Shown: one piece after another, positions 1 through 64,000 of the stretch | Layout of the letters: every line of letters starts with the position of its first letter | How positions within the stretch are numbered: position 1 is the stretch's first letter | Assembly: GCA_018816705.1 (NCBI GenBank) | Contig: JAHIVG010000079.1 | Coordinates: forward strand, 8,064 to 72,063 | DNA: 64,000 nt | Reading direction: 5' to 3' | Source of the DNA: Nanobdellota archaeon | GTDB taxonomy: Archaea > Nanobdellota > Nanobdellia > Woesearchaeales > JAHIVG01 | Made by a program: the position numbers and the translations under genes | Notes under the pieces: model-generated | What the model was told of the DNA's origin: nothing | What the model saw: the letters and a program-made list of their open reading frames with translations, nothing else | The model's database searches: none

Positions 1-588
1 ACCCAAAAGCTTTACCCTTCCAGGCTTGACCTCAAAGATCTCCCCATCCCTCAGCAGGGACTCCAGGATGCTGTCAGCATCAGACATGCCAGCGGCCTTC
101 ACGAGCTCCTGAGAGTCGACACCATCTCCCTTGTCCATGTCCTTGATCAGCTTAAGCAGGGTCTCAGCATTGCCGATGCCTTCCTCAGCAGCTTCCTTCT
201 TGTCCGTCTTGGTCCGGCCCTTCAGCTCCAGCCTTCTCAGCTCCACCCATTTCGTGCTGGCCAAAGGCTTCATTATCTCCGAGGCCAGGAACCGCTCGCC
301 GTTGAACTCTCTCGGGCGGCCGATCACCAACACCGGCGTGCCGACAGCCGGGATGTCCAGGCCCTTCTCGAAGAACCTGAGGGGCAACAGGCCGGTCCCG
401 TCATCAAGCGTGCAGGCGTTCTCTGCCCGGTCGACCACCATGCCGATGACGTTTATCCTCGACACCTTGGTAGCATCACCCAGCAGCAGGTAATTGGGCT
501 CCCAACCCTCTTCCTCGCGGTAGTCAGAAGATAATACGCTGCTGATGTCCAGCTTGACCGCCACGAGGCGGGACTGTGTTGTTGCCAT
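1..588 (-). CDS. OB-fold nucleic-acid-binding protein (RPA-like), partial. The C-terminus runs off the window start.
   Basis: Minus-strand ATG at 586-588; translation MATTQSRLVAVKLDISS...NYLLLGDATKVSRINVIGMVVD...DDGTGLLPLRFF... is OB-fold-like with an acidic/winged-helix-like tail. It sits directly upstream of MCM. Not in the ORF track because it is truncated by the window edge. Confidence 0.45.
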   Translation of the reverse strand, partial: MATTQSRLVAVKLDISSVLSSDYREEEGWEPNYLLLGDATKVSRINVIGMVVDRAENACTLDDGTGLLPLRFFEKGLDIPAVGTPVLVIGRPREFNGERFLASEIMKPLASTKWVELRRLELKGRTKTDKKEAAEEGIGNAETLLKLIKDMDKGDGVDSQELVKAAGMSDADSILESLLRDGEIFEVKPGRVKLLG

Positions 589-596
589 GCATTCAC

Positions 597-2627
597 CTAA
601 ATCTTTGATATGAAACCGTGCCTGGGCTCGAATATGTCGCCTGAGCGCTTGAGCTTCTCCACGGCCTCCTCGACCTTGTCATCAGAGATGCCCTTCTCTG
701 CCGCCATCCTGATCACGTCGTCGATAGGTATGGTCTTGCCGAGCTGTTCCTCCAGCTCAGAGATTATCTCCTTGATCGTCACTATCTTGCCCCGCTCGGT
801 AGCTGGGATGCCAGTGGTTATCCTATCGATGTCTATCTTGCCGGTCTCCGGGTCGATACCTATCTGGGACAGGCAGTAATGCAGCAGTTCAACGCCGCGC
901 TTGGCATCTCTCTTTGTGACTTTGCTGCTCATGCGCATCTTGGCAGCGCCTTCTGAGAGCCTGATCATGGCCTCGAGCTGCCTCGGGCTTATGGGAACTG
1001 CCCTTATCCCCCCCTCCCCAGCGCTCATGTTCCTCATCTTGAGGTAATACTCCTTGATCTCGCTCAAGGCGCCGTCTGTCAAGACAGGATGGATATTCTG
1101 CCTCGCATAAGCGATATACTTCTTTAGGAGTTTAGTGGGTATCTCAGGCTCATCCACATCAGGGTGCTGGTGGAGGTTAAGGATGTGAGAGGCCATCTTC
1201 TCATCCATCTCCACGTCAGGAAGGTCCTTCATGGGAAAGATGAGGTCGAAGCGGTTGATCAGCGTGGGCGGCAGGTCGATCTGGTTGGCGAGTATATCAT
1301 AAGGGTCGAACCTTCCAAGCTTCGGGTTTGCAGCTGCGAGTACCGTAGTCCTTGCGATGAGCGTTGCCTGGATGTTGGCCTTGCTTATGCTGACGGTCTG
1401 CTGCTCCAGGGCCTCGTGCATCGCGGCCCGGTCCTCCGTACCCATCTTGTCGAACTCATCTATGCAGCACACGCCGTTGCTGGCCAAGACCAATGCGCCG
1501 GCCTCGAGGCTCCACCCCTTGAGGAACTCATCCTTGACCACGCTGGCAGTGAGACCTGCCCCACTGACACCCTTGCCGCTAACATACCTCGACTTAGGGG
1601 CAACCAGGTTCATCCGCTTGAGCAGCTGGGACTTGCCCGCCCCAGGATCCCCCACAAGCAGGATGTGCATATCACCCCTGGTTATCATGCCGTCTGCCCG
1701 CACCTTATGCACACCCCCGACGAGCTGGAGAAGCAGGGCCTCCTTGATCTTGCTGAAACCATAGATTGATGGAGCAACGGAATTCACAAGGCGCTGTACA
1801 CACTTCGGGTCTGAAGCTATCTCCTTTATCTGCGCCTCTTCCTCAGATGAGATCTCGATGTTATAGTAGTCCTCTGCAGCGGTCTCAACACAGTTGGCGT
1901 CTATCAACAGATCGAACCGGGTGGACTTGGTACCCCTATGAGAGATTATCGGTACTTCCTTGACCTGACCGGTCAGTATTATCTTGGTGCCCGGGTTGGT
2001 CTTCTTCTCTGACAGCGGCGAGACCAGGTCATTCTTCAAGAAGACATTCATCCTCTTCGGCTGCTCCCCGCCCTCGAGGTCTTCGGGAGCCTCCTCAATG
2101 ACCAATCCCTGAGCATCGACCAGTTCTTTGGAGAGGAGCTTGAACTTGCCCTTCCTGCCGCAGCTGCACCTCGTCGGCTCCTTCCATGATGAGTCGACCT
2201 GTATGATCGGGATGACGTTGCCGCAGCTAGGGCACTCGAACCTGGCATTGGTAACTTGCGGCCTCACCTCGCTCTTCTGCCGGACAACACCCTCAACCGA
2301 AAGGAGCTTATTGATATGGCTGCTCCGGATATTCCTGATGAGGATGGAAGAGGACTGAGGAAGGTTCCTGAACCTGACATGAAAACGTTTTAAGTCAGCA
2401 GGGAGGTCGAACTGCAGCACGGCGAGCTCTGCCGCCTTGAAGGCCTCTTCAGGCTGCTCAAGCAGCTCCTCAGCCAGTCCAGGGTCGAACCTGGACAGTT
2501 CGGAGAAGTCCACCACCAGAAACTTATCCCCCTTCCTCACCTGTTCAAGGAGCTTGGTCTGGTAATAGTTCTCCATGAATTCCTTGAATTTTCCTATCTG
2601 CTCGGTAGCGTCCATCCAGCCCACCAT
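597..2627 (-). CDS. mcm: Minichromosome maintenance helicase MCM
   Basis: 676 aa with a C4 zinc finger (CPSCG...CSCG), Walker A GDPGAGKSQLL, Walker B CIDEFDKM, an arginine finger (SRFDLIF) and a C-terminal winged helix. Confidence 0.95.
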   Translation of the reverse strand: MVGWMDATEQIGKFKEFMENYYQTKLLEQVRKGDKFLVVDFSELSRFDPGLAEELLEQPEEAFKAAELAVLQFDLPADLKRFHVRFRNLPQSSSILIRNIRSSHINKLLSVEGVVRQKSEVRPQVTNARFECPSCGNVIPIIQVDSSWKEPTRCSCGRKGKFKLLSKELVDAQGLVIEEAPEDLEGGEQPKRMNVFLKNDLVSPLSEKKTNPGTKIILTGQVKEVPIISHRGTKSTRFDLLIDANCVETAAEDYYNIEISSEEEAQIKEIASDPKCVQRLVNSVAPSIYGFSKIKEALLLQLVGGVHKVRADGMITRGDMHILLVGDPGAGKSQLLKRMNLVAPKSRYVSGKGVSGAGLTASVVKDEFLKGWSLEAGALVLASNGVCCIDEFDKMGTEDRAAMHEALEQQTVSISKANIQATLIARTTVLAAANPKLGRFDPYDILANQIDLPPTLINRFDLIFPMKDLPDVEMDEKMASHILNLHQHPDVDEPEIPTKLLKKYIAYARQNIHPVLTDGALSEIKEYYLKMRNMSAGEGGIRAVPISPRQLEAMIRLSEGAAKMRMSSKVTKRDAKRGVELLHYCLSQIGIDPETGKIDIDRITTGIPATERGKIVTIKEIISELEEQLGKTIPIDDVIRMAAEKGISDDKVEEAVEKLKRSGDIFEPRHGFISKI

Positions 2628-2686
2628 CTAATGGGATAATCTAATCCTTTAAAAGGGTAATCATGAAAAAACCAAAAATTTTCCGG

Positions 2687-3301
2687 TCACTTCGTAGCTT
2701 TCTTCAGGTTCTCTACGAGCTTGTCCAGCGCCTTATGCACCTCTTCCTCACTCTTGGTGCCGGTGCACACAATCTTCCCGTTGCTGAACAACAGGAACGT
2801 CGCCTTGGCTTCGGGCAGCTTGTATACCAGGCCTGGGAACTGCTCTGGCTCATATTCAGTGTTATCCAGTTTCATGGCCAGCACGTTAAGGTTAAGGGGC
2901 ATGCCCACGCTCCCTGAGGCAACAATGTTCTGGATCTTGATATCAGGCTTAATGGTTATCTTGACGTTTATCTTCTCAAGGCTCTTGATTATCTTCTTAA
3001 TAGACTCCTCGACCTTGTCCATGGATCGCGCGCCCGTGCACACAATCTTACCAGAGCTGAAGATCAAGGCAGAAGTCTTTGGTTCCTTTATCCTTATGAC
3101 CAGGCCTGGGAACTGCTCAGGATTGTACTCTGTGTTGCTGAGCGTCGCCGCCATCTTCTCAAGCGGGATGTCATGCCCGAGTGAAGTACTTACAACAATG
3201 TTAACTACTTGAATCTCCTTCTTCCACACCTTCAAATCCTTCTTCAAATCCTTCTTGGGTCCCTTCTTGGCTACCTTTTTCGGCATGAGTGACACCTCCA
3301 C
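2687..3301 (-). CDS. tbp: TATA-box binding protein, with a Lys-rich N-terminal extension
   Basis: Two direct TBP repeats (NIVASGSVGMPLNLNVLA...QFPGLVYKL / NIVVSTSLGHDIPLEKMA...QFPGLVIRI). The N-terminus is MPKKVAKKGPKKDLKKDLK. Confidence 0.93.
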   Translation of the reverse strand: MEVSLMPKKVAKKGPKKDLKKDLKVWKKEIQVVNIVVSTSLGHDIPLEKMAATLSNTEYNPEQFPGLVIRIKEPKTSALIFSSGKIVCTGARSMDKVEESIKKIIKSLEKINVKITIKPDIKIQNIVASGSVGMPLNLNVLAMKLDNTEYEPEQFPGLVYKLPEAKATFLLFSNGKIVCTGTKSEEEVHKALDKLVENLKKATK

Positions 3302-3391
3302 CCCTTGTTTTTAAATGGAGAAGCATAACTCCTTTATAAATACTTTTATTTTTAAATAGGGGCTTTATAAGCTATATCTTCAAGGATTTCA

Positions 3392-3417
3392 GCCACCTTG
3401 ATTTCCTGTGGAAACCC
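3392..3417 (-). promoter_or_regulatory. ORB-like element 1 (mini-ORB-like dyad TCCACAGGAAA with a weak G-string), read on the minus strand
   Basis: Plus strand reads tttcctgtggaaac at 3402-3415. The minus strand reads TTTCCACAGGAAATCAAGGTGG. Confidence 0.4.
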
Positions 3418-3473
3418 GGTTTCCGCCTTTTCCAAGGCTCTCCAGGGGCAGCAGTATACATAAATCCTCAAAA

Positions 3474-3501
3474 CACACCCCCCTGTTTCCTGTGGAAACC
3501 C
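3474..3501 (-). promoter_or_regulatory. ORB-like element 2 (TCCACAGGAAAC + G-string), read on the minus strand
   Basis: The minus strand reads GTTTCCACAGGAAACAGGGGGGTGTG. This is the dyad TCCA-N2-GGAAAC followed by GGGGGGT, matching the archaeal origin recognition box as I recall it. Confidence 0.5.
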
Positions 3502-3530
3502 TGGAAACATTAATTTTATTAAGCAATACA

Positions 3531-5144
3531 ATGATTTCGGAGCCAATGGCCACCTATTCCCTGTTCGGCAAGCCCATATCCGGCCCATTCACCATACCTT
3601 CAGGCATAGTCATGACCGAGGTGCCGGTCCTTGAGCGGATAGCCAACGAGATACCAGAGATCGGCATCCTCACAACCAAGAGCATCGGGCCAGAGCCCAA
3701 GGAAGGCAACCGCGAGCCGATATTGGCCCAGTATACGCCGTTCTCGTTCATAAACGCTGTGGGCCTGGCAAACCCGGGCTGCAAAGAGTTCGCTGAGAGA
3801 CTTAAGAAAGCGAAGATTCCCAAAGATAAGTTCCTGCTCGCATCAATCTTCGGCAGTACAGAACAGGATATCAAACACGTTGCCGGAACCCTTGTCAGTC
3901 TCGTGGATGGCTTCGAGCTCAACATATCCTGCCCGCATTCCAAGCGCTACGGGCAGGCCTGCGGCCAGGACCCGGAGCTGGTAGAGAAGCTTACCCATAC
4001 AGCTGCTTCCTTCGGAAAACCGGTCGTTGTGAAGATATCACCCAATCTAGACATGGAGACAACCATCAAAGCAGCGCTCGGAGGAGGGGCTCGGGGCTTT
4101 GTAGCCATAAACACCAAAGGCCCAACAGAGTTCAAAGTAGACGGGCACGATGTGCTGAGCAACAAACAAGGCGGGGTGTCAGGCAAAGCCATACTCAACC
4201 TTGGTATAGCCTGCGTGAAGAAGATAAGGCATCTGACAGACAAGCCCATAATCGCCTGCGGCGGAATCTCAACCGCAGAAGACATCAAACGATACAAGAA
4301 AGCCGGCGCAAGCTTCTTCGGCATAGGGTCAGCCCTGGCAGGGATGAATACGTCAGAGATGAAACTGTACTTCAAGGCCCTGAAGGGGGATTTTGAGACA
4401 GGCAGTGATGCTGCGCCAAGACATTTGAAGGAAACCAACATGAAATATGTCAAGTTCAAGATAGCAGAGAGGAGGCAGCTCGCAGACAACCTAATCCTGC
4501 TGAAGCTGGACAAGAACTACGACATCCAGCCCGGCCAGTTCATATTCGCCTGGATACCCGGAAAGGGAGAGAAGCCCTTTGCCATATTCGACGACGAGCC
4601 GGCCACACTGCTGTTCAAGCCGAGAGGGCGGTTCACAGACGAGCTGGCAAAGCTTAATCCAGGAGACCCATTATATATAAGGGGGCCGTACGGCAACCCG
4701 CTCAAGATACGAGGCAAGGCATTACTGGTGGTGGGGGGAACTGCGGTGGCCGCCCTTCACCTGCTCGCCAAAAGGAAACCAGACACGTGCCTGCTGGTGG
4801 GAGGGGAGGACAAGAAGCACCTCTCGTTCCTCAAGGAATTCCCGCTGGCATGCAAGGAAGTCAGCTGTGTCTCCGACGACGGAAGCTACGGCGAGAAAGG
4901 ACTGGTGACAGACATACTCGAGAGGCATATGCTCGCATTCAAGCCAGACATATGCATCAACTGCGGCCCTGAACAGATGCAACAGAAAGCCATCGAGATA
5001 GAGAAGAAGCACATCAAGCCAGAAAACATCCTGTCCTCCATAGAATACCAGACCATGTGCGGCAACGGCATCTGCGGACGGTGCGCAACACCGGCCGGGG
5101 AGAGGAGCTGTGTGGACGGGACGTTCTTCCCTTTGAAACACTAA
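3531..5144 (+). CDS. pyrD: Dihydroorotate dehydrogenase class 1B catalytic domain fused to its electron-transfer subunit (PyrD-PyrK in a single ORF)
   Basis: The N-terminal ~300 aa are a DHODH TIM barrel (GLANPG, NISCPHS, IACGGISTAEDI). The C-terminal ~250 aa are the PyrK FAD/NAD-binding fold with a 2Fe-2S Cys cluster (QTMCGNGICGRCA...SCVDG). The ORF is continuous with no stop between the domains. The ORF track starts at 3408, but a Met at 3531 (MISEPMATYS) fits better. Confidence 0.85.
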   Translation: MISEPMATYSLFGKPISGPFTIPSGIVMTEVPVLERIANEIPEIGILTTKSIGPEPKEGNREPILAQYTPFSFINAVGLANPGCKEFAERLKKAKIPKDKFLLASIFGSTEQDIKHVAGTLVSLVDGFELNISCPHSKRYGQACGQDPELVEKLTHTAASFGKPVVVKISPNLDMETTIKAALGGGARGFVAINTKGPTEFKVDGHDVLSNKQGGVSGKAILNLGIACVKKIRHLTDKPIIACGGISTAEDIKRYKKAGASFFGIGSALAGMNTSEMKLYFKALKGDFETGSDAAPRHLKETNMKYVKFKIAERRQLADNLILLKLDKNYDIQPGQFIFAWIPGKGEKPFAIFDDEPATLLFKPRGRFTDELAKLNPGDPLYIRGPYGNPLKIRGKALLVVGGTAVAALHLLAKRKPDTCLLVGGEDKKHLSFLKEFPLACKEVSCVSDDGSYGEKGLVTDILERHMLAFKPDICINCGPEQMQQKAIEIEKKHIKPENILSSIEYQTMCGNGICGRCATPAGERSCVDGTFFPLKH

Positions 5145-5184
5145 CCAGAAACCTTTAAATAGGCACAGCACAAGAAAGAGTGAT

Positions 5185-6051
5185 ATGATAATCGCGTCGT
5201 TCGAGGAGTCGTCTGACCTGGCCAGGAAGGTGGCACGGCGCGCCAAGTCTTCTTATGTTCAGTTCGGAAAGCATGACTTCCCGGACGGCGAGGGCCTGAT
5301 AAAAATACCTGAGGTCAAGGGAAAGGAGCTGGTTGTTGTCGCGCAGATACACCGCCCGGATGCCAAGGTCATGCCCCTCATTTTCGCCCTGGCCACAGCA
5401 AAAGAGCTTGGGGCCAAGAGCATAACCCTGGTCGCGCCGTACATGCCATACATGCGGCAGGACAAGCGATTCAACCAAGGAGAATGCATCTCCAACATGA
5501 TCTTCGGGCGCTTGCTCTCCAGGTATGCGGACAGGGTAATCACAATAGACCCGCACCTCCACCGCGTACACAGGCTAAGCAAGATATTCCCCACCAAATC
5601 GACAAGGCTTTCTGCAGTGGGAGCGATAGCAGAGTACATCAAGAAGCACCACTCAGACGCTTTCATAGTCGGGCCTGACGCAGAGTCATACCAATGGGCA
5701 AGGAAAGTGGCCAAGCTTTCCGGGACCAAGGCAAGGATACTCCTGAAGAAACGCTATGGCGACAGGAACGTGAAGATATCGGGGTTCAAGGACGGCCTGA
5801 AAGGCAAGACCGCAATACTGGTGGACGACATCATCAGCTCAGGCCACACCATGATGGAGACTGTGAAAGAAGTGAAGAAGCACCGGCCACGAAGCATAAT
5901 CTGCATAGGTGTGCACGGCATATTCTCAGGCAAGGCAGATCTCAAGCTCAAGAGGCTGGGCGCGAAAGTTGTGACGACAAACACAATCCCCCACAAGACA
6001 AACAGGATCGACATCTCGCCAGTGATAGCAGAGGCCCTTAAACATGGTTAG
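5185..6051 (+). CDS. prs: Ribose-phosphate pyrophosphokinase (PRPP synthetase)
   Basis: DPHLH motif, GPDAES, and the PRPP-binding loop ILVDDIISSGHT. Confidence 0.9.
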   Translation: MIIASFEESSDLARKVARRAKSSYVQFGKHDFPDGEGLIKIPEVKGKELVVVAQIHRPDAKVMPLIFALATAKELGAKSITLVAPYMPYMRQDKRFNQGECISNMIFGRLLSRYADRVITIDPHLHRVHRLSKIFPTKSTRLSAVGAIAEYIKKHHSDAFIVGPDAESYQWARKVAKLSGTKARILLKKRYGDRNVKISGFKDGLKGKTAILVDDIISSGHTMMETVKEVKKHRPRSIICIGVHGIFSGKADLKLKRLGAKVVTTNTIPHKTNRIDISPVIAEALKHG

Positions 6052-6793
6052 CCTTCGGGAGCTCGTCAGCTACAGCGATGACCTCCTGAGAGTACGGGAG
6101 ATCGAGGACAAGAGCCTGAACGGCCTCCAGATATCTTCTGACCGGGATGTGAAACAGGCAGCTTTCGCAGTGGACGCCTCTGTCGAGAGCATAGAGTCCG
6201 CGTCGCAGGCAGACATACTATTTGTGCACCACGGCCTTTTCTGGGGCATACCCAAGCCGCTCACAGGCTCACTGTATTTCCGGATAAGGGCCGCAATCAA
6301 GAACGGACTGGCACTATACGCTGCTCACCTACCCCTAGATGCGCATCCGGTGCTGGGGAACAACGCCCAGCTCCTCAAGCTGTTAGGGCTGAAGCAAGCG
6401 GGTGACTTCGGCAGATATGAATCAATCCCCCTGGGCAAGATTGGCACGCTCGAGAAAGCAATACCCTTATCTAAGTTTGTCTCCAAGATCAACTCATCGC
6501 TCGGAACGAGATCAATTGTGGCGCATCACGGGCCGACAACAGTCAAGAGGATCGGAATAATCTCAGGAGATGGCAGCTATGCGCTGGAAGAAGTGAAGCG
6601 GCTCGGTCTGGACGCTCTGCTCACAGGCGAGACGCAGCACATAGCCATACCTGTTGCGAAAGAGCTCGGCCTCAACATAATCTTCGCAGGCCATTACGCC
6701 ACAGAGACCCTCGGCCTGAAAGCATTGGCAGGCCACCTCAAGAAGAAGTTCAAGATATCTACGGCGTTCATCGACCTCCCGACAGGATTATGA
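6044..6793 (+). CDS. Nif3-family dinuclear metal centre protein
   Basis: VHHGLFWG...HLPLDAH...ETQH motifs typical of the NIF3/YqfO family. It overlaps prs by 8 nt. Confidence 0.75.
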   Translation: MVSLRELVSYSDDLLRVREIEDKSLNGLQISSDRDVKQAAFAVDASVESIESASQADILFVHHGLFWGIPKPLTGSLYFRIRAAIKNGLALYAAHLPLDAHPVLGNNAQLLKLLGLKQAGDFGRYESIPLGKIGTLEKAIPLSKFVSKINSSLGTRSIVAHHGPTTVKRIGIISGDGSYALEEVKRLGLDALLTGETQHIAIPVAKELGLNIIFAGHYATETLGLKALAGHLKKKFKISTAFIDLPTGL

Positions 6794-7581
6794 AGTTCGC
6801 AATCATAACCGACATCCATCTGGGTCCGGAAGGCCATCATAAAGGAGTTCTACGAAAGATGAATAAAGATGTAAAAATATATTTGGATAATTTTGTCAAA
6901 GAAATGAACAATAAAATAAAACCCGAATTTGTAGTTGTTCTGGGCGATCTGATTGAACAGGATAACAAAATCAAAGACAAGGAACATATCAATTACATAG
7001 TTCAATTGCTGAAGAAGCTAAGGTGCACTGTTTATTATGTCGCAGGAAATAAAGATTTGAAAAATATCTCTGAAGAGGAACTTTCAAAATTATTCCATCA
7101 AAAGAGCTTATATTACGCATTTGATTCAGGCAGATTTCATTTCATAGTCTTGTTTTCAAAAGTATCTGAAGATAGGACCAGTTGGGTTGAGGGTGAACAA
7201 AAAATATGGCTACAAAAAGAATTGGACACGACCAATAAAAAATGTGTGGTGTTTGTCCATCATGGGTTGGCTGACCAAGACCTAACAGGAAATCCCTGGT
7301 TCGAAGGGATGCCTGAAAACTGCCTCATTGCAAACAGGAAAGATATCAGAAATATTATTTCTACATCAAATAAAGTCATTGCAGTGTTCAACAGCCATCT
7401 GCATTGGGATAAACAGCACATCCATGATGGTGTCCCATATTTTTCAATCCAATCTTTGGTTGAAAATGAAGCTGATAAAGGAATGGCAAGTGAAACACAC
7501 GCAGTAGTCAATATTGTCAACGATAAGGTCGATGTTGAAGTAAAAGGCAATCATCCTAAAAAAATTCTCACATCAATATAA
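6790..7581 (+). CDS. Calcineurin-like metallophosphoesterase
   Basis: DIHLG..., GDL, GNKD, VHHG and NSHLH motifs. It lies in an AT-rich segment. Confidence 0.7.
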   Translation: MKFAIITDIHLGPEGHHKGVLRKMNKDVKIYLDNFVKEMNNKIKPEFVVVLGDLIEQDNKIKDKEHINYIVQLLKKLRCTVYYVAGNKDLKNISEEELSKLFHQKSLYYAFDSGRFHFIVLFSKVSEDRTSWVEGEQKIWLQKELDTTNKKCVVFVHHGLADQDLTGNPWFEGMPENCLIANRKDIRNIISTSNKVIAVFNSHLHWDKQHIHDGVPYFSIQSLVENEADKGMASETHAVVNIVNDKVDVEVKGNHPKKILTSI

Positions 7582-7671
7582 ATAGGCATCCCGTCCGCCA
7601 GCTGCAAAGCGATAAAAAGGAAATTGCCTGCCTTACGATTATGCCTCCTTTTTTCTCAATGAATGGGCAGT

Positions 7672-8088
7672 TTATTTTTCTTCGTCAAATTTTCTAGAAG
7701 CTTCAATCCAATTACCCGATTCTTTAAATTTACATGAATCAATATAAAATGATTTTAATTTTGGTTCAATCATTGCATAAATCGTCTTTGCACCTTTTCG
7801 AAATGCCTCTTTACAAAATTTATCTACTAATTTTGTCCCTATTTTTTGTCCCCTATATTTTAAATCAATTCTCAATTCATGTATCAGGGCTTCATCGTTT
7901 TTAGTCGGCACAATAAAACCAGTGAGGTAACCAACCAAATTGTTATCTATTTCCACAACCAAGAAAATGGCATTCGTATTTTGTATGCAATTAAAAAAAT
8001 CTAATTTGGTCCAATAACTTTCATTTTCTTGTTTAGCAAGCTGAGTACAGTGATTTACATCTTTTATTGAAGCATTTCGAAAAAGCAT
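7672..8088 (-). CDS. GNAT family N-acetyltransferase
   Basis: The acetyl-CoA binding motif R/Q-x-x-G-x-G/A is present as YRGQKIGTKLV. The gene is AT-rich. Confidence 0.65.
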   Translation of the reverse strand: MLFRNASIKDVNHCTQLAKQENESYWTKLDFFNCIQNTNAIFLVVEIDNNLVGYLTGFIVPTKNDEALIHELRIDLKYRGQKIGTKLVDKFCKEAFRKGAKTIYAMIEPKLKSFYIDSCKFKESGNWIEASRKFDEEK

Positions 8089-8147
8089 AATATAATGGGG
8101 AAATTGGCACTATTATAAAGCTTTCTAATTTGGATAAAATATCTATT

Positions 8148-8678
8148 TCATCCCTTAATCCTTTCAACCAACTCACCAATCAAAGCCTTGGAATCAGATT
8201 CGAAGAAGACATTCTCTGCCTGGCCGCCCTTGTCGATCGCCTTCGATATCTGTGGAAGCAGTTCTGTCACAAATCCAGAGCCCTTCAGCACGCCGATGTA
8301 CTTCTCGTCGTCAAAGGCAACTGTGAATTTGTTGAGGGTGCCTGCCATGCCGGCGATTATCACGACAGCGTCGCAGCTCCTCACAAAGATGACGTTGCGA
8401 CCCTTCCAGCCGTGGCCGGTAAAGATTATGCTATCGAATGGCTCAACAGGCATGCCTAGCTCTTTGTGCTTCTCCCTGTTCGGGGCAGGGCTGATGCCAA
8501 TCACCAATCCGTCCTCGCTCCTCGCACCCTTGGCAGCAGCCAACGAAACTCCTGTTGTGGCACCTGTGAGAAGAACAACATCGCGTTTGGCGATTTCTCT
8601 GCCTATCTCGAAAGCCTTAGCCTCAGTCTCTTTTGATGTTTGTCCGGCCGAGCCGCACACACCGATAGAAGGTCTCAT
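8148..8678 (-). CDS. LOG/TIGR00725-type Rossmann-fold protein
   Basis: IGVCGSAG...LLTGATTG...VIGI...DAVVIIAGMAGTL pattern. Confidence 0.5.
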   Translation of the reverse strand: MRPSIGVCGSAGQTSKETEAKAFEIGREIAKRDVVLLTGATTGVSLAAAKGARSEDGLVIGISPAPNREKHKELGMPVEPFDSIIFTGHGWKGRNVIFVRSCDAVVIIAGMAGTLNKFTVAFDDEKYIGVLKGSGFVTELLPQISKAIDKGGQAENVFFESDSKALIGELVERIKG

Positions 8679-8703
8679 AAGCGAAAAGAGGATGAGGGGT
8701 TAT

Positions 8704-9432
8704 TTATTCTTTGCGGAAAGCCAACAGCTGTTCAGCAGCCTTCCTGATGTCCTTGGCGTCGTACAACGCGCGCCCGACGATTGCGTGCCAGTTCTCTCCT
8801 GCGGCAGCAGCTGCGGTGGTGAGCTCACCGCCCTGACTGACCAGTCCAGGCGAATAGAAAGTGGGTGTTATGCCGAGATCGTCAAACAGCTCCCTGTAAT
8901 GGATGATGCGCTCAGGCTTGTTCCCCGGCACCACGAAATCCGTGACACCCAAAGAGGATGCAAGCTTGTATATACGTTCAGGCGCATCATTCGCCAAGAA
9001 ACCACCGTCATTCTGAAGGTAACCCGGGTGGGTCATCTCCCCACCGACGATGACAGGCATCCCAGCCTCTTTAGCATCATTGATCCACTGCTCCTCTGTC
9101 ACAGGCCCTGCCTGGGGAAAGATGATCACAGCGTCGACACCCTCACAGGCCTTGAAAAACTTCTTTCCTGTAGCCGGTATGTCTGTGCCGGCTTTCTGAT
9201 GGTCATATATGATAGGCTTGTCCGTCAGCCCCCTAATGCATTTCACGACCTCCTTCAGGCCGAAGGGCAAGGCCAACTGGAACCCGATCTTGTAGGCGCC
9301 GATGCCTTCTAAGCCATGGGTCTGCTCAACCAGATGCCTCAGCTCGTCGATGCTTGCGAGGTCGCAGGCGGGAATCAGGCTCTGTTTCCCCTTTATGATC
9401 ACGGCTTCCACCCTTTCGGATCCTTGGCCCAT
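8704..9432 (-). CDS. pyrF: Orotidine 5'-phosphate decarboxylase
   Basis: KIGFQL..., DHQKAGTDIPAT and VVGRALYDAKD are OMPDC-like motifs. Confidence 0.85.
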   Translation of the reverse strand: MGQGSERVEAVIIKGKQSLIPACDLASIDELRHLVEQTHGLEGIGAYKIGFQLALPFGLKEVVKCIRGLTDKPIIYDHQKAGTDIPATGKKFFKACEGVDAVIIFPQAGPVTEEQWINDAKEAGMPVIVGGEMTHPGYLQNDGGFLANDAPERIYKLASSLGVTDFVVPGNKPERIIHYRELFDDLGITPTFYSPGLVSQGGELTTAAAAAGENWHAIVGRALYDAKDIRKAAEQLLAFRKE

Positions 9433-10019
9433 GATAAGACAATCCTTTTGTCAGCCTCTTTCATATATCCGGCGGCAATAGCTTCGTCGATGACCTCTTC
9501 GAACCCGGTCAAGTGGTGTAAGGTGATGCCTGCATCCTTGAAGCCGTCAACAGCCTTCTGCATGCCATAGCTGAAGATGGCTACGCAGTGCTCAACCTTG
9601 GCTCCAGCCTCTCTCAGAGCTTCAATCGCAGAGAGTGAGCTGCCGCCTGTTGAGATCAGGTCTTCCACCAGCATGACCTTCTTTCCCTTGGGGGGGATAC
9701 CTTCTATGCGTTTGGCAGCCCCATACTCCTTGGTGGCTTTCCTGACATAGACCATAGGGAGATCCAGTGCTTCTGCAAGCCACGAAGCGAACGGTATGCC
9801 TGCTGATGCTGTCCCAGCTATCACATCTGGCTGGAGTTTATTTTTCTCAACCAGTTCCTTGAAAGCTGAAATGATCCTCTTCCTCTGCTCGGGGTAAGAG
9901 ATGAGAAGCCTGTTGTCAGTATAGATAGGGCTCTTGATACCGGAGACATAGGTGAATGGTTTGTCAGGGCTGAACTTAATCGCCTTGATGTCAAGCAGGA
10001 TCCTTGCGATCTCTTTCAT
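9399..10019 (-). CDS. pyrE: Orotate phosphoribosyltransferase
   Basis: PRPP-binding motif VMLVEDLISTGGS. It overlaps pyrF by 34 nt. Confidence 0.9.
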   Translation of the reverse strand: MKEIARILLDIKAIKFSPDKPFTYVSGIKSPIYTDNRLLISYPEQRKRIISAFKELVEKNKLQPDVIAGTASAGIPFASWLAEALDLPMVYVRKATKEYGAAKRIEGIPPKGKKVMLVEDLISTGGSSLSAIEALREAGAKVEHCVAIFSYGMQKAVDGFKDAGITLHHLTGFEEVIDEAIAAGYMKEADKRIVLSWAKDPKGWKP

Positions 10020-11187
10020 ATTTAACCTCCATTCCTTGTCCGGGGATCATGGCGCCTTCGTCATAGACCAACGTGCCGTTGATTATTGTGTATACAGGCC
10101 ATCCTTTAAGGGTTTTTCCCTCATAGGGTGTCCAGCCGCACTTCGAATGCAGCGTATCTGCTTTGACCTTCCTCTTGAGCTTCAAGTCGACGAGGGTGAG
10201 GTCGCCGTTGCCTACACTGATAGAACCCTTGCCCTGCAGTTTGAAGATCCTGGCAGGATTCTGGCTGCAAAGCCTGACGACGTCATTGAGCTTGAGCCTG
10301 TCTTTGTTGACAGCGTCGAGCAGCAAGGGAAGCATTGTCTCAACGCCTGGAACGCCGTACGGCGGCATGCCTCCCTCTTTGTCCTCGATCGTGTGCGGTG
10401 CATGATCAGAAGCTACGTGGGTAATCAGACCGTTCGAGATTGCCTGCCATAACGCGGCCACATCATCCTTAGGCTTCAAGCGGGGCTTCATCAAGGTGAA
10501 GGGTCCGGTGTCATCATTTTGGCTTAGGAATAGATGGTGGGGGCAGGCCTCGATGCCCAGCGGCGGATCCTTCTGCAGAGCCTGCAGCTCTTGAGCAGTG
10601 CTGACATGGCAAATCGAGACAGGAGTCGATGTCTTATGGGAAAACTCCAGGGCCTTTCTGACATTCTCTCCCTCAGCATGGCAAGTCACGAGCCTGCTTC
10701 TCCTGAAGACCTGCTCCAGGACAGTGTCATCTGTTATTGACAGGCTGCCAGTGCTCTCATCAAGGAAGACCTTGGTCGAGGCTGTGTTTTCAGGGACAAG
10801 CTCGTTCAATGTGTCGGGGGATGATCCGAAGTGGAAACCGAAGTTCACGACCGATCTCTTTGCGAGCCGCCTCTTCTCTTCCAACAGGTCCTTGGTCAAG
10901 GTAGGCGGTCTGTTGTTGGGCATGTCAAGGAATGTGGTCACGCCTCCTGCTGCAGCAGAGCAGCTGCCTGTCACAAAATCCTCCTTCTCAGTCTGGCCAG
11001 GCTCGCGCATGTGGACATGGCAGTCGATGATGCCTGGCAATACATACAATCCTCGGGCATTGATAACCTTGTCAGCAGGAAGCCTCTGCTTGGAGATGCT
11101 CTTTATGACTCCATCTTCTATAAGGAGGTTGGCCTCAGTAATCATGCCTGGGAGGAAGACCTTCCCGTTGAGAATGGCAATATTCAT
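9991..11187 (-). CDS. pyrC: Dihydroorotase
   Basis: Amidohydrolase fold with DCHVHMREPG and the metal ligands HV...DHAPH. Confidence 0.85.
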   Translation of the reverse strand: MNIAILNGKVFLPGMITEANLLIEDGVIKSISKQRLPADKVINARGLYVLPGIIDCHVHMREPGQTEKEDFVTGSCSAAAGGVTTFLDMPNNRPPTLTKDLLEEKRRLAKRSVVNFGFHFGSSPDTLNELVPENTASTKVFLDESTGSLSITDDTVLEQVFRRSRLVTCHAEGENVRKALEFSHKTSTPVSICHVSTAQELQALQKDPPLGIEACPHHLFLSQNDDTGPFTLMKPRLKPKDDVAALWQAISNGLITHVASDHAPHTIEDKEGGMPPYGVPGVETMLPLLLDAVNKDRLKLNDVVRLCSQNPARIFKLQGKGSISVGNGDLTLVDLKLKRKVKADTLHSKCGWTPYEGKTLKGWPVYTIINGTLVYDEGAMIPGQGMEVKYERDRKDPA

Positions 11188-12620
<1,433 letters not shown>

Positions 12621-12726
12621 TCAATGAACATTCAGGCCTGACGACACCTTTTTAACGATTACCATTCTATAATGATACTAAAAGTTTTAATAGACTGTAA
12701 CTGTTGATTCACCTGGTGGTGAGGGA

Positions 12727-13470
12727 ATGTTTGGTTTCTTCAAGAAAGATAAGAATAAGGATGTCGGCCCGTTCGGTGAGTTAGACGCACCGCCAGCGCC
12801 GCCGCCCATCATGGAAGGGTACAAATCGGTCAGTATACAGCCACCACCCCAGTACGCTCCACCTCACCCGATGTCAGCAAAGGAGATGGGATTGCCCCTG
12901 CCTGATGCCGGTGCAGGCCCTGAAAAGCCCATGCTGCCTGATTTCATGGACGACAAGCCGATGGACCTGCACATACCAGAGCCTCAGAAAGCAGCAGCGC
13001 CATTCCATGAACTGCCTAGGCCGCCTGGACACGCGCATCCAGTACCCATACATCCGCCTCCCCATCCTCCGCCGCACCCGCCTCCCCATCCTAGAGCGAT
13101 GCGACACACAACGCATCTCCCACCGGTCCATGAGCTGCACAGAGAGGCTGAGCACTTTGATAACATATTGGACCAGCTCCCCCATATTCCTCCGGTACCA
13201 GAACCAGTCATGCCAGGTCCCCCGATGCCATACTTCGGGGGAAGGATTAGGCATGAAGGAGACATATTCGTGAATGTGAAAGAATACCGAAACATACTTG
13301 AGCACCTAACCGGCATGAAGTCAGGGCTGAAGGCATTCGACGAGACGGTGTTCCATTATGCTGAGCGACAGTCAAAAGAAGAGAACGAGCTGACAAAACT
13401 GCGAAGGGTCTTCGAAGACCTGCAACGAAAGTTTTTGCTCGCAGACAGCAAGCTGTTCGAATCAGGGTGA
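12727..13470 (+). CDS. Hypothetical protein: a Pro/His-rich N-terminal region (HPPPHPPPHPPPHP) followed by a coiled-coil C-terminal domain
   Basis: The C-terminal domain DIFVNVKEYRNILEHLTG...KLFE is paralogous to the next two ORFs. Confidence 0.5.
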   Translation: MFGFFKKDKNKDVGPFGELDAPPAPPPIMEGYKSVSIQPPPQYAPPHPMSAKEMGLPLPDAGAGPEKPMLPDFMDDKPMDLHIPEPQKAAAPFHELPRPPGHAHPVPIHPPPHPPPHPPPHPRAMRHTTHLPPVHELHREAEHFDNILDQLPHIPPVPEPVMPGPPMPYFGGRIRHEGDIFVNVKEYRNILEHLTGMKSGLKAFDETVFHYAERQSKEENELTKLRRVFEDLQRKFLLADSKLFESG

Positions 13471-13718
13471 TACCTATGAGAGAAGAGCATAAAGATGTTG
13501 CTCCGATTTTCGTGAAAATTGACGAGTACAAGGAGATTATTGAAATCATCAACTCGATCAAGGGCAAACTGGACGAAGGGAGAGCCACCATAAAGAAGAT
13601 AGAAGAGCTAAAATCGCACGAGGAAGCAGAGCTCGACCAGTGGCGGAACGAACTAGATGAAGTCCAGAGGAAGATGAGCTTCATCGACAAGACCTTGTTC
13701 GAGCCAGAAGGGTTATAG
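13467..13718 (+). CDS. Hypothetical coiled-coil protein, paralog 2 of the trio
   Basis: PIFVKIDEYKEIIEIINSIKGKL...TLFEPE. Its start overlaps the upstream stop (ATGA). Confidence 0.45.
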   Translation: MIPMREEHKDVAPIFVKIDEYKEIIEIINSIKGKLDEGRATIKKIEELKSHEEAELDQWRNELDEVQRKMSFIDKTLFEPEGL

Positions 13719-13719
13719 A

Positions 13720-14139
13720 ATGGAAAAGGACGAAGCAATATTCATCGGCGTCAGGGACCCAGTGGAGCTGAGGAAGGACATACTGGAGTCATCAAAAGCT
13801 GTGGTGACTTCCTTGAAGGCCTTCCAAGAACGCAAACGCATCCACGAAGAGAAGCTGACAGAGATGGCGAAGCTGAAGGGGGTGGGGAAAGAGCTCCAGA
13901 GGCTCACAGCCCAGCTGAGGATACACCTCCCCACGGCCAAGCTCTCATCGATAATTGAGCAGAAGCGAAAGATTGAATCCTTGCTGCCCCATGAGCAGCC
14001 GAAGCCGGTCAAGAAGCCCGTGAAGAAAGTGGACAGGCCGAAACCAAGACCTGCGCAGCCCACGAAGCCGAAGTCAGAGCTCGACAAGCTCGAAATCGAG
14101 CTCACAGATATCGAGAGCAAGCTCCGCGGATTGAGATAG
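13720..14139 (+). CDS. Hypothetical coiled-coil protein, paralog 3, with a Lys/Pro-rich C-terminus
   Basis: AIFIGVRDPVELRKDILESSKAV..., then a KPVKKPVKK tail. It starts 2 nt after the upstream stop. Confidence 0.45.
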   Translation: MEKDEAIFIGVRDPVELRKDILESSKAVVTSLKAFQERKRIHEEKLTEMAKLKGVGKELQRLTAQLRIHLPTAKLSSIIEQKRKIESLLPHEQPKPVKKPVKKVDRPKPRPAQPTKPKSELDKLEIELTDIESKLRGLR

Positions 14140-14232
14140 TTCTATCGATAACCCTTATAGATAATGGCCCATACGGAATCTCATGTAAGAATTTATATAT
14201 AGGTGAGATATGTCCATTTCAAGGGTGGGAAA

Positions 14233-14862
14233 ATGAAAACGGAAATAATCCCGGCAATAATCGCCACAAACCAGGAAGAGCTGGACGAAAGGATAGAGAA
14301 AGTATCAGGCCATGCCGAAAAAGTGCAGCTCGACATCATGGACGGCAAGTTCGTCCAGAACACCTCGCTCTACTTCGACTTCAAGCTGCCTCAAGGACCA
14401 GTGTATGAAGCACACCTCATGGTCGAGCAGCCAGAGGAATGGATAGAGCAGAACTGGGAGAAGGCTGACGTCTTCATCTTCCACTACGAGAGCTGCAAGG
14501 ATGCGCGGGCAGCGATATCACTCATCAAGTCCAAAGGGAAGAAGGCAGGGCTGGCGATAAACCCCGAGACACCTGTTGAGGAGATCGAACAATACCTGTC
14601 AGAACTGGACCAGGTGCTCGTCATGACCGTAAACCCCGGATTCTACGGCAGCCCCTTCCTGCCAGAGACCCTGGACAAGGTGAGGCAGCTCAGGAAGCTG
14701 AATCCAGAGATGGACATTGAAGTAGATGGGGGCATCGCCTTAGAAACGGCAAAAGATGCGTATGAAGCCGGGGCGAACCTGCTTGTGTGCGGCTCATACA
14801 TCCAGAAGAGTGATTCGCCAGGCAATGCGATAAAATACCTCAAAGGCTTGACAGGAGGATGA
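14233..14862 (+). CDS. rpe: Ribulose-phosphate 3-epimerase
   Basis: LDIMDGKFV, HLMV, MTVNPGFYG and VDGG motifs. The likely start is MKTEIIP at 14233. Confidence 0.72.
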   Translation: MKTEIIPAIIATNQEELDERIEKVSGHAEKVQLDIMDGKFVQNTSLYFDFKLPQGPVYEAHLMVEQPEEWIEQNWEKADVFIFHYESCKDARAAISLIKSKGKKAGLAINPETPVEEIEQYLSELDQVLVMTVNPGFYGSPFLPETLDKVRQLRKLNPEMDIEVDGGIALETAKDAYEAGANLLVCGSYIQKSDSPGNAIKYLKGLTGG

Positions 14863-15764
14863 ACGTGTACGACACGATCATAATCGGAGCAGGCATCTCA
14901 GGCCTGACTGCAGCCATGTACGCAGCGCGAAAGCGCATGAAGTTCGAGATCCTGTCAAATAATTTCGGCGGGCAGTTCAACATCAGCGGAGAGGTCCTGA
15001 ACTACCCTGGCATTGTCAAGACGACCGGCTTGGAGTTCTCATCAGTCATGGAGAAGCAGATGGAGTTCAACGATGTAAAGGTCAAGACAGAGATCGTGAA
15101 AAAGCTGGAGAAAATGGGCAGTAACTTCAAGGTCACATCTGACAAGGGAAGCTATGAGACACAGACAGTCATAATCTGCACGGGCTCGAACGCCCGCAAA
15201 TTGGGCGTGCCAGGCGAGCAGAGGCTGGCGAACAAGGGTGTTACCTACTGCTCAATATGCGACGGCCCTGTCTTCTCGGGAATGGACGTTGCGATAATCG
15301 GCGGCGGAGATGCTGGGCTGGAAGCAGTGGACTTCATGAAAGACCTGGCGGAAAAAATCTATCTGGTCGTCAGAGGAAAGGAATTCACGGCCCACGAATA
15401 CCTCCAGGAAAAAGTCAAGAGCAACCCGAAAGTAGAAGTGTTGTACAACACGGAGACCAAAGAGATACTCGGAGACAAGTTCGTCAACGGCCTGAGATAC
15501 GAGCAGGACGGCGAGGAGAAGACCCTGAGCGTGAAAGGCGTGATAATCGAGATAGGCAGGGTAGCGAACACAGGCATTTTCAAAGGCACGGTCCCGCTGG
15601 ACGAGGATGGCCATATCATGATCGACTGCCAGGCGAAGACTCCGGTCCCCGGGATATTCGCTGCAGGAGACTGCGCCTCTGGTCATGAATACCAATATGT
15701 CATCTCCGCAGGGCAGGGCTGCATGGCCTTGATAAAAGCAGCGAGGCATCTGGCTTCAAAATGA
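14859..15764 (+). CDS. trxB: Thioredoxin-disulfide reductase
   Basis: FAD-binding GAGISG, redox CSICDG, a second GGGDAG and the C-terminal FAAGD. Confidence 0.85.
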   Translation: MNVYDTIIIGAGISGLTAAMYAARKRMKFEILSNNFGGQFNISGEVLNYPGIVKTTGLEFSSVMEKQMEFNDVKVKTEIVKKLEKMGSNFKVTSDKGSYETQTVIICTGSNARKLGVPGEQRLANKGVTYCSICDGPVFSGMDVAIIGGGDAGLEAVDFMKDLAEKIYLVVRGKEFTAHEYLQEKVKSNPKVEVLYNTETKEILGDKFVNGLRYEQDGEEKTLSVKGVIIEIGRVANTGIFKGTVPLDEDGHIMIDCQAKTPVPGIFAAGDCASGHEYQYVISAGQGCMALIKAARHLASK

Positions 15765-15810
15765 TCAATACCAAATCTTTAAAAACTCTCAGAATTCTCT
15801 TATGGCTATT

Positions 15811-16006
15811 GCGGGGGTAGCGAAGTGGTCAAAACCTGTATAGGTGACCAGACGCGCTGGACTCAAGACGAGTGCTGAGCTGGGAAGAAAACCTTCCTGG
15901 CGATGACTTGCGTGATATCCAGTCCCTTAGTGGGTTCAGGGGTTCGACTCTTGGCGCCCGGAGCGGCAAGGCTCCGAACGTCAGTGAGAAAGTCCCTTCC
16001 CCCGCA
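15811..16006 (+). tRNA. tRNA-Leu(CAA), apparently interrupted by three introns (D-arm, anticodon loop 37/38, T-loop)
   Basis: Manual fold:
- The acceptor GCGGGGG (15811-15817) pairs with CCCCCGC (15999-16005), followed by discriminator A.
- D arm GCG-AAGTGGTCAAAA-[18 nt insert 15835-15852]-CGC.
- Anticodon stem CTGGA/TCCAG around loop CTCAAGA (anticodon CAA at 15864-15866), with a ~48 nt insert.
- Long variable arm CCC-TTAGT-GGG.
- T stem AGGGG/CCCTT around loop TTCGACT, with a ~44 nt insert.
- A TATA-like tttaaaaa lies ~30 nt upstream. Confidence 0.5.
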
Positions 16007-16020
16007 GTTTCCTTTCTGAT

Positions 16021-16335
16021 TCATAGAACAACTGAGATGATGCTCCCATAATACTCCTGAGTCCTTGCAGCAAGATAAGGCATATCCTCTGAAGGATGTT
16101 GCCTAGAAATTTCTTGGACTTCATCTATTGCATCAAAGAGGCAAGTGATGTCGTTGGGATCAATGGGGACATTCTGCCTATGGAAATCTGCGACGTGCTC
16201 TGCCATGAGAGCCAGACCGGGCGAATCCGACCTGACGCATTGATAGGACGTAATTAAAGGACTGCAATGCTCATGAACATTTATACCTACCTTGCTGGCA
16301 ATCTCCATTACGACGGCTTGATCCATTATCATCAC
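16021..16335 (-). CDS. Hypothetical protein with a His/Cys-rich N-terminal segment (possibly AhpD-like)
   Basis: 104 aa; the motif HEHCSPLITSYQC is the only recognisable feature. Confidence 0.3.
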   Translation of the reverse strand: MMIMDQAVVMEIASKVGINVHEHCSPLITSYQCVRSDSPGLALMAEHVADFHRQNVPIDPNDITCLFDAIDEVQEISRQHPSEDMPYLAARTQEYYGSIISVVL

Positions 16336-16435
16336 CCCAAGCGGGGGTATTTGAGGATATTATTTATTCTTTTCGGTTATAAAAGAAGGCTAATAGGATA
16401 AGTAATCTCCTCTGCTTGTGGGTCCCCCTCATCAT

Positions 16436-17362
16436 TCAAAGCGCAATCCTGCCAGGCCGGTAGGTCGTGGCCCGTTTCCAACTACTCTCAACAGCTTTCC
16501 GCAGATCCATGTCATTCTCAAGAATTTCATGCAATGGCACGGTCAGCTGTATCCTTCCAGTTGATGCCTCTGCCTTTGGGGTGAAGCCAGGTTTACCTAT
16601 CTTGATGACAAGATCAACAACATCTGAGACGCGTGCGCGACCTTTGGATTCATAAGCATCCCAATACATAACCCTGGATTCCATGTGCTGGTATCTCTCT
16701 AAATCTGATTCATCCTCCAATAAGCAGGTATACAAGCTTCTTGCAGTGCCTGCATTCGGATCATTTGAAGATGGGGATATTGACCTGCCTGCGTGCCTGT
16801 TCCAATCAAGCCCGAGATGAACTGATCTTGGGAAGGCCATCATTGTCCCGGGCGGGAGGTCTGGATACGCAATAGAGAGGTCGACAATCTTGCAATCCCC
16901 CTCCTGAATCGATGTGACATATATCAATCCAGTGGGTGATCCATCAGGGTTCTGTGAATATAATAGGTCTGGAAGCCCATCAGAACCAGGTACGTTACCA
17001 CCTTCCCCTCCCATGATGAAGTCATTCTTTTGTGTGGCGAGAAGATTGTTATCCTGCATCAATCTAAGGAGCACCCGTCCCACATTTTTCCTTGTAGGCT
17101 CATATCCGAACTCATCACAAAGCCGTTCAGCGATAGAAGTATAATTATCACCTGGGCGGATAGCAATCGAATAACCAAATCTGCTCATATAGCCACCAGG
17201 TGTCAGTTGGTGAGGTCCATTGATCTCTCCGGGTGTCCCAAAGACGATCTCATGCGGAATTGTATAGCCTCCCTCTGTCTGAATAATCGCCTGGGCAGCG
17301 GAAGGAACCGTCAAAGCAGCTGTAGTAGTTAAACCAATGATAAGACCTGTTTTTTTATCCAT
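16436..17362 (-). CDS. Secreted protein with an N-terminal signal/TM segment and a LysM-like motif
   Basis: N-terminus KKTGLIIGLTTTAALTVPSAAQA. The LysM-like stretch is YSIAIRPGDNYTSIAERL. Confidence 0.4.
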   Translation of the reverse strand: MDKKTGLIIGLTTTAALTVPSAAQAIIQTEGGYTIPHEIVFGTPGEINGPHQLTPGGYMSRFGYSIAIRPGDNYTSIAERLCDEFGYEPTRKNVGRVLLRLMQDNNLLATQKNDFIMGGEGGNVPGSDGLPDLLYSQNPDGSPTGLIYVTSIQEGDCKIVDLSIAYPDLPPGTMMAFPRSVHLGLDWNRHAGRSISPSSNDPNAGTARSLYTCLLEDESDLERYQHMESRVMYWDAYESKGRARVSDVVDLVIKIGKPGFTPKAEASTGRIQLTVPLHEILENDMDLRKAVESSWKRATTYRPGRIAL

Positions 17363-17475
17363 CTTATATCACCCAAGATGGGGTAATCATTATCTTCTAT
17401 TTATATTTTTTCTCTGAAGTGGTTAAATTCCCTTTATCTATTATATCCCATCTCGGTCAAGGTCCTTCCCAGCAT

Positions 17476-18090
17476 TCATCTAACTGCCGAGAGGATATCC
17501 TCGGCGACAGAAGGGTAATCGTCGAGGCCGATGGATTCGGTGTCGATTATAGTATGGGTCAGCTTGAGGATGTCATCTATCTCGAAGTGCTCGTTCGTTC
17601 TCCTGACCTGCTCCTCCAGATGAGGCCTGTCTTCGGGATCCATGCCCTTATGGTCCCGCATCCTTCGCTCGACCTGGGTGTCGAAGGAGCAGTCGAGCCC
17701 GACGATGTAGAGGCCTTTCTCCTTGAGATAGCTGACGTTCGATGCCTTGGAGATGTTGTCGATGACGTTCCTTGCATTGTCCTTGCGCGCAGCCAGGGCT
17801 ATCTCAGCCATTATGGTGCCGCCGTAAGCTTCGATTATCCTCTGGCCGATGTCGTCCATCTCTTCGCGATGAAATTCTCCGATCTCTTCAGGAGGATTGG
17901 TGACAGCAGCCAGGAATCCGGGTTTTGGCATTGCGAGAAGGTCGGGATGAGTATCCAGCAGGGAAAGAGGTGAATAAGCAGTGTATAAGGCCATGGGAAC
18001 ATAGTTTATGCCAGCGTCCTGGTTCCTCATGGCAATCGCCAGTGAGGTCTTGCCAGCGCCCATTCCGCCAATAAGTAGGATGTCTCTCAT
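17476..18090 (-). CDS. P-loop NTPase / nucleotide kinase-like protein
   Basis: Walker A LLIGGMGAGKTSLA near the N-terminus; ~200 aa kinase-sized. Confidence 0.5.
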   Translation of the reverse strand: MRDILLIGGMGAGKTSLAIAMRNQDAGINYVPMALYTAYSPLSLLDTHPDLLAMPKPGFLAAVTNPPEEIGEFHREEMDDIGQRIIEAYGGTIMAEIALAARKDNARNVIDNISKASNVSYLKEKGLYIVGLDCSFDTQVERRMRDHKGMDPEDRPHLEEQVRRTNEHFEIDDILKLTHTIIDTESIGLDDYPSVAEDILSAVR

Positions 18091-18137
18091 CAGGCGAGGG
18101 AATCAGGTGCGGTTTAATAATTTTGTCAGAATGAACT

Positions 18138-19003
18138 CTAGTTCACAGAATGCTCATAATATCCCCTGTACATGGATGAAGGGGTCTGCATCAAGACGTA
18201 ATCTGGATGAGTGGCGAGCAGGTGGTAGACGAGCATGTCGCTCATCGCATCGACGTCGTTTGTGAAGGCAGCATAAACATTATCATACGGGCCTTCCTGC
18301 TGCTCCAAGTAGAGCTTCTGGCCGTCAGCCAGCTCGTAAGACACCCTTTTCTCCAGCCCGTCGTAACCCTTGGATTTTTCTGTGCTCAATACTCCTTCAG
18401 GCAAAGCGTAAATATCCCTCCTCTCAGGATCTTTTGCGTCCTGGACAACAAGATAGGCCACCTTCTCTTCTATGCCTGACGGCGTATACAGCCGCTTGTT
18501 CTCTGGTTTCTCATGAGGATCATATCTAATCGCAGAGGGAGACTTTCCGTCCTTTCCGTACATCTGATATCTCCCCTCATATTTTTGCAGGGCTGGATCC
18601 TTCTTCTTGTCCTTGGGCTGAGCATAGCTCATCAGCGCAGCGACCGGATCAAGGGAGTCTGAGACATCCTTCCTTTCCTCCTGGCCCTGTTTCGGACCAG
18701 CATCACCACCCATCTCTTTCATCATCTCGAAGACGCGTGTGTTCTCCGAGTATAGCGACGAGTCCTCCTTCTCGACAGGACTCTTTTGCGGGCCGATTAT
18801 GGGTGAGCTGTGGGTTGCGAGCCAGGGCTGAGCGATCAGAAGGGCTTTCCAAGAGTTGGGTCTCGGAGCGTTCTCAGTGCCTCGATCATTCATCGGCTTC
18901 TGCCTGTCCTGTCTGAGACTCTTTTGAGTAAGAAGACCATTCAGTCCTTGGTAGCCCTGCTGCTGTCCAGGACTGTAGCTAGTATCATATGTGCTAATCA
19001 TAC
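18138..19003 (-). CDS. Hypothetical hydrophilic protein
   Basis: The ORF track runs to 19133, but that extension overlaps the repeat element. A start at MISTYD (about 19003) is more plausible. Charged and Lys-rich; no recognised motif. Confidence 0.4.
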
Positions 19004-19093
19004 GAATTACCACTGAATAGGGGTATTTAAAGCTTTCGGTATGATTGGCTCTGTCCTGAGTGTCAATTTGCCTTCCTCGCTTGCAGGCAGATT

Positions 19094-19179
19094 CTCTTTT
19101 CCCGCCCTGCCACGCAAAGTGAGCAAAGCTCACTTGCGCCCAAGACTCCGTCTTTGGGGGGCGAGGCGGGAAAAGAGAG
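19094..19179. repeat. Hairpin repeat element, family X, copy A
   Basis: The outer stem ctcttttcccgcc / ggcgggaaaagag encloses the inner hairpin aAGTGAGC-aaa-GCTCACTt, followed by conserved caagactccgtctt. It is closely similar to 56804-56890. Confidence 0.6.
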
Positions 19180-19253
19180 CAAGCAACATTCAGCGCGACC
19201 GAGTCGCCAGACTTAGGACAGAGCCGGTTGTATATATAAACGCTTATCTGCCG

Positions 19254-19373
19254 GCCGCGTAGAAATCCTGGTTCTTTTTGATCCTCGCGAAAGTCAACAT
19301 GGTCACGCTCATATAAAAATCAGTCGCGTAACCGGATCAAAAAGAATCTCATTCTATCGGATTTCTACGCGGC
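19254..19373. repeat. Inverted-repeat element, family Y, copy A
   Basis: A perfect 15-bp terminal inverted repeat GCCGCGTAGAAATCC / GGATTTCTACGCGGC. An inner inverted repeat TGGTTCTTTTTGATCC / GGATCAAAAAGAA. A related copy lies at 47966-48096. Confidence 0.6.
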
Positions 19374-20765
19374 CTATCTGCCCAGAAGGGTATCCCTCTT
19401 CTGATAGCAGGCATCGACGAAGGATGCTAGCTTGGGCATCATCTGCGGCTCGGGAGCGTCTGAGAATGCCAGGTCAACATACGGCAGTATCTTGTCAGCA
19501 GCTGAGCCAGCCCTCTCGCGTGCGTTCCTAATCAATGCTTGAGATACAGACGTGGCAACAGTCTCATGCATGCACTGCCAGGGCCCGACATGGCATATGC
19601 CGCTGATTGCGGCATCGCCCACAGGCCGGAAATGGCCCTCGATGAAGAGGTAAGTCGTGCCGACAGTGATCGGAGACTCACCCTCAATGGCGGTGTGGAA
19701 TATGCCTCGGTCCTCGGCTTTCTTCGAATAGTCGTAAGCGTCATGTATCTCCCTGCCCCTGAGAAGATCCTCGAAAGGCATCCAGAGAATGTCCTTCTGC
19801 TTGTTCATGTACCATCTATTGATACCCTTCTTGAAAACATCAATCAGCGAGGACGGATGCCTAAGGCTCATGGCCTGCTTCGCATCCTGGTAGTTCCAGC
19901 TGTTGACATAAAGGAACCATTCGGCTGTGGATGCGACAAGTGTCTCCAAAGGCCTGCTGAAAGAGCCCTCCAACAGCTTAGAGATATAGTGGTTGGCTCC
20001 CGGATGGAGCCTCATGAAGAATTCGCCGTTCACAAGAGCTATCGGGAACCGTCGGGAGCGGTCAAAGTCCACCTTTGACATCTCGGCAGCAGCAGTGTAC
20101 ATCGCGTCCTCAAGGCCGTGGCCGCCAGACCTGATCTCATCGCACAGATGACCGAGAAGCTCCTTGTACTTGAGCTCTCCGGCCGTGTTCCCGACTTCAG
20201 GCTTTTTCTCGTAAGGCCTGATCCTCAGCAGGGCATTATATAATATGTCCAGGGCGAAGATGCTCTTGAAAGCCAGCTTGACAAGATCGTCTCTCTGATC
20301 AGGAGGCAGGTCCAACTCAGAATAGTTGGTCTTGCCAGAAGGGCTGACAATAGGCACCCCCTCATACCCGTTGCTGTCGAGGATGAGCCTCATAACCTGT
20401 GTGTACTGCCCCTGCCTGCACGGACCCTCGGCAGTGGGCTGGAACAAGGCAAGCTCGTCCTGGCCATGCTTCTCTGATTTCTTCTCCAGCCAGGCCAGGG
20501 CATCACCTATCAGGATGCGGAAGGGCTCGCAGGTCTGGGTTATGACATTCTTCTCCGCAAGCCCGTAAGTGTGCTCGGTGCAGGTCTCTTCCATGACCTC
20601 AGCAGGGATGCCGACACCTTGCAAAGCGGCTGCAAGGCCGTAAGAGCTGTCACCTGAGTAAGGTATGCCCCACGTGCGCTCGTTGAGGTTGTCAGGCATA
20701 GGCCTTGAAGTGTCATACTTCTTATCGAGCCGCGCCTGCAAGCCGGATGAGTCTTCGGGTTTCAT
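19374..20765 (-). CDS. 2-hydroxyacyl-CoA dehydratase-like (HgdB/DUF2229-type) protein, partner of the upstream ATPase fusion
   Basis: 463 aa. It overlaps the upstream gene by 4 nt. In clostridial 'CoA-substrate-specific enzyme activase' proteins this domain is fused to the ATPase modules. Confidence 0.65.
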   Translation of the reverse strand: MKPEDSSGLQARLDKKYDTSRPMPDNLNERTWGIPYSGDSSYGLAAALQGVGIPAEVMEETCTEHTYGLAEKNVITQTCEPFRILIGDALAWLEKKSEKHGQDELALFQPTAEGPCRQGQYTQVMRLILDSNGYEGVPIVSPSGKTNYSELDLPPDQRDDLVKLAFKSIFALDILYNALLRIRPYEKKPEVGNTAGELKYKELLGHLCDEIRSGGHGLEDAMYTAAAEMSKVDFDRSRRFPIALVNGEFFMRLHPGANHYISKLLEGSFSRPLETLVASTAEWFLYVNSWNYQDAKQAMSLRHPSSLIDVFKKGINRWYMNKQKDILWMPFEDLLRGREIHDAYDYSKKAEDRGIFHTAIEGESPITVGTTYLFIEGHFRPVGDAAISGICHVGPWQCMHETVATSVSQALIRNARERAGSAADKILPYVDLAFSDAPEPQMMPKLASFVDACYQKRDTLLGR

Positions 20766-23700
20766 GCCAGTCCCAACCTCTCCTTGACGACCTCGTTGTT
20801 AGCCAGGATCCTGGTGCCGTACTGTGCGTTAGAGCTGTGGCCGTCTGTCTGCAGCTCAAAGAAGGGTTTGTCCGCAGTATCGAATATCCTAGCAAGATGG
20901 TAAAAGAGGAACGAGTCAGGACCGCAGGCATAGTTGGTCATCAAGACCGGGAACAGCCTCGGGTGCTCTGCGACAAACAAGGCGTCCTGGATTATCCGCC
21001 TGCCCTGCTGCCAAAACATATTCTGGACAATGTCAGTGATGTCTATCTCTCCCGTGTCAAAAAAATAAGCAGGCATGAACTCCAGGCCACGCTGGGAGAA
21101 CAAGGAGCCTGTCTCAGCAGATGCCTTGGGGTCGAAGATAGTGTAGCCGCGGCCGATGCCAACGAAAGCATAAGTGTCCTTGTTCTCAATATCCTCGAGG
21201 AACGATTCACCTATCCAGTGCGTCCTGCGGTTGAAGCCCTCCTGCGCGACCTCTGCCAGGCCTAACGCGTCCTTTACCTGCCGTTTGGAGAAACGCCTGC
21301 CATACACCCTCCTGAGGTCAGCGTAGAACCGATCAACGAGAGTGTTGTTGGGATCGTCGAAGCGGATTATGGGCATGAGACTGTCGTTCTCCAAGGAAAG
21401 GTTGGCAGAGATGTTGTAATTGATAGATGCTGAGTATGGGCAGCTCTTCAAGCGCTCTGGGGAAGAGCCGTTCTCGAGCTGGGTGCCGATGAAGCTGGGA
21501 AGAAGCAACTTGAAATCCTCTCCCTCCAATGCCTCTTTGAGGTATGCAGCATGGCCATGCGCCAGCTTTGCAGGAAAACAGTTCTCGGAGTGGGAGTGCT
21601 TGAAGCCCAACTTGACGATATCATCCATGCTCTCAGGCGAGACCTTAACATCGAAGCCGAGATGATTATAGAAAGCAGCGAAGAAGACTGCCTGCTCGTT
21701 GAAGAAGAACATCGACCTAGGTATGGCCACCACGCCGTTCGAGGATGGCTGGTCGAGCGGGATAGAAAGTGCAGATACGCTGCCCTCCAGCTGCTCAAGA
21801 TAGACCTTTGTGTAATCCTTTGTCTGCCCCCTTGCAGTGAAATCAGTCGCTCCCTTAGGGCATAAGCCGCCGGCATAGACCCGGTCATCACCTATCTTAT
21901 ACTCATCGAGGTAGCAATCCCTCTTGCCGCAGGTATCCTCTCCCAAGAGTGAGCTGCAGTTGCCGCTGCTCCTGTTGAAATCCATATCGATCAGGCCGAA
22001 GCCGCGGAAGGCGCTCTCCAAGGTCTTTCCTTCTTCCTCAGCCTTATCAAGCCTCTGCTTAACTGCGACAGCAGAACCTATGGCCCCCATGACCTCGCGG
22101 TGAGGCAATGCGTGGATACTCTTGCCTGTGAGCTGTGCCAGCATGGCCAGAGCTGCCTTGCCGAGGAAGGGTCCTCCCTGGGCAGAGCAGTACTCTCCGA
22201 GGTTCTCGTTGCCGACAAACTTTGTCACGTATCCACCGATAGCAGCGTAAATCATCCCAGCAGCGAGCTCCTGCTTGGTGAGGCCCATAGAAGCGAGGTC
22301 AGCAATGCCGGCCTCGCTGAAGACAGCGCAGGTGCTGTCGACATAAGGCACTCTTCCTGCTTTTAAGGCCTCATCCTGAAGGGAACCCTTCACATCCAGG
22401 CCATAACTCATTGCAAGATTCTCCAGGGTCTGGCCCGTGCCCGCAAAGCAGGCGAGGTTCATCTTGGCAGACCTCACCAGCCCGTCCTTGTCAAGGCGTG
22501 TGAACTTGGCATCCTGCCCTCCGAGCTCGAAGATTGTGTCAACCGGAACACCAGTCTCATACTGGAACAGGCGGCACCCGTTCTTGTGGCATGTTATCTC
22601 ATCCTTAAGCACATCGCTCCTGTCCCTCTTTGAGACATCTGTAAATAGGATTTCGTAGAGCCCGGCGCTCGAGCCGGTGAAGCCGGTACCTCTCACTGAA
22701 CCGATAAGGTTGCCCATGGCATCCACTATGCCCTGCAGGAGCTCTTTGCCCGCCTTCTCAGGATCGCCTTCGGTATGGATGTACTTCTTGTAATACATCG
22801 TCTGCACATTATCAGCGTCAACGACAACCACTTTGGAAGTGGTGGAGCCGCCGTCAAAGCCCAGGATGACATCAACCTTGTGGTCAGGCAGCACAAGCGG
22901 CTTCTCTTCGTAGAGGACGACGTTGTCAAGAGAAAGCGGCGGGCCGTAGGCAATCTTCTCTCTTTGTTTCTCAGCCAAAGAGTAAATCCTCTTGGAATCA
23001 AGATGTCTAAGCCTATCCGCATGCTCGAGGCCGAGCAAGGCTGCACCGATCGCACCCACCCCGATGGAGTTCTCTTCCCAATAGATGTTTTCGGAAGGCA
23101 TTCCAATAATCTTTCCGATCTCAGAGATGATATGTGCATTGGCAGCCACCCCTCCGGTCCCCATTGCCTTTGCATCAGGATTGAGCGTCCTGGCCCGGAT
23201 GACATCACCGACATAGTTCATGGCGATGCGTCCTTCCATGGCGCTGAGGATGTCGGGTATCCTGTAGCCGGCGTTCTGCTTGTGGATCATGTCAGAAGTA
23301 ATAATCACGCCGCAGCGGCCGCCTATCTCGAGGTCCTGAGTCGAGGAACCGACGACCTGGGCAGCGTGGCCAATCACGAGACGCATCTGCTCCTCCAACT
23401 GCTCCCTGTCAGTGCCTTCAACTGGGAACAGGTGGCTGAAGTACCTCTTGTACTGCTTGGCCAGAAGGATGCCTGAGCCCCCGCCGCACTTGGTGCCGGT
23501 CTCATAGACCACGACACCGATGTCAGGGTCGACCTCAAAGAAGTAAGGGTCGCGCGCGCCGATGTGGAATATATACTTGATATCAGGTGCGAGATGCTGA
23601 GCCCCCCGGGGAATGGTCTGCGTGTCATAGGCGAAAAATGTGTCGTTGGCCTCAGCAGCCAGCCTGCCGCCGATGCCTGTGAATGAGACCCCCTCGAGGC

Positions 23701-23940
23701 CGTAGGACATCTTGACCCTGTCGTGGATATCCATTGTAAGGCTGTGCGGTGAGCCGAAATGCGAGAATGAAGATGATTCGACGATGCTGCCTGAAAGGTC
23801 CAAGACAGCAGCGTGCACACTAGCAGAGCCGATGTCTAACCCTAGCACGACTTCGTCTATCGACAAATGACAACACTCCCGATAAAGCGCAATGACGGCC
23901 TTCTTTAAAAGTTTTCCCTTAAGAATGATGAACAAACACA
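20762..23940 (-). CDS. Fusion of two BadF/BadG/BcrA/BcrD-type (HgdC-like) ATPase modules with a dehydratase-like C-terminal domain
   Basis: Two ASKHA-fold segments (LGLDIGSASVHAAV... and ILGFDGGSTTSKVVV...) are followed by a ~400 aa C-terminal domain. The ORF track starts at 24034. A start at 23940 (MCLFIIL) is preferred, with GAGGT 4 nt upstream. Confidence 0.7.
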
Positions 23941-24118
23941 TAACCTCTGTTGAAAATGACCTGGCCCGGATCGCGCCAGGCCCACCAATAATTGAAACCC
24001 CCATTTCACTGTCCCACCAAATGCACCCACCCACCCTGCATGACGTTGTGCTTGTCGAGACATTTCAAGAGCACGAGAGCTGAAAGCCCCTATGCCATAA
24101 TCGCAGAGAGAAATAATT

Positions 24119-25501
24119 TTGGAGACCCCATACAAACATTTAAAAGCACTGGACCTCAGTTGTCCAGGCATGGCAGAAATCATCACCCTGGGCGGATACA
24201 ATGAGGTAGGCAAGAACCTGACAGCAGTCAAGGTGGGAAAGCAGGTCGTGATATTCGACATGGGCCTGCACCTGGAGAACTACATAAGGGTGGCCGAGGA
24301 CGAAGACATCATAAACCTCAAGGCCAAGATGCTCATCGACGAAGGTGCGGTACCGGACATAGACCAACTGGGAGAATGGAAAAAGCAGGCAGGCTACATA
24401 ATCCCAACACACGCGCACCTCGACCATATAGGAGCCATACCATTCCTCGGAAACCAGTTCAAGGCCAACCTCATATTCACGCCGTACAGCGCAGCAGTGC
24501 TGAACGCGAACATCAAGAACGAGGGCATGAAGCTCAGCAACAAGCAGACCATACTGAACGTGAACGGCAGCATCCCTCTCAAGGACGGCCTGAGGCTGGA
24601 GTTCATAAACGTCACGCACAGCACGCCGCAGACAGTGATGGCGGCGCTGCACACACCAGAAGGCGTGATACTCTACGCGAACGATTTCAAGTTCGACATG
24701 TACCCTACTTTGGGCAAGAAGCCCAACTTCAAGCGCCTCGAAGAGCTAGGCAAGGAAGGGGTGCTGGCACTGATATGCGATTCAACCTACGCGAATTATG
24801 CCCAGAAGACACCGTCAGAATCAGTTGCCAAAGAGATGCTGAGAGATGTCATGATAGGCACGCAGACAAAGGGAAAATGCATAATCGTGACGACCTTCTC
24901 CAGCCATCTGGCGAGGCTGAAATCCATAATCGAATTCGGGAAGAAGCTCAACAGGAGGATAGTCTTCCTCGGACGGTCACTTGCCAAGTATTCTCTCGCC
25001 GGGGAAGACATCGGTATAGTCAACTTCTCCAAGGAAGCAGAGATCGTCAAGTACAGCAGCAAGATAAAACGGAAGCTGAAGACTGTGATGGCAGATGGCA
25101 AGGAAAAATACATGCTGGTGGTCACTGGTCATCAAGGAGAACCAAAGGCGACCCTGTCAAAGATGGCCTCAGGAGAGCTCGGGTTCAGGTTCGACAAGGA
25201 AGACCACGTAATATTCTCATGCAAGACCATCCCATCTAAGACCAATATCGAGAACAGGACAAGGCTCGAGAACGAACTGAAGGACTTCGACGTCAGGCTC
25301 TTTACAGATATACACGTGAGCGGCCACGCGGCAAGAGAGGATCTCAGGGACCTGATTCACCTGGTGAAGCCGAAACATATCATACCTGCGCACGGCGAGA
25401 GGAACATGACCCTCGGCCTGATCAACCTGGCAGAGACATTAGGATATTCAAAGGGGGAGACAGCGCATCATATGAAGAACGGTGGCAGGCTAAGGCTCTG
25501 A
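24119..25501 (+). CDS. rnj: Ribonuclease J (beta-CASP metallo-beta-lactamase RNase)
   Basis: THAHLDHIG metal motif, a beta-CASP domain and the C-terminal HVSGHA...PAHGE. Confidence 0.85.
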   Translation: METPYKHLKALDLSCPGMAEIITLGGYNEVGKNLTAVKVGKQVVIFDMGLHLENYIRVAEDEDIINLKAKMLIDEGAVPDIDQLGEWKKQAGYIIPTHAHLDHIGAIPFLGNQFKANLIFTPYSAAVLNANIKNEGMKLSNKQTILNVNGSIPLKDGLRLEFINVTHSTPQTVMAALHTPEGVILYANDFKFDMYPTLGKKPNFKRLEELGKEGVLALICDSTYANYAQKTPSESVAKEMLRDVMIGTQTKGKCIIVTTFSSHLARLKSIIEFGKKLNRRIVFLGRSLAKYSLAGEDIGIVNFSKEAEIVKYSSKIKRKLKTVMADGKEKYMLVVTGHQGEPKATLSKMASGELGFRFDKEDHVIFSCKTIPSKTNIENRTRLENELKDFDVRLFTDIHVSGHAAREDLRDLIHLVKPKHIIPAHGERNMTLGLINLAETLGYSKGETAHHMKNGGRLRL

Positions 25502-26734
25502 ACCTTTTGACTTTTCTGCTTCTAGAATGCGTCCAATGGCCAAGATGTAAGCAGCAGTCCTAAAATCAGTGTCATGCGTCATTGCCATGCTGCTCACAGA
25601 CTTGAAGGCTGACTTCATGGTCTTGTCAAGCTCTTCGGTGATCTTCTCCTCGCTCCAGGATTTTCCAAGCTTGTTCTGCTTCCACTCAAAATATGACACG
25701 GTCACGCCGCCGGCATTGGCCAGCACGTCAGGAAGTATGATCACTCCGGCTTTCGAGAGGATCCTGTCTGCCTCGGGGCTCGTCGGACCATTGGCGAGCT
25801 CGAGAACGACCTTGGCCTTGATCCCCGAGGCGTTCTTCCCTGTGATGACATCAGCCAAGGCAGCAGGAACGAGAACATCGACATCGAGCTCCAATAGATA
25901 CTCATTGGATATGCTTTCGGCGTCAAATGTTGTTACCGTGCCCTTCTCCTTCTCACGGATAACCGCACCGATGTCAAGGCCGGCCTTGTTATATATACCT
26001 CCTTTGGAATCAGATACAGCCACGACCTTGCAGCCCCAGCTGTCCAGGATCTTCGCCATGTTCTGGCCGGCATTGCCGAAGCCCTGCACAGCGACCGAAG
26101 CATCCTTCATCGTAAGCTTCTTCTCAGCCATCAGCTCCCGCAGCACCATGGCACCGCCTAATGCAGTCGAGACATCCCTCACCAAGGAACCTCCATTCTT
26201 GAGGGACTTGCCTGTTATCACAGCAGGAGAACTCGTCTTGGTGATCTTCTCGTACTCGTCGCGCATCCAGTCCATGACCTGGCTAGTGGTGTAGACATCA
26301 GGAGCAGGGATGTCGACGTCCGGGCCGAGGAACTGGTGCATGGCCCTCATGAAGCCCCTGCTGATGCGCTCAATCTCGCCATGGGAGAGCTCCTTGGGGT
26401 TTATCACCACGCCTCCCTTGCCGCCGCCGAAAGGAATATCGACCACAGCGCACTTTATGGCCATCCAGAAGGCCAAGGCCTTGACCTCACCCATGTTCAC
26501 ATGGTGGTGGAAGCGGATGCCGCCCTTGTAAGGGCCGCGGGCGTTGTTGAACTGCACCCTATAAGCCGTAATCACCCTCTTGCTGTTGTCATCCATCTCC
26601 AGGGGGAAAGAGACCTGGATCACCCTGTTAGGGGTGTGGATCAGCTCCTTCTCAAAGGGGCTCAGCTTCATGATGCCAGAAACCTTGTTGACATAGCTTG
26701 TGACGTTATCGAAAATCTCGCTCATAGCAGACAC
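25490..26734 (-). CDS. gdhA: Glutamate dehydrogenase
   Basis: GGGKGG and GFGNAG Rossmann motifs with a typical GDH N-terminal domain. Confidence 0.93.
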   Translation of the reverse strand: MSAMSEIFDNVTSYVNKVSGIMKLSPFEKELIHTPNRVIQVSFPLEMDDNSKRVITAYRVQFNNARGPYKGGIRFHHHVNMGEVKALAFWMAIKCAVVDIPFGGGKGGVVINPKELSHGEIERISRGFMRAMHQFLGPDVDIPAPDVYTTSQVMDWMRDEYEKITKTSSPAVITGKSLKNGGSLVRDVSTALGGAMVLRELMAEKKLTMKDASVAVQGFGNAGQNMAKILDSWGCKVVAVSDSKGGIYNKAGLDIGAVIREKEKGTVTTFDAESISNEYLLELDVDVLVPAALADVITGKNASGIKAKVVLELANGPTSPEADRILSKAGVIILPDVLANAGGVTVSYFEWKQNKLGKSWSEEKITEELDKTMKSAFKSVSSMAMTHDTDFRTAAYILAIGRILEAEKSKGSEP

Positions 26735-26810
26735 CTGGCGCTGTGATTGACCAGGTATTTAAATAATTTTAGCCAAAACATTTTTAAATGCTCATAGGTG
26801 TACTCACTGC

Positions 26811-27983
26811 ATGAAAATGGAAGGATGCAGGAAGGATTTTCCTATCCTGAAAGACGGCAAGCTGATCTATTTTGATAATGCTTGCATGACCCTGAAGCCT
26901 AAGCAGGTGATAGACGCAGTCACGGGCTATTATACTGAATACAGCGCGTGCGGAGATAGGGCACATCACAGGCTCGGCAAGAGGGTGACAGAAGAAGTGG
27001 CCAAAAGCCGGAACACCCTGAGGAAATTCATCAATGCCCGCAAGGACGAGGATATCATATTCACGAAAAACGCGACCGAAGCCATCAACCTGGTGGCGAA
27101 CGGCCTCGGTCTAAATAGAAGTGACAAGGTCCTGACAACAGACAGGGAGCACAACTCCAACCTGCTGCCATGGCAGCGCTGCAAAGCGAAGCATGAGGTC
27201 TTCAATGTCGAGGACGAGATTGACCTGGACAGCTTCGAGGAGCAGGCCCAGGGTACAAGGCTGGTATCTTTCCCCCACATATGCAACATGGACGGAATGG
27301 TCCTCCCTGTCAAGGACATGATCAAGAGGGCGCACAAGCAGGGTGCTCTTGTGCTGGTCGATGCAGCACAGTCGGTCCCTCATACCGAGGTGGACGTGCG
27401 CAGCCTGGACGCTGACTTCATCGCCTTTTCAGGCCACAAGATGTGCGGCCCTACCGGCACTGGCGTGCTTTATGGCAAGAAAGAGCTGCTCGAAGGGCTC
27501 AGTCCGCTGCTGCTCGGAGGGGACACGGTCCTGGACTCAACCTATGAAAGCTACACCCTCGCAGGATTGCCTTCGAGACTAGAGGCAGGGCTGCAGAACT
27601 ACGCAGGGATAATCGGATTCGGGCAGGCTGCTGCCTACCTCAAGAAGATCGGCCTCTCGAAGATCGAGAAGCACGAGACAGCCCTTAACCAGCAGCTGAA
27701 GCGAGGGATCAAGAGCATAAAGAATGTCAGGCTGCTGGGACCGGAGAATTCATCAGGCATCACAGGCTTCATGGCAGAAGGCATCGATCCTCACAACATA
27801 GCCATGCTATTGGACCAGACAGCCAACATCATGGTGAGATCAGGCCAGCACTGCGTGCACAGCTGGTTCAACAGCCGAGGCCTGCCAGGATCAGTCAGGG
27901 CCTCACTCTACTTATACAACACAGCCGAAGAAGTTGAAACCTTTATAAACCAGCTCTCCAAAGTACTGTCCAAGATAAGCTAA
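26811..27983 (+). CDS. Cysteine desulfurase (class V aminotransferase, SufS/CsdA-like)
   Basis: PLP-Lys SGHKMCGPTGTG and the catalytic Cys region RSGQHC. Confidence 0.85.
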   Translation: MKMEGCRKDFPILKDGKLIYFDNACMTLKPKQVIDAVTGYYTEYSACGDRAHHRLGKRVTEEVAKSRNTLRKFINARKDEDIIFTKNATEAINLVANGLGLNRSDKVLTTDREHNSNLLPWQRCKAKHEVFNVEDEIDLDSFEEQAQGTRLVSFPHICNMDGMVLPVKDMIKRAHKQGALVLVDAAQSVPHTEVDVRSLDADFIAFSGHKMCGPTGTGVLYGKKELLEGLSPLLLGGDTVLDSTYESYTLAGLPSRLEAGLQNYAGIIGFGQAAAYLKKIGLSKIEKHETALNQQLKRGIKSIKNVRLLGPENSSGITGFMAEGIDPHNIAMLLDQTANIMVRSGQHCVHSWFNSRGLPGSVRASLYLYNTAEEVETFINQLSKVLSKIS

Positions 27984-27995
27984 AAGAGGCCCACA

Positions 27996-29207
27996 ATGCA
28001 GGACATAGCAACCCTCGTCATATTGATCGTGCTCTCGGCATTCTTCTCCAGCGCAGAGACCGCCCTGATATCGCTGAGCAGCCACAAGATAAGAGCGCTG
28101 CTGAAACAGAAAAAATTCGGGGCATTGTCGCTGTACAGGATAAGGAAGCACCCCAGACGGCTGGTCATCACCATCCTCATAGGCAATAACGTAGTCAATG
28201 TCTGGGCGTCAGCACTGGCGAGCCTAATGGCAATATCCCATTTCGGCTCAAAAGGCCTGGGCATAGCGACCGGCGTCATGACCTTCATACTGCTTCTCTT
28301 CGGAGAGATAACCCCTAAGAGCATAGCAATAACATATGCTGCGACCTATGGCAGATACATATCAAGGATAATCGAGCTGCTGACATGGGTACTATACCCA
28401 TTTGTGAGGGCCTTCGAATGGTTCACCAACATAATAGCCAAGACCCAGAAGCAGCCGATGACCGAAGAGGAGTTCCTCAGCGTCATCGAAGCAGGGGAGA
28501 AGGACAAGGTCATCGAGAAGATAGAAAAGGAATTCATCGAGGGCGTGCTCGAATTCAACGACATAAGGGTCAGGCAGGTGATGACCCCCCGGGCGAAGAT
28601 GTTCTCCCTCGACGGCGATCTCAACCTTTCAAAGTGCATCAAGCAGATACAGCGAAGAAGGTATTCCCGCACACCTGTGATCGAAAGATCAACAGACAAC
28701 ATAATCGGTGTGGTGCTGCTCAAGGATGCGTTCTCAGCCTACGTGAACGGGAAGGACCCGAAGCTCAGGGACATAGCGATCAAGCCGCTGTTCGTCTCGG
28801 GTGAGCGGATCATCTCAGACCTCTTCCACGAGATGCAGAAGAAGCACAGGCACCTGGCTGTGGTGATAGACGAGTTCGGCGGCACAGCAGGAATAGTCAC
28901 GCTGGAAGACCTGATGGAAGAGATATTGGGGGAGATACGCGACGAGGGTGAGAAACCGCCGCAGAAGATCTGGCGCGAGAGCAAGAAGTCCATTGTCGTC
29001 ATGGGCGGAGTGGAGATAGAGGAAGTCAACGAGTTCTTCAAGACCAAGATACCCCCTGGAAGGTACATGACCATAAACGGCTTCCTGGTGCAAGAGTTCA
29101 AGAGGGTGCCGAGAAAAGGACGGAAGCTGAAGATAGCAGACCTGATGTTCACGATATTGGAAGCCACGTCAAAGCAGATCCTCAAGGTCAGGATCGAGAA
29201 GCCCTGA
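27996..29207 (+). CDS. CNNM/CorC-family transporter (DUF21 + CBS pair + CorC_HlyC)
   Basis: N-terminal 4TM DUF21 and tandem CBS domains. The C-terminus reads EILGEIRDE. Confidence 0.85.
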   Translation: MQDIATLVILIVLSAFFSSAETALISLSSHKIRALLKQKKFGALSLYRIRKHPRRLVITILIGNNVVNVWASALASLMAISHFGSKGLGIATGVMTFILLLFGEITPKSIAITYAATYGRYISRIIELLTWVLYPFVRAFEWFTNIIAKTQKQPMTEEEFLSVIEAGEKDKVIEKIEKEFIEGVLEFNDIRVRQVMTPRAKMFSLDGDLNLSKCIKQIQRRRYSRTPVIERSTDNIIGVVLLKDAFSAYVNGKDPKLRDIAIKPLFVSGERIISDLFHEMQKKHRHLAVVIDEFGGTAGIVTLEDLMEEILGEIRDEGEKPPQKIWRESKKSIVVMGGVEIEEVNEFFKTKIPPGRYMTINGFLVQEFKRVPRKGRKLKIADLMFTILEATSKQILKVRIEKP

Positions 29208-29793
29208 GCCACTTCCTGACATGGATCATCAAGTATATCGCAATCACGGCCAGGACAATCATGTCCAGAGGCCTGCTGTATTCTGTGATGAGGTGCCAGT
29301 GCTCGGCGAGCCTGAAACCGACGTATAACAAGAAGGTGTTCCATATCGTCGCCCCGATGGCAGTGTAGAATACGAATCTCTTGAGGTCCATCCTGGCAAT
29401 GCCTGCCGGGATAGAGATGAGGTGGCGCACAACAGGGATGAATCGGGCAGTGAAGATCGTGATGCTGCCATATTTCTTGAAGAAGCGCTCGGTCCACTTC
29501 AGGTGGCCCTCGTCCAAGAAGAGGTACTTGCCCACCTTCCTCACGATCGGATAGCCACCGACATAGCCCATGTAGTACCCGATCAGGGAGCCGACGACGC
29601 TTGCCAGGCCCGAGATTATCGCTGCTGTCCAGAAATCGAACCTCCCCTGGGTAACAAGATAACCTGCGAAGGGCATTACCGCTTCGCTGGGTATGGGTGC
29701 TATCATAGACTCCAGGACCATGAGCACGAATATCCCGATGTAGCCTATCTTATCGATGAACAGGGTTATGTACTCGACGAGGAACTCTATCAT
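29188..29793 (-). CDS. DedA/SNARE-associated family membrane protein
   Basis: DedA signature LE......P.P...G...G and the TM topology. Confidence 0.75.
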   Translation of the reverse strand: MIEFLVEYITLFIDKIGYIGIFVLMVLESMIAPIPSEAVMPFAGYLVTQGRFDFWTAAIISGLASVVGSLIGYYMGYVGGYPIVRKVGKYLFLDEGHLKWTERFFKKYGSITIFTARFIPVVRHLISIPAGIARMDLKRFVFYTAIGATIWNTFLLYVGFRLAEHWHLITEYSRPLDMIVLAVIAIYLMIHVRKWLRASRS

Positions 29794-29828
29794 GCAGGCA
29801 GGGCGAGGAGAGAATTATTTAAAGCTTG

Positions 29829-30407
29829 TCATTCCTTAATAAAGTACCACGACGGGAAATCCTTCTCCTTGGTGATGTAGAGCCTCTGCTCATGTTTCTT
29901 CGAGAACTCGTCCACAGCACTCTTCACTCCGAACAGGCCTTCAGGGAGCTTGCCGTCCACATAATCGTGCCCGGCGAAAAGCCCGCCCTTCCTGAGCTTG
30001 GGCCACCACTGCCCCATATCCCCCTTACAGCCCTCGTAGGTGTGATTGGCATCGATGTAGATGAAATCAAGGCTGTCATCCTCAAAGCGCTTGATGGCTT
30101 CCTGGGAGAGCGTCCTCAGGATTTTGCTCCTCCTGCCGAACATCATCAGCTTCAGCCGGGTGCGCAAGTAGGCGATGTGGTGCCTGTGTTGGGGCAGGTT
30201 TGATATGTCATCATAGTCCTTCTTCTTGAAGGCCTTCCAGGAGTCGATAGAGTACAACCGGCTCAGGCTTGAGCCTGCCAGGAGCCTCTCTGAGTAGAAA
30301 CCGCTCTGCACGCCGATCTCAACGCCCTTCCCGGTCAGGCCGAGCCTCTTTGCCAGGGCAGGCAGCCCGTCCCGGTGTGTTATCTGCAAATCCATGGCAA
30401 GCGGCAA
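29829..30407 (-). CDS. Class I SAM-dependent methyltransferase (TylF/MycF-like O-methyltransferase fold)
   Basis: GVEIGVQSG... and DFIYIDANHTYEG...GHDY motifs. Confidence 0.65.
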   Translation of the reverse strand: MPLAMDLQITHRDGLPALAKRLGLTGKGVEIGVQSGFYSERLLAGSSLSRLYSIDSWKAFKKKDYDDISNLPQHRHHIAYLRTRLKLMMFGRRSKILRTLSQEAIKRFEDDSLDFIYIDANHTYEGCKGDMGQWWPKLRKGGLFAGHDYVDGKLPEGLFGVKSAVDEFSKKHEQRLYITKEKDFPSWYFIKE

Positions 30408-30464
30408 TCTTTGTCCGTATAAATAACTGTCGCTTTGAGAGGGTAATGTTATAATTATAATCTC

Positions 30465-30633
30465 GGCAACAACAATACTGGCAGCGCGACGGTCAAATGC
30501 GACGCATTTGCTCTACTCGTCAGACCGGAACCCAGAACTTCGTAACTGGCACAGTCACTACCTACGGTCGTTCGGCGGTCAAATAAGAGATTTAACAACC
30601 CGGTCTGCCTCGCCGCGCGCCATTGTTGTTGCC
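30465..30633. ncRNA. Candidate structured RNA / conserved hairpin element, family Z, copy 1
   Basis: Closing stem ggcaacaacaat (30465-30476) / attgttgttgcc (30622-30633). Nested hairpins caaatgcg-a-cgcatttg and cagaccgg...ccggtctg. A second copy with compensatory changes lies at 60613-60716 on the opposite strand. The transcribed strand is unknown. Confidence 0.4.
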
Positions 30634-30684
30634 TACTAGCTAGGTGCCATAAGCCTTATAAACAACTGTTGATTTTTACCAGGA

Positions 30685-32508
30685 ATGGAACCAGAAAACA
30701 CTCACAAGATGGTGCCGGACACTTCTGTATTGGTCGATGCCGCGGTATCAAAGAAGATAAGCAAGGGCGATATCGCCCCGGAAGAGATCATCATCCACGA
30801 AGCGGTCATCGCAGAGCTGGAGCACATGGCCAATGAGAACAAGGCCATAGGCTTCTTAGGCCTGGACGAGATCGGAAGGATAAAGGAGCTCTCAGAAGAG
30901 AAAGGCTTCAAGATACGCTTCGGCGGCAGGAGACCGACGCTGAGAGAGGTCAGGGAATCATCCTTAGGTGAGATAGACGCCCTGATACGCGACCTCGCCT
31001 TCGACGAGAGCGCAACACTGATCACAGCAGACAAGGTCCAGGCAAAGGTGGCCAAGACAAAGGGCATCCCCGTACTGTTCATCGAGCAAAGCCAGACAAA
31101 GAAGAAGCTGGAGCTGGACAAATACTTCGACAAGACCACGATGTCAGTGCACCTCAGGGAGAACGTGCCCCCATACGCGAAGAAAGGCGTTCCGGGCAGC
31201 TGGCAGTTCGTCAAGGTAAAAGATGATTTGCTCAAGCAGGAAGAGATACAGGACATATCCAGGGAGATAATCGAGGAAGCCGGTCACCGCCGTGACGGAT
31301 TCATAGAGATAGAACGGCCAGGCAGCACGATCGCCCAGTTAGGAAGCTATAGGATAACCATCACAAGGCCGCCGTTCAGCGACGGATGGGAGATAACGGC
31401 TGTGAGGCCGGTCAAGAGGATGGGACTCAGCGATTACAAGCTGAGCGAGAAATTGCAGGCAAGGATAAGCGAACAGGCAGAGGGAGTGCTGATAGCAGGC
31501 TCTCCAGGGCACGGCAAGAGCACATTCGCCCAGGCGCTCGCAGAGTTCTACGCATCGAAAGGGAGGATTGTCAAGACGATCGAGGCCCCGAGAGACCTGG
31601 TGCTGCCGGAGACAATCACCCAGTATGCGATAAGCCACGGCACGCAGGAAGAGATACACGACATACTGCTGCTCTGCAGGCCAGACTACACCCTGTTCGA
31701 CGAGATGCGCAACACGAACGATTTCAGGCTCTTTGCAGACCTCAGGCTGTCAGGCATAGGCCTGGCAGGTGTGGTGCACGCGACGAATCCCATCGACGCG
31801 ATCCAGAGGTTCGTCGGCAGGATCGAGCTCGGCGTGATACCCCAAGTGATAGACACTGTGATATTCATAAAGAATGGGGCAGTGGACAAGGTCCTGGCCC
31901 TGAAAATGATGGTCAAGGTACCGTCAGGCATGACAGAAGCCGATCTCGCAAGGCCGGTAGTCGTCGTGAACGACTTTGAGACCGACCGCCTGGAGTTCGA
32001 GCTGTACAGCTACGGTGAAGAGACCGTCGTCGTCCCAGTGGGAAAAGATGAAGGGGCTAGCAGCCCAGCAAAGACACTGGCCTCAAAGACAATCGCGGAT
32101 GAACTGCACAAGCACGTGGAGCACGTCGAGGTCGAGATGGTCAGCGACCACAAATGCATAGTACGGGTGCCGGAGCACAGGATAGCCAAGATAATCGGCC
32201 GTGGCGGAGAGAACATAACACAGCTTGAGAGGAAGCTCGGCATAAGGATAGACGTGCAGCCCCTGGAGGAAGAGAAGGGCGGGCAGACAGTGCAGCCCGT
32301 CGAGACAAATGTATCGAAGAAATTCATCCTCTTCAACCTGGGAGGCAAGTACAGCAACCGGGACGTGCACATATTCATCGACAACGACTTTGTGCTCACG
32401 GCCAAGGCAGGCAAGACAGGGCTGATAAGGATCAAGCGCAACAACAAGATGGGGCAAGTCCTCACAGAAGCCATCAACACGAAAGAAAGGCTGGAGTTCA
32501 GGCTGTAA
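30685..32508 (+). CDS. PIN-domain / PilT-type ATPase / KH-domain protein (PINA-like)
   Basis: N-terminal PIN domain, central ATPase with Walker A GSPGHGKST, C-terminal KH domain (IAKIIGRGGENITQLERKLG). Confidence 0.75.
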   Translation: MEPENTHKMVPDTSVLVDAAVSKKISKGDIAPEEIIIHEAVIAELEHMANENKAIGFLGLDEIGRIKELSEEKGFKIRFGGRRPTLREVRESSLGEIDALIRDLAFDESATLITADKVQAKVAKTKGIPVLFIEQSQTKKKLELDKYFDKTTMSVHLRENVPPYAKKGVPGSWQFVKVKDDLLKQEEIQDISREIIEEAGHRRDGFIEIERPGSTIAQLGSYRITITRPPFSDGWEITAVRPVKRMGLSDYKLSEKLQARISEQAEGVLIAGSPGHGKSTFAQALAEFYASKGRIVKTIEAPRDLVLPETITQYAISHGTQEEIHDILLLCRPDYTLFDEMRNTNDFRLFADLRLSGIGLAGVVHATNPIDAIQRFVGRIELGVIPQVIDTVIFIKNGAVDKVLALKMMVKVPSGMTEADLARPVVVVNDFETDRLEFELYSYGEETVVVPVGKDEGASSPAKTLASKTIADELHKHVEHVEVEMVSDHKCIVRVPEHRIAKIIGRGGENITQLERKLGIRIDVQPLEEEKGGQTVQPVETNVSKKFILFNLGGKYSNRDVHIFIDNDFVLTAKAGKTGLIRIKRNNKMGQVLTEAINTKERLEFRL

Positions 32509-32758
32509 ATAAGAGATAAGTAAAAAAGAAGCAAGAAGGTGACTGTTTCTAACGTTTATAAATGAAGCTTGCGATGATTTATTAACAGAGTGAGCTGGGG
32601 CAGAATGGCATAACAAAGCGGACTCTCCAGTTCGGTTGCGAGAAAAACCGGTATTTAGTTGTCAAACCTGGCACATGTCACCTAAGACATATCCCAAGCC
32701 ACGCTCCGCCAAGACACGAGCCTCATATACGATTAATCGTATTCAGGGGGTTCCATAA

Positions 32759-32962
32759 CTAATGGGCTAAGGCTTTTTCACGTAATTTTTTTAACTTTGA
32801 AATCGGCACCTCAATGAAGAAAGACCCGGAATGGCCGCACCTGTTGCACACATATGTTTGTGGCAAAATGCCTATCTGTTGCAGCGCGTCCCTGTCCTGA
32901 GACACATCAGGTGACTTACACTTTGGACAAACCCTGACATATTTTTCTTTCTTCCCAAACAT
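32759..32962 (-). CDS. Small zinc-ribbon protein
   Basis: 67 aa with CPKC...CNRC. Confidence 0.4.
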   Translation of the reverse strand: MFGKKEKYVRVCPKCKSPDVSQDRDALQQIGILPQTYVCNRCGHSGSFFIEVPISKLKKLREKALAH

Positions 32963-33035
32963 GAATATGCTTCACTATTCTCAATATATAAACCTTTACA
33001 ATAGTTTTTTAAACCTAAAGTTCTCTCTCTCACAC

Positions 33036-34316
33036 ATGCTCGACATAAGATTGTTCAGGGAGGATCCTGATAAGGTAAGGAAGGACCTCATGAAGCGCAA
33101 GGACAAGGGGAAGCTGGGGTGGGTAGATAAGATAATCGGCCTTGACAAGGAGGGGAGGAAGGTCCAGCAGGACGTTGACAAGCTCAGGCATGAGCGCAAC
33201 GAGGTCTCGAAGAAGATAAACGAGCTGAAGAAGAAGGATAAGGACCCGAAGAAGGAGCTGGTGCGGGCGAAGGAGATTCCGGCAGAGCTGAAGGCCCTGG
33301 AAGAGAAACAGCAGGCCTTGTCATCAGACATCACATATTTCCTCATGCGCATCCCGAACATCATGCACCCTTCGGTGCCTGTGGGAGACGATGACACGCA
33401 GAACGAGGTCATAAGGAGCTGGGGCATGCCCAAGAAGCCTCATCCAGGAATGCTCAGCCACGGTGAATTCGCAGAGAAGCTCGGAGCGGACTTCGAGAGG
33501 AGCGCAAAGATAGCAGGCACAGGATTCTACTTCCTGAAAGGCAACTTAGCCCTGCTGAACCAGGCCCTGATATGGTTTGCCACACAGCACATGGTCAAGA
33601 AGGGATACACATACGTAGAGCCTCCCCTGATGATGCGCAAAGACTTCTACAAGGGCGTCACAGACCTGGAGGACTTCAAGAAGGTCATGTACAAGGTGGA
33701 AGGGGAGGACGGATACCTAATAGCCACGTCAGAGCACCCGCTTGTGGGGATGTATGCCAACGAGACCCTGGATGAAAAGCAGCTGCCGATGAAGATGTGC
33801 GGGTACTCCATGTGCTTCAGGCGGGAGATAGGCAGCCATGGCGTCGACACCAAGGGGTTATTCAGGACGCACCAGTTCAACAAGGTCGAGCAGGTCGTCA
33901 TAAGCAGGCCAGAGGAATCATGGGAGCTGCACGAAGAGCTGCAGAGGAACGCGGAGGAGGTCTATGAGCAGCTGGAGCTGCCGTACAGGGTCGTGAACGT
34001 CTGCACAGGCGACCTCGGCATAGTCGCGAGCAAGAAATATGACATAGAGGTCTGGATGCCGAAACAGGAAAAATATCGAGAGGTCGGCTCCTGCTCGAAC
34101 TGCACAGAATACCAAGCGAGAAGGCTGGGCATAAAGTATAAGGAGAAGGAGGAGAAGAGGTTTGTGCACACGCTGAACAACACTGTCATCGCCACGTCAA
34201 GGGTGCTGGTGGCAATCCTCGAGAACTTCCAGAATGAGGACGGCACGCTGACCATCCCAGAGCCGTTGAGGCCTCTGATGGGCGGCATGAATAAGATCAA
34301 GCCGGAAAATCACTGA
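33036..34316 (+). CDS. serS: Seryl-tRNA synthetase
   Basis: Start MLDIRLFREDPD, an N-terminal coiled coil and class II motifs (FRRE, GSHG..., TLNNT). The ORF track starts at 32961; the internal Met at 33036 is preferred. Confidence 0.9.
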   Translation: MLDIRLFREDPDKVRKDLMKRKDKGKLGWVDKIIGLDKEGRKVQQDVDKLRHERNEVSKKINELKKKDKDPKKELVRAKEIPAELKALEEKQQALSSDITYFLMRIPNIMHPSVPVGDDDTQNEVIRSWGMPKKPHPGMLSHGEFAEKLGADFERSAKIAGTGFYFLKGNLALLNQALIWFATQHMVKKGYTYVEPPLMMRKDFYKGVTDLEDFKKVMYKVEGEDGYLIATSEHPLVGMYANETLDEKQLPMKMCGYSMCFRREIGSHGVDTKGLFRTHQFNKVEQVVISRPEESWELHEELQRNAEEVYEQLELPYRVVNVCTGDLGIVASKKYDIEVWMPKQEKYREVGSCSNCTEYQARRLGIKYKEKEEKRFVHTLNNTVIATSRVLVAILENFQNEDGTLTIPEPLRPLMGGMNKIKPENH

Positions 34317-34362
34317 TTCTATCTGCATAACACATATAAATAATAGTGGCATCACCAGATGC

Positions 34363-35433
34363 ATGGCACTGTTCAAGGATATTCTCGGCGCGGAAGAGAC
34401 ACTGTTCAAGAATCCTGTCGCGTTGGATCCGGACTTCATGCCCAAAGAGATACCCTATAGGGAGAACGAGCAGCACTATATCGCAGACTGCATCAAACCG
34501 CTGTTCAAGAAGAGGAACGGCCGCAACCTCATCGTCACAGGCGCGCCAGGCATAGGCAAGACAGCAGCGTGCAAGCACATCCTGCAGGACCTGGAAAAGG
34601 AGACAGACGAGATATACACTATCTACGTCAACTGCTGGAACAAGAACACCACGTACAAGATAATACTAGAACTCTGCGAGGCCTTAGGCTACAGGTTCAC
34701 ACAGAACAAGAAGACAGAGGAGCTCTTCGGGATAGTCAAGGGCATGCTGAACAAGAAGAGTGCAGTGCTGGTCTTCGACGAGATAGACAAGATGGAAGAG
34801 TTCGACTTCCTATACACATTCGTCGAGGAGATATACAGGAAGACCGTGGTGATGATCACCAACTACAAGGAATGGATCACTGATCTTGACCAGAGGATAA
34901 AGTCAAGGCTGATCCCCGACACGCTGGAGTTCAAACCGTACAAGCCAGGAGAGATAAGAGGCATACTCGAACAGAGGATGAAGGCAGCATTCTTCGACGG
35001 GATCTGGCAGGGAGAGGCATTTGACATCGTCGTCGAGAAGACGGCAGAGACGGGCGACGTCAGGACAGGACTGTTCCTGATGCGGGAGGCCGGAAGCGCA
35101 GCCGAGGAAGAGAGCAAGCGCAGCATAACAATCGAGCATGTCAAGAAGGCAACGTCGAGGATGCAGGGCTTCAGCATAAAGAAGGACTCTGAGCTGGAGG
35201 AGAGCACAAAGGAGATACTCGAGCTAGTCAAGAGCAACCCTGACATGCGCATCGGCGAGCTCTTCAAGAGATACCAGAAGGACGGAGGGGCCCTTACGTA
35301 CAAGAGCTTCCAGAGAAGGATACAGAAGCTGGCAGAGAACAAGTTCATATCGGTCAAGAAGCTCATGGGCGGCAAGGACGGCACGACCACGATCGTGAAG
35401 CCCTTCGAGCACAAGAAGCTGACGGAGTTCTAA
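34363..35433 (+). CDS. orc1: Orc1/Cdc6 replication initiator
   Basis: AAA+ fold with Walker A GAPGIGKTA, Walker B VLVFDEIDKM and a C-terminal winged helix. Confidence 0.92.
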   Translation: MALFKDILGAEETLFKNPVALDPDFMPKEIPYRENEQHYIADCIKPLFKKRNGRNLIVTGAPGIGKTAACKHILQDLEKETDEIYTIYVNCWNKNTTYKIILELCEALGYRFTQNKKTEELFGIVKGMLNKKSAVLVFDEIDKMEEFDFLYTFVEEIYRKTVVMITNYKEWITDLDQRIKSRLIPDTLEFKPYKPGEIRGILEQRMKAAFFDGIWQGEAFDIVVEKTAETGDVRTGLFLMREAGSAAEEESKRSITIEHVKKATSRMQGFSIKKDSELEESTKEILELVKSNPDMRIGELFKRYQKDGGALTYKSFQRRIQKLAENKFISVKKLMGGKDGTTTIVKPFEHKKLTEF

Positions 35434-36761
35434 TCATATACCCTTCTAACTTCAGGGAATGACTCAGGCCATAGCTTGTCTCTCTTCTCAGGGTCAGCCA
35501 TGATCTGCTGCTCAAGCTCCTCAACAAGGACCATGAGCTCATCCTCAATAGGGCGGACCTTTTTTAAGTAACTATACCCACCATAACGGATAATCACATT
35601 CTTGGCAAGAGCTTTCTTGAGATAGGTCGCTAGGGGATTGTTCCATATCCTCCTTTTCGAGCGGGCAATGTTCCTAATCATCCCCGCAAGCCTTTTATGC
35701 CCGAACCTGTCGAGCACTTCAAAGTCTATTATCGGCTTATACCACCTGTTCTCTTCATAGAAATAACGGTCAATGCCACGGATGAGTTCTTCGGTCAAGA
35801 AATCGCCCTGGTGACGGATAGCCTCCTCAATGGGAAGCTCCTTGATGATCTTCAGGAATTGGATGTAATTCATCTCACCATCATCCCCGTTGTTATTGGC
35901 CTTCGAGCCTATCAATCCTTCGTAATCAACCCCGCGAATCATCGGGATGCCTAATCCTGCCTTAATATTCTCAAGATAGGTGACAGGGTTATCACCCGGA
36001 GCAAGAGTGTAAACACGGCCGACGTCACCAGAATGGCTATCGGATCCAGCTACCAAAGGCTTGTCATGAAGAAGTGCGAGCTCGAGGGGAAACATATTCT
36101 TATTTTGTATGGTGCTCGGTGCGCCACAGAGCTCAATCAAGTCGACCCTGTCAGCATAATCTATCAGGCGCCTGTGGTCAACCTTTTTCTCATCAATATC
36201 TTTCACCTCACAACCCCCTGCATGTGCAAGCACTGTCGTAAGCTTATGCTCACGGGCATACTTAGTGAAATCGTCAATAGATGAGGAAGCCCTTTTCAAT
36301 TCTTCTTCATGATTTTCCAGGACCTGGACCAGTCGGTCAAGCGGCCATCTGTTCTCGTAAGCCTCTAAGATCTCATGGGGTTTGAGCGCAAGAACATGGA
36401 TTTCAAAACCGATTCTCGGGTCATTTATGGAATATTCGGCGTTGGGGATGATTCTTGGCCAATGCTTGCGCCCCAATGCCGCAAGAAGTTTTCTGATTCC
36501 CATCCTGTTATGGTCACTTTTGGTGAAATAACTCATCTGGCGGCCGTCAATTGCCCTGTAGTACTGTGTGGGTGCAGTTCTGTCCCCTAGCCGAGGTATG
36601 TCTGATGAATCAGGGGATGTATGCAGGTGCAAATCAACAGCCTCTACAGGCTGGAAAGGCTCTTCTGGCCTATACCTTGCCTCGTACCTGAATGCGCGAT
36701 CGGGCAGATCGAATTCCACAGCCAGCCCATTGTTAGGATTTTCCTTCATATATCCAGACAC
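35430..36761 (-). CDS. PHP-domain metal-dependent phosphoesterase
   Basis: VDLHLHTSPDSSD and AGSDSHS motifs. Confidence 0.65.
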   Translation of the reverse strand: MSGYMKENPNNGLAVEFDLPDRAFRYEARYRPEEPFQPVEAVDLHLHTSPDSSDIPRLGDRTAPTQYYRAIDGRQMSYFTKSDHNRMGIRKLLAALGRKHWPRIIPNAEYSINDPRIGFEIHVLALKPHEILEAYENRWPLDRLVQVLENHEEELKRASSSIDDFTKYAREHKLTTVLAHAGGCEVKDIDEKKVDHRRLIDYADRVDLIELCGAPSTIQNKNMFPLELALLHDKPLVAGSDSHSGDVGRVYTLAPGDNPVTYLENIKAGLGIPMIRGVDYEGLIGSKANNNGDDGEMNYIQFLKIIKELPIEEAIRHQGDFLTEELIRGIDRYFYEENRWYKPIIDFEVLDRFGHKRLAGMIRNIARSKRRIWNNPLATYLKKALAKNVIIRYGGYSYLKKVRPIEDELMVLVEELEQQIMADPEKRDKLWPESFPEVRRVYD

Positions 36762-36816
36762 CTGTCACCACTTTAAAAAGGTTTAGAAAATCATTTAAAA
36801 GGCAAAATCTGGTGCC

Positions 36817-37326
36817 ATGAGTATGCCGACTGCAGTGACACATGTGCTGCTGACAATCATCGCTGTAGACCTATATCGCGATTACTTCTACAAGCACAAG
36901 AAGGTCATAACCCTGCATATGGTGTTCCTCGGGGGAGTGTTCGGGCTCATACCAGACATAGACATACCCATCTATTGGCTGCTCAAGAACGTCTTCGGGA
37001 TATCTGTGGGATTCTTCCACCGGACATATACACATACCTTCCTCATACCGCTGGCATTGCTGCTCTTCGCTGTCCTGTTCCACAAGAGGCACAAGCTTTC
37101 CATAATGCTTGGCATAGCATCATTCGCAGTCAGCTTCCACATAATACTGGACCTGGTGCTGATGGGTTACGTGGCACCGTTCTGGCCGCTATCAGACATC
37201 ACGGTCGGCCTCGGACTGCTGGACAGGTTGGCCTGGCCCGCGCTGATGGAGGGCATAGACGCGATACTCTTGCTAGGATGGCTCTGGCATGAGGAGAAGA
37301 AGCACAGGATAACTGATTTTATTTGA
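36817..37326 (+). CDS. Membrane-bound metal-dependent hydrolase (DUF457/YbcI-like)
   Basis: HRTYTH motif and 4-5 TM segments. Confidence 0.5.
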   Translation: MSMPTAVTHVLLTIIAVDLYRDYFYKHKKVITLHMVFLGGVFGLIPDIDIPIYWLLKNVFGISVGFFHRTYTHTFLIPLALLLFAVLFHKRHKLSIMLGIASFAVSFHIILDLVLMGYVAPFWPLSDITVGLGLLDRLAWPALMEGIDAILLLGWLWHEEKKHRITDFI

Positions 37327-37470
37327 AAATCTCGCCAAAGAAATTTTCTTTGGGTTAAATACTACACCCCTTTAGGGCGAAATTTTCAATTCCAAAAACT
37401 CGCCTATAAGTGCAAGGAGAGTAATACACCGACCTTGAGGTCGGTGGTAGCTCCGAGAGGCGAGTTTTTG

Positions 37471-38145
37471 TTATCTGACAACAGTCCCTTTGAACGGCTT
37501 GTTGTGCAGGGCTGACCTGAAGGATACGAGGTCGTTGCCGTTGATAATATTGAGCTGAAGGCCTGCTTTCTTCGCGTCCTTGACAGCGATGGGGTCGAAG
37601 GGCATGTCCAGCCTGGGCCTCCATTCTGTACCGACCAGGGCCTGGAGGCCATCCCAAGAAAGCTCCTTCAAGGGCTTGGCATCCTTGTGCCCCCTCGGAT
37701 CCTTGTCATAAACATAATCGACGTTGGTGAGGTTGATAAGGGTTTTTGCCTTGAAATGCTTCGCAAGGATCACAGCGTCCATGTCAGAGGAGAAGCCGGG
37801 CTTCCAGCCTGAAGCGACAATCACAGGCCTGTCTGTCTTCGGGACTCTTGTGGGGTCCTTCACGACATCATCATATGCGATCCTGCCAAATATCGATCTG
37901 AGGAGATGGGCATTCAGCTTTGTGCAGGCGATCCCGATCAGGTCAAAATCCTCGTCGCTGATATCAGCTATCTTCTTGGCAGCCTGGTTGTACATGAAGT
38001 TTATCTTACCGCCGCCGGTCACGATGACAGCCTTATTTCCATCCTTTACGAAGTCCTCGATGATCCTCTTGAACTTCTTCAGGTATTCGACCTTGACTTC
38101 CTTGTCGAAGACGAACTTCCCCGAGAGCGAAATTATAGCAGTCAT
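37471..38145 (-). CDS. Amino-acid-kinase-fold protein, possibly archaeal UMP kinase (PyrH)
   Basis: Start MTAIISLSGKF, then AVIVTGGGK and IVASGWKPGFSSD. Its start ATG overlaps the stop of the upstream ORF (ATGA). Confidence 0.55.
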   Translation of the reverse strand: MTAIISLSGKFVFDKEVKVEYLKKFKRIIEDFVKDGNKAVIVTGGGKINFMYNQAAKKIADISDEDFDLIGIACTKLNAHLLRSIFGRIAYDDVVKDPTRVPKTDRPVIVASGWKPGFSSDMDAVILAKHFKAKTLINLTNVDYVYDKDPRGHKDAKPLKELSWDGLQALVGTEWRPRLDMPFDPIAVKDAKKAGLQLNIINGNDLVSFRSALHNKPFKGTVVR

Positions 38146-38492
38146 GATGAGAACCCTATGAAAGCCACGCCGATGATTATTATGGCTATGCCTGCCCATT
38201 TCCAGGTGTTCATCCTCTCCTTCAGGAACCACATGGAGAAGAAGCTCACCCAGATGTAAGTGGTGGCCACTAGCGGATAGAGCACCGAGAGCTCACCGTA
38301 TTTGAGTGCTGGGATGAAGATGAGGGTGGAGATGCCGTACAAGGCCACAGCAATGATGAGGTGGGAGTTGCGCATCAGCTTGCGCAGGTTGAAGGTGAAG
38401 CTGGCAGAGGCCTTCTTCATGAGGACGGATGCGTAAGCGCCCATCACGCACGCGCCCAGGGTCGCGATTATGGAAAATATCGAGGTCGTCAT
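38142..38492 (-). CDS. 4-TM EamA/DMT-superfamily half-transporter
   Basis: 116 aa, 4 TM; the C-terminus reads GELSVLYP...W.WAG. It is a paralog of the next gene. Confidence 0.55.
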   Translation of the reverse strand: MTTSIFSIIATLGACVMGAYASVLMKKASASFTFNLRKLMRNSHLIIAVALYGISTLIFIPALKYGELSVLYPLVATTYIWVSFFSMWFLKERMNTWKWAGIAIIIIGVAFIGFSS

Positions 38493-38848
38493 CTTTTGCT
38501 ACCTATGCCTATGCTGGTGACACCGAGTATTATGAGACCCACGCCGGCCCATTTCCATGTGCCGACGGCCTCGCGGAAGATTGTTGCAGAGAGTATGGAC
38601 ACCCAGACATAGCTGGTAGCCACGAAAGGATACAATACCGATAGCTCGCCGCCCTTCAGAGCGATGAGCAGCAACGCTGCGCTGGCAAGATAGACGAATG
38701 CTCCGATGATTATCCAGTAGTTGGTGAGGATGGTCATCATGTCAGACCAGATTATCTTGTCCGCACCGAGCTTGTAGAGGACCTGGCCGGTGGAGGTGAG
38801 CACAGTCGCCAGCAGGATGACCCCTATGGCCCATAGCTTGGTTGCCAT
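38489..38848 (-). CDS. 4-TM EamA/DMT-superfamily half-transporter, paired
   Basis: A 119 aa paralog; it overlaps the neighbouring gene by 4 nt. Confidence 0.55.
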   Translation of the reverse strand: MATKLWAIGVILLATVLTSTGQVLYKLGADKIIWSDMMTILTNYWIIIGAFVYLASAALLLIALKGGELSVLYPFVATSYVWVSILSATIFREAVGTWKWAGVGLIILGVTSIGIGSKR

Positions 38849-38916
38849 GGCATTTCCAGAACCCAGTTCGGTTTAAAAACCTTTCTCTAATCCCTAACAG
38901 ACACTCATCAGAGCCT

Positions 38917-40644
38917 CTAATCCCTCAACAGCTTCTCAATGATCGAAGCGAAGGCAGGCCTTGTTATTAGCACACCGATAGTAACACCGAGGATCGTCGT
39001 GATCGCAAACCCTTTCAGCAGGCCAGCTCCAGCCCTCATAAGGGGCAGCATGGCAACCACAGTCGCGACGTATGCAGCGATAATTATGAAGAAAGCGCGC
39101 TTGATCCTCTCGCGCAAGCCCACGAACATCTTAGATTTCTGGCCGCGGAGCAGCTCGTCGGTGATGATGATCTGGTCATCCACCCCGGTGCCGAGAGCGA
39201 CGATGATCCCTGCGATGGCAGCCAGGTCTATGTTCCAGCCGATCAGGGAAGCAAGGCCGAGTATGAGGAAGATCTCAGAAGCCATCGTCACCATTATCGT
39301 GACTGCGATCTGCGGCTTGCGGTAGCGGATGAGGATTATCAAGGCCACGGCCACGATAGACAAGGCAGCGATGAACAAGGCATTCAAGAGGAATTCCTCG
39401 CCGAGAATGGGTGAGATCGCATCAGATTTGACGACGTCAAGCTTCACCGGGAGGCTGCCTGTAATGAGGATGGTCTGCAGCCTTTTCATCTCCCTGAGCG
39501 AATTGGTTATTGCCTCCTGCTGGCTGGAGCCAGAAGAGCTGCCTGATATGGCTATCTCAGTCGTCGACGAACCCTTCAGGTCTGCGCCTATCCTCAAAGA
39601 ATCGACGAGCTGGTCGTCGAGGAAGAAATTGATGTTCTCAGACAGGTAATCGCCGTCCTGCTCGGTGATGACCTCGAGATCCTGGGTCGCGGCAGCCTGC
39701 CTCTCGCCGGCTTCAGGAGTCATGCTCACAGAGAAGCGGAACCGGCAGAACCAGTCCTGGCCTGAGCGGTCGCAGCCGCGCTGAGGGTCGATTCCCGCGC
39801 ACTCAGCAGACCTACATACATAGGTTATGTCATCCCCTCCCTTGAACACGGTCTGGTTAATGATCTTGGCCTCGAACTTGCCCTGCTTGGCCATCAGCTC
39901 CCTTACCTCTTCCTCGTTGGCCCCGGCGATCTCGACCATGATATACTGGTTGCCGGAGAGGTCAGAGGCCTCCCTTACCACCACGTCTGTCAAGCCAAAA
40001 ACGTTGAGGCGCTGCTTGAGGTTGTCCAGGATGGTCTCCAAGTCCTTGGCAGAGACCTGTTCCCTGGGAGCCAGCATGACCCTCGTGCCCCCTTGGAGAT
40101 CAAGGCCCCGCTTTATGTTCGAGGTCGGGGCAAGGCTCACGCGCAGCCCTATGTCCTCTGTGCCGATCACCTCTTCCAGCACCTTAGGCACGGTGACGGT
40201 CTTGTTGAATGGGACCTGTTCAGTTATTATAGAGCCATTTTCAAGGGTGGTGTTGACAAGACGGTAGTCCGTAACTACCTTCTCCTCGGTCTCATTCAGC
40301 TGAGTCCTCCTTATCAAGGGTTTAGTGGTTATGCGATAGATGCTCTTCGATGTCTTGAGGGCGAAAGTGCTCTCCGGAGGTAGGTTATCGACGAAGGAAC
40401 TGTATTCCTCGACCGTGTTCACAGGCCGGTTGTTTATGGCCAAGACGAGCTCGCGGCTGCGCGGAGCGGTATTCACGGTGGGGCTCTCGATGCCTGCGAT
40501 GGCAGCAGAGCTGTTAATCGCCACGCCCGCAATGGAAAGCCCTTTAGGATCAAAGGTGGGGTTGATGGCGAAAATGGACAGCACCAGCGCTATCAAGAAT
40601 ATTATTACCCTCACATTCACGAATATCGCTCTAGTCCTTGACAT
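38917..40644 (-). CDS. secD: Protein-export membrane protein SecD
   Basis: Large periplasmic domain plus a C-terminal 6TM SecD/SecF core. Confidence 0.8.
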   Translation of the reverse strand: MSRTRAIFVNVRVIIFLIALVLSIFAINPTFDPKGLSIAGVAINSSAAIAGIESPTVNTAPRSRELVLAINNRPVNTVEEYSSFVDNLPPESTFALKTSKSIYRITTKPLIRRTQLNETEEKVVTDYRLVNTTLENGSIITEQVPFNKTVTVPKVLEEVIGTEDIGLRVSLAPTSNIKRGLDLQGGTRVMLAPREQVSAKDLETILDNLKQRLNVFGLTDVVVREASDLSGNQYIMVEIAGANEEEVRELMAKQGKFEAKIINQTVFKGGDDITYVCRSAECAGIDPQRGCDRSGQDWFCRFRFSVSMTPEAGERQAAATQDLEVITEQDGDYLSENINFFLDDQLVDSLRIGADLKGSSTTEIAISGSSSGSSQQEAITNSLREMKRLQTILITGSLPVKLDVVKSDAISPILGEEFLLNALFIAALSIVAVALIILIRYRKPQIAVTIMVTMASEIFLILGLASLIGWNIDLAAIAGIIVALGTGVDDQIIITDELLRGQKSKMFVGLRERIKRAFFIIIAAYVATVVAMLPLMRAGAGLLKGFAITTILGVTIGVLITRPAFASIIEKLLRD

Positions 40645-41584
40645 TTTTCTCGAGGTACCAACGCAGTATCCCTGCGTTCTGCAGCCATGTGTTGATTATG
40701 TCGAACAGCAGCCCGACGAAGAGTATGATGAATATCTGCCTGAGCACAGTGGACTGGCTGAAGATGAGCCCGATGGATATCGCCACCAGGGAAGTGATGG
40801 ACATGGTGAGACCTGTCTTCAACGCGCCGACGGTCCGGTCATACACCGTGCCTTCCTTGCGCCTCAGCACCCGCGTGGTAAGCAGTATGTCCGTGTCGAC
40901 AGAATATCCGATAAGCATGAGGAAAGCCGCTATGCCGGCAGTGGAGAGCTTGATGCCGAACAGTTGGGTGAAGGCGAAGGTACAGACGATATCTGAAAAC
41001 GCTGCAAGGATGACAAAAAGCGAGGGCACAAGATTGCGGAAGGTCACAAAGACGACGATGGCCATCAGCACGAAAGCGATGACTATGGCCAGGCCTGTCT
41101 CCTTGAAGAAGGAAGCTCCCAGTGCAGAGCCCATGACCTCGATGCTGTAATCGTCCTTGTTCAGCTCTCCCACTTTCTCCTGCGCAGCGCTGAAGAGAGT
41201 ATCCTCCTCGATGTCCGCGGCCTCTATTATGAAGCCGCCTGATATCTTCCTCATGGTGTAATCTGATCCAGGGAAGCGCTCCTTGAAGAAAGCCTCGACC
41301 TCATCGAAGCCTGTATCTGTCATGACCGTGAGGGATATGCCTCCCTTGAGGGAGATGTCCTTCTTGATCCATTCCCCTGTAACGAGGAAGTTGGCGACGA
41401 TTATCCCCCCTGATATGAAGAGGAGCGCCAGTGTGATTATCATGAGGTGCTTGTACTTGTGCTCATAGAGGTCACGGAAGAATCCGCGGGATACCCTCTT
41501 AGGCTCTGGGGCTGGCGCTGGCCCAGACTCTTCCTTGAGCTTCTGCCTCATCAGGAGCCTCTTCCTTCGCGAACGCTTGCCCAT
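40631..41584 (-). CDS. secF: Protein-export membrane protein SecF
   Basis: 317 aa with the SecF TM core. It overlaps secD by 14 nt. Confidence 0.8.
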   Translation of the reverse strand: MGKRSRRKRLLMRQKLKEESGPAPAPEPKRVSRGFFRDLYEHKYKHLMIITLALLFISGGIIVANFLVTGEWIKKDISLKGGISLTVMTDTGFDEVEAFFKERFPGSDYTMRKISGGFIIEAADIEEDTLFSAAQEKVGELNKDDYSIEVMGSALGASFFKETGLAIVIAFVLMAIVVFVTFRNLVPSLFVILAAFSDIVCTFAFTQLFGIKLSTAGIAAFLMLIGYSVDTDILLTTRVLRRKEGTVYDRTVGALKTGLTMSITSLVAISIGLIFSQSTVLRQIFIILFVGLLFDIINTWLQNAGILRWYLEKNVKD

Positions 41585-41649
41585 TTATAAACACTGGAAA
41601 CTGAGGAGCTAGTCGGCCTTTAAAAATGTTGCGATGATATGATTTATAA

Positions 41650-42369
41650 ATGATGGTTACGGGTAAAAGGAACATGGTAGAAGAAGGTGACAGCGAGGCA
41701 GATGGCGCTGGAGATGAAGAGGAAGGCGAAGAGGAAGGTAAAAGGAAGCTGCCTCTCAGGATCATCCTCATACTGGCCTTGGTCATCATAGCAGCAATCA
41801 TCAAGGTCCCTGTCGTGACGGAAGAGACCTATACCATCTCCATCCCGGTGAACATAACCATGATGGCCGTCGAGCAGAGAGACATCGAGGTCAAGGACTG
41901 CTTCACAAGGAACTATTCCTGGTCTTATAGATGGGACGGATGGGACCAGGAGAAGGACAACAAGGTCTCACCCAGGTTCTGGCTGAAGAACGACCAGAAC
42001 ATGAGCGGGATGTTTGAGGTGCAGTTCGCGTTCATCGATGACAGCCTGTACAAGTACGAAAACTATGCCAACCGCGAAGTTACGACCATCCCATTCGGCC
42101 AAGCAGCCATGATAAGCGACCGGATCCTCATCAACGTGAACCCCAACGAGGAACGCCTGGTCACGATACCGACGACCAGGAGGCACAGCGACGGCATATA
42201 CTGGACGTACGCCGATGTCATGCCCCCAAACTATAACCTATGCATCCCCAGGCTGGAGAAGAGGAACCACACAGTCATGATAAACACCACCCAATATGTG
42301 TCAAGAGATGCCACAAACTCCAGCGTCAGCTGGGTCTACTGGTGGAAAAGGCTGACGCAGCCCGGATGA
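41650..42369 (+). CDS. Hypothetical single-pass membrane protein with an acidic N-terminus
   Basis: TM segment LRIILILALVIIAAIIKV followed by a Trp-rich extracellular domain. Confidence 0.35.
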   Translation: MMVTGKRNMVEEGDSEADGAGDEEEGEEEGKRKLPLRIILILALVIIAAIIKVPVVTEETYTISIPVNITMMAVEQRDIEVKDCFTRNYSWSYRWDGWDQEKDNKVSPRFWLKNDQNMSGMFEVQFAFIDDSLYKYENYANREVTTIPFGQAAMISDRILINVNPNEERLVTIPTTRRHSDGIYWTYADVMPPNYNLCIPRLEKRNHTVMINTTQYVSRDATNSSVSWVYWWKRLTQPG

Positions 42370-44050
42370 AGCCGTCATACAACGGATGGGACGACAGGGG
42401 CTTGGAAGTGAACTCCGGGTGGAACTGCGTACCGATGAAGAACGGATGGTCCTTCAGCTCAAGAATCTGCATTATCTGCTGGTCCGGGGCCTTGCCTGAG
42501 AACACAAGGCCATGCTTCTCCAACGTCTCGATATAAGGGGGATTGCACTCATACCTGTGCCTGAAGCGTTCCCTCACCGAAAGTCTCTTCCCGTAGAGCT
42601 CCCAGGCCCGGGTATCCTTGATTATCTCGACGTCGTGACCCCCTAGTCTCATGTTGCCGCCCAAAGACTTCAGGTCGGCCTGTCCGGGCAGGATGGCTAT
42701 CACAGGATGCTTGCAATCAGCTTCTACCTCAATGGTGTTCGCGCCCTCCAGACCGCATACGTTCCTGGCATACTCGACGACTGCCATCTGGAAACCCAGG
42801 CATAAGCCCAAGTAAGGCATCTTATTCTCCCTCGCATATCTTATGCAGCTGATCTTGCCCTCAGTGCCTCTCTTTCCGAAGCCACCAGGCACGATTATGC
42901 CTGAAAGGCCCTTCATGGCATCCTCTATAGGGATCTTATTGCTTTCTATGTCAGTGGTCTCGATCCACCTTATCTTGACCTTGGTCCTGCAATGTGCGCC
43001 GGCATGCTCTAAAGCCTTGATGATGCTGGCATAGCTGTCCCTGAGCCAAGTGTACTTGCCTGTTATGCCGATGGTTATCTCGCCCTCAGGGTTGAGGATG
43101 TTCTGCACCAGCTCCTCCCATCTCTTGATAGAGCCCTTCTTGATGCGGTGCTTGAGCCCGAGGATATCTATCACAGCCTCGTCCAGCTTGGCCTCTTTCA
43201 TTGAGAGCGGGATGAGGTAGATGCTCTTCACGTCATGGGAGCTGAAGACCCTGTTGAAAGGCACATTGGAGAAGACCGAGATCTTCTCCCTCACCTTCTC
43301 CGAGGCGGGATTCTCGCACCTGCACGCGATTATATGCGGCTGGATGCCGGCAGTAAGCAGGTTCTTGATGCCGAGCTGAGCGGCCTTGCTCTTCTGCTCG
43401 CCCAGGAAACCGGGCTCGAGTATATATGTCAAGGTGACGAAACAGACATTGTCAGGGCCCTCCTCATAGCTAAGCTCACGCATGGCCTCGAGATAGTAAG
43501 AGTTCTCGATGTCACCCACGGTGCCGCCGATCTCCACCAGCACGATATCCGCCTTCTTCCTCAATGCCAGGGATCTCAGGACGCGCTTGATCTCACCTGT
43601 CACGTGAGGCACGAACTGGACGTCCCTGCCGAGGTATTTTCCCTTGCGCTCCTTGTCGAGGATACGGGTGAACAGCCGTCCGGCTGTCATGAAATTATCT
43701 TTGCTCAAATCAAGGTTCAGGAAGCGCTCATAAGTGCCCAGGTCCATGTCGCATTCCAGGCCGTCATCTAAGACAAAAACCTCGCCGTGCCGGAAAGGGT
43801 TCAAAGTGCCGGAGTCGACGTTGAGGTAGCCCTCAAGCTTGATCGGGGCGATGGTGAGGCCCTTGGCCTGGAGAAGCTGGGCCAAGCTCGAGTTGAAGAT
43901 GCCCTTGCCCAATCCGGACATCACGGTGCCGGTGGTTATGATGTACTTTGTCTTCCCAGGGCTGTAACCTTCGGGTATATCGACAAAAAACTCGTGCTCA
44001 TCCGACTTCTTGGCTATCTTAGAGAATATACTCAAGCTCCCACCCCACAA
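42326..44050 (-). CDS. pyrG: CTP synthase
   Basis: N-terminal synthetase domain (KYIITTGTVMSGLGKG) and a C-terminal glutamine amidotransferase domain (GLCLGFQ, HPEF). The true start is probably downstream of 44050. Confidence 0.9.
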   Translation of the reverse strand: MWGGSLSIFSKIAKKSDEHEFFVDIPEGYSPGKTKYIITTGTVMSGLGKGIFNSSLAQLLQAKGLTIAPIKLEGYLNVDSGTLNPFRHGEVFVLDDGLECDMDLGTYERFLNLDLSKDNFMTAGRLFTRILDKERKGKYLGRDVQFVPHVTGEIKRVLRSLALRKKADIVLVEIGGTVGDIENSYYLEAMRELSYEEGPDNVCFVTLTYILEPGFLGEQKSKAAQLGIKNLLTAGIQPHIIACRCENPASEKVREKISVFSNVPFNRVFSSHDVKSIYLIPLSMKEAKLDEAVIDILGLKHRIKKGSIKRWEELVQNILNPEGEITIGITGKYTWLRDSYASIIKALEHAGAHCRTKVKIRWIETTDIESNKIPIEDAMKGLSGIIVPGGFGKRGTEGKISCIRYARENKMPYLGLCLGFQMAVVEYARNVCGLEGANTIEVEADCKHPVIAILPGQADLKSLGGNMRLGGHDVEIIKDTRAWELYGKRLSVRERFRHRYECNPPYIETLEKHGLVFSGKAPDQQIMQILELKDHPFFIGTQFHPEFTSKPLSSHPLYDGFIRAASAFSTSRPS

Positions 44051-44127
44051 GGAATACTAGTTGCATTAGAAAGGATTGAAGAGGGGGATATTTAAGCTTT
44101 ACGGAATCCGATAATATAAGGACCTAG

Positions 44128-44694
44128 TCAAAATATCGTCTGCAAGAGCCCTGAATAGACCTGAAAGCCGTCAAACAGCGGAATCGGAAGCATGTTGAAG
44201 ATGAAGAGGAACATGTTTATCCTCTTGGTCAGGATTACGTAATGCATGTGCTTGGCCGTCACGAGGTTCTTCCTCTCCACAAGGATCATGGCCAGCCAGA
44301 TGAGGAGGTTCACTGCAGGGCCGGCGAAAGCTATAATAGAGAATGCCAGCGGGGAGCCTACACCTCTTATCGTCACGTAAGCAGGCACGAAGAAGATGAA
44401 GCCGAAGTTCATGAGCTTGAGGATGGCTCCCAAACCGAGCCAGAGATAGGCTGCCTGGAAGGTGGCCTGCATGCCGTAGGCCGTGGCCACGAACTTATGG
44501 CCGAACTCGTGCAGGATGACAGCAGGAGCAGTCAGGGCGACAGCGTACCAGAAGTTCCCCTTCCGATAAGCGCCGTGCATCAAGGCCTTCAATGGGTCTG
44601 TGTATTGCCTGGGCCTGACGAACACGTCCTTGAAGATGAAGCCCAGGAACAGGCACATTATCGCGATGTCAATGATCTCGTACAGGCTGAGCAT
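44128..44694 (-). CDS. Membrane zinc metalloprotease, M50/site-2-protease-like
   Basis: HExxH as ILHEFGHK, and LFDG. Confidence 0.55.
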   Translation of the reverse strand: MLSLYEIIDIAIMCLFLGFIFKDVFVRPRQYTDPLKALMHGAYRKGNFWYAVALTAPAVILHEFGHKFVATAYGMQATFQAAYLWLGLGAILKLMNFGFIFFVPAYVTIRGVGSPLAFSIIAFAGPAVNLLIWLAMILVERKNLVTAKHMHYVILTKRINMFLFIFNMLPIPLFDGFQVYSGLLQTIF

Positions 44695-44751
44695 GGCTTG
44701 ATTCTAGCCTTGGGTGTATAAATAGTTTTTGATTGAATGATAAGAAGGAGC

Positions 44752-45213
44752 TTATTCCACTAATATCTCACTCATATTTATCTTAGCAGAATAACATGTA
44801 GGGGAACATCCCTTGCCATTAGGCTGGAACTTCCTATATGAGAGTGGATAGTCATCAAGCTCGTAAATAATTACTGATTCTTCGTCTTGGCAAGATTCTC
44901 TATTCTTGATGGTGAATGATAATCCTTTAGGTTTATCTTTGATATCAGAGCCGCCAAGATCAAATGAAATCAGGTTGTAATCAACAGTTCTGAGCACGTG
45001 AATGTTCTGGCTTTGTTGATCAGCACATCCGTCATAGCTACCCAAGCTTGAATCAATCATCAACTTCTCAGGCAATCTTTCAGGAAATAATATTGAAATC
45101 TGATCTGAGCAGCCTATATCAGTACACATTAGAGGCGGATCGAATGAATCACAGGCACTTAAAGAGATTGTTATAAAGAGTAAAATTGAGTAAAAAGTGA
45201 TCTTTCTTTTCAT
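44752..45213 (-). CDS. Hypothetical secreted/lipoprotein-like protein
   Basis: Signal with a lipobox-like LSAC; AT-rich and Cys-rich. Confidence 0.35.
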   Translation of the reverse strand: MKRKITFYSILLFITISLSACDSFDPPLMCTDIGCSDQISILFPERLPEKLMIDSSLGSYDGCADQQSQNIHVLRTVDYNLISFDLGGSDIKDKPKGLSFTIKNRESCQDEESVIIYELDDYPLSYRKFQPNGKGCSPTCYSAKINMSEILVE

Positions 45214-45311
45214 GTCTCTTTCCTCAGCGAATACTGAGACATATTTATTTATATAATTTTCCTATTAAGAGTGCCGCAAAACATAAAAACATCCCGGGAC
45301 TGCTCGGGTGC

Positions 45312-45662
45312 ATGACAGAACTCATCGCCTGCCTGTCGACCGGGAAAGGAACATGGGCAGAGGTATCCAAGCTGATAGCCGCAGAAGAATGGGATAACGT
45401 ATTCCTGATCACGAACGAGTTCGGCCAGCAGAAATTCAGCGCAAAGGCAGACTTTATACTCATAAGCGACAGGATGCCGATGAAGCAGCTCGTCAGCACC
45501 ATCCACAGCCAGCTGCAGAACAAGGTAAGAGGCACAGAAGTGGCCATCAACCTGAGCTCAGGCACAGGAAAGGAACACATGGCCATCCTCTCAGCGATAC
45601 TGAAGCTTGGGGTCGGGATAAGGCTGGTAGACATAGGGCTAAGAGGGGTCATCGAGGTCTGA
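45312..45662 (+). CDS. Hypothetical protein
   Basis: 116 aa with no recognised motif; codon usage is consistent with coding. Confidence 0.3.
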   Translation: MTELIACLSTGKGTWAEVSKLIAAEEWDNVFLITNEFGQQKFSAKADFILISDRMPMKQLVSTIHSQLQNKVRGTEVAINLSSGTGKEHMAILSAILKLGVGIRLVDIGLRGVIEV

Positions 45663-46236
45663 CGCTGAGATAGATACGATAGCCTGAACGCTTGGCGACT
45701 TCTTCCACATTCCCAAAATTCTCCTCCATCCTCTTCTTCAGGTCCTTGCCGCCTTTTTGATGGCGGGCCACGAGCTGGAAACTTCCTCCAGGATTGAGAT
45801 GGTCAATAGATTGGTCGATCATGCTGAAGCAGAGCTTCTTGCCAGCGCTCTGGGGTGGGTTGCAGAGTATGGCATCAAACCTGGGCAGGCCATTGTACAG
45901 ATCCCCCCACTTAACCGAGACATTCTTGACATGGTTCATCTTCGCATTCATCTTGGAGCACGCAATGGCTCGCCTGTTGATGTCAGTCAGGGTGAAGCCC
46001 AGCTTCGGATGATGCTTGGCCAGGGATATTCCTATAGCGCCGTAGCCGCAGCCTAGGTCCAGTATCAAGCCCTGTTCCGGCAGCACAGCCTTGTCGATCA
46101 GCAGGCTGCTGCCAGGGTCGACGCGCCTATGGGAGAATATTCCAGGTGCGACAATGAACTTCAGGCCAGGTAGCGTCCCTTGTATCTCAGAATACTTTAT
46201 CTTGCTGTCCTGGTGCTCAGAAAAATAGTGTGGCAT
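45649..46236 (-). CDS. Class I SAM-dependent methyltransferase (methyltransferase small domain, RsmC-like)
   Basis: LDLGCGYG and CNPPQ motifs. The likely start is MPHYF at 46236. Confidence 0.6.
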   Translation of the reverse strand: MPHYFSEHQDSKIKYSEIQGTLPGLKFIVAPGIFSHRRVDPGSSLLIDKAVLPEQGLILDLGCGYGAIGISLAKHHPKLGFTLTDINRRAIACSKMNAKMNHVKNVSVKWGDLYNGLPRFDAILCNPPQSAGKKLCFSMIDQSIDHLNPGGSFQLVARHQKGGKDLKKRMEENFGNVEEVAKRSGYRIYLSVRPR

Positions 46237-46240
46237 AGCG

Positions 46241-46462
46241 CTATTTCTTGAACTTGTACTCATAAACCTTTCGCTTCCCTGCCTTCTTGGACTCAAGCTT
46301 GGTGATCCTGAAAAGGACCTGCTTTGATTCGCGGAGGCGCTTGAGGGAGGTGGTCACAGAGCCGATAGAAGCCTTTAGTCCCTTGGCAATCTCCTTGGAG
46401 ATGAACCACTTCCTCTTGTTCTTCCGAAGATAGCTATAGACGTCCTGCTGTCCCATGGACAT
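46241..46462 (-). CDS. Small winged-helix DNA-binding protein
   Basis: 73 aa, basic, HTH-like. Confidence 0.45.
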   Translation of the reverse strand: MSMGQQDVYSYLRKNKRKWFISKEIAKGLKASIGSVTTSLKRLRESKQVLFRITKLESKKAGKRKVYEYKFKK

Positions 46463-46497
46463 TTATAAACAGTCAGGGGTAAATAAACCTTTCGTTT

Positions 46498-47193
46498 TTA
46501 AGGCTCCATCAGGCCGTAAATCACCAGCAGGAACCGGTCAGCAGCCCTTACCAGGTCCCATTCGTCGCCCTCGATTATAGCGCACTGGTCCTCGACAGTC
46601 ACACTGGGCTTGTCAGCGGTGCGCACATAGAAGACAGAGCCGTTGAGGTCACAGGAGCCTATTGCAACGCCTTCGCATGCAGGGTCGATGTCGCTGGTGC
46701 AGGCAGGCTTAGGCGCGATGAGGAAGACCTGGGCCAAAGTCACGCCTATCTCGGTAGAAGCGAGGGTGATGAAGCCCATCTTGGGGTCGTCAGGGTCGAA
46801 GGTGAAATAAAAATCTTCTGACTCACCGAAGGTGTTGTTTCTCCTTATCATCGGGACATCAATGACCTCCCTCGGGCCGTAGTGGAGCGGGATGCTGAAC
46901 AAGTTCTCCCCTTTCTTGATGGTCACGAACCAGGTGTTGCCGACGTTGACGAAGCTGTTGCCGTTCCATATATAGCCCTGTTCCTCGTCCAACTCACCCT
47001 GATAGTTCAGCTGGTGCAGCTCATCTAGGGTGAGGGGCCTTTCATCGTCCTTCGTCAACGAGAACAGCAAGAAGACAGACACGAAGACCGCCAAGACGAT
47101 CACGATGGAGATGGCGAGGTGTTTCCAGCTCCTTTTTTCTTGTAGCTTCTCTCTCTCTTCCAGTCCCTTTTCCTCAGGCTCCTCATTCTCCAT
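46498..47193 (-). CDS. Membrane-anchored hypothetical protein, paralog A
   Basis: Single N-terminal TM. The C-terminal domain is paralogous to 47183-47764 (VTVEDQCAIIEG / VTIDDDCIAISG). Confidence 0.45.
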   Translation of the reverse strand: MENEEPEEKGLEEREKLQEKRSWKHLAISIVIVLAVFVSVFLLFSLTKDDERPLTLDELHQLNYQGELDEEQGYIWNGNSFVNVGNTWFVTIKKGENLFSIPLHYGPREVIDVPMIRRNNTFGESEDFYFTFDPDDPKMGFITLASTEIGVTLAQVFLIAPKPACTSDIDPACEGVAIGSCDLNGSVFYVRTADKPSVTVEDQCAIIEGDEWDLVRAADRFLLVIYGLMEP

Positions 47194-47764
47194 CGAGGAT
47201 ACCTGCCAGGCTGTACATCAGCCTATCCTTTGCGAGAAGGAGGCCATCTTCAGAACCTGAGATGGCGATGCAGTCATCGTCGATGGTGACAGAACTCTCA
47301 TTGGAAGGCAGGAGCATGATGACAGGCACATATTCGGTGGCGTTGAGGCAGCTGATCACAGGAAGGTCATACCTATCGTCCTCCAGGGCGATCCCGGAAG
47401 CTACGAAGACTGAGAACAGCTCTGGCATCTCCTGGCTTAGCTCGAAGCGCACCAGGTCAAACACGGGATCCTCAGAAGGCTCGAAAGACACCAGGATCAT
47501 CCTTGAGCCAAATATCTTATCCTTGGCAGCAGTGTCAAAGGTGACGTTCTCAGCCAGCTCAGGGGTATGGTAGAACCTGAACTGCTTACCATCTATGCTG
47601 GTGTAAAATGCATCTTCCCTGGCAGTGAACTTGTATTTCCCATACTTGAAGTCCGAGCCCTCATCAGGAGCGAGGAACCCTGCCAGGCTAGTGACCATTA
47701 TGAACACCATGAACAGGGTCATATACAGGGCCATCCTTGATGATTTCTTGGTTTTCTTGACCAT
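47183..47764 (-). CDS. Membrane-anchored hypothetical protein, paralog B
   Basis: Single N-terminal TM; related to the neighbour; 11-nt overlap. Confidence 0.45.
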   Translation of the reverse strand: MVKKTKKSSRMALYMTLFMVFIMVTSLAGFLAPDEGSDFKYGKYKFTAREDAFYTSIDGKQFRFYHTPELAENVTFDTAAKDKIFGSRMILVSFEPSEDPVFDLVRFELSQEMPELFSVFVASGIALEDDRYDLPVISCLNATEYVPVIMLLPSNESSVTIDDDCIAISGSEDGLLLAKDRLMYSLAGILDGE

Positions 47765-47965
47765 ATCAACCAGGGGAGGTGAAGGGTTTATATATTTTTC
47801 TTCGGTAGTCTAGGTTCAAGAGCCTCGGCCCGCACAATACTCTTCAAGTGTATATGGCCCCTTTTACTGTCCTCCCGAGCCCCCACCCCCATACAGTCCG
47901 CCTCTGAGGCCGACAAGTTGAGGCAGTCGTGTCGAGCCTTCATCACTTGGCCGGCAAGAAAAACC

Positions 47966-48096
47966 GGCTTAGTAGAAAGTCTGGTTCTTTTTGATCCTTT
48001 ACCATAAGAACAGATAGTTATCTGTCTAATCTAACATAGACCTTAGTAATGGAAAGGATCAAAAAGAAATTTCCATTATCGACTTTTTACTAAGCC
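47966..48096. repeat. Inverted-repeat element, family Y, copy B
   Basis: ggcttagtagaaagtc-tggttctttttgatcc ... ggatcaaaaagaa-atttccattatc-gactttttactaagcc. The ~58-nt spacer contains the palindrome CAGATAgtTATCTG. Confidence 0.55.
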
Positions 48097-48121
48097 TGAA
48101 AAACCGAAACATACTCATTTC

Positions 48122-48227
48122 ATCCGTAGCTTCGATTTCTTGAAGAAATCGAAACATTTAAACAGCGAAAACCTGCGGTTTTTGGGTTTAAATGTCCCGA
48201 AAATGGAACATTTTCGAAACATTTAAA
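48122..48227. promoter_or_regulatory. Operator-like palindromes and direct repeats upstream of the wHTH regulator/ABC operon
   Basis: A perfect 21-bp palindrome TCGATTTCTTGAAGAAATCGA (48122-48142). The palindrome CGAAAATGgaaCATTTTCG (48198-48216). The direct repeat TCGAAACATTTAAA, twice. Confidence 0.45.
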
Positions 48228-48266
48228 TACTTCAAAATTCACTAAATTTATAAAATTGTAAAAATT

Positions 48267-48758
48267 GTGAAGATGGTAAAGATGCAGGCATTCGAAAAGG
48301 AATTCATCGACTTCTTCGTAGGTGTGTTCAGGGGCTTCGGCATGGACTCATTGAGCGCGAAACTGGTAGCCATACTATACATGGAGCCGGAAGAGGTCTC
48401 CATGGAGGATTTGGCGAAGAAGACCGGCTACTGCCTGGCCTCTGTCTCGAACAAGCTGCGCTTCCTGGAGAGCGTGGGGCAGATACAGCGCAGGAAACAC
48501 CCGGGCACCAAGAAGGTGTATTATTACATGCACAAGGACATAGCGAGGGTGCTGAAAGGGAAACTGGAGAAGAGCAGGCAGTCATGCATAGGGCCCATGA
48601 AAGAGGTCCTGCCCCGCATCATAGGGAAATACAGGAACGCGAAGATGGGCCCTAAGGAGAAGGCGAAGATGGCCATAATCAACGACTATTACCGGCAGGT
48701 CACCAAGATCGAGAAGATGATGGAGAAGATGATGGACTATCTGGAGAACCTATCATGA
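48267..48758 (+). CDS. Winged-helix transcriptional regulator (MarR/GbsR-like)
   Basis: HTH region MEDLAKKTGYCLASVSNKLRFLE; first gene of the ABC operon. Confidence 0.5.
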   Translation: MKMVKMQAFEKEFIDFFVGVFRGFGMDSLSAKLVAILYMEPEEVSMEDLAKKTGYCLASVSNKLRFLESVGQIQRRKHPGTKKVYYYMHKDIARVLKGKLEKSRQSCIGPMKEVLPRIIGKYRNAKMGPKEKAKMAIINDYYRQVTKIEKMMEKMMDYLENLS

Positions 48759-49441
48759 AAGGCCCAGTAATCGAGCTGCGGAATGTCTGGAAGACCTACA
48801 CCATGGGAGCGGTCAAGGTCAACGCCCTATGTGGGCTCAGCCTCCAGGTCTTCAAAGGGGAGTTCCTCGCGGTCATGGGGCCAAGCGGCTCCGGCAAGTC
48901 TACAGCAATGAACATGATCGGCGTCCTGGACATACCCACCAAGGGCACCGTCAGCCTGGAGGGCAAGAACATATCCGAGTACGGCGAGAGCAAGCTCGCC
49001 CAGATAAGGGGGAAGAAGATAGGCTTCATATTCCAGCAGTTCAACCTGATAAACACGCTCTCAGCCAAGGAGAACGTCATGCTGCCCATGATATTCCAGG
49101 GCACAAGCAAGGCAGTGAGGCAGAAGCGGGCAGAAGAGCTGCTCACCCTGGTCGAGCTGGGGGATAGGATGAACCACAAGCCCACAGAGCTCAGCGGCGG
49201 CCAGCAGCAGAGGGTCGCGATAGCGAGGTCATTGGTGAATGACCCGGAAGTCGTGCTCGCAGACGAGCCGACAGGCAACCTTGACTCAGCCACAGGGCAG
49301 AACGTGTTGGACTTCCTGAAAAAGCTCCATAAGGAAGAGAATAAGACAATAGTCATGGTCACCCACGACCCAGGCCTCGCGAAGAGGGCGCAGAGGGTCG
49401 AATATCTCATGGATGGCAAGATCACGAAGCGAGGTGGATAA
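48755..49441 (+). CDS. ABC transporter ATP-binding protein (MacB/LolD-type)
   Basis: GPSGSGKST, LSGGQQQRVAIARSL and VLADEPTGNLD. Confidence 0.9.
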   Translation: MKGPVIELRNVWKTYTMGAVKVNALCGLSLQVFKGEFLAVMGPSGSGKSTAMNMIGVLDIPTKGTVSLEGKNISEYGESKLAQIRGKKIGFIFQQFNLINTLSAKENVMLPMIFQGTSKAVRQKRAEELLTLVELGDRMNHKPTELSGGQQQRVAIARSLVNDPEVVLADEPTGNLDSATGQNVLDFLKKLHKEENKTIVMVTHDPGLAKRAQRVEYLMDGKITKRGG

Positions 49442-49442
49442 T

Positions 49443-50696
49443 ATGAAGACAACATGGATGATCGGAATTATGGCAATCTTGATGATACCAATAGTGCTGG
49501 CAGACGCACTTGACAACGACCTGGAAGCAGTCTTGCTGAACCAGGACCCTGACCCGGTGGAACCGAACCGGTACGTGGATGTCAGGTGGAGAGTGAACAA
49601 CCAGGGACTGAGCGAAGCGCGTAATATAGAGGTCGAGCTCGTCCCCCAATACCCTTTCACCATCGAGCGGGGGGATGATTCCATAAAGTCCATAGGGACG
49701 CTGCTGGCCAGGCAGATAGACGAGTACGGAGTGATCGTCAAGTTCAGGCTAAGAGTGGACGCGAACGCGGTGCACGGCACCAACCAGGTAAAGCTCCGCT
49801 ACAGGATAGACGGAAGCAGCTGGACAGACTTCGACGAATATGAGCTGAGCGTGAGGAGCCGCGACCCGATACTCTCGATAGAGGACGTCAAGATGATTCC
49901 GCAGAGCGTGGAGCCCGGAAGGATGGCGACAATCTCCTTCAAGCTGAACAACATGGCAGACGTCATGTTAAGGAACCTCAAGATCACCCTGGACATCAAG
50001 AGGAGGCTGACAACGGCGACATCGGTGACATACGAGGAGATGCCGATAACACCCCTAGACTCGACCAACGAAAAGATACTCAGAGATCTGCTCCCGGGAA
50101 AGGAATCCGAGATAACGTTCCAGTTCCTGGCAGACCCTGACGCCGACCCTGGTGTTTACAAGCTCCCAATAACCCTCACATACTCAGATGACTTCGGCAG
50201 GAACTACACCCGGAACTACTACACCAGCCTGATCATCAAGGGCGTACCCCAGATTGTCGTGCATCTCGACGACTCTGACGAGCTCGCGCCGGGCAAGAGA
50301 GGCACTGCAGTCGTGAAGTTCATCAACAAGGGCCTGCACGAGGTCAAGTTCCTCGATATCAAGGTGGAAGACGGCGAGGATTATGCACTACTCTCGGCCG
50401 GGGAGGTATACATCGGCAACATAGACTCGGATGATTATGAGACCCTCGAGCTAGACCTCTACGTCAAGCAAGGTGCAGAGAAGATCACAGTACCGTTGTC
50501 ACTGACCTTCAACGACGGGAACAACCAGCAGTACGAGATGAGCAAGGACATAGAGATAAGCCTGTACAGCGACGAGGAGATGAAGGACCTCGGACTGCAG
50601 GAGAAGAGCAACGGAGCAGGCCTGATCATAGTGATAGTGGTCGTGGTGATAGGTATCGTGATCTACTTGCTCATCAGGCGCAGAAAGAAATCATGA
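49443..50696 (+). CDS. Secreted surface protein with a C-terminal TM anchor (COG1361/S-layer-domain-like)
   Basis: N-terminal signal (MKTTWMIGIMAILMIPIVLA), repeated beta-rich domains, and a C-terminal TM + RRRKKS. Confidence 0.5.
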   Translation: MKTTWMIGIMAILMIPIVLADALDNDLEAVLLNQDPDPVEPNRYVDVRWRVNNQGLSEARNIEVELVPQYPFTIERGDDSIKSIGTLLARQIDEYGVIVKFRLRVDANAVHGTNQVKLRYRIDGSSWTDFDEYELSVRSRDPILSIEDVKMIPQSVEPGRMATISFKLNNMADVMLRNLKITLDIKRRLTTATSVTYEEMPITPLDSTNEKILRDLLPGKESEITFQFLADPDADPGVYKLPITLTYSDDFGRNYTRNYYTSLIIKGVPQIVVHLDDSDELAPGKRGTAVVKFINKGLHEVKFLDIKVEDGEDYALLSAGEVYIGNIDSDDYETLELDLYVKQGAEKITVPLSLTFNDGNNQQYEMSKDIEISLYSDEEMKDLGLQEKSNGAGLIIVIVVVVIGIVIYLLIRRRKKS

Positions 50697-51916
50697 TCCT
50701 TGACTATTTTTCTTTTTCTCTTCACGGGCTGAGGCAGCGCAAGCTGCGCTCATGGCTTACCATGATAGGCATATTCATAGGGATAGCGGCCGTAGTGTCA
50801 CTGATAGGCCTAGGGGAAGGGCTACGGCTGGCCATAATATCACAGTTCGGCTTCCTCGGCAGCGACGTGCTCAGCGTGCAGGCCAAGGGCCTCGGATATG
50901 CGGGGCCGCCGGGCACGGCTGTCACAAACCCCCTCACGGACGACCTGGCAGCGAAGATACAAAAGATACCTGGGGTGGAGGCGGCCATCAACAGGTACAT
51001 CAGGACAGGCACCATGGAATTCAACGACAAGCAGCAGATAGGCTGGGCCATGTCAGTGTCCTCAGGCGAAAACAGGAAGCTGATGGAGACGATGCTCAAC
51101 CTGAAGGCGGAACAGGGAAGGCTGTTGAAGGACGGTGATGGTAGGAAAGTCCTTCTCGGCAAGGATTTCAATGAGGAAGCCATGTTCGGGAAGCCGATCA
51201 GGGCCGGCGACAGGGTCCTCATAAGCGGCATCAAGTACGAAGTCGTGGGGATACTCGAGAAGAAAGGGAGCTTCCTGATAGATGGAGGGGTATTCATCAA
51301 CGAAGAGCCCCTGCTGCAGGATTTCGGCGACACAGGTGAGGTCAACATCATCGGGGTCAAGGTGAGGGACCCTGACCGCATCGACCAGGTGAAGGAGGAC
51401 ATCGAGAAGCTCCTCCGGCGCGAGCGCAAGGTGAAGGTGGGGGAGGAGGACTTCGAGGTGCAGAGCCCACAGCAGACGCTGGAAGCCCTGAACTCAGCGC
51501 TGTTCGCGGTCCAGCTGTTCGTCTACATAATAGCGGGCATATCTCTGATCGTCGGCGGCATAGGCATATCCAACACGATGTACACCGCCGTGCTCGAGAG
51601 GACGAAGGAGATAGGCATACAGAAAGCGATAGGCGCGAAGAACTCCATGATATTTGCCATATTCGCGATAGAGTCAGGCATGCTCGGCATGGTGGGCGGC
51701 ATAGTGGGCATTGCAATCGGCGCAGGCCTGGCCTACGGAGGGGCCTTCTTCATGAGGAGGGCGCTGGGAGCTGGGATATTCCAAGCAAGCGTCGGGCCAG
51801 GCTTGGTGTTAGGGGCGCTGTTCTTCTCTTTCATCATCGGAATGGTGGCAGGCCTGCTGCCTGCCTACGCGGCATCGAAGATGCAGCCAGTGGATGCGTT
51901 GAGGTTCGCAAAATGA
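50693..51916 (+). CDS. ABC transporter permease, FtsX/MacB family
   Basis: N-terminal TM, large extracytoplasmic domain and 3 C-terminal TMs. Confidence 0.8.
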   Translation: MILDYFSFSLHGLRQRKLRSWLTMIGIFIGIAAVVSLIGLGEGLRLAIISQFGFLGSDVLSVQAKGLGYAGPPGTAVTNPLTDDLAAKIQKIPGVEAAINRYIRTGTMEFNDKQQIGWAMSVSSGENRKLMETMLNLKAEQGRLLKDGDGRKVLLGKDFNEEAMFGKPIRAGDRVLISGIKYEVVGILEKKGSFLIDGGVFINEEPLLQDFGDTGEVNIIGVKVRDPDRIDQVKEDIEKLLRRERKVKVGEEDFEVQSPQQTLEALNSALFAVQLFVYIIAGISLIVGGIGISNTMYTAVLERTKEIGIQKAIGAKNSMIFAIFAIESGMLGMVGGIVGIAIGAGLAYGGAFFMRRALGAGIFQASVGPGLVLGALFFSFIIGMVAGLLPAYAASKMQPVDALRFAK

Positions 51917-53124
51917 AAGGGGCCACAATTACATGGGCGCTGAAGAACATCCTCCACAGGAAGATGAGGAGCTCGCTCACGGTCCTGTCCATACTCATAG
52001 GTGTGATGGCGATTTTCGCCTTAGTGAGCTTCGGCCTGGGCATAAAGAACTACATGGACGTCCTGGCAGAGGACATGGGCATAGACAAGCTCTTCATACA
52101 GGCCAAGGGCGCCGGAGCCCCAGGCACGGACGAGAGTTTCTACCTCTCAGAAGGGGACATCAATTTCGTGCGGAAGATCAAGGGGGTCTCTGATGTAGCA
52201 GCCTTCTATGTGAAGGTGGCCGAGATCACACAGGGGAAAGAGACCAAGTACGCCTTCGCCATGGGATATGACCCGGCAGACACAAAACTGGTGGAAGAGG
52301 CCCTGACGGTGGATATCGAGAAAGGGCGCCAGCTCAAGAAGGGCGACGTGAAGAAGGTGCTGCTGGGCTACAACTACCAGTTCGAGAACAAGTACTTCAA
52401 GAAGGAGATAAGCATCGGCGACAAGATAGAGATAAACGGTGAGAAGTTAGAGGTGATCGGCTTCTACGGCCAGGTCGGCAACGCGCAGGACGACTCCAAC
52501 ATCTACATGACTCTCGAAGGCATGGAGTCCATATTCGACGACATCACGGGCAAGTACGGATGGGGCCTGATCAGGGCGGACAAGAACGAGGATCCCGAGG
52601 CCCTGGCCGACAAGATCCAGGAGAAGCTCAGGAAGTACAAGGGCCAGGAGGAGGGCAAGGAGGACTTCTACGTCCAGACCTTTGCGGACGCCCTCGCCAC
52701 CTTCAGCAACATCATTGGCATACTCAACACAATACTGTATGTGATCGCTCTCATCTCGCTAATAGTGGCTTTCGTCAACATCATGAACGTGATGTACACC
52801 GCCGTGATTGAGAGGACAAAAGAGATAGGCATACTGAAGGCGGTAGGGGCGAAGAACGGGGACATCTTCACCATATTTGTATTCGAATCAGGCTTCCTCG
52901 GCATGCTCGGCGGCGCCGCGGGTATACTGTTCGGCTGGGCCATCGCCAGCTTGGGGGGGCTGATAGCCTCTTCTGCAGGCTACCCCCTTCTCACCCCGAT
53001 ATTCCCCTGGTACCTGATAGCGGGCTGCTTAGCCTTCGCATTCTTCGTTGGCGCCCTCGCAGGGTTCCTGCCCGCGCTGCAGGCGTCGAAGCAGAACGTG
53101 GCTGATGCACTGAGGTATGAATGA
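51913..53124 (+). CDS. ABC transporter permease, FtsX/MacB family (second copy)
   Basis: A paralog of the upstream permease, overlapping it by 4 nt. Confidence 0.8.
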   Translation: MKGATITWALKNILHRKMRSSLTVLSILIGVMAIFALVSFGLGIKNYMDVLAEDMGIDKLFIQAKGAGAPGTDESFYLSEGDINFVRKIKGVSDVAAFYVKVAEITQGKETKYAFAMGYDPADTKLVEEALTVDIEKGRQLKKGDVKKVLLGYNYQFENKYFKKEISIGDKIEINGEKLEVIGFYGQVGNAQDDSNIYMTLEGMESIFDDITGKYGWGLIRADKNEDPEALADKIQEKLRKYKGQEEGKEDFYVQTFADALATFSNIIGILNTILYVIALISLIVAFVNIMNVMYTAVIERTKEIGILKAVGAKNGDIFTIFVFESGFLGMLGGAAGILFGWAIASLGGLIASSAGYPLLTPIFPWYLIAGCLAFAFFVGALAGFLPALQASKQNVADALRYE

Positions 53125-53175
53125 CAATCCTTTAAATGCAAACATATAAAAATATCCAGGGGCAGGATTGAAGGC

Positions 53176-53607
53176 ATGGAGGCAAAAATCGGCATCATAG
53201 GGGTATTGAGCGCAATCATGCTTCTGGTCATCACCGGATCATACGCATACCATCACCTCGAAGGCTGGAGCTACGTGGACTCGGCCTATTTCTCAATCAC
53301 CACAATGACAACCATCGGCTACGGAGACCTCCACCCCACGAACGACAAGTCAAAGATGTTCACCATGGGATACGCCCTGGTGGGGGTGGGCATAATGCTG
53401 TATGCGCTTTCCATACTGGCAAGCCATTATATGAAGAACCATTATGTCGTCCTGGAAAGGAGGCTGTTCGACACGACAAGCATGGTCGGCAGGAGGGTCG
53501 AGAATCTCACATTGAAAGGCCTCAAGAAGATCGGCAGGAAAGAGAAGAAAGAGGAAATCTTCATCCCTATCACAAGGAAGCATTTCATGATGAAAAAGAA
53601 AAAATAA
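53176..53607 (+). CDS. Two-TM potassium channel
   Basis: Selectivity filter TTIGYGD between two TM helices. Confidence 0.8.
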   Translation: MEAKIGIIGVLSAIMLLVITGSYAYHHLEGWSYVDSAYFSITTMTTIGYGDLHPTNDKSKMFTMGYALVGVGIMLYALSILASHYMKNHYVVLERRLFDTTSMVGRRVENLTLKGLKKIGRKEKKEEIFIPITRKHFMMKKKK

Positions 53608-53611
53608 TGCA

Positions 53612-53776
53612 CTATTTTCTTCCGACGCTGCTCAGCATGTAGACACCGAACAGCATAAGGACCACGCTCCACATGTTGATTCTGAAGAACTCCCAATAGC
53701 CGAGGTCTTTCAGAATGTAGAACAGCCCGAATATTAGTACTATGATTCCGAACCAAACCGGAGACTTACAACCCAT
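53612..53776 (-). CDS. Small two-TM membrane protein (54 aa), tentative
   Basis: Minus-strand ATG about 53776; MGCKSPVWFGIIVLIFGLFYIL...MLSSVGRK. Below the ORF-track length cutoff. Confidence 0.25.
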   Translation of the reverse strand: MGCKSPVWFGIIVLIFGLFYILKDLGYWEFFRINMWSVVLMLFGVYMLSSVGRK

Positions 53777-53972
53777 TTTTTCACCCCATTGAATTTATGG
53801 AGCATTGGAGAGTGATAATGTATATAAATCTTTTGTTTTCGGGCGGTTAAGAAAGCCAGGGATTCTCCCAGTATTTTGACTTAACCCCCATCTTTCTGCT
53901 ATTGCGCTGCCCCCACCCTGTAGAAGGTTGCCTTAGTAGAAATTTGTGCAGAGGCAATAGGGCTGAAGCCAA

Positions 53973-54956
53973 TCATGTCCTTTTTTTCATCCTGGCCAGA
54001 TACCTGTCGAGCCGGACCTTGACGTCTTCTTTCAATATGTCTGGTATAAGGTCAAGGGAGATATTGCCAGGGAGCCTTGTCATTGATCCAAGAAATTCTC
54101 TTCCAGCAAGATTCGCCTGCTCTTCTATAGTCTGGGCTTCCTTTCCTCCGAAGAGCCTTATCGCAGGGAACTTGCTGATCGAGTTCGCGCCGGCCATGAA
54201 GAAGAGCGATATGGCATCCACCCTGTCAGCCCATATGCCCGCTTGGATGTCTATCTTAGGGAAGGCGATCCTTGTCCTGGCAATCCACTCAGCCTGATAC
54301 TCAGCCAGAGGAGGTAGTACATGCTCAAATACAGTGCCTTTCTGCGGGTTCAGTCCGTAGATGTGGATCTTCGAGATATCATGCTCCTTGATGAAGCTCT
54401 TCAGGAGCGGGAAATCATCCATGGTCTCGCCGAGGCCGAGGATGATTGTCATGCCCTTCTGCAGCCCCTCTGCCTGGTCGAATATCTTTAGGAATGGCTC
54501 GACCGGTTTGCTGGGGCAGACATCAGCGTGGACCTTCGGGTTGACGGTCTCTATCGAGGCGACGACGCCCTTCGCATAAGGCCTGAGATCTTCAATGAGA
54601 ATCTTCGGCAGCGGCCCCGCGTTTATCCATAGCCTCTCCTGGGCAGCTTCGGAAAGGGCCTTGACAAGCTTGACAAAATCTGTCTGGGTGTAGGCATCCT
54701 TACCGCCTGAGAGGAAACCTATCCTCCAGCCCAGCTTCTTGCAGAGCAGGACTTCGGCGAGCAGCGAAGAGAGCGATCTCCTCGCAGTCGGCTTCGCCTT
54801 GCCCTTCTGCGTGCTCATATAACAGTACTTGCAATCTGCAGTGCCGCAGTACCAGGAGAAGAACAACGCGCGCTCGAACCAGGTCGTAGCTGGGAAATTC
54901 TCAAGGAAGACCTTGTGTGCCTTATCGACGATGCCTGTCATGGAAGCCGGATACAA
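53973..54956 (-). CDS. Fe-S / radical-SAM-like TIM-barrel protein with a non-canonical CX4CX2C motif
   Basis: The cysteine cluster is WYCGTADCKYCYMS. Confidence 0.45.
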   Translation of the reverse strand: MYPASMTGIVDKAHKVFLENFPATTWFERALFFSWYCGTADCKYCYMSTQKGKAKPTARRSLSSLLAEVLLCKKLGWRIGFLSGGKDAYTQTDFVKLVKALSEAAQERLWINAGPLPKILIEDLRPYAKGVVASIETVNPKVHADVCPSKPVEPFLKIFDQAEGLQKGMTIILGLGETMDDFPLLKSFIKEHDISKIHIYGLNPQKGTVFEHVLPPLAEYQAEWIARTRIAFPKIDIQAGIWADRVDAISLFFMAGANSISKFPAIRLFGGKEAQTIEEQANLAGREFLGSMTRLPGNISLDLIPDILKEDVKVRLDRYLARMKKRT

Positions 54957-55014
54957 AGAGCATTATATAAAGATGATGGGAAGATTTATAATGACATAGT
55001 GCGGAAGGACAGCT

Positions 55015-56247
55015 ATGAAAAAAGGGGCGCACCAGGTGGACTGGGCGATGAGCATGTTCATCTTCCTGCTATACCTGATCTGGTTCTTCATCATGGTGCA
55101 GCCTGTCCTCAAGCCGATGAAGGACATAAACACGCTCATGTCCTTGGTCGAGGAGGGCATCGACGAGGAAGTGCTATGGGAGGTGCAGCGGGCCCCGCTC
55201 ATCATACAGACAAACAGCACCGAGGACTACGTGCCCATCCGAGTCAGCACGAAGAACTGGACCCAGGTATCGTTCTGGCCTTCCACATACATAGCCATCG
55301 ACGAGGGCGAGCTCGTATTCATGGGCAACATCTCGCCAGGCAGGACCTACTGGCTGTACAACAGCAACACCTCTTATGCTGTCCCGGATCCGGTGCCATG
55401 GGTGATAGCCGATTCCACATCGGCCACAGCCCCGCCGACAAAGCTCAGAGCCATATTCAACAGCTCACTGGTGTCGAGGCTGGAATACAACGGGACGAAG
55501 CTGCTGTCCTTCAACATATACATCAACGACGTCGAGTTGCCCCGCACGACCACGGAGACGAACTTCACCAAGATATACGCCAAGTACAAGCTGGTCCAGC
55601 AGGGCTTCAACATAAGCAGCTACATCTACCAACAGAGGAGCGAACTCTGGATGAGCTTCCATTACGGGACCCCGATTGAGATGACAATGACAACGGCCTT
55701 ATCAGACTATACCAACTACTACACCAACAACCTGTACGCGGGCAGGCTGAACTACACAAGCCAGACATGCACCAATTATTCTGCAAACACCATAGACATC
55801 TATTCAGAGACCGGCCTGCAGTTCCTCTTCGACAGGTCAGTCAACATGTCGCTGTGCGCCCACAACAGCTCGACGCTGAGGATGAACATAAGCATGTTCA
55901 ACGTCACAGAGATGCGTATAGTGCTGCACGAGGGGGATTACACCCATATGAAAGCGGGGCTGTACAATCACACAGCCATCCTCGGGGCTGCGGAGACCAT
56001 AACCGGCGCCAAATGGAGCAACCTGATCGGCCTGAACAACACAGACCATTGGACCCTGAAGCAGCGCTGGTCAGTCCCCACAGAGAGGGATTTCTCGTTC
56101 TCGGTAAGGAACTCAAGCCACACCTCCGTCGATCATTCCATCGTCACTCCGCCGAAGGTGGACATACACGCAATCACAAAACCATTGCTGATCGTGGACG
56201 AGTACGCAAGGACCAACAGCACGCAGCTGGTCATAAGGGTGTGGTAG
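55015..56247 (+). CDS. Extracellular protein, membrane-anchored and densely N-glycosylation-sequon-rich, with an MKKGA N-terminus
   Basis: N-terminal MKKGA + hydrophobic segment; more than 15 N-x-S/T sequons. Confidence 0.4.
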   Translation: MKKGAHQVDWAMSMFIFLLYLIWFFIMVQPVLKPMKDINTLMSLVEEGIDEEVLWEVQRAPLIIQTNSTEDYVPIRVSTKNWTQVSFWPSTYIAIDEGELVFMGNISPGRTYWLYNSNTSYAVPDPVPWVIADSTSATAPPTKLRAIFNSSLVSRLEYNGTKLLSFNIYINDVELPRTTTETNFTKIYAKYKLVQQGFNISSYIYQQRSELWMSFHYGTPIEMTMTTALSDYTNYYTNNLYAGRLNYTSQTCTNYSANTIDIYSETGLQFLFDRSVNMSLCAHNSSTLRMNISMFNVTEMRIVLHEGDYTHMKAGLYNHTAILGAAETITGAKWSNLIGLNNTDHWTLKQRWSVPTERDFSFSVRNSSHTSVDHSIVTPPKVDIHAITKPLLIVDEYARTNSTQLVIRVW

Positions 56248-56619
56248 ATGAAGAAAGGGTTCATCAGGACACTCGAAGCCTTCATAGCAGGAGGCATAAG
56301 CTTCATGGTGCTGTTCTACATAATCCAGGCCAACACCCCGGCAGAGACAAGGAGGGATATTACACCCATCCTCGGGAACATGTTGCATGACGACGGCTTC
56401 AGGCTGTGCGCAGCCAACGAGAACACGACCTGCATATCTGAGCTCATCTCCCCGCTGATGGGGCCGGCAAGGGACCACATCATCAACATCACTTCCGATG
56501 CATCCCAAGCGCCGGCAGGGCTGCCCGACAAGCGGGTGGATGTGGAGACCCTGTACATATCAGGCAACGGCACGTCCTACGACCCTAAGATAGTCCGGCT
56601 GTACAGCTGGGTGAGATGA
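56248..56619 (+). CDS. Type IV pilin-like protein with a class III signal peptide
   Basis: MKKG|FIRTLEAFIAGGISFMVLFYII: a KG|F cleavage-like site with Glu at about +6, followed by a hydrophobic helix. Confidence 0.45.
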   Translation: MKKGFIRTLEAFIAGGISFMVLFYIIQANTPAETRRDITPILGNMLHDDGFRLCAANENTTCISELISPLMGPARDHIINITSDASQAPAGLPDKRVDVETLYISGNGTSYDPKIVRLYSWVR

Positions 56620-56803
56620 ACCGGTCGCTTATCATTTCTATTATACATGTCCCCTCGTTGACCATCCAGACCCCCACTCTCTAAAACTGGTACTTTGGCC
56701 CCGTTTCGCTTCACCACCACTTCCCCCACCCCCATGTAAGTTGCCTTAGAAATTTAATCCAAACAATATCCTTTTTCGTTCCTTTACAGGTCGCTGCCCT
56801 CAC

Positions 56804-56890
56804 TCTTTTTTCCCCGCCTCGGCACACAGAGTGAGCGAAGCTCACTTGTGCGCAAGACTCCGTCTTAGCGCGCGGGGCGGAGGAAAAAAG
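56804..56890. repeat. Hairpin repeat element, family X, copy B
   Basis: ctcttttttccccgcc...AGTGAGC-gaa-GCTCACTtgtgcgcaagactccgtctt...ggcggaggaaaaaag. It shows compensatory differences from copy A. Confidence 0.6.
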
Positions 56891-56984
56891 ACCCGACATC
56901 AGTTGGGCGCGACCTGGAGGAGGCTATTTCATCAGAGTCCGCTGGAGCAAAAGATATTTAAACACACGAATCTGATGAGGTGGC

Positions 56985-57260
56985 ATGAGGATAGAAGTCG
57001 ACACGAAAAAAGACACGAAAGAGGAGATATCGGAACTCATCGGATTCTTACATAGGCTGAGAGACATGTCGAGCGCGGAGAGATCCACCATCAGCGAAGA
57101 TGACAGCCAGGATGACAGCGAAGGCATCACTGAGATGGCCGGCATGGCCGCAGCCAGGGACCTGTTCGGCAACCAGATAGAGGAAGATGATGAAAAGCCA
57201 CCCGAGGTCAGGTCAGACAAGGACGAGGAAGCACCGGACGTCGAGATAGTACAATATTGA
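56985..57260 (+). CDS. Small acidic hypothetical protein
   Basis: 91 aa, Asp/Glu-rich. Confidence 0.3.
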   Translation: MRIEVDTKKDTKEEISELIGFLHRLRDMSSAERSTISEDDSQDDSEGITEMAGMAAARDLFGNQIEEDDEKPPEVRSDKDEEAPDVEIVQY

Positions 57261-57332
57261 GGTCAATATGGCTGAAGATAACCTTATTTTTTTGCCGCAA
57301 GACTTATAAAGCAACCCCCATCCACTTCTTGC

Positions 57333-57734
57333 ATGAAATTCAAGTTTTTCGACCACACTGCGGACATCAAGTTCCAAGCCTACGGAAGCAGTAAGGAAGA
57401 GGCTTTCAAGAACGCAGCCCTCGCCCTGACAGAGTTTATCATAGAAGAAGATATCAAAGCAGTGCAGGAGAAGACCATAGAAGTGGAAGGGATGGATGAG
57501 AAGCAGCTGCTGTACAGCTGGCTTGAACAGTTCCTCATCCTGCTGGACACGGAAGGTTTCCTGCTCTCAACAATAGAAGAGCTCAAGATAGACGGCAATA
57601 AGCTCAAGGCCAAGGTCAAAGGAGACTCGGCCGAGAACTACAAGCTCACAGGAGACGCGAAGGCAATAACGTATCATGACATGGAGATAACCCATGATGA
57701 CGGATGGATGGTTCAGGTGGTGATTGACATATGA
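57333..57734 (+). CDS. Archease
   Basis: Start MKFKFFDHTADIKFQAYG. It is encoded immediately upstream of rtcB with a 4-nt overlap. Confidence 0.9.
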   Translation: MKFKFFDHTADIKFQAYGSSKEEAFKNAALALTEFIIEEDIKAVQEKTIEVEGMDEKQLLYSWLEQFLILLDTEGFLLSTIEELKIDGNKLKAKVKGDSAENYKLTGDAKAITYHDMEITHDDGWMVQVVIDI

Positions 57735-59143
57735 AAATGATCTCAGAGAATGTATGGGAGATCCCCAGAGAAGGCAAGATGAGAGTCCCAGCACGGATAT
57801 TCGCATCAGACATACTCATGGAGAAGATAAAGGCAGACAAGTCCTTGCTGCAGGTCAAGAATGTTGCGGCACTGCCAGGCATCCAGAAATTCTCATTGGC
57901 CATGCCGGACGCGCACCAAGGATACGGATTCAGCATCGGCGGGGTAGCCGCATTCGACATGGATGAAGGCATAATCTCACCTGGCGGAGTCGGCTACGAC
58001 ATAAACTGCTCTGTACGGCTCTTGAGGACAGACATGATGGAGGATGACATCTCATCCAAGAGGAAACAGCTGCTGGAGGAGCTATCAAAAGAGGTGCCGG
58101 CAGGAGTCGGGCGGAGCTCCAAGATGAGGCTGTCAAGGGAAGAACTGGACGAAGTGCTCTCGACCGGGGCCAAGTGGGCAGTGAAGAAAGGCTATGGAAC
58201 AGTAAAGGACCTGAAGCACATCGAAGAAGGAGGAAGCATGCAAGGCAGACCGGACAAGGTCTCCGACCTTGCCAAGAAACGAGGCATGCCCCAAATAGGC
58301 ACGCTCGGAGCCGGAAACCACTTCCTCGAGATGCAGAAAGTCGACAAGATATTCATGCCAGAGGTAGCAGAGAGGTTCGGTATCACCAAGCCAGGACAGG
58401 TCATGGTCATGATACACTGCGGTTCTAGGGGGTTGGGCCACCAGGTGGCATCAGACTACATCAGGGCCATGGAGAACAAGTTCGGTATCTCCCATCTTCC
58501 TGACAGGGAGCTAATCAACGCCCCGATAAGCTCAGAGCTTGGCCAGGACTACTATCACGCCATGTCTGCTGCAGCGAACTTCGGCTTCGCCAACAAGCAG
58601 ATGATAACCCACTGGGTAAGACAGTGCTTCGACAAGGTCTTCGGCAGCAACGAGAACATGGACACAGTGTATGAGGTCTGCCACAACATCGCCAAGATGG
58701 AACAGCACATGATTGATGGCGAAAAGAAGAAGCTCTGCGTGCACCGCAAGGGAGCCACAAGATCATTCGGCCCGGGAAAGGAAGAGGTGCCCGAAGACTA
58801 TCGGGATCTGGGACAGCCAGTCATAATCCCAGGCAGCATGGGCACTGCATCATATTTATTGGTGGGCACGAAGAAAGCCGAAGAGATATCTTTCGGGTCG
58901 ACTGCACACGGAGCCGGGCGGGTCGCGTCCCGTTCTGAGGCTCTTCGGACAGTAAGGGGCGAGCAGGTCAAGAAAGAGCTCAAACAGAAAGGCATAGAAG
59001 TGTGGGGGCACTCATCCAAAGGCCTGGCAGAGGAAGCACCCCAGTTCTACAAGGACGTGGACGAGGTCGTCCGCGTGTCTGACGCATTAGGCATAGGAAA
59101 GATGGTGGCGAGAGTAGTTCCGTTAGCGGTGTTGAAGGGCTAA
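57731..59143 (+). CDS. rtcB: tRNA-splicing ligase RtcB
   Basis: Metal ligands and the catalytic His region (GAGNHFLE, HCGSRGLGHQV, TAHGAGR). Confidence 0.95.
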   Translation: MKMISENVWEIPREGKMRVPARIFASDILMEKIKADKSLLQVKNVAALPGIQKFSLAMPDAHQGYGFSIGGVAAFDMDEGIISPGGVGYDINCSVRLLRTDMMEDDISSKRKQLLEELSKEVPAGVGRSSKMRLSREELDEVLSTGAKWAVKKGYGTVKDLKHIEEGGSMQGRPDKVSDLAKKRGMPQIGTLGAGNHFLEMQKVDKIFMPEVAERFGITKPGQVMVMIHCGSRGLGHQVASDYIRAMENKFGISHLPDRELINAPISSELGQDYYHAMSAAANFGFANKQMITHWVRQCFDKVFGSNENMDTVYEVCHNIAKMEQHMIDGEKKKLCVHRKGATRSFGPGKEEVPEDYRDLGQPVIIPGSMGTASYLLVGTKKAEEISFGSTAHGAGRVASRSEALRTVRGEQVKKELKQKGIEVWGHSSKGLAEEAPQFYKDVDEVVRVSDALGIGKMVARVVPLAVLKG

Positions 59144-59181
59144 CGAAAATATTATAAACCAATAGCCTTAAAATCATAGTT

Positions 59182-59718
59182 ATGAAGACAAGAACCTCTT
59201 ATCTGTCAATTCTTAAATTATCCTTCGACATTATCAAATTACGTAAGCAGGCAGTAAAAAATTTAATAGCTGATAGCACAGCGACAGGGACTGGTATAGT
59301 AACAATGATTCTGGCCTCAATATTTTCTATCATCGGGGCAGGAAGTATTTATTATAATGGTCCAATATTCGCTGCAGTAATAATCACCCATCTATTAACT
59401 TACTTAATTGGCGTGTCGCTGAACCATGTATTTGCGGGATTGCTTAAAGGGAAAGGTAGATGGATATTCTTATTCCGTGCATATACCAATTGTTCTGTCA
59501 TATATTGGTTTGGGATAATCCCCTATATTGGAAAATATATTGGTTTTATCGCATCTCTCTGGATGATTATTGTCAGCGTATTCCTTATCGAACGGATTTA
59601 CGGATTATCCCGAGGAATGGCTATTTTGGCATTCGTTTTACCAATTATCATTATTTCTATAATTATTATGATGCTCGGCGCATTAGCTTTCATAATAGGA
59701 TTCTCGGGATTATTATAA
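59182..59718 (+). CDS. Multi-pass membrane protein (Yip1-like)
   Basis: 5 TM segments; AT-rich. Confidence 0.4.
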   Translation: MKTRTSYLSILKLSFDIIKLRKQAVKNLIADSTATGTGIVTMILASIFSIIGAGSIYYNGPIFAAVIITHLLTYLIGVSLNHVFAGLLKGKGRWIFLFRAYTNCSVIYWFGIIPYIGKYIGFIASLWMIIVSVFLIERIYGLSRGMAILAFVLPIIIISIIIMMLGALAFIIGFSGLL

Positions 59719-60315
59719 ATTGATTATCTTCCCCTGCTTGCCGACGTTGATGACCCTGGTCTTGCCGATCTTTTCCTCTAATCCTTCAGCCTCATGCACG
59801 TGAGAGCAGAGCAGGATGTCCGGCTTGAAGGTGTCGATGGCCTTCCTTATCCCCTTGCTGCCGGGGATGAATGTCGAGAACTTCTCCATGGTGCTGTCAG
59901 AAGGATGTACATGCGTGACCATGATCTTCTTCTTCACGCCCTTGAGATGCTTGTAGCCATCCTGGAGCACCTTGAAAAGCTCCTCCTCTGACAATTGGAA
60001 CAGGCCGATGTTGGCTCCGCCTGCACCGAAGAAGCCGATGTCCTTGTACCTTATCGAGTAGCCGTGCAGGTTTGTAGCGCCGTAGACCTCTGCGAGGAAA
60101 TCTGTCGTGGCAAAGGTCTCATGGTTGCCGGGTATTATGACCACTTTCTTGCCGAGCTTGACGAAAGGGCCTATTATGCCTTGAGGGTTCTCATCTGATT
60201 CGACGATGTCTCCAGTGAGGATGACCAGGTCTACATTCTCCTTCTTGGCCCTCTCAGCCAGCTTCTTCGCAAGGCCGCGGTCGCCGTGCAGGTCTCCCGA
60301 TGCGAGGATTTTCAT
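59713..60315 (-). CDS. Metallophosphoesterase (YfcE/MJ0936-like)
   Basis: DLHGD, GDIV, GNHE and HVH motifs. Confidence 0.8.
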   Translation of the reverse strand: MKILASGDLHGDRGLAKKLAERAKKENVDLVILTGDIVESDENPQGIIGPFVKLGKKVVIIPGNHETFATTDFLAEVYGATNLHGYSIRYKDIGFFGAGGANIGLFQLSEEELFKVLQDGYKHLKGVKKKIMVTHVHPSDSTMEKFSTFIPGSKGIRKAIDTFKPDILLCSHVHEAEGLEEKIGKTRVINVGKQGKIINL

Positions 60316-60345
60316 TTTATTAAACCCAATTTATATTGAAAGATA

Positions 60346-60436
60346 GGCAGCAACCGAGAATTGAACTCGGTCCTGGAGCTCACTGCAGCAACATGCCGCC
60401 ACAGGCTCCCATGCTAACCATTACACCATTGCCGCC
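60346..60436 (-). tRNA. tRNA-His(GTG) with an anticodon-loop intron and an encoded G-1
   Basis: Minus-strand fold:
- G-1, then acceptor GCGGCAA / TTGCTGC with one G-U pair.
- Anticodon stem GGAGC/GCTCC around loop CTGTGG|A (anticodon GTG), with an ~18-nt insert.
- T arm CCGAG-TTCAATT-CTCGG, and discriminator C.
- A TATA-like ctttataag lies ~30 nt upstream. Confidence 0.6.
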
Positions 60437-60612
60437 ACAAGGGAAAGTATTGGCTTTCTGCTTATAAAGGTTACCAAAACAGAAGTAAGAAAATTGTTAT
60501 AATACTGAAAATCCAGCCACCCATGGCACGGACGGCCTCTTCCTGCGGAAGAGTCCTATTCGGCTTCGGCTACGCCTTGCCTCATCCGGCCTTGGCTGGA
60601 TTTTCGGAACTC

Positions 60613-60716
60613 GGTAACAACATTGGCGCGCGGCGAGGCGGGGGATGCCCATCCGGGGTGCCGAGTAGGACAAATTGGTACAATTTGGCCGTCGCGCTGC
60701 CAGTAATGTTGTTACC
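60613..60716. ncRNA. Candidate structured RNA / conserved hairpin element, family Z, copy 2 (opposite orientation)
   Basis: Closing stem ggtaacaacatt / aatgttgttacc. Inner hairpin caaattg-ta-caatttg. The conserved cctcgccgcgcgcc block is present. Confidence 0.4.
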
Positions 60717-60735
60717 TAACTAAGAAATTATTTAA

Positions 60736-61215
60736 TTAATTCTCAAACCAATACCTGACCATGTAAGGCAGGAGGAAGCCCACCACGAAGAGCATGGCGG
60801 GGATCAGGGCATTCTGTGGCTGGACGAAAGGGAGGAACTGCCTAAGCCAGTTGGAAAGCACGCCGACGAGCGAGAGCTTCACCACAGCCAACAGAGGAAG
60901 CACGATAAGGGCGATAGCATGATGCCTCCGGCTGAGGTGCTGCATGCCGAACACTACATGCTCGAAGACGAAGCCGAACACCAGACCGACGAACAGCATC
61001 ACAATAGAGACAAGGAGGGGTGGGGTTATGAGCATGACCGGCAAGAAGAATACGGAGATCAAGAGGATGAACACGGCGAGGATAAAGAAAGTCAGCCAAA
61101 ACCAGGTTATCTCCTGGCTGCGGTGCTTTTTCTTGTACTTGGAGATTATCTTCTCGGTGTGATCAATCTCTTTCTGGGTCCAACCCTTATCATGAAGCCT
61201 TTTCATCCATACCAA
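60736..61215 (-). CDS. Hypothetical membrane protein
   Basis: 159 aa with 4 TM segments. Confidence 0.4.
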   Translation of the reverse strand: MVWMKRLHDKGWTQKEIDHTEKIISKYKKKHRSQEITWFWLTFFILAVFILLISVFFLPVMLITPPLLVSIVMLFVGLVFGFVFEHVVFGMQHLSRRHHAIALIVLPLLAVVKLSLVGVLSNWLRQFLPFVQPQNALIPAMLFVVGFLLPYMVRYWFEN

Positions 61216-61963
61216 AACGTTTCAGTATACCTTTAAAGATCTGCCTCTCGTCCCTGGGCTCGCCTATCAGGTCCTTGGCAAGCTTCTTGATCGCGATAGA
61301 GGCCTTGCTGCTCGGATGCGAGTAGACCACGGGATGCTTGATGTGCAGCGCCTTCCTCACATTGGGGTCATCCGGGATAACAGCGATGACCTTCGCCTCA
61401 AGCAGGGTCTCGATGTTCTTCACAGCCATCTCGGATTCTTCATCCCTCACCTTGTTCACTACCACCCCTAAGATCCGTATGCCACGCCCTCGGGCGTACT
61501 TGACTATCCTCAAGGCGTCGGTGACCGCAGCGAGGTCAGGGTTCGTGACAACGATTATCTCGTCAGCGCTCTTCAGGACAGTCAAGGCTTCCTTGCCGAA
61601 GCCGGGGCTGGAATCGAAGATGATGACCTCGCCCATGCCCATCATCTCAGGCTTGAGGCGTTCAAAGCCGGAAAGGTCCACTTCCTCGATGTCCTTCATG
61701 GAGATGCTGGCAGGGATGATCTTCAGCCCGGACTGGTGCAGGAACACGACTTCGTTGATCCTCTTCTTGCCCTGCAGGACATGGTGCAGGTGATGCTTTG
61801 GTGAAGGTGCCCCGAGGTGGAGGCCGATATGCGGCCCAGAGAAGCTCCCGTCAACCACGATCACTTCGCGGCCCATGAGGGTGAGCGCTGTTCCCAGGTT
61901 CAAGGCTATGGTGGTCTTGCCCGTGCCGCCCTTGCCGGAAGTGATGACAAGGAACTTAGTCAT
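61190..61963 (-). CDS. MinD/ParA-family ATPase
   Basis: Deviant Walker A SGKGGTGKTT. The likely start is MTKFLVIT at 61963. Confidence 0.8.
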   Translation of the reverse strand: MTKFLVITSGKGGTGKTTIALNLGTALTLMGREVIVVDGSFSGPHIGLHLGAPSPKHHLHHVLQGKKRINEVVFLHQSGLKIIPASISMKDIEEVDLSGFERLKPEMMGMGEVIIFDSSPGFGKEALTVLKSADEIIVVTNPDLAAVTDALRIVKYARGRGIRILGVVVNKVRDEESEMAVKNIETLLEAKVIAVIPDDPNVRKALHIKHPVVYSHPSSKASIAIKKLAKDLIGEPRDERQIFKGILKRFGMDEKAS

Positions 61964-62411
61964 CGAGTATCGACTCCACATGTGTGAGGAATTCCTTAAG
62001 CATGGTGTAATACCCATGGATGAGGTCTATGTCCACCTTGACGATCTGGCCGTCATCAAGGGTGGCGGTCATGGTCACATGCCGCCTGAACTCGTTGCTC
62101 CTGGTGTAGGTGGACTTGCTCAGCTTCCTCAGCAGGATATAAAGGTCAAGGTGCTTGAACATCTCAAGATCGTCCTTGAAGGAATTCTTGAGCAGCTCGC
62201 AGCGCAGCATGGGGGCGGGAGGAATCTCGAATATCTTGCCCTGTTCCTTCAGCTTCTGGAGGAAGCCCTCGATGAGGTGGTCATAGAAAGATATCATGCG
62301 GCCGAATATGTTGGGGAAGATGTCCACAGTGCGTGAATATTTCAAGGTAACGTAGATCAAGTGGTCGATCCGCTTGAAGTCCTCTTTTGCATCATCTAAA
62401 TATTCGCTCAT
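61956..62411 (-). CDS. Hypothetical protein, paralog 1 of the pair upstream of the MinD-like gene
   Basis: 151 aa; the shared N-terminal motif is DFKRIDHLIYVTLKYS. Confidence 0.4.
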   Translation of the reverse strand: MSEYLDDAKEDFKRIDHLIYVTLKYSRTVDIFPNIFGRMISFYDHLIEGFLQKLKEQGKIFEIPPAPMLRCELLKNSFKDDLEMFKHLDLYILLRKLSKSTYTRSNEFRRHVTMTATLDDGQIVKVDIDLIHGYYTMLKEFLTHVESILDD

Positions 62412-62970
62412 GCTTGCCTACAATATGTTTCATTTCGCCTATAAATAGCTTTGCTTTGGAGAGGTGGTCCTTCAGCTGGTCCTTGGAGATCGAACTCAGC
62501 CTGTAGTTGTCAGAGCATATCACGAACTTGTCCTTCCGCGTGAATTCCATAGGCGAGGTCTTATGCATCTCCACAACATCATTTATCTTCCTTATGAGCT
62601 GGATGTACTCCGGGGTTATGTCGTAACGCCTCGTCGCCCTGGCCTCGAATAGCTCGAGCTGGGAGCCGAAGTCCTGCGGATAGGCCGGTATGCGCTTGAA
62701 AATGAGCTCATGGCTGAGTATGGACATGACTGCCAATTTCAGCCCTTTGTGTATGTTCAGCAAGACCGACAAAAGTATCTTGGTGTCCTGGACCAAGGGG
62801 TAAGTCACGGTCAGCATGTGGTCTGCGATAAAGAGTGCTTTCTCTGCTTCATCACGGTATCTCTGGAAGTCCTCCATCCCGGAGGCATTAAGGAATCGAG
62901 GTTTATAAAGTTTTGGCCGATTTCGGGCGGGTGAAGTCAATTTGCTACATGTCCCCCACACCCTGTCCAC
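62392..62970 (-). CDS. Hypothetical protein, paralog 2
   Basis: 192 aa; motif DFQRY...DHMLTVTYPLV. It overlaps the next gene. Confidence 0.4.
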   Translation of the reverse strand: MDRVWGTCSKLTSPARNRPKLYKPRFLNASGMEDFQRYRDEAEKALFIADHMLTVTYPLVQDTKILLSVLLNIHKGLKLAVMSILSHELIFKRIPAYPQDFGSQLELFEARATRRYDITPEYIQLIRKINDVVEMHKTSPMEFTRKDKFVICSDNYRLSSISKDQLKDHLSKAKLFIGEMKHIVGKHERIFR

Positions 62971-63150
62971 CCAATCCCCCGCCCTCCCTCAAGTAGTCTG
63001 CCTTTGAAGCTTGCATGTTGAGGCGCTAGTTTTCCCCCTTCAGCTTCCTCCCAAGGCCCACCCACCTCCATGCTTATTGCTTTGGAGGATGTCTTGAGGC
63101 AATAGCAGAACAAGCGGTCTAAGTCAAGATAATTTATACCTATGTAAGAA

Positions 63151-63489
63151 CTAGCCCTGAAGCTTGAGAATGGCCTCTGCGAGGTCTCCGTTGGCGTCCG
63201 TGATGGCCTGCTCTGCCTCTTCCTTTGAGCAATTCGCTTGTTCAGCGACCGTAGCGATGTCGTCATCGCTTATGTTCGGAGTGGTGTCAAAAGACCGCTC
63301 GATCGGAGTGCCTATGATCTGGAAGGTCTCCTGTCCCATCATGTTCACCTTGGCGACCTGGGGGGAGTCAAAGTAGATCTCCTTATCAGGTGTGCGGATG
63401 ATGACTTCGGTGGCCTCGACATCCTGCTGCTGGATGCCCATGCGCTTCATGGCCTGCTGCATCTTCCTCGGGTTCATGCCGGGGATCAT
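63151..63489 (-). CDS. nac: Nascent polypeptide-associated complex protein (NAC alpha-like)
   Basis: NAC domain (MNPRKMQQAMKRMGI...VIIRTPDKEIYF) and a C-terminal UBA-like helix bundle. The start ATG overlaps the Sec61beta stop. Confidence 0.85.
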   Translation of the reverse strand: MIPGMNPRKMQQAMKRMGIQQQDVEATEVIIRTPDKEIYFDSPQVAKVNMMGQETFQIIGTPIERSFDTTPNISDDDIATVAEQANCSKEEAEQAITDANGDLAEAILKLQG

Positions 63490-63662
63490 AAGCCGATCCA
63501 CCCCGCACCGTACTGATGGAGGATGAGAATGAGGATGATGACAACGACGATGAGGATTATGATGTGCTGGGGCTGGAACTTAATCTTTGATTTGTAATCG
63601 TCAAAGTAGCGGACTAGGCCTCCCATGCCGCTCGGCATCTGGATCTTGTCTGGTTTTGCCAT
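63486..63662 (-). CDS. Preprotein translocase subunit Sec61beta (archaeal SecG)
   Basis: 58 aa, MAKPDKIQMPSGMGGLVRYFDDYKSKIKFQPQHIIILIVVVIILILILHQ, with the Sec-beta motif GLVRYFDD plus a C-terminal TM. A TATA ttttatttataaaa lies ~25 nt upstream. Not in the ORF track. Confidence 0.7.
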   Translation of the reverse strand: MAKPDKIQMPSGMGGLVRYFDDYKSKIKFQPQHIIILIVVVIILILILHQYGAGWIGL

Positions 63663-63695
63663 GGTTCAGGTGAATGATGTTTTATTTATAAAAGT

Positions 63696-63977
63696 TGTGG
63701 GGAGTGCATAAGCCATCTTCTGTATTCTGCAACATTCGACTAAGCGCTTAAAGCTTGCACCGGCCAGGGCTCGCCGTTTCACCGCCATCTGGGGAACGTC
63801 TGCTGCGCAGCCCAGTCGCCTAGGTGTGCTGGAGCGTCATCCTTGGCCCAGAAGCGTTCGTTTCTGTGCGGTTGCCTCCCCTTTCGAGGACCCGTAGGGT
63901 GGCCTTTCGCGGTGGATGGACTTTCCTCAGCTACCAGGCTTCTCAGCCCGGTTACCGGCAGTTGCATGCACCCCCAC
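63696..63977 (-). ncRNA. rnpB: RNase P RNA
   Basis: The minus strand carries: P1 GTGGGGGTGC...GCACtCCCCAC; P4 5' strand GAGGAAAGTCC; ACAGAAA; GGCGGTGAAACGGCG (the CR-IV-like GGTGAAA); and ACAGAAGATGGCTTAT (the CR-V-like ...GGCUUA). A TATA TTTAAATA lies ~25 nt upstream. Confidence 0.75.
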
Positions 63978-64000
63978 GAGAAGGAGTATTTAAATGGGGT

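Follow-up and report, generated by a model that had tools for sequence, protein, structure and literature searches.

A probable MITE family positioned next to promoters in DPANN archaea

Two inverted-repeat elements in the window

The window analysed here, the whole stretch of 64,000 nucleotides, is archaeal and contains two copies of a short inverted-repeat element that we refer to as Y. The first of these, Y-A, occupies positions 19253-19374 on the plus strand, and both its sequence and its match to the family profile (nhmmer E = 1e-30) point to a complete 122-bp copy of the Y-A subfamily of what we interpret below as a MITE. Its left terminal inverted repeat, GGCCGCGTAGAAATCC (19253-19268, plus strand), is the perfect 16-bp complement of the right one, GGATTTCTACGCGGCC (19359-19374, minus strand). 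A previous reading made from the letters of this DNA alone (hereafter the sequence-only reading) had correctly described this repeat as perfect but had given its length as 15 bp. The same 8-mer, TATCTGCC, lies directly at both ends of the element as a target-site duplication, with the left copy at 19245-19252 and an identical right copy at 19375-19382. Next to the left terminal repeat is the subterminal motif TGGTTCTTTTTGATCC (19269-19284, plus strand), which is invariant across subfamilies and is a candidate transposase-binding site. It pairs with the opposite strand at 19334-19349 in the right arm (AGATTCTTTTTGATCC in the minus-strand reading) with 2 mismatches, in agreement with the inner inverted repeat that had been proposed for Y-A. 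The 16-mer family of this inner motif has 4 matches in the window, compared with 0.72 expected by chance. The plus strand of Y-A folds with a z-score of -9.3 against shuffled sequences, and on either strand its fold is far more stable than those of the shuffles.

One end of Y-A touches a gene. The final base of the right terminal repeat is the first base of the stop of a 463-aa ORF (CTA, 19374-19376), confirming that the element abuts this stop codon. When Y-A and one copy of its target-site duplication are removed, the ORF ends in ...LLGR followed by TAA and not TAG; the insertion turned the stop codon from TAA to TAG and left the protein unaltered. The 463-aa ORF, labelled "dehydratase-like" in the sequence-only reading, was without a Pfam match, and the BcrAD_BadFG/DUF2229 assignment belongs to its neighbour only. 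The protein beside Y-A is identical to the NCBI entry KJ709_06420 from a "Nanoarchaeota archaeon" MAG. Homologs of the 463-aa protein reach only about 50% identity, have other neighbours and provided no usable empty site for Y-A. On the left side, a TATA-box-like sequence, TATATATAAA (19231-19240, minus strand), starts 12-14 nt from the left end of the element, with the target-site duplication and about 5 nt in between. The promoter to which it belongs faces the minus strand, towards the X-A hairpin described further below. The place where Y-A inserted thus has the stop codon of the 463-aa gene on one side and this minus-strand promoter on the other.

The second element, Y-B (47966-48096, plus strand), is a 131-bp copy of a divergent subfamily (family profile E = 9e-18). 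Its terminal repeats, GGCTTAGTAGAAAGTC and GACTTTTTACTAAGCC, pair at 15 of 16 positions with 1 mismatch, and its target-site duplication GAAAAACC is found at 47958-47965 and, following an extra T at 48097, at 48098-48105. The inner motif matches at 47982-47997 and at 48056-48071, and the spacer carries CAGATAGTTATCTG at 48011-48024. Y-B was therefore rightly described as having the blocks of Y-A with a different spacer. The plus-strand fold of Y-B has a z-score of -9.6, and this element too is far more stably folded than shuffles on either strand.

Copies at unrelated loci, target-site duplications and empty sites

The sequence-only reading had proposed to look for further copies and for target-site duplications at their flanks, and both were found. 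We scanned the 18-mer CTGGTTCTTTTTGATCCT against 185,579 species genomes, which returned 24 loci (26 matches) from a single MAG, JBDRLS01 ("Nanoarchaeota archaeon isolate MEGAHIT-group-1.791"), and otherwise chance single matches in bacteria. JBDRLS01 has about 22 insertion sites at unrelated loci, occupied by near-identical 121-bp copies of the same architecture. A metagenome scan added 3 more copies of the Y-A type, all from Ga0180007 and 96-97% identical to Y-A. In all, the further copies in related archaea number about 27 and occupy unrelated loci. The copies have 16-bp terminal inverted repeats that start with GGC and are perfect in most cases, and the subterminal motif TTCTTTTTGATCC is invariant and present in both arms. 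Perfect 8-bp duplications, each of a different sequence, flank 18 of the 25 complete copies, and another 2 copies have duplications with one mismatch.

A profile search identified a further diverged copy (locus L061, 416-533) with a one-mismatch duplication, GAAAGTAA and GAAAGTAT, whose terminal arms have decayed independently of one another (GGCTGCG.. versus GGTCACA..). The flanks of three JBDRLS01 copies do not match. These non-matching flanks are probably assembly joins at the repeat, since the loci L061, L071 and L118 have one flank in common.

Short-read assemblies were also observed to break inside Y copies, with contig ends of this kind at L002, L049, L096, L118 and L061/L071, and different contigs were found to have one flank of a Y copy in common. 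The Y MITE leaves these MAGs fragmented and can give rise to chimeric joins.

Two empty orthologous sites were identified, both between related species. Our all-against-all comparison of ORFs revealed that the JBDRLS01 locus L080 is syntenic with the window at ~41.3-47.8 kb, at no more than 80% amino-acid identity. In L080 a Y copy lies directly upstream of GTAAAACATAAATAG, whereas the orthologous promoter in the window, ccGTAAAGCTTAAATAT, is without a copy. Similarly, the site upstream of an orthologous MAK..EKFK gene is filled in L061 and empty in L120. Both samples that contain the window strain, ERZ27247128 (contig k141_536706) and SRR6514274, carry Y-A as well as Y-B.

Y as a probable MITE

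We took MITEs to be elements of 50-800 bp without coding capacity and with terminal inverted repeats of at least 10-15 bp. Y copies are 120-131 bp long, leave no room for an ORF, end in 16-bp terminal repeats, and are flanked by target-site duplications of fixed 8-bp length and variable sequence. They occur at unrelated loci (about 22 in JBDRLS01, 3 in Ga0180007 and 2 in the window), and orthologous sites exist in the empty state. Given this combination of small size, terminal inverted repeats, fixed-length but variable duplications, unrelated loci and empty orthologous sites, Y elements are very probably MITEs of DPANN ("Nanoarchaeota") archaea that derive from a DNA transposon and lack coding sequence, and their positions would be explained by the targeting discussed below. 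The earlier suggestion of a mobile element thus holds for Y by itself, on the strength of its duplications, copies and empty orthologous sites, but not for a unit made of X and Y. A DDE-type transposase supplied in trans would bind the terminal and subterminal repeats (TTCTTTTTGATCC), cut the target with an 8-bp stagger and join the element in, and repair of the gaps would then give rise to the 8-bp duplication.

MITEs are well known in both bacteria and archaea, for instance SM1-SM4 of Sulfolobus solfataricus (PMC10969869). Like Y, prokaryotic MITEs including SM1-SM4 are small, lack ORFs, have terminal inverted repeats and fixed-length target-site duplications, reach tens of copies per genome, lie between genes, and depend on a transposase acting in trans. 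A census of MITEs lists a Woesearchaea genome among the most MITE-dense archaea, with 105 MITEs/Mb (PMC11602168). Y itself matched nothing in the Rfam, plasmid, phage and viral collections. As a MITE, Y would be an ordinary element that explains why DPANN assemblies break at this repeat and that marks recent transposon activity in very small genomes.

Search for a transposase and the IS family of Y

We searched for an autonomous element with ends matching those of Y and found none in about 250 kb of archaeal loci, and no autonomous partner in the viral, plasmid and phage collections. Terminal-repeat matches in all of the archaeal loci compared were MITE copies only. The all-against-all ORF comparison yielded synteny and no multi-copy protein, and a scan for inverted repeats with duplications spaced 150-4000 bp apart yielded nothing. 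The contig sequence beyond the start of the window (8 kb) contains replication genes and no transposase. Viral contigs scanned with the inner 16-mer, the terminal repeat, and the two-block and right-arm patterns gave chance single matches in coding sequence or nothing, and Y-A had no blastn match in the plasmid and phage collections. Finally, a tblastn search with Tnp26, an approximate query, had only a spurious match inside a surface-protein gene.

Because no transposase was found, we leave the IS family open. An IS6-like origin is only a lead, suggested by the end sequences. The 8-bp duplication of Y is accompanied by ends, GGCCGCGTAG and GGCTTAGTAG, whose first two bases are GG and whose seventh is G, a weak character that is common to other families as well. 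Indeed, ISL3, IS1595, IS256, IS1, ISH6 and IS5/ISH1 also yield 8-bp duplications with GG- or GC-type ends. Elements of the IS6/IS26 family are recognised by an 8-bp duplication and by terminal repeats with G1, G2 and G7 (PMC6807381), and the family's MITEs MITEHarch3 and MITEBth2 share the 8-bp duplication, the GG start and G7 with Y (PMC6807381). The T8 and G10 of Y are also those of the bacterial IS6 consensus, GGTTCTGTTGCAAA. However, a DDE transposase of the IS6/IS26 type, with an H-HTH domain and bounded by the ends of Y, was not found in the sequences searched, and IS6 fits simple MITE amplification poorly since IS6 elements move through cointegrates.

Y copies stand in a fixed register with promoters

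An unexpected feature of Y is the position of its copies with respect to promoters. In 24 of the 25 complete copies, an element end has a TATA-like motif starting 12-17 nt away, a property of only 3% of intergenic positions in the same loci; Y-B is the sole copy that has no TATA box in this register. The motif lies to the right of the element in 19 copies and to the left in 11. The order at these sites is the element end, the 8-bp duplication, an A-rich, BRE-like stretch of about 6 nt and then the TATA box. Every copy with intact duplications (20/20), at many different genes, is in register to within about 2 nt, whereas a mean of 12% of positions within their own intergenic regions would be, and the joint probability from this within-region control is about 1e-21. 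When the empty sites were reconstructed and aligned on the duplication, they gave a sharply phased profile, C-AAAAAC-TTTAAATA, in which the eighth base of the duplication is C at 14 of 20 sites and an A-rich hexamer (consensus AAAAAC) stands at the BRE position, followed by TTTAAATA. The distance from the right element end to the downstream ATG is 41-48 nt and mostly 44-45 nt (about a dozen copies), and three copies have their left end 43-44 nt away from the start of a divergent gene. Among 169 long ORFs, this class of TATA-like motif peaks at -32 to -27 from the ATG. As such a peak fits leaderless archaeal genes, we regard the flanking motif as a genuine promoter element. These data show that the choice of target is highly non-random, with an archaeal promoter directly downstream of the 8-bp target.

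We considered whether Y brings its own promoter and ruled this out, because the orthologous empty site keeps a promoter of its own, the duplication stands between the element and the BRE/TATA, and the promoters differ from site to site. In this respect Y is set apart from the Correia elements (CREE/NEMIS) of Neisseria, which it otherwise resembles in having inverted repeats, a length of about 100-150 bp and a location mostly immediately upstream of genes (PMC10969869). Correia elements can affect the transcription of neighbouring genes and form RNA hairpins (PMC10969869). They belong to bacteria, however, their duplication is TA and they contain sigma-70 promoters of their own, whereas Y adjoins a promoter that already exists, with its duplication placed before the BRE.

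The register might have arisen through purifying selection alone, if insertion were random and an insert of 120 bp were tolerated only in the few bases that separate the upstream gene from the BRE/TATA of the following one. Intergenic regions in these genomes are very short, so the register could owe something to selection of this kind. In several tandem gene pairs the element starts no more than 10 nt from the upstream stop codon or overlaps it and is 44-45 nt from the next ATG, which leaves an empty intergenic region of only about 45-50 nt, as at L050, L101, L112 and L114. Against selection as the only cause, the register is held within about 2 nt in copies that have 100-500 nt of intergenic room (L064b, L070, L080, L088, L093, L098, L121 and Y-A in the window). 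It is thus kept where hundreds of non-coding bases are free, and it persists in the old, decayed copy of L061. The within-region control (20/20 against 12% expected) and the sharply phased flank profile C-AAAAAC-TTTAAATA also speak against it. We therefore consider it unlikely, although worth keeping in view, that selection by itself placed the copies beside promoters.

Rather, on balance we favour a register that is set at integration. The transposition machinery would itself select the position, through recognition of the sequence or the bend of the BRE/TATA region or through contact with the TBP/TFB complex, and selection in compact genomes would additionally remove harmful insertions. Purifying selection probably also contributes to the pattern seen today. 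A narrower version of this idea, in which the Y transposase reads a sharply bent BRE/TATA bound by TBP/TFB or contacts TFB/TBP and integrates exactly at the upstream edge of the BRE, appears doubtful at present.

In yeast, contact with TFIIIB (TBP + Brf1) brings Ty3 (and Ty1) elements to Pol III promoters, where they integrate. The analogy with Y is a functional one, in that insertion takes place at a fixed distance from a promoter bound by TBP together with a factor of the TFB/TFIIB family; unlike Y, the Ty elements are eukaryotic LTR retroelements with an integrase. A contact of the Y transposase with TBP/TFB is purely hypothetical. If it did occur, Y would be a prokaryotic DNA-transposon counterpart of the targeting of TFIIIB by Ty3, and a "safe-harbour" transposon adapted to the ultra-compact genomes of DPANN archaea. 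In a limited literature search we found no report of a fixed BRE/TATA register for an archaeal MITE or IS. Should the transposition machinery set the register, archaea would have in Y a clear example of DNA transposition guided by promoters, and Y would suggest a route to site-directed integration beside archaeal promoters. The copies of Y also offer a free map of active promoters in organisms that are unculturable.

Possible roles of Y in transcription and as RNA

A MITE origin would be compatible with an added function, and we considered whether the host has co-opted Y copies to stop transcription in both directions, or as insulators, where genes are tightly spaced. In archaea, oligo-T tracts serve as termination signals. 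On each strand, a T5 run (TTCTTTTTG) is located about 20-30 nt inside the element and within a strong hairpin, from which Y copies are predicted to act as possible transcription stops. Several copies start within 10 nt of an upstream stop codon, and all subfamilies carry the TTCTTTTT motif unchanged in both arms. However, transposase binding explains the conservation of this motif equally well, and the copies within one genome are too young for selection to be deduced from them. Co-option as a stop or insulator is therefore, in our view, rather improbable.

The stability of the fold also raises the question of whether Y is a structured non-coding RNA gene or another RNA-level element whose helices are selected as RNA. 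The fold is very stable on both strands (z of -7.8 to -9.6), and five positions of the terminal stem have different bases in Y-A and Y-B, with compensation on both arms. Such co-variation of the ends between subfamilies is, however, expected where both ends bind one transposase, and in the old L061 copy (416-533) the two arms have diverged independently and break the terminal stem at about 4 positions without compensation, so pairing is not maintained in old copies. Further, the copies are flanked by duplications of fixed 8-bp length from unrelated targets, near-identical copies occur at unrelated loci within one genome, and the adjoining promoters point away from the element. Y had no Rfam match at the gathering threshold across the whole window, and at permissive E-values the two loci gave only non-specific matches to miRNA hairpins. 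Selection of Y as an RNA is thus highly improbable, and the MITE reading is the one that we retain.

The X hairpins and their relation to Y

In the sequence-only reading, Y lay immediately 3' of an X-type hairpin at both loci, and X and Y were joined into a composite repeat of ~280 nt. That the two form one mobile or structured unit we regard as next to impossible: X-A does lie near Y-A, although about 74 nt away and not directly beside it, but the Y-A target-site duplication encloses Y alone, the sequence beside Y-B (47821-47965) is neither a homolog of X-A nor significantly structured, no Y adjoins the true second copy of X (56773-56914), X is missing from every Y-bearing locus of JBDRLS01 and Ga0180007, and none of the other Y copies (about 27) adjoins an X. 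The proximity of Y-A to X-A is most likely due to the insertion of Y next to promoters, as a TATA box lies between the two.

The X-A hairpin itself (19093-19178) is real and well folded. The region 47821-47965, examined as a second X-type hairpin, was rejected, having no alignment with X-A and a fold z-score of -0.9 against shuffles; the second X copy at 56773-56914 was recognised instead by core homology to 19067-19200. The X family (19067-19200 and 56773-56914) accordingly consists of a ~135-nt repeat in two copies, with 84% identity over the best 58 nt. It folds as a long stem with two hairpins, shows a few compensated changes, and has TATA-like boxes near both ends of each copy. X was without an Rfam match and is missing from the JBDRLS01 locus that is syntenic with the 56.8-kb copy. 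A small RNA gene specific to this lineage is one possibility for X, and a further repeat family is another.

Around X-A there is an additional inverted repeat of 15 bp, GGCTCTGTCCTGAGT and ACTTAGGACAGAGCC (19047-19061 and 19211-19225), which is not present around the second X. Its left end is separated by 8+6 nt from the TATA box of the adjacent minus-strand gene, exactly the geometry of Y, and there is no clean target-site duplication at its ends (GTATGATT compared with GGTTGTAT). This outer repeat may represent an older MITE from a different family that has X inside it.

Other observations at the loci

The terminal repeat GGCCGCGTAG carries TAG at positions 8-10. In L110 (copy at 5375-5495), by-eye inspection shows that the upstream ORF reads through the duplication and ends at this terminal-repeat TAG. 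The upstream protein seems to have had its final residues trimmed or replaced as a result of the insertion.

Two intergenic regions of the window, at 47862-47893 and 56698-56736, have in common a C-rich motif, GGCCCC..TTT....CCCCCACCCCCAT. The exact 13-mer CCCCCACCCCCAT occurs at 47880 and at 56723, and the minus strand is G-rich there with several G runs. Between Y-B and the gene at 48267-48758, which has a weak MarR-type match, the stretch 48140-48235 contains three copies of ACATTTAAA, two of them direct (CGAAACATTTAAA) and one inverted, with TTTCGAAA-type palindromes among them. This stretch lies upstream of the gene and could be a promoter/operator array.

An AT-rich stretch at ~7582-8147 lies in a segment of 42.6% GC, compared with about 52% elsewhere, and has no gene called in the ENA record. 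It contains a 28-nt imperfect inverted repeat (7795-7822 and 8056-8083). ARAGORN identified no tRNA or tmRNA in the 64-kb window, and an Rfam search placed an archaeal RNase P RNA, scoring 155.9 bits, on the minus strand at 63700-63975.

Follow-up and report, generated by a model that had tools for sequence, protein, structure and literature searches.

Three intergenic elements from the genome of a DPANN archaeon (labelled Nanoarchaeota or Woesearchaeota) constitute a family that, on the evidence of its base pairs, is under clear selection to fold. The elements are called Z1, Z2 and X here, and they lie in one stretch of 64,000 nucleotides, referred to below as the window, which belongs to a metagenomic contig of 79 kb. 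The explanation that we prefer, with a probability of roughly 0.45, is that the three are paralogues of a lineage-restricted small structured RNA, each with a TATA-like box of its own. To our knowledge, almost no non-coding RNAs beyond the universal ones have been described for DPANN archaea, which have tiny genomes, and a three-member family with so much compensatory change can with good reason be regarded as a candidate for a new RNA family. Coordinates of the elements, their parts and other features are compiled in Table 1.

Table 1. Positions of the three elements, their parts and further features of the window
Feature	Position	Strand	Remarks
Z1, full element	30465-30633	+	169 nt
Z1 P1 arms	30465-30476 / 30622-30633	+	
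Z1 ACT bulge	30477-30479	+	
Z1 P2 arms	30480-30492 / 30610-30621	+	
Z1 hairpin A	30494-30510	+	
Z1 junction CTCTACTC	30511-30518	+	
Z1 variable B domain	30519-30609	+	
Z2, full element	60613-60716	-	104 nt
Z2 P1 arms	60716-60705 / 60624-60613	-	
Z2 hairpin A	60687-60671	-	
Z2 B domain		-	short, about 24 nt
X, third, diverged member	60508-60604	+	97 nt; covariance-model match and fold
X P1 arms AAAATCCAGCCA/TGGCTGGATTTT	60508-60519 / 60593-60604	+	extendable to 60505-60607
X 5-nt bulge, then 'GGCA' of the conserved TGGCA motif	60525-60528	+	
X hairpin A, CTCTTCC-TGC-GGAAGAG	60537-60553	+	
X junction TCCTATTC	60554-60561	+	
TGTTATAAT, TATA-like box	30447-30455	+	9 nt upstream of Z1 P1
TGTTATAAT, TATA-like box	60495-60503	+	4 nt upstream of X P1
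TTAAATAAT, AT box	60727-60735	-	10 nt upstream of Z2 P1; 6/9 identical to TGTTATAAT
Promoter-like module TATAAATAACTGTCGCTT...ATG	30415-30448	+	upstream of Z1
W1 and W2 (family W)	19253-19374 and 47966-48097		
Family Y, two copies	19047-19225 and about 56790-56925		
RtcB and archease genes	57333-59143		
tRNA-His, anticodon GUG	60346-60435	-	intron about 18-21 nt; Rfam tRNA model
Archaeal RNase P RNA	63700-63975	-	155.9 bits

The initial annotation had described a nested-hairpin element in two copies on opposite strands, each closed by a 12-bp stem, and both copies were found where it had placed them, with the stems ggcaacaacaat/attgttgttgcc (equal to GGCAACAACAAT/ATTGTTGTTGCC) in Z1 and ggtaacaacatt/aatgttgttacc (equal to GGTAACAACATT/AATGTTGTTACC) in Z2. 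The blocks said to be identical in the two copies, ctggcagcgcgacgg and cctcgccgcgcgcc (equal to CTGGCAGCGCGACGG and CCTCGCCGCGCGCC), match exactly and, with no mismatches allowed, are unique to Z1 and Z2 within the window, and the internal surplus of Z1 over Z2, given as about 70 nt, measures 65 nt. The inner hairpin (hairpin A) covaries as claimed; it consists, however, of 7 bp and a 3-nt loop instead of 8 bp and a 1-nt loop, namely CAAATGC-GAC-GCATTTG in Z1 and CAAATTG-TAC-CAATTTG in Z2. The copy number of two had to be corrected, because the diverged member X had been overlooked.

In the predicted folds of Z1 and Z2 the element has the shape of a rod, composed of the closing helix P1, a 3-nt bulge and a second helix P2, which opens into a three-way junction. 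P2 is an 11-bp helix that arises from the mutual pairing of the two identical blocks, and it runs in both copies through GGC/GCC, a bulged A, GCGCG/CGCGC, an A.C mismatch and CGG/UCG with a G.U pair. Common to the two copies are the 12-bp closing stem, this invariant bulged GC helix, the 7-bp hairpin with its 3-nt loop and the junction strand CTACTCG. The eight helix substitutions that separate Z1 from Z2 make up four compensatory pairs, and none of the 33 pairs has changed on one side only; in the alignment of the two copies, 98.5% of the cells of these 33 pairs are paired, compared with 31-50% when the partners are slid. The folding energy z-scores of Z1 and Z2 are -3.7 to -4.7 relative to shuffled controls on either strand.

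The proposal that this fold is maintained by compensatory change is strengthened by the third member. With X included, 16 of the 33 pairs have changed on both sides and still none on one side only, 97.9% of the cells are paired (39-46% with slid partners), and none of 500 shuffles reached the three-copy covariation values. It should be noted that the alignment of the three sequences was made by hand, with N as gap padding, and was fitted to the structure, so that these counts lean towards the structure, which is a point against an RNA. RNAalifold, applied to the three-copy alignment as an independent folding check, again found the helices P1 and P2 as well as hairpin A and counted 18 compensated pairs, in agreement with selection on pairing. 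Sequence is conserved in the bulges, in P2 and in the junction strands, while the P1 termini and hairpin A are alike in structure only; conservation is lowest at the termini, with only 3 of 12 P1 positions common to X and Z. This pattern of conservation is that of a structured RNA, and it is the opposite of that of an end recognized by a transposase.

The discovery of X is independent of the hand-fitted alignment, because the covariance model that led to it was built from two sequences, Z1 (with the variable arm trimmed) and Z2, X being excluded. In a search of 95 kb this model matched positions 60509-60603 (+) over its full length with 39 bits (E 4e-7), a score above all matches in 613 kb of unrelated control loci, which had been chosen for carrying a Z block and yielded 22.6 bits at best. 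X follows the plan of Z, with a 12-bp P1, a 5-nt bulge, TGGCA, a shorter P2, ACGG and a hairpin of 7 bp with a 3-nt loop, and the sequences of its P1 and of its hairpin are unrelated to those of Z. Its junction strand is TCCTATTCG (YYCTACTCG in Z), its B arm is short and closed by GGC/GCC, and as a whole it is much more diverged than Z1 and Z2 are from each other. Examined as a further copy in which the pairing might be broken, X was found to retain it. X and Z2 lie tail-to-tail, 8 nt apart, with X between the tRNA gene and Z2; an open reading frame of 66 codons that spans both (60523-60723) looks spurious.

If the family encodes RNA, the RNA strand would be '+' for Z1 and X and '-' for Z2. 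In the fold of each copy the closing helix (P1) has 12 bp, the sequence of which is arbitrary, and is followed by a bulge of 3-5 nt and by the almost invariant, asymmetric P2 (GGC / bulged A / 3-5 bp / A.C or A-U / CGG with the conserved G.U), which leads into a three-way junction with the 7-bp/3-nt-loop hairpin, a conserved strand of 8 nt (YCCUAYUC) and an arm that varies from 18 to 90 nt. The functional surface would then be the invariant bulged helix together with the junction nucleotides, most simply a platform for a protein, and in P1 and hairpin A pairing alone would be required. The family would have spread within the genome by duplication, each copy carrying a TATA-like box just upstream. 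The conservation of bulges, P2 and junction in sequence, and of the termini in structure only, argues for such an RNA, as does the composition of the P1 arms: in every copy, read on the strands just named, the 5' arm is rich in A and the 3' arm in U.

The fold and the covariation of the proposed structured non-coding RNA were upheld; its RNA nature was not, since both strands fold equally well, the G.U pairs are not asymmetric and no terminator was found. P1 and hairpin A contain no G.U among 57 pairs, either orientation of P2 shows a single wobble site and a single mismatch site so that P2, too, does not distinguish the strands, and the folding energies on the opposite strand are similar or better. 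A scan for intrinsic terminators of the bacterial-type consensus (GC-rich stem plus T run) found none in 30380-30720 or 60300-60780, and no oligo-T terminator was found after Z1, Z2 or X, which likewise speaks against an RNA.

The sequences upstream of the elements argue in its favour. On both strands of the window together there are only two exact matches to the 9-mer TGTTATAAT, and these lie 4-9 nt upstream of X and Z1 and on the same strand as the elements; in the case of Z2, the related box overlaps with the region around the stop codon of the membrane-protein ORF. Promoters of this genome have A/T boxes about 29-33 nt upstream of start codons. Among about 40 genes inspected, TATA-like boxes (TTTAWA / TTATAA, often with AAA before them) stand 29-33 nt ahead of most starts, and because of this spacing the mRNAs of the organism would seem to be largely leaderless. 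Together with this promoter type, the boxes favour the view that the elements may be small transcription units. When the features of a small-RNA gene are considered, a TATA-like box is present with each copy, yet the start expected from its position falls within the element: at the usual distance from the proximal AT box, transcription would begin at the invariant TGGCA, past the 5' arm of P1, and therefore the covarying P1 could not form in the RNA, which is one of the arguments against the preferred explanation. A distal box that would include P1 is present for Z1 (the PINA-like module) and for X (the palindromic TATA box of the tRNA), and not for Z2.

The module upstream of Z1 is identical, in register, at 23 of 34 positions to the stretch from promoter through ATG of the PINA gene (30654-30687), and a transcript of Z1 could have a distal start there. 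It suggests either a duplicated promoter or a footprint of the arrival of the Z1 segment. The reading of a 22-nt direct repeat around Z1 as a target duplication was rejected; a shared promoter module fits better, and AACTGTTGATT recurs at other promoters. This 11-mer has exactly three copies (12699-12709 (+), 30664-30674 (+) and 44979-44989 (-); about 0.03 expected, by estimate), two of which have a TATA box on one side and a start codon on the other; the motif may therefore serve as a common operator or initiator.

The initial annotation had been unable to assign the element to a known RNA class, and the scan with Rfam 15 agrees. The models had no match on Z1, Z2 or X, neither in the whole window at the gathering score and at E<=5 nor in 30400-30700 and 60300-60760 at E<=10, the only matches being an RNase P RNA and one tRNA, both away from the elements. 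A tRNA or tRNA-like identity was rejected, because ARAGORN reported no tRNA in the whole window and the Rfam tRNA model matched only at the tRNA-His gene. An archaeal bulge-helix-bulge consists of two 3-nt bulges on opposite strands with a 4-bp helix between them; here a bulge of 3-5 nt and then one of 1 nt are both on the 5' strand, and the 3' strand is continuous. The junction strands (1 nt, YCCUAYUC and 0 nt) do not include the GAA strand of a hammerhead in any copy, and the hammerhead-like CUGACGAG is present on the reverse strand of Z1 only and absent from Z2 and X. Box C/D and H/ACA guide RNAs were dismissed for lack of the boxes (RUGAUGA and CUGA, or ACA) and of tandem G.A after the 3-nt bulge on either strand, a retron RNA because no reverse transcriptase is nearby, and permuted tRNA, SRP RNA, 5S rRNA and k-turn were considered and rejected. 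Like three-way-junction RNAs of Rfam such as 5S rRNA, hammerhead and purine-type riboswitches, Z has a closing helix, two hairpins and conserved unpaired junction nucleotides; however, its junction strands of 1 / 8 / 0 nt and their sequences fit none of these, and its closing rod comprises about 23 bp.

As far as seen, the family is restricted to its lineage. In large collections, which were scanned with exact patterns, TGGCAGCGCGACGG N15-30 CTACTCG had only chance matches in 596 Gb of GTDB species genomes, and the same was true of GGCAGCGCGACGGNCAAAT in the JGI metagenomes; the 31 + 67 genome and metagenome matches lay mostly in GC-rich DNA, and none had the 3' block or CTACTCG. Two scans of IMG/VR and blastn searches of phage and plasmid collections gave no match. 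The nearest PINA relatives have protein identities of 67% or less. Five of the relatives retain the PINA-SerRS-Cdc6 neighbourhood, and a covariance model of all three members had no match in 78 kb of their syntenic loci. The genome-wide homology check thus disclosed no copy outside this genome among the collections and relatives searched, and an additional 5.4 kb of the same genome contained no further copy. The sequence is 99.98-100% identical in independent assemblies of this strain, which therefore carry no information on polymorphism. Because the family was undetected in the loci of the five relatives and in the large collections, it is not a conserved housekeeping RNA, and this absence weighs against an RNA in general. 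In one relative, GCA_043806015.1, a DDE_3-domain transposase and an HTH protein are encoded at positions 4-959, at a contig end near the PINA locus; the pair is presumably IS630-like.

The main rival, which is ranked second and which we regard as rather doubtful, is that the elements are selfish non-autonomous hairpin repeats (MITE-, REP- or REPIN-like), copied as a folded single strand or via inverted ends, the hairpin being kept for mobilization. It would explain several of the observations that are awkward for an RNA, namely the equal folding of both strands, stems almost devoid of G.U, and the 3-nt loops; these loops and the precise dispersal of the unit are features that palindromic repeats of DNA typically show as well. 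Such repeats would also be consistent with dispersal boundaries exactly at the P1 ends, beyond which homology between the flanks of the copies is not significant, with the position of Z2, which would have inserted at a distance of 8 nt from X and inverted relative to it, with the spacer upstream of the PINA gene, which is 25-120 nt long in the relatives and 289 nt here, and with the restriction of the family to this genome. The extra domain of Z1 resembles a partial repeat of the element's own 5' half (p about 0.04), which again points to a repeat and away from an RNA. The shared motifs are ACTGGCA and CGRCGGTCAAAT, found again within 30520-30606, and the arm may be a decayed internal duplication.

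A further argument for a selfish repeat is family W, which is present in the same window and has the same layout: the outer stem is variable but complementary (16 bp, with five pairs doubly changed from one copy to the other), the inner stem (TGGTTCTTTTTGATCC/GGATCAAAAAGAA) is invariant, and the centres are unrelated. Perfect direct repeats of 8 bp, TATCTGCC and GAAAAACC, border its two copies, so that W is an insertion element of the MITE type; W1 adjoins the stop codon of the gene at 19374-20765. Because an insertion element shows the same pattern, covariation of the closing stem alone is no proof of an RNA function, and this is a caution for genome scans, as terminal-stem covariation by itself does not separate RNA genes from hairpin repeats.

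Nevertheless, target-site duplications of the MITE type, for which the elements were checked at offsets from -3 to +5, were not found: Z1 has none, Z2 only the 4-mer AACT and X a 3-mer, whereas W, the positive control of the scan, has clean duplications (8-9 bp at both copies). The termini, which in an element of this kind should serve recognition, are the least conserved part, so that no single transposase could recognize the ends of both Z and X. A MITE defined by shared termini was rejected on the same ground, since the termini are inverted within each copy, yet X differs from Z in 9 of 12 P1 pairs, and ends of the IS200/IS605 type were rejected because the flanking tetranucleotides differ. 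In addition, the conserved internal hairpin and junction would not be needed by a terminal-repeat element, the specific upstream TGTTATAAT box travels with the unit, and the roughly 70 kb of genome that were read contain three copies and no transposase or other mobilizing enzyme.

The comparison with known repeats leads to a similarly divided picture. Like MITEs such as W, Z is about 100-170 nt long, non-coding and dispersed between genes, and in both a long hairpin is closed by the inverted termini, the sub-terminal helix is invariant and the centre varies; unlike W, it lacks a target-site duplication, the termini of Z and X are unrelated, and the internal hairpin and the junction strand are conserved. 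REP, BIME and REPIN sequences are intergenic hairpin repeats without target duplications, often with inverted neighbours (as X and Z2), and their hairpins are kept by compensatory change, as in Z. However, REPs are units of 20-40 nt with conserved sequence, tens to hundreds of copies and a dedicated RAYT transposase, whereas the members of the present family are 97-169 nt long and branched, with three copies known and no such enzyme seen.

The family is a new one of a known general kind. It is unlikely that it is more than this, that is, either an undescribed class of archaeal structured RNA with a three-way junction as its conserved core (catalytic, or the nucleator of a DPANN-specific RNP) or the first structure-recognized, duplication-free hairpin mobile element with a promoter box in DPANN archaea.

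The genomic context was confirmed as originally described. Z1 lies between a divergent methyltransferase gene and a gene for a PIN-KH (PINA-type) ATPase, which is downstream of Z1 and has its own TATA box, and Z2 lies between the tRNA-His gene, which contains an intron, and a membrane-protein ORF, X and Z2 both being upstream of the tRNA gene. All three copies are intergenic and located in a core chromosomal region, which carries genes for MCM, TBP, pyrimidine biosynthesis, SerRS, Cdc6, SecDF, RtcB/archease and RNase P RNA; no transposase, integrase or reverse transcriptase was found in the window, and this setting favours an RNA. A 17-nt repeat around X and Z2 was dismissed as within chance.

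The same positions could be taken to indicate a cis-acting hairpin at gene boundaries, a 3'-end former or stabilizer or an insulator, acting as RNA or as a DNA cruciform, an explanation that is ranked third and appears quite improbable. The membrane-protein ORF, which is on the strand of Z2, has its stop codon 19 nt before the start of Z2, X and Z2 stand tail-to-tail between transcription units, the 3' arms of P1 are U-rich with X terminating in TTTT, and a function on both strands would account for the missing G.U pairs. However, Z1 lies between divergent genes, where there is nothing to terminate, the terminator scan was empty, and the conserved three-way junction, the bulged helix and the upstream AT box would be superfluous for a simple terminator.

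It is highly improbable that the elements are recombination sites of folded single-stranded DNA, like integron attC or forked-hairpin attachment sites of phages: with attC they share conservation of structure over sequence, bulged (extrahelical) bases, a distal part of variable length and a scale of 57-141 nt, and the ends of Z (GGYAAC...GTTRCC) contain the AAC/GTT triplets characteristic of attC, but X has neither triplet, the R-box consensus (RYYYAAC / GTTRRRY) and the GTTRRRY core are unmatched, and the copies are isolated, in mixed orientation among housekeeping genes, without a cassette array and without an integrase in the window.

The initial annotation had called family Z the strongest candidate for a structured non-coding RNA in the window; such a rank cannot be assigned to Z relative to family Y. 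The two copies of Y show about 80% similarity over a core that extends from CTTGCAGG to GCGCGACC; in each, a stem of 14 bp closes a three-way junction that bears two triloop hairpins, and the first copy is nested inside a further stem of 15 bp; a comparison of Y with Rfam gave no match.

Two other regions of the window deserve mention. The 508-nt AT-rich intergenic region at 47765-48272 holds W2 and several palindromes (e.g. 48187-48227); it could be a replication origin or an insertion hotspot. The tRNA-His gene scored 47.6 bits in the Rfam E-value scans (gathering score 29) and was absent from the first whole-window listing at the gathering threshold; a decamer, UGUGGCGGCA, occurs twice, once across the four bases before the gene and its 5' end and once in the anticodon/intron region.

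Follow-up and report, generated by a model that had tools for sequence, protein, structure and literature searches.

The window (the whole stretch of 64,000 nt that was analysed) is archaeal, as indicated by an archaeal RNase P RNA at 63700-63975 on the minus strand, and belongs to a Woesearchaeota-like MAG; its proteins match at 100% those of a 'Nanoarchaeota archaeon' MAG (locus tags KJ709_), on a contig of 81.5 kb also assembled from SRR6514274. The next-best protein homologues are in Woesearchaeota/Nanoarchaeota with only 59-65% identity, hence the searched collections hold no close relative. The contig is 91% coding and carries housekeeping genes (MCM, TBP, pyrimidine synthesis, SerRS, SecDF, RtcB/archease and Sec61beta-NAC), with an Orc1/Cdc6-like ATPase gene at 34363-35433. 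No transposase, integrase, TnpA or TnpB was found among the ~60 window proteins scanned against Pfam. The promoter of the window, recognized at ~17 genes, consists of an A-rich BRE and a TTTAWATA box ending 20-24 nt before the ATG, a distance from which we consider most of the mRNAs as leaderless; the ribosome-binding sites present in the window are GGGGTGA, GAGGTGG and AGGTGGTGAT.

In this contig of an uncultured DPANN archaeon we found a C-rich family represented by four collinear elements (E1 to E4), 130-190 nt in length, all on the plus strand and each in a gene-free gap. The four C-rich blocks reported by the earlier note are all present, with coordinates that were off by 2-8 nt. Precisely, CCCCCACCCCCAT is exact at 47880 and 56723, CCCCCACCCT lies at 53910 and CCCCCACACCC at 62953, and the 11-mer said to be common to loci 56644 and 62944 was confirmed as TACATGTCCCC, exact at 56644 and 62946.

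E1 (47823-47964) begins with the left-end motif CCTCGGCCCGC (47823-47833), followed by the head TATATGGCCCC (47851-47861) and by the unit L1a (47871-47933), with its C-run at 47880-47892 and the stem GCCTC (47900-47904) / GAGGC (47920-47924). Its 3′ flank is split by a MITE (Y2) at the insertion site GAAAAAC (47958-47964). A BRE/TATA on the minus strand (47787-47796), outside the element and 27 nt to its left, serves the leaderless gene 47183-47764. E2 (53837-53965), the shortest copy, carries TTTCGGGCGG at its left end (53837-53846), a C-run CCCCCAT at 53885, the single unit L2 (53903-53964; C-run 53910-53918, stem TTGCCT 53928-53933 / AGGCAA 53952-53957) and the terminal sequence GAGGCAATAG; 8 nt to the left of its TTTCGGGCGG there is the minus-strand TATA box (53821-53828) of a 54-aa gene (53612-53776).

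E3 (56620-56775) begins at the stop codon of the plus-strand gene 56248-56619 with the motif ACCGGTCGC (56620-56628), and continues with the head TACATGTCCCC (56644-56654), a C-run at 56671 and the unit L3 (56715-56771), in which a C-run (56723-56735) precedes the stem TTGCCT (56741-56746) with a degenerate partner (56761-56766); a T5 run follows at 56772-56776. E4 (62921-63110), the longest copy, has TTTCGGGCGG at its left end (62921-62930), the head TACATGTCCCC (62946-62956) and two units: L4a (62972-63033), with the stem GCCTT (63000-63004) / GAGGC (63020-63024), and L4b (63050-63108), with the C-run CCCACCCACCTCC (63057-63069) and the stem ATTGCTT (63076-63082) / GAGGCAAT (63096-63103). 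The minus-strand TATA box located 11 nt to its left (62902-62909; promoter-matrix score 16.1) belongs to a leaderless 161-aa gene (62392-62877).

The five units, 50-60 nt in length, share one layout, in which a CCCCCACCC-like C-run is followed by ~10 nt, YYGCYTY, a loop of 12-18 nt and GAGGCRA, giving a hairpin of 5-7 bp. The fifth of them, L4b, emerged from the multiple alignment, where the second block of locus 4 aligns with loci 2 and 3. Read from left to right, the elements are ordered as left motif, head, further C-runs, unit A and unit B: the left motif TTTCGGGCGG is identical in E2 and E4, the head TAYATGKCCCC is present in E1, E3 and E4, both units are clear in E4, E1 and E3 are two-part, and E2 consists of one unit only. 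The conserved blocks are the C-run and the stem; the remainder has diverged, with indels, and identity there is about 50-65%, for a mean column identity of 51% among the elements. All five units are on the plus strand regardless of the orientation of the flanking genes, and the copies are grouped in 15 kb, all to the same side of the Orc1/Cdc6 gene. As for the copy number, there are 5 units in 64 kb; the unit HMM search gave none within the first 47 kb of the window, and an additional 5.4 kb of the contig has none either, all this on one contig of the genome.

We considered the four elements as a real family on the basis of two kinds of comparison. In leave-one-out nhmmer searches, a design which avoids the circularity of a model searching its own training targets, the omitted unit was the top non-training match in all five cases (E = 0.021, 1.3e-4, 0.012, 6.4e-4 and 3.5e-4, in a 128-kb search space where background matches had E >= 0.04). 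When whole elements were aligned locally on the same strand, five of the six pairs gave z = 4.4, 6.6, 4.5, 3.1 and 4.6, with E1-E2 at 0.5, and four of the six exceeded every one of the 128 control comparisons of elements with other intergenic DNA (mean z 0.15, maximum 3.6). Reverse-strand alignments of the elements were mostly unremarkable. The motif itself is in excess: CCCCCACCCC occurs 14 times at <=1 mismatch vs 4.7 expected, a count reached by none of 100 shuffles, and of the 18 C-rich 12-mers in the window 7 are intergenic (intergenic DNA being 9% of the sequence), 6 of them inside the four loci.

The view that these are unrelated C-rich, low-complexity intergenic tracts resembling each other by chance draws on the shortness of the units, on the gaps that the alignment requires and on the lack of direct similarity between E1 and E2. 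It also draws on a degenerate three-block pattern, matching four of the five units, which was designed post hoc and gives >117 chance matches in high-GC bacteria among the matches listed; scanned on genome contigs, this pattern was uninformative, its result being swamped by chance matches. However, chance would hardly produce the recovery of every omitted unit, four pairs beyond all the controls, a similarity limited to one strand and a collinear succession of left motif, head, unit A and unit B, nor a unit such as L4b, which an alignment revealed and the leave-one-out search later confirmed at E = 3.5e-4. We regard a chance likeness as very improbable. The proposal of the earlier note that the four C-rich loci form one repeat family is thus borne out by the leave-one-out profiles and the alignments, and they are, as judged from these sequence comparisons, almost certainly a single family.

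The same note had joined these loci to the hairpin elements X and Y in a super-family seeded across at least six intergenic regions. This super-family we reject. Neither the unit HMM nor a covariance model gives any match on X or Y, and what was taken at 47966 for a reappearance of the motif, as the left arm of Y, belongs to the terminal inverted repeat of the inserted MITE, so that the number of regions occupied by the C-rich family falls to four. In fact, Y2 (47965-48097, with no assigned strand and outside the C-rich family) is flanked by a 7-bp duplication, GAAAAAC, at 47958-47964 and 48098-48104; since it was inserted at this site in the 3′ flank of E1, the GGCTTAGTAGAAA found at 47966 is MITE sequence, and the terminal repeat of Y2 is the source of the GGCTTAGTAGAAA / GCTTAGTAGAAA that had been tied to the motif. 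The GCCTTAGTAGAAA that had been described as a part of the motif is exact only at 53930, with 4 matches at <=2 mismatches, a number equalled by 1 of 100 shuffles. The shared 11-mer CTTAGTAGAAA gives a blastn E of 0.5 within the intergenic set, and the likeness of GGCTTAGTAGAAA at 47966 to the GCCTTAGTAGAAA of E2 is, by that same value, in all probability an 11-mer coincidence.

Y is a separate mobile element, a MITE, since 16-bp terminal inverted repeats bounded by exact 7-bp target-site duplications are present in all seven copies. Its stem has 5 pairs with compensatory changes, and in six of the seven copies the insertion is 5-8 bp upstream of a BRE/TATA. A scan of metagenome contigs with the Y inner stem found Y on 4 contigs, with 91-99% identity and unrelated flanks, plus one diverged copy beside an X-like element; no C-rich units were found near Y or X copies on other metagenome contigs. 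In the window, the copies of Y (19253-19375 and 47965-48097), X (30465-30633 and 60613-60716) and a third element, named D6 (19093-19178 and 56803-56892), all form very stable hairpins or junctions, with folding z of -4 to -9 vs -0.8 to +1.4 for the C-rich elements. A 452-nt gap at 32509-32960 has two 11-mers in common with E1 and the D6 element, yet it shows no significant alignment to any element and no internal repeats.

None of the C-rich elements folds better than its shuffles, hence the C-runs would be unpaired, and the predicted helices leave them outside. The only recurrent pairing is the short hairpin, in which 82.5% of the cells are paired on the plus strand vs ~65% on the other strand and 30-58% in slid controls; those on the plus strand include 7 G.U pairs, which are A.C mismatches on the opposite strand. 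Covariation of the hairpin was no better than in shuffles (5 sequences). The plus strand of the elements is strongly C-rich and G-poor, with the exception of E2, which has no C/G skew; no other 150-nt stretch of the window is as C-skewed as E3 (11% G, skew -0.57, >4 sd out). By G4Hunter, E1, E3 and E4 reach an absolute score of 2.0-2.1, which places them within the six highest values of the window. E4 holds four G3+ tracts with short loops (GGGAGGGCGGGGGATTGGG), and E1, E2 and E3 would need loops of 12-20 nt.

The elements are non-coding: no plus-strand ORF of at least 35 aa lies over them, and the minus-strand ORFs that do (41-109 aa) have no peptide similarity to one another. A coding reading based on the ATGGGGGTGGGG 'MGVG' starts was discarded, as these starts are missing from L2 and L4a.

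In the related contigs and the collections covered here we found no trace of the family outside this contig. The synteny Sec61beta-NAC-161aa is conserved in relatives, and here, the only locus at which orthologous spacers could be compared, NAC and the 161-aa gene are separated by 273 nt in the window vs 68 nt in the closest relative (65% aa identity), with the promoter CCAAA(A)C(G)TTTATA of the 161-aa gene kept in relatives without E4. From the spacer lengths and the retained promoter, we take E4 as a lineage-specific gain of ~200 nt. C-rich units are also missing at the NAC/161-aa locus of other relatives, and ~80 kb of related contigs are free of C-rich units and of any intergenic C- or G-run. 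There is no synteny with the radical-SAM relatives (61-62% identity). Rfam gave no match for the elements at the gathering threshold or at E <= 5, and neither did the viral, phage and plasmid collections. The 193-aa neighbour gene of E1 is an ORFan. On these comparisons the family appears clearly lineage-specific.

The C-rich motif is neither a BRE/TATA promoter nor an oligo-T terminator. The earlier note had left room for its being simply the genome-wide promoter or terminator; it occurs in only 4 of ~30 intergenic gaps. Nor did the suggested fixed position relative to transcription starts hold: three elements adjoin the promoter of a minus-strand gene on its upstream side (C-rich units at 50-150 nt from the BRE/TATA), and E3, placed after a plus-strand gene and with no minus-strand gene to serve, does not. 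The TATA boxes to the left of E1, E2 and E4 suit the minus-strand genes starting at 47764, 53776 and 62877. The one at E4 scores 16.1 in the minus orientation vs <6 in the plus, those at E1 and E2 score alike in both, and there is none upstream of E3. A T run follows the hairpin at E3 only (T5) and none does at E4; the T5 run of E1 is inside the inserted MITE and the T7 run of E2 corresponds to the Lys codons of a convergent gene. Once Y2 was recognized as an insertion, the case made from T runs for termination on the plus strand was weakened.

As the best explanation of these data, we consider E1-E4 to be old, diverged paralogues of one non-coding element of 130-190 nt, gained in this lineage, in which selection would have kept several exposed C-runs and a short hairpin. 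A plausible, if still tentative, step further is to regard them as candidate sibling small RNAs with exposed C-rich, anti-Shine-Dalgarno-like motifs. The genes would be read from left to right on the plus strand, with E3 as a 3′-UTR-derived module, and the product would be a G-poor RNA with little folding, displaying 2-6 single-stranded C-rich motifs (CCCCCACCCCC, or CACCUCC in L4b) and ending at its 3′ side with the YYGCYUY/GAGGCRA hairpin. The C-runs, of sequence CACCCCC (CACCTCC in L4b), resemble the 16S anti-Shine-Dalgarno core and might pair with G-rich ribosome-binding sites (GGGGUGA, GAGGUGG), damping the translation of the minority of genes that are not leaderless. What the data show is the family with its anatomy and strand, its non-coding nature and its restriction to this lineage; the transcription of the elements, its direction and the pairing mechanism are what we infer here.

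Several observations point in this direction. The pairing is better on the plus strand, the orientation of the elements is independent of the flanking genes, units have been duplicated within an element (L4a and L4b, and the two-part E1 and E3), and four old copies survive in a compact genome, where useless inserts of 150 nt should be lost given that the contig is 91% coding. TATA boxes are suitably placed for E1, E2 and E4, but are common to the minus-strand genes; the putative plus-strand starts, 22-24 nt past the TATA, would fall just after TTTCGGGCGG in E2 and E4 and 6 nt before the motif of E1. Start regions able to pair with a C-run at -12 kcal/mol or better are 5 of 68, and three of these five belong to genes flanking E2, E3 and E4, a post hoc count with a hypergeometric probability of about 0.01. 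C-run complements are not enriched in start regions vs internal coding windows (p = 0.39). Against small RNAs there are also the weak plus-orientation TATA of E4, the missing one of E3 and the T5 found after the hairpin of E3 only, as well as the prevalence of leaderless genes, the lack of copies in ~80 kb of relatives and the copy-free first 47 kb of the window.

The nearest known parallel for such RNAs would be the Rsa sRNAs of Firmicutes (UCCC motif, RsaE/RoxS; PMC2790875), which are likewise intergenic, 100-200 nt long, with unpaired C-rich motifs followed by a terminal hairpin and with multi-copy sibling families; their motifs are complementary to G-rich Shine-Dalgarno sequences, as those of the elements may be. 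The units duplicated within an element match the multi-seed layout known from C-rich regulatory sRNAs (Geissmann 2009, PMC2790875). Unlike the Rsa family, the elements belong to an archaeon with mostly leaderless mRNAs and have no sequence or Rfam match; moreover, their C-runs are longer (9-13 nt), the putative RNA is almost unstructured, and promoter, terminator and transcript are here only candidates. The full form of this idea is one to which we give little credence: a DPANN archaeon with mostly leaderless mRNAs would encode lineage-specific, multi-seed, nearly unstructured C-rich sRNAs whose CACC(C/U)CC motifs mimic the 16S anti-Shine-Dalgarno and, in the SD-led minority of genes, including neighbours of the elements, titrate or mask G-rich ribosome-binding sites, as an archaeal counterpart of RsaE/RoxS regulation.

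A close rival, which we hold as possible though on the unlikely side, is that E1-E4 are a decayed, non-functional dispersed repeat, namely the remains of an ancient mobile or duplicative element that was non-autonomous. A compact genome would have tolerated its insertion only immediately ahead of promoters or behind stop codons, and the conserved C-run and hairpin would reflect former needs of the transposition machinery. The insertion of E4 relative to relatives (68 vs 273 nt spacer) and the ORFan next to E1 agree with this. So does the presence in the lineage of the active MITE Y, with E1, E2 and E4 in the same kind of promoter-upstream site, and the co-orientation and clustering of the copies (15 kb, on one side of Orc1/Cdc6 at 34.4 kb) would fit strand-biased or local transposition.

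As possible target duplications, 7-mers flank E3 (GGTCGCT) and E4 (AAGTCAA); however, in search windows of 40-75 nt these, and the 6-mers at E1 and E2, are within chance (for 7-mers, ~0.15 per element would be expected), and they imply ends without homology to each other. Terminal inverted repeats of at least 7 nt are absent at the ends of E2, E3 and E4, and E1 has a T-rich 8-mer only. In addition, the ~60 window proteins include no transposase or integrase, the viral, phage and plasmid collections have no matches, and four old relics, about 50-65% identical vs 91-99% for Y, would be unexpected in a 91%-coding genome. The elements resemble Y in being short, non-coding, dispersed, lineage-specific and just upstream of promoters. 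They do not share its very stable hairpin, its 16-bp terminal inverted repeats bounded by exact 7-bp duplications, or the 91-99% identity of its copies. The resemblance of E1-E4 to the IS200/IS605-derived palindrome-associated elements and omega-RNA relics of archaea (PMC12558985) lies in the absence of terminal inverted repeats and of convincing target duplications, in a subterminal hairpin and in a strand bias; E1-E4 differ by one hairpin end only being found, by no TnpA/TnpB in the window and by their weak structure, omega RNAs being highly structured.

It is unlikely, in our judgement, that the elements act as cis-regulatory DNA for the adjacent minus-strand genes, in which the G-rich strand, located 50-150 bp ahead of three leaderless promoters, would serve as a site for a dimeric factor (inverted repeat GCCTY-N12-18-RAGGC), as a G-quadruplex/i-motif tract, or both. 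The position and the constant orientation of E1, E2 and E4 directly upstream of a minus-strand BRE/TATA would suit such a role, as would CCGCCCGAAA, common to E2 and E4 on the minus strand 8-11 nt upstream of the TATA, and the high G4Hunter scores of E1, E3 and E4, together with the GGGAGGGCGGGGGATTGGG of E4. But E3 has no minus-strand gene to regulate, the genes downstream of the others, which encode an ORFan, a membrane peptide of 54 aa and a family protein of 161 aa, have no relation to each other, relatives use the same 161-aa promoter without the element and have no intergenic G- or C-runs at all, E2 lacks a C/G skew, and 130-190 nt is far beyond the need of a factor site. The likeness to promoter-proximal G-quadruplex/i-motif sequences such as the eukaryotic c-MYC NHE III lies in the G-rich sense strand upstream of a TATA promoter and in the four G3+ tracts of E4; here the structures are sequence predictions, E1, E2 and E3 need the long loops mentioned above and E3 is not promoter-upstream.

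Other known DNA elements were also compared. The minus strand of a unit, a dyad followed 7-14 nt later by GGGGGTGGGGG, is similar to the archaeal ORB (a short dyad with a 'G-string'), but its dyad arms are 12-18 nt apart and the copies are all co-oriented and spread over 15 kb. ORBs form clusters, often with inverted copies, about an AT-rich region beside orc1/cdc6; we rejected this candidate because the Orc1/Cdc6 gene (34363-35433) is 13-29 kb away from the units, and no AT-rich unwinding element is present between the copies. An integron attC is an imperfect hairpin of 57-141 nt with RYYYAAC/GTTRRRY cores, one per single-gene cassette and next to intI. It was discarded since the hairpin of the units spans only about 25-30 nt, between successive elements there are 3-11 housekeeping genes, oriented both ways (RtcB, archease, a tRNA, an ABC transporter), and no integrase was found among the window proteins scanned. 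Fragments derived from tRNA or rRNA, C/D-box and H/ACA guides and dif sites were rejected on anatomy.

Finally, elements stopping transcription or insulating adjacent transcription units would explain why E2 and E4 lie between a minus-strand gene end and the next minus-strand promoter and E3, with its hairpin and T5, between two plus-strand units, but archaeal termination uses oligo-U tracts and there is no T5 run on the minus-strand side of any element, the orientation to the passing transcript differs (G-rich sense in E2 and E4 vs C-rich sense in E3) and E1, between divergent genes, has nothing to stop, so that we regard this role as scarcely credible.

We therefore consider that E1-E4 form a real family of C-rich intergenic elements, small and specific to this lineage, for which a family of C-rich sRNAs is the best reading, an unproven one. 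The practical value is modest, as the family is small, is on one contig and has no close relatives for comparison. DPANN archaea have very small, densely packed genomes, and hardly anything is known of their non-coding RNAs or of how repeats behave in them. If E1-E4 are relics, they would show, together with the mobile Y, that streamlined genomes gather insertions in the few bases upstream of promoters. If they are transcribed, they would be a first candidate family of seed-type regulatory RNAs in DPANN, in a host with mostly leaderless mRNAs.

The Y element, a hairpin element that the earlier note had joined to the C-rich units (a C-run plus a short hairpin), is a MITE of roughly 123-133 nt. 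Two copies lie in the window (Y1, 19253-19375; Y2, 47965-48097), and the others were found in the related metagenome contigs L121 (2316-2438, minus strand), L122 (2278-2400), L125 (518-640), L126 (2790-2912) and L123 (1360-1492). The element has terminal inverted repeats of about 16 bp and is flanked in all seven copies by a 7-bp target-site duplication, which is exact save in one copy, where 6 of the 7 positions agree. Identity between copies from different metagenome contigs (Ga0180007) is 91-99%, and the long hairpin is highly stable (z of -8.7 and -8.9), with five compensatory pairs. Since six of the seven copies are followed, 5-8 bp downstream, by an A-rich BRE and a TATA box, their placement suggests promoter-proximal targeting or tolerance.

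Two palindromes, TTCGATTTCTTSAAGAAATCGAA and one of 41 nt, were observed within 48131-48153 and 48187-48227; accompanied by a repeated TCGAAACATTTAAA, they closely precede a MarR-like regulator gene (48267), the first of an ABC/FtsX transporter operon, and together with the repeat they are probably the operators of this regulator gene.

A further structured element, of roughly 86-90 nt, is present in two copies (19093-19178 and 56803-56892) that are 84% identical and without a match in Rfam. In its fold a long closing stem encloses two internal hairpins (z of -8.4 and -7.5), and the orthologous contig L122 retains part of the first copy's outer stem. One copy starts 28 nt past E3, one of the four diverged C-rich intergenic elements E1-E4, and the other is located 75 nt ahead of Y1.

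The X elements, hairpin elements also joined by the earlier note to the C-rich units, proved to be unrelated to them. X copies were found in the window at 30465-30633 (plus strand) and 60613-60716 (X2, minus strand), and in contig L123 at 106-207 (86% identical). Their 5' end pairs with their 3' end (GGYAACAACAWT...AWTGTTGTTRCC; z = -4.1 for the short copy), Rfam gave no match for them, and they may represent either a gene for a structured RNA or a further mobile element.

A paired stretch of about 100 nt, GAAAATCCAGCC ... GGCTGGATTTTC (60507-60605), separates X2 from an intron-containing tRNA (60346-60435, minus strand), which was recovered in Rfam E-value mode (47.6 bits) and was missed by both ARAGORN and the Rfam gathering-mode filters. 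Neither ARAGORN nor Rfam detected a second tRNA-like gene (about 15810-16005, plus strand), whose acceptor ends are GCGGGGG...CCCCCGC and whose long inserts are probably several introns.

The gene-free gap of 452 nt at 32509-32960, upstream of SerRS and an Orc1/Cdc6-like gene, contains a good TATA box at 32555 and, at 32727-32750, a 16-bp palindrome with GGGGG after it. No ORF, Rfam hit, internal repeat or similarity to the other elements of the window was found in it, and the gap may harbour an RNA gene not yet described or a sequence related to an origin.

Among the five translation start regions pairing best with the CCCCCACCCCCAU seed, three belong to genes adjoining E2, E3 and E4 (53776, 56248 and 63489), a post hoc count (hypergeometric about 0.01) that could reflect coincidence.

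Across the whole window, about 17 genes have an A-rich BRE and TTTAWATA ending 20-24 nt upstream of the start codon, for instance those at 5185, 25490(-), 29188(-), 30685, 34363, 44128(-), 53973(-), 57333, 59182 and 63486(-), and Shine-Dalgarno-like GGTG/GGAGG motifs mainly precede operon-internal genes. Gene expression throughout the window thus looks predominantly leaderless.

What the first reader, a model, noticed from the sequence alone, without database searches (positions are those of the whole stretch)
53973..56619. Divergent locus: a CX4CX2C Fe-S/radical-SAM-like enzyme opposite a pilin-like pair, one heavily N-glycosylation-sequon-rich
The 327-aa enzyme has WYCGTADCKYC, with spacing 4+2 rather than the canonical 3+2 of radical SAM. 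Divergently transcribed are two MKKG-initiated proteins. The small one (123 aa) has a convincing class III (type IV pilin-like) signal, KG|FIRTLE + hydrophobic helix. The large one (410 aa) carries more than 15 N-x-S/T sequons, as expected for an archaeal surface glycoprotein. This could be a minor pilus or surface structure with a dedicated modifying enzyme.
Basis: partly seen in the sequence, partly recalled or inferred. Interest (0 to 1): 0.5.

Follow-up and report, generated by a model that had tools for sequence, protein, structure and literature searches.

The report
Pilin-like surface pair beside unrelated radical-SAM gene
In this small symbiont-type archaeon (Woesearchaeota-like), two adjacent genes encode a conserved pair of pilus-type, sugar-decorated surface proteins, the larger carrying a carbohydrate-binding-like domain that could serve in attachment, while the neighbouring radical-SAM enzyme is a real but separate housekeeping gene, not a dedicated pilin modifier.

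Summary
The radical-SAM ORF (327 aa, probably 322 aa) has CX4CX2C. Two MKKG-initiated ORFs (410 and 123 aa) run the other way. The 410-aa protein has 18 N-x-S/T sequons.

The enzyme belongs to the BioB/HydE/PylB branch of radical SAM. Its CX4CX2C motif is conserved in 27 of 28 aligned homologues. At least 356 species genomes carry it, almost all labelled Woesearchaeota or Nanoarchaeota.

The 410-aa protein looked like an orphan, but an exhaustive HMMER search found 379 relatives. In 31 of 35 related loci a homologue of the 123-aa protein follows it directly. Both families have prepilin-type N-termini.

In six loci the pair sits directly after a type IV filament ATPase and two platform genes. 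A confident model (pLDDT 90.9) shows an N-terminal helix and a galactose-mutarotase-like beta-supersandwich ectodomain.

The link between enzyme and pair fails. They co-occur only in this window: 0 of 34 other pair loci, and none of the other enzyme loci. Each gene appears to have its own TATA box.

Verdict: a new, unannotated member of the archaeal type IV filament accessory and adhesin kind, lying next to an unrelated enzyme.

The parts
53973..54941 (-). Radical-SAM enzyme of the BioB/HydE/PylB (BATS) branch, family-specific CX4CX2C cluster motif. Probable CDS is 322 aa from the ATG at 54941; the mechanical ORF extends to a TTG at 54956 (327 aa).
   Evidence: PF04055 E=3.9e-11, 43.8 bits. 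NCBIfam PRK06267 279.8 bits, just under its cut-off of 305; weak HmdB, BioB and PylB hits. Family profile against PDB: HydE 4e-10, BioB 6e-9, PylB 6e-8. The public record uses the 322-aa start.
54822..54848 (-). Codons for C37-x4-C42-x2-C45 (327-aa numbering), the predicted ligands of the SAM-binding [4Fe-4S] cluster.
   Evidence: The three Cys columns are invariant in the 28-sequence alignment. Spacing is CX4CX2C in 27 sequences; one has a one-residue insertion (CX5CX2C). HMMER aligns the motif to the cluster motifs of PylB and HydE.
54516..54518 (-). Codon for Cys147 in the invariant 'CPSKP' motif. It is the only further invariant cysteine, so no auxiliary cluster is indicated.
   Evidence: Invariant columns C147 P148 S149 K150 P151 in alignment A1.
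54963..54971 (-). TATA-like box (TTTATATAA on the - strand), about 26 nt upstream of the ATG at 54941. Putative promoter of the enzyme gene, implying a leaderless mRNA.
   Evidence: Read directly from the sequence. The spacing rule for archaeal promoters is established knowledge. The function is inferred.
54985..54991 (+). TATA-like box (TTTATAA), about 27 nt upstream of the ATG at 55015. Putative separate promoter of the two-gene pilin-like operon.
   Evidence: Read directly from the sequence. The function is inferred.
55015..56247 (+). Large prepilin-type glycoprotein (410 aa). It has the signal MKKG|AHQVDW, a helix at residues 5-32, and an all-beta ectodomain with a galactose-mutarotase-like supersandwich. 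It carries 18 sequons and a conserved Cys252/Cys281 pair. Member of an unannotated family.
56248..56619 (+). Small prepilin-type protein (123 aa). It has the signal MKKG|FIRTLE, a hydrophobic helix, a conserved Cys pair, conserved sequons and a C-terminal ..LYSW. It is the conserved, translationally coupled partner of the 410-aa protein.
   Evidence: A homologue lies directly downstream of the large gene in 31 of 35 loci. Alignments. The stop/start gap is -7 to +6 nt in 28 of 31 loci.

Best explanation
The region holds two independent units.

Unit 1, the enzyme. It is a radical-SAM enzyme of the biotin-synthase/HydE/PylB branch that is widespread among Woesearchaeota-type genomes. Three conserved cysteines, spaced CX4CX2C, would bind the [4Fe-4S] cluster that cleaves SAM. 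Its substrate is unknown. By analogy with its branch, I infer that it is a small molecule or cofactor precursor rather than a pilin.

Unit 2, the two-gene operon. It encodes a large and a small protein with prepilin-type (class III) N-termini. They belong to the archaeal type IV filament system.

Proposed mechanism for unit 2 (inferred):
1. Both proteins insert in the membrane with the short basic N-terminus inside the cell.
2. A PibD/EppA-type prepilin peptidase, encoded elsewhere, cuts after Gly4.
3. The ectodomains are N-glycosylated at their many sequons.
4. The filament ATPase and platform, encoded elsewhere in this genome, lift the pair by their hydrophobic helices into a pilus. They would act as a 1:1 minor-pilin or tip complex.
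5. The large subunit's galactose-mutarotase-like supersandwich, which has no conserved catalytic residues, serves as a carbohydrate-binding or adhesive head. That would fit attachment to a host cell or surface.

Shown: family membership, conserved N-terminal motifs, conserved pairing, operon context in relatives, predicted fold, sequon excess, and lack of linkage to the enzyme.

Inferred: cleavage, glycosylation, incorporation into a filament, and carbohydrate binding.
For: Enzyme:
- Pfam, NCBIfam and PDB hits.
- Conserved CX4CX2C in 27 of 28 sequences, plus invariant C147.
- Present in 356 species genomes, with variable neighbours.

Pair:
- The 410-aa family has 379 relatives, mostly matched over their full length.
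- Its N-terminal logo is K/R, G/A | x-S/T-Q-V/I-D-W, followed by about 20 hydrophobic residues.
- The 123-aa family has KK[AG]|[FY]x[RK]T[LIVM]E, with T8, E10 and W121 invariant.
- The two genes are adjacent in 31 of 35 loci, with an overlap or a gap of 6 nt or less in 28 of 31.
- In six loci (L125, L126, L130, L132, L134, L138) the pair directly follows a FlaI/T2SSE ATPase (PF00437, 2e-31) and two T2SSF platform genes. Pilin_N-type pilins lie upstream in the two loci read in full, L126 and L138.
- The AF2 model has pLDDT 90.9 and pTM 0.81.
- Sequons are in excess in the window protein and across the family.

No linkage:
- The enzyme and the pair co-occur only in the window.
- The spacer has separate TATA-like boxes.
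- A chance radical-SAM neighbour is expected at this frequency.
Against: - No filament ATPase, platform protein, prepilin peptidase or AglB was found in the 64-kb window. The machinery is therefore only assumed to be elsewhere in the genome.
- The loci with machinery next to the pair carry a shorter (258-291 aa) version of the large protein, not the 410-aa version.
- Neither family matches the Pfam pilin models (Pilin_N, Class_IIIsignal). There is only a weak match to DUF7287, confined to the N-terminal 40 residues, in 12 of 52 members.
- The small protein has Glu at +6 rather than +5, and its single-sequence model was poor (pLDDT 45).
- Cleavage, glycosylation and carbohydrate binding are untested.
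- In 12 related loci a different radical-SAM gene (c382) sits just upstream of the pair. Some radical-SAM involvement in other lineages is therefore not excluded.
Confidence: 0.72

Rival explanations
1. One reading: the CX4CX2C radical-SAM enzyme is a dedicated modifier of the adjacent pilin-like proteins. The precedent would be the Fe-S protein AapX in the Sulfolobus Aap pilus locus.
For: - The genes are divergent, only 73 nt apart.
- An Fe-S protein of unknown function belongs to the Aap pilus locus (bioRxiv 10.64898/2026.04.22.720090).
- ORFs with a radical-SAM motif are enriched within 3 genes of the pair: 12 of 79 against 9 of 854 in the background.
- The closest syntenic relative, L087, has another BioB-like radical-SAM gene 1.5 kb from the pair.
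Against: - The window's enzyme family is found next to the pair in 0 of 34 other pair loci, and the pair is found in none of the other enzyme loci.
- The enzyme's neighbours vary across relatives: ribonucleotide reductase, NAD synthase, M1 peptidase, FtsX permeases.
- Of the 12 nearby radical-SAM-motif ORFs, 11 belong to one orthologous family (c382) in inherited synteny. That family is absent from the window.
- The two remaining cases (the window and L087) match the chance expectation of about 1.5. Their enzymes are unrelated beyond the superfamily.
- BATS-branch enzymes with known function act on small molecules (established knowledge).
Confidence: 0.05
2. The pair is not built into a filament. 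It stays in the membrane as an anchoring or stator-like heterodimer of the filament machine, comparable to FlaF/FlaG of the archaellum. Alternatively it forms a bindosome-like surface complex, with the supersandwich domain contacting the S-layer or cell-wall glycans.
For: - The 1:1 pairing is strictly conserved, with overlapping stop and start codons.
- In relatives the pair lies directly after the platform genes, whereas the Pilin_N-type pilins lie upstream of the ATPase.
- The N-terminal helix plus beta-sandwich architecture is shared with FlaF/FlaG (established knowledge).
- In most lineages the pair is kept apart from any machinery genes.
Against: - Both families conserve the [KR][GA] cleavage context. 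The large one has an acidic residue at +5 and the small one at +6. To my knowledge FlaF and FlaG are not processed by the prepilin peptidase.
- No sequence similarity to FlaF/FlaG models was seen.
Confidence: 0.18
3. The two proteins are ordinary Sec-dependent membrane-anchored or secreted glycoproteins with no relation to type IV filaments.
For: - They match no pilin Pfam model.
- No filament machinery lies in the window.
Against: - The invariant charged residue sits inside the start of the hydrophobic segment (D+5 in 49 of 49 members where the motif was located; E10 invariant).
- The conserved K/R-G/A lies before the hydrophobic stretch, not after it.
- The hydrophobic helix has transmembrane length (residues 5-32).
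- Six related loci show a filament-operon context.
Confidence: 0.05

Closest known systems
Minor pilins and adhesin-like class III signal-peptide proteins of archaeal type IV filament 'System 1' (the Epd pilus of Methanococcus maripaludis) and of subsystem 4A as found in DPANN archaea
   Same: - Short basic N-terminus, a [KR][GA] cut site and a hydrophobic helix.
- In relatives, loci with one ATPase and two platform genes, with accessory genes downstream of the platform. This is how System 1 and 4A are described (bioRxiv 10.64898/2026.04.22.720090; PMC4858521).
- One accessory protein carries a sugar-binding-type domain.
   Different: - No detectable sequence match to Pfam pilin families.
- The ectodomain is a galactose-mutarotase-like supersandwich. 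The two sources mention a galactose-binding domain (System 1) and a PilY-like adhesin (subsystem 4A/4B) instead.
- In the window, and in most relatives, the pair is separated from the machinery and embedded among housekeeping genes (archease, RtcB).
Large-plus-small minor pilin tip complexes of bacterial type II secretion and type IV pili (GspK with GspI/J; PilX/PilY1)
   Same: A large pilin-like subunit with an extra domain is paired with a small pilin-like partner, suggesting a cap or tip role. This is established knowledge used as an analogy.
   Different: - No homology was shown.
- The bacterial large subunit (GspK) lacks the +5 acidic residue, whereas the archaeal large protein here conserves Asp+5.
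- The fold of the extra domain differs.
FlaF/FlaG (ArlF/ArlG) of the archaellum
   Same: Two co-encoded proteins, each with an N-terminal membrane helix and a beta-sandwich ectodomain, that act together.
   Different: - The conserved cleavage-site context here is one that, to my knowledge, FlaF and FlaG lack.
- No sequence similarity was seen.
- No archaellum genes are nearby.
HydE, PylB, BioB and HmdB (HcgA): the BATS branch of radical SAM
   Same: - These are the best sequence relatives.
- HMMER aligns the enzyme to HydE and PylB from the cluster motif through most of the barrel.
- HmdB shows that this branch tolerates altered motif spacing, CX5CX2C (PMC3087415).
   Different: - The spacing here is CX4CX2C.
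- Scores lie far below the cut-offs of every characterised family (BioB 37.6 against 225; HmdB 49.3 against 321; PylB 29.2 against 348).
- Only one extra invariant Cys is present, so a BioB-type auxiliary cluster is unlikely.
- The substrate is unknown.
- RadicalSAM.org already lists a CX4CX2C cluster (Megacluster-4-11) within this branch (PMC9477430). That this family is that cluster is my inference.
AapX, the Fe-S cluster protein of the Sulfolobus Aap pilus locus (arCOG07320)
   Same: It is the only known case of an Fe-S protein encoded in an archaeal type IV filament locus. Its function is unknown.
   Different: AapX is conserved with its pilus locus. The enzyme here is not conserved with the pair. 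Homology to AapX could not be tested because no sequence was available.

Membership tests
Radical SAM superfamily (PF04055) | Profile match above the curated threshold | tested here: met
   43.8 bits against a cut-off of 29.5, E=3.9e-11.
Radical SAM superfamily (PF04055) | Three conserved cysteines near the start of the barrel that bind the SAM-cleaving [4Fe-4S] cluster (canonically CX3CX2C) | tested here: met
   The three Cys columns are invariant. Spacing is CX4CX2C in 27 of 28 homologues and CX5CX2C in one. HMMER aligns the motif to those of PylB and HydE. Spacing variants, including CX4CX2C, are documented in the superfamily (PMC9477430).
Radical SAM superfamily (PF04055) | Reductive cleavage of SAM | not testable with these tools
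   Needs biochemistry.
BioB/HydE/PylB (BATS) branch; NCBIfam PRK06267 | Score above the curated cut-off of the closest model | tested here: not met
   PRK06267 scores 279.8 bits against a cut-off of 305, a near miss. The BATS domain PF06968 scores 15.6 against 22.2. Best PDB relatives of the family profile are HydE, BioB and PylB. The enzyme belongs to the branch but is not a certified member of any named family.
Biotin synthase BioB | TIGR00433 above cut-off, and ligands for an auxiliary [2Fe-2S] cluster | tested here: not met
   37.6 bits against 225. Only one further invariant Cys, C147.
Archaeal type IV pilin-like (class III signal peptide) proteins | Short basic N-terminus, [KR][GA] cleavage context, then a hydrophobic helix of about 20 residues | tested here: met
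   Both proteins show it, and it is conserved across both families. The model places a helix at residues 5-32.
Archaeal type IV pilin-like (class III signal peptide) proteins | Encoded with a filament ATPase and a platform protein | tested here: inconclusive
   Met in six related loci, which carry the short version of the large protein. Not met in the window or in most loci with the long version.
Archaeal type IV pilin-like (class III signal peptide) proteins | Match to a curated pilin model (Pilin_N PF07790, Class_IIIsignal PF04021) | tested here: not met
   No hit for either protein or for their families. Only a sub-threshold DUF7287 match over the first 40 residues, in 12 of 52 members.
Archaeal type IV pilin-like (class III signal peptide) proteins | Cleavage by a prepilin peptidase and assembly into a filament | not testable with these tools
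   Needs proteomics and microscopy. No peptidase gene was seen in the window.
Archaeal N-glycosylated surface proteins | Sequon excess beyond what composition predicts, confined to the ectodomain | tested here: met
   18 observed against 5.2 +/- 2.0 expected, and the first sequon is at residue 67. Across the family the excess is 2.3-fold, with 37 of 52 members at z>2. No AglB motif lies in the window. Glycosylation itself is untested.
Galactose-mutarotase-like beta-supersandwich domains | Fold match | tested here: met
Galactose-mutarotase-like beta-supersandwich domains | Conserved catalytic residues of an epimerase or hydrolase | tested here: not met
   No invariant or near-invariant polar residue lies in the ectodomain. 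Only P61, C252, C281, G324, G331, F360 and W410 are conserved. A non-enzymatic role is inferred.
Pilus locus with a dedicated Fe-S or radical-SAM partner (Aap/AapX-like) | The Fe-S gene is conserved next to the pilin genes across relatives | tested here: not met
   0 of 34 other pair loci and none of the other enzyme loci show the association. Homology to AapX was not tested.

The most novel reading that the evidence does not exclude
Radical-SAM chemistry really is tied to this pilin-like pair, but through interchangeable enzymes. The c382 radical-SAM gene sits immediately upstream, on the same strand, in 12 related loci. A BioB-like enzyme lies next to the pair in L087, and the CX4CX2C enzyme lies next to it here. 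On this reading, different lineages recruited different radical-SAM enzymes to install a modification on these surface proteins, as a DPANN counterpart of the unexplained AapX of the Aap pilus.
Probability: 0.08. Interest if true: 0.7.

Novelty: new member of a known kind. Interest (0 to 1): 0.33.

Why it matters
Woesearchaeota and other DPANN archaea are tiny and mostly uncultured. [quoted passage not shown] How they attach is poorly understood.

This work defines a conserved and so far unannotated two-protein module of their type IV filament system. Its large, heavily sequon-decorated subunit carries a lectin-like supersandwich domain, which makes it a concrete candidate for the adhesive part of the pilus.

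It also documents a radical-SAM family with a conserved CX4CX2C motif and unknown substrate, carried by at least 356 species genomes almost all labelled Woesearchaeota or Nanoarchaeota. That is a target for enzymologists.

Finally, it is a caution for genome scans. A tempting divergent gene pair did not survive comparison with relatives. And proteins that look like orphans in word-indexed searches can belong to families of hundreds.

Tried and rejected
- **Word-indexed homology search.** The searches for the 410-aa and 123-aa proteins returned only themselves. 'Orphan' was rejected once the exhaustive phmmer search found 379 relatives.
- **Single-sequence AlphaFold of the 123-aa protein.** The model was poor (pLDDT 45) and was not used.
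- **Neighbour clustering around the enzyme.** It showed FtsX/MacB permeases, a GDE-like protein, an AI-2E transporter, RLI and others. None gave a functional lead for the enzyme.
- **Literature searches.** Searches for PRK06267 and DUF7287 found nothing.
- **Profile searches against PDB sequences.** Both pilin-like family profiles gave no significant hit.
- **Search for other machinery in the window.** Pfam scans of about 36 window proteins, a tblastn with related ATPase, platform, c382 and TatD queries, and a WWDxG (AglB) motif scan found no filament ATPase, platform protein, prepilin peptidase or AglB. The PIN-KH ATPase at 30685-32508 has only a sub-threshold T2SSE match and is not a pilus ATPase.
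- **afdb50 fold library.** It was unavailable.
- **The TTG start at 54956.** It was considered and rejected. The TATA-like box lies only 7 nt upstream of it, whereas the ATG at 54941 has the expected spacing of about 26 nt and is the start used in the public record.
- **L087's radical-SAM gene as an orthologue of the window enzyme.** This was considered and rejected (BLASTP E=0.27, canonical CX3CX2C).
Full report
**1. Setting**

The window is archaeal: an archaeal RNase P RNA lies at 63700-63975. It matches a public 81.5-kb contig of a 'Nanoarchaeota archaeon' metagenome-assembled genome. Relatives of its genes are almost all labelled Woesearchaeota or Nanoarchaeota, so this is a DPANN-type archaeon.

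**2. The observation**

The three ORFs exist exactly as reported and are called as genes in public records.

- The enzyme contains WYCGTADCKYC, that is CX4CX2C.
- Both + strand ORFs start with MKKG. The first stop codon abuts the second ATG.
- The 410-aa protein has 18 N-x-S/T sequons. Shuffles give 5.2 +/- 2.0, and none of 5000 reaches 18. Its density is 8.7 times the window mean.
- The 123-aa protein has three sequons (P about 0.03).
- In the whole window, only these two ORFs pass a simple prepilin-type N-terminus test.

**3. The enzyme**

It is a true radical-SAM protein, hitting PF04055 at 43.8 bits against a cut-off of 29.5. It belongs to the biotin-synthase/HydE/PylB ('BATS') branch.

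- NCBIfam PRK06267 ('hypothetical protein') scores 279.8 bits, just under its cut-off of 305. HmdB, BioB and PylB score weakly.
- The family profile hits HydE at 4e-10, BioB at 6e-9 and PylB at 6e-8 in the PDB.
- HMMER aligns the protein to HydE and PylB from the cluster motif through most of the barrel.

In 28 homologues of 51-62% identity, the three Cys columns C37, C42 and C45 are invariant. The spacing is CX4CX2C in 27; one sequence has a one-residue insertion. The only other invariant cysteine is C147, in 'CPSKP'. No auxiliary cluster is therefore indicated.

The family occurs in at least 356 species-level genomes.

The spacing variant is not new to the field. HmdB (HcgA) of the same branch uses CX5CX2C (PMC3087415). 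RadicalSAM.org lists a CX4CX2C cluster, Megacluster-4-11, inside the BATS megacluster (PMC9477430). That this family is that cluster is my inference.

The probable start codon is the ATG at 54941, giving 322 aa, as in the public record. A TATA-like box on the - strand (54971 to 54963) lies about 26 nt upstream of it, and only 7 nt from the TTG at 54956.

**4. Is the enzyme linked to the pilin-like genes?**

It is not. Around homologues of the enzyme the neighbours vary. They include ribonucleotide reductase and an NYN-domain protein, an M1 peptidase with FtsX permeases, and NAD synthase with RLI. Clustering the neighbours across about 78 loci gave no consistent partner.

HMMs built for the enzyme family and for the 410-aa family were run over all fetched loci. 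They co-occur only in the window and in its duplicate contig. None of 34 other loci holding the 410-aa family has the enzyme, and none of the other enzyme loci has the 410-aa family.

The 73-nt spacer has two TATA-like boxes, each about 26-27 nt from its own ATG. This suggests two independent leaderless promoters (the function is inferred).

**5. The 410-aa protein is not an orphan**

The word-indexed search found only the protein itself. An exhaustive phmmer search of 1.84 billion representatives found 379 relatives at E<=1e-3, 56 of them at E<=1e-30. Most are 405-435 aa long and match end to end at 20-35% identity.

The alignment and the N-terminal logo show these features:

- K/R at -2 and G/A at -1, then x, S/T, Q, V/I.
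- Asp at +5 and Trp at +6, in all 49 members where the DW motif could be located.
- About 20 hydrophobic residues, followed by R/K-P.
- Two near-invariant cysteines, C252 and C281.
- An invariant C-terminal Trp.

This is a textbook prepilin-type (class III) N-terminus. The acidic +5 residue is the hallmark of bacterial type IV pilins (established knowledge).

Sequon excess is a family trait. The median is 11 per protein, 2.3 times the shuffle expectation, and 37 of 52 members have z>2.

**6. A conserved pair**

I fetched 53 metagenomic loci and two loci of the closest relative. In 31 of 35 loci that carry the large gene, the next gene is a homologue of the 123-aa protein. At least two of the four exceptions end at the contig edge.

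That small family has these features:

- ..KK[AG]|[FY]x[RK]T[LIVM]E, with T8, E10 and W121 invariant.
- A hydrophobic helix.
- A conserved Cys pair (FRxC...N.TC).
- A conserved GN.T sequon.
- A C-terminal LYYW.

The stop of the large gene and the start of the small gene overlap, or lie at most 6 nt apart, in 28 of 31 loci. Fifteen loci share the same 7-nt overlap. This indicates translational coupling and probably a 1:1 complex.

**7. Link to type IV filaments**

In six loci (L125, L126, L130, L132, L134, L138) the pair lies directly downstream of three machinery genes:

- a FlaI/T2SSE-type ATPase (PF00437, 2e-31; NCBIfam FlaI model 380 bits);
- two T2SSF/FlaJ/UpsF-like platform genes.

In these loci the large protein is a shorter version of 258-291 aa. 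In the two loci I read in full, L126 and L138, several pilins with RGVSPLIATVLL-type N-termini lie upstream. One of them gives a sub-threshold Pilin_N hit (22.6 bits against a cut-off of 25.2).

One ATPase with two platform genes, and accessory genes downstream of the platform, is the layout described for archaeal System 1 and for subsystem 4A in DPANN archaea (bioRxiv 10.64898/2026.04.22.720090; see also PMC4858521).

In 18 loci, including the window, the pair is followed by a small acidic protein and archease. RtcB follows archease in the window and in L087. Several of the machinery-linked loci also have archease right after the pair. The pair therefore looks like the tail of an ancestral filament operon. 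In the window's lineage it has been separated from the machinery.

No ATPase, platform protein, prepilin peptidase or AglB was found in the 64-kb window.

**8. Structure of the large protein**

With the 52-sequence alignment, AlphaFold2 gave a confident model (pLDDT 90.9, pTM 0.81). It has a helix at residues 5-32, a second helix at 38-53, and then an all-beta ectodomain.

- C252 and C281 sit at opposite ends of two consecutive strands, 252-263 and 266-281. This is compatible with a disulfide (inference).
- Foldseek agrees, with E=4e-9.

No polar residue is conserved in the ectodomain. I therefore infer a binding or structural role, not an enzymatic one. This fold commonly contacts carbohydrate in glycoside hydrolases and lyases (established knowledge).

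**9. Most likely mechanism**

This is inferred except where section 8 or earlier sections show it.

1. Both proteins insert with the basic tip in the cytoplasm.
2. A prepilin peptidase cuts them after Gly4.
3. They are N-glycosylated outside the cell.
4. The filament ATPase and platform use them as a coupled minor-pilin or tip pair.
5. The large subunit's supersandwich domain acts as the adhesive, probably glycan-binding, head.

The main rival is a non-filament anchoring pair, like FlaF/FlaG of the archaellum. Strict pairing and the position after the platform genes fit that too. The conserved cleavage context argues for processing.

**10. Other radical-SAM genes near the pair**

In 12 related loci a different radical-SAM gene (c382; CX3CX2C; PF04055 at 6e-12 plus Fer4_12) lies just upstream of the pair on the same strand, often preceded by a TatD-like gene. 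The closest syntenic relative, L087, has yet another BioB-like enzyme 1.5 kb from the pair. That enzyme is unrelated to the window's beyond the superfamily.

ORFs with a radical-SAM motif make up 12 of 79 ORFs within three genes of the pair, against 9 of 854 elsewhere. But 11 of the 12 belong to the single c382 family in inherited synteny, so they do not count as independent events. The window and L087 cases match the chance expectation of about 1.5 events among the roughly 23 loci without c382.

I keep a radical-SAM involvement as a low-probability novel reading. AapX of the Aap pilus is the only precedent.

**11. Verdict**

Both units are new, unannotated members of known kinds. The main value is a conserved candidate adhesin module for DPANN type IV filaments, together with a documented CX4CX2C radical-SAM family of unknown function.

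Noticed in passing
window 56787-56915 (+), with a second copy at about 19050-19230: The 365-nt gap after the 123-aa gene holds a long imperfect hairpin. The RNA MFE is -78.5 kcal/mol for 56770-56930, with z=-7.2 against shuffles. It has no Rfam match even at E<=1. A copy about 77% identical lies in another intergenic region. In relatives the corresponding gap is only a few nt in many loci, so this looks like an inserted repeated element, either MITE-like or an unknown ncRNA family.
   Followed up: partly
window 56985-57260 (+): A 91-aa highly acidic protein (MRIEVDTKKDTKEE..., ending ..VQY) has no Pfam hit. Homologues lie between the pilin-like pair and archease in 18 loci. It may be an uncharacterised partner of archease and RtcB, or of the pair.
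   Followed up: partly
L091:1743-2891 and 11 other related loci (not in the window): An approximately 380-aa radical-SAM protein (CPRNCxYC; PF04055 plus Fer4_12) has no named NCBIfam family. It lies immediately upstream of the pilin-like pair on the same strand, often after a TatD-like gene. The conserved gene order is TatD, radical SAM, large pilin-like, small pilin-like, acidic protein, archease.
   Followed up: partly
window 48267-53124 (+): A PadR-like regulator, an ABC ATPase, a 427-aa membrane-anchored protein with sub-threshold CARDB and Ig-like matches, and two MacB/FtsX permeases lie in a row. The same block is the commonest neighbour of the radical-SAM gene in relatives, in 21 of about 78 loci. 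It may be inherited synteny or a functional hint for the enzyme.
   Followed up: partly
window 16436-24034 (-): A 1080-aa BadF/BcrA-type ATPase with DUF2229 ('CoA enzyme activase') is followed by four consecutive ORFs (463, 287, 204 and 308 aa) with no Pfam match. This is an uncharacterised cluster.
   Followed up: no
window 47183-47764 (-), L032:2074-2658, L022:6817-7383: A family of roughly 190-aa proteins has a basic N-terminus and a single membrane helix (for example MVKKTKKSSRMALYMTLFMVFIMV..). It recurs just downstream of the radical-SAM gene in 8 related loci. It has no Pfam hit.
   Followed up: no
L002:8928-11145: Three consecutive pilin-like ORFs (380, 174 and 181 aa, with RG|VVEVQFNW....KRAQVKITE.. 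and ..KKSQMEIMGL.. N-termini) lie 2.5 kb from the radical-SAM homologue of a marine relative. They show no detectable similarity to the window's pair. Such clusters seem common and fast-evolving in these genomes.
   Followed up: partly
window 30685-32508 (+): A 607-aa protein combines a PIN domain, a P-loop ATPase with a sub-threshold T2SSE match, and KH domains. It was not a tblastn match to the L126 filament ATPase (E<=0.01), so I do not count it as pilus machinery.
   Followed up: no
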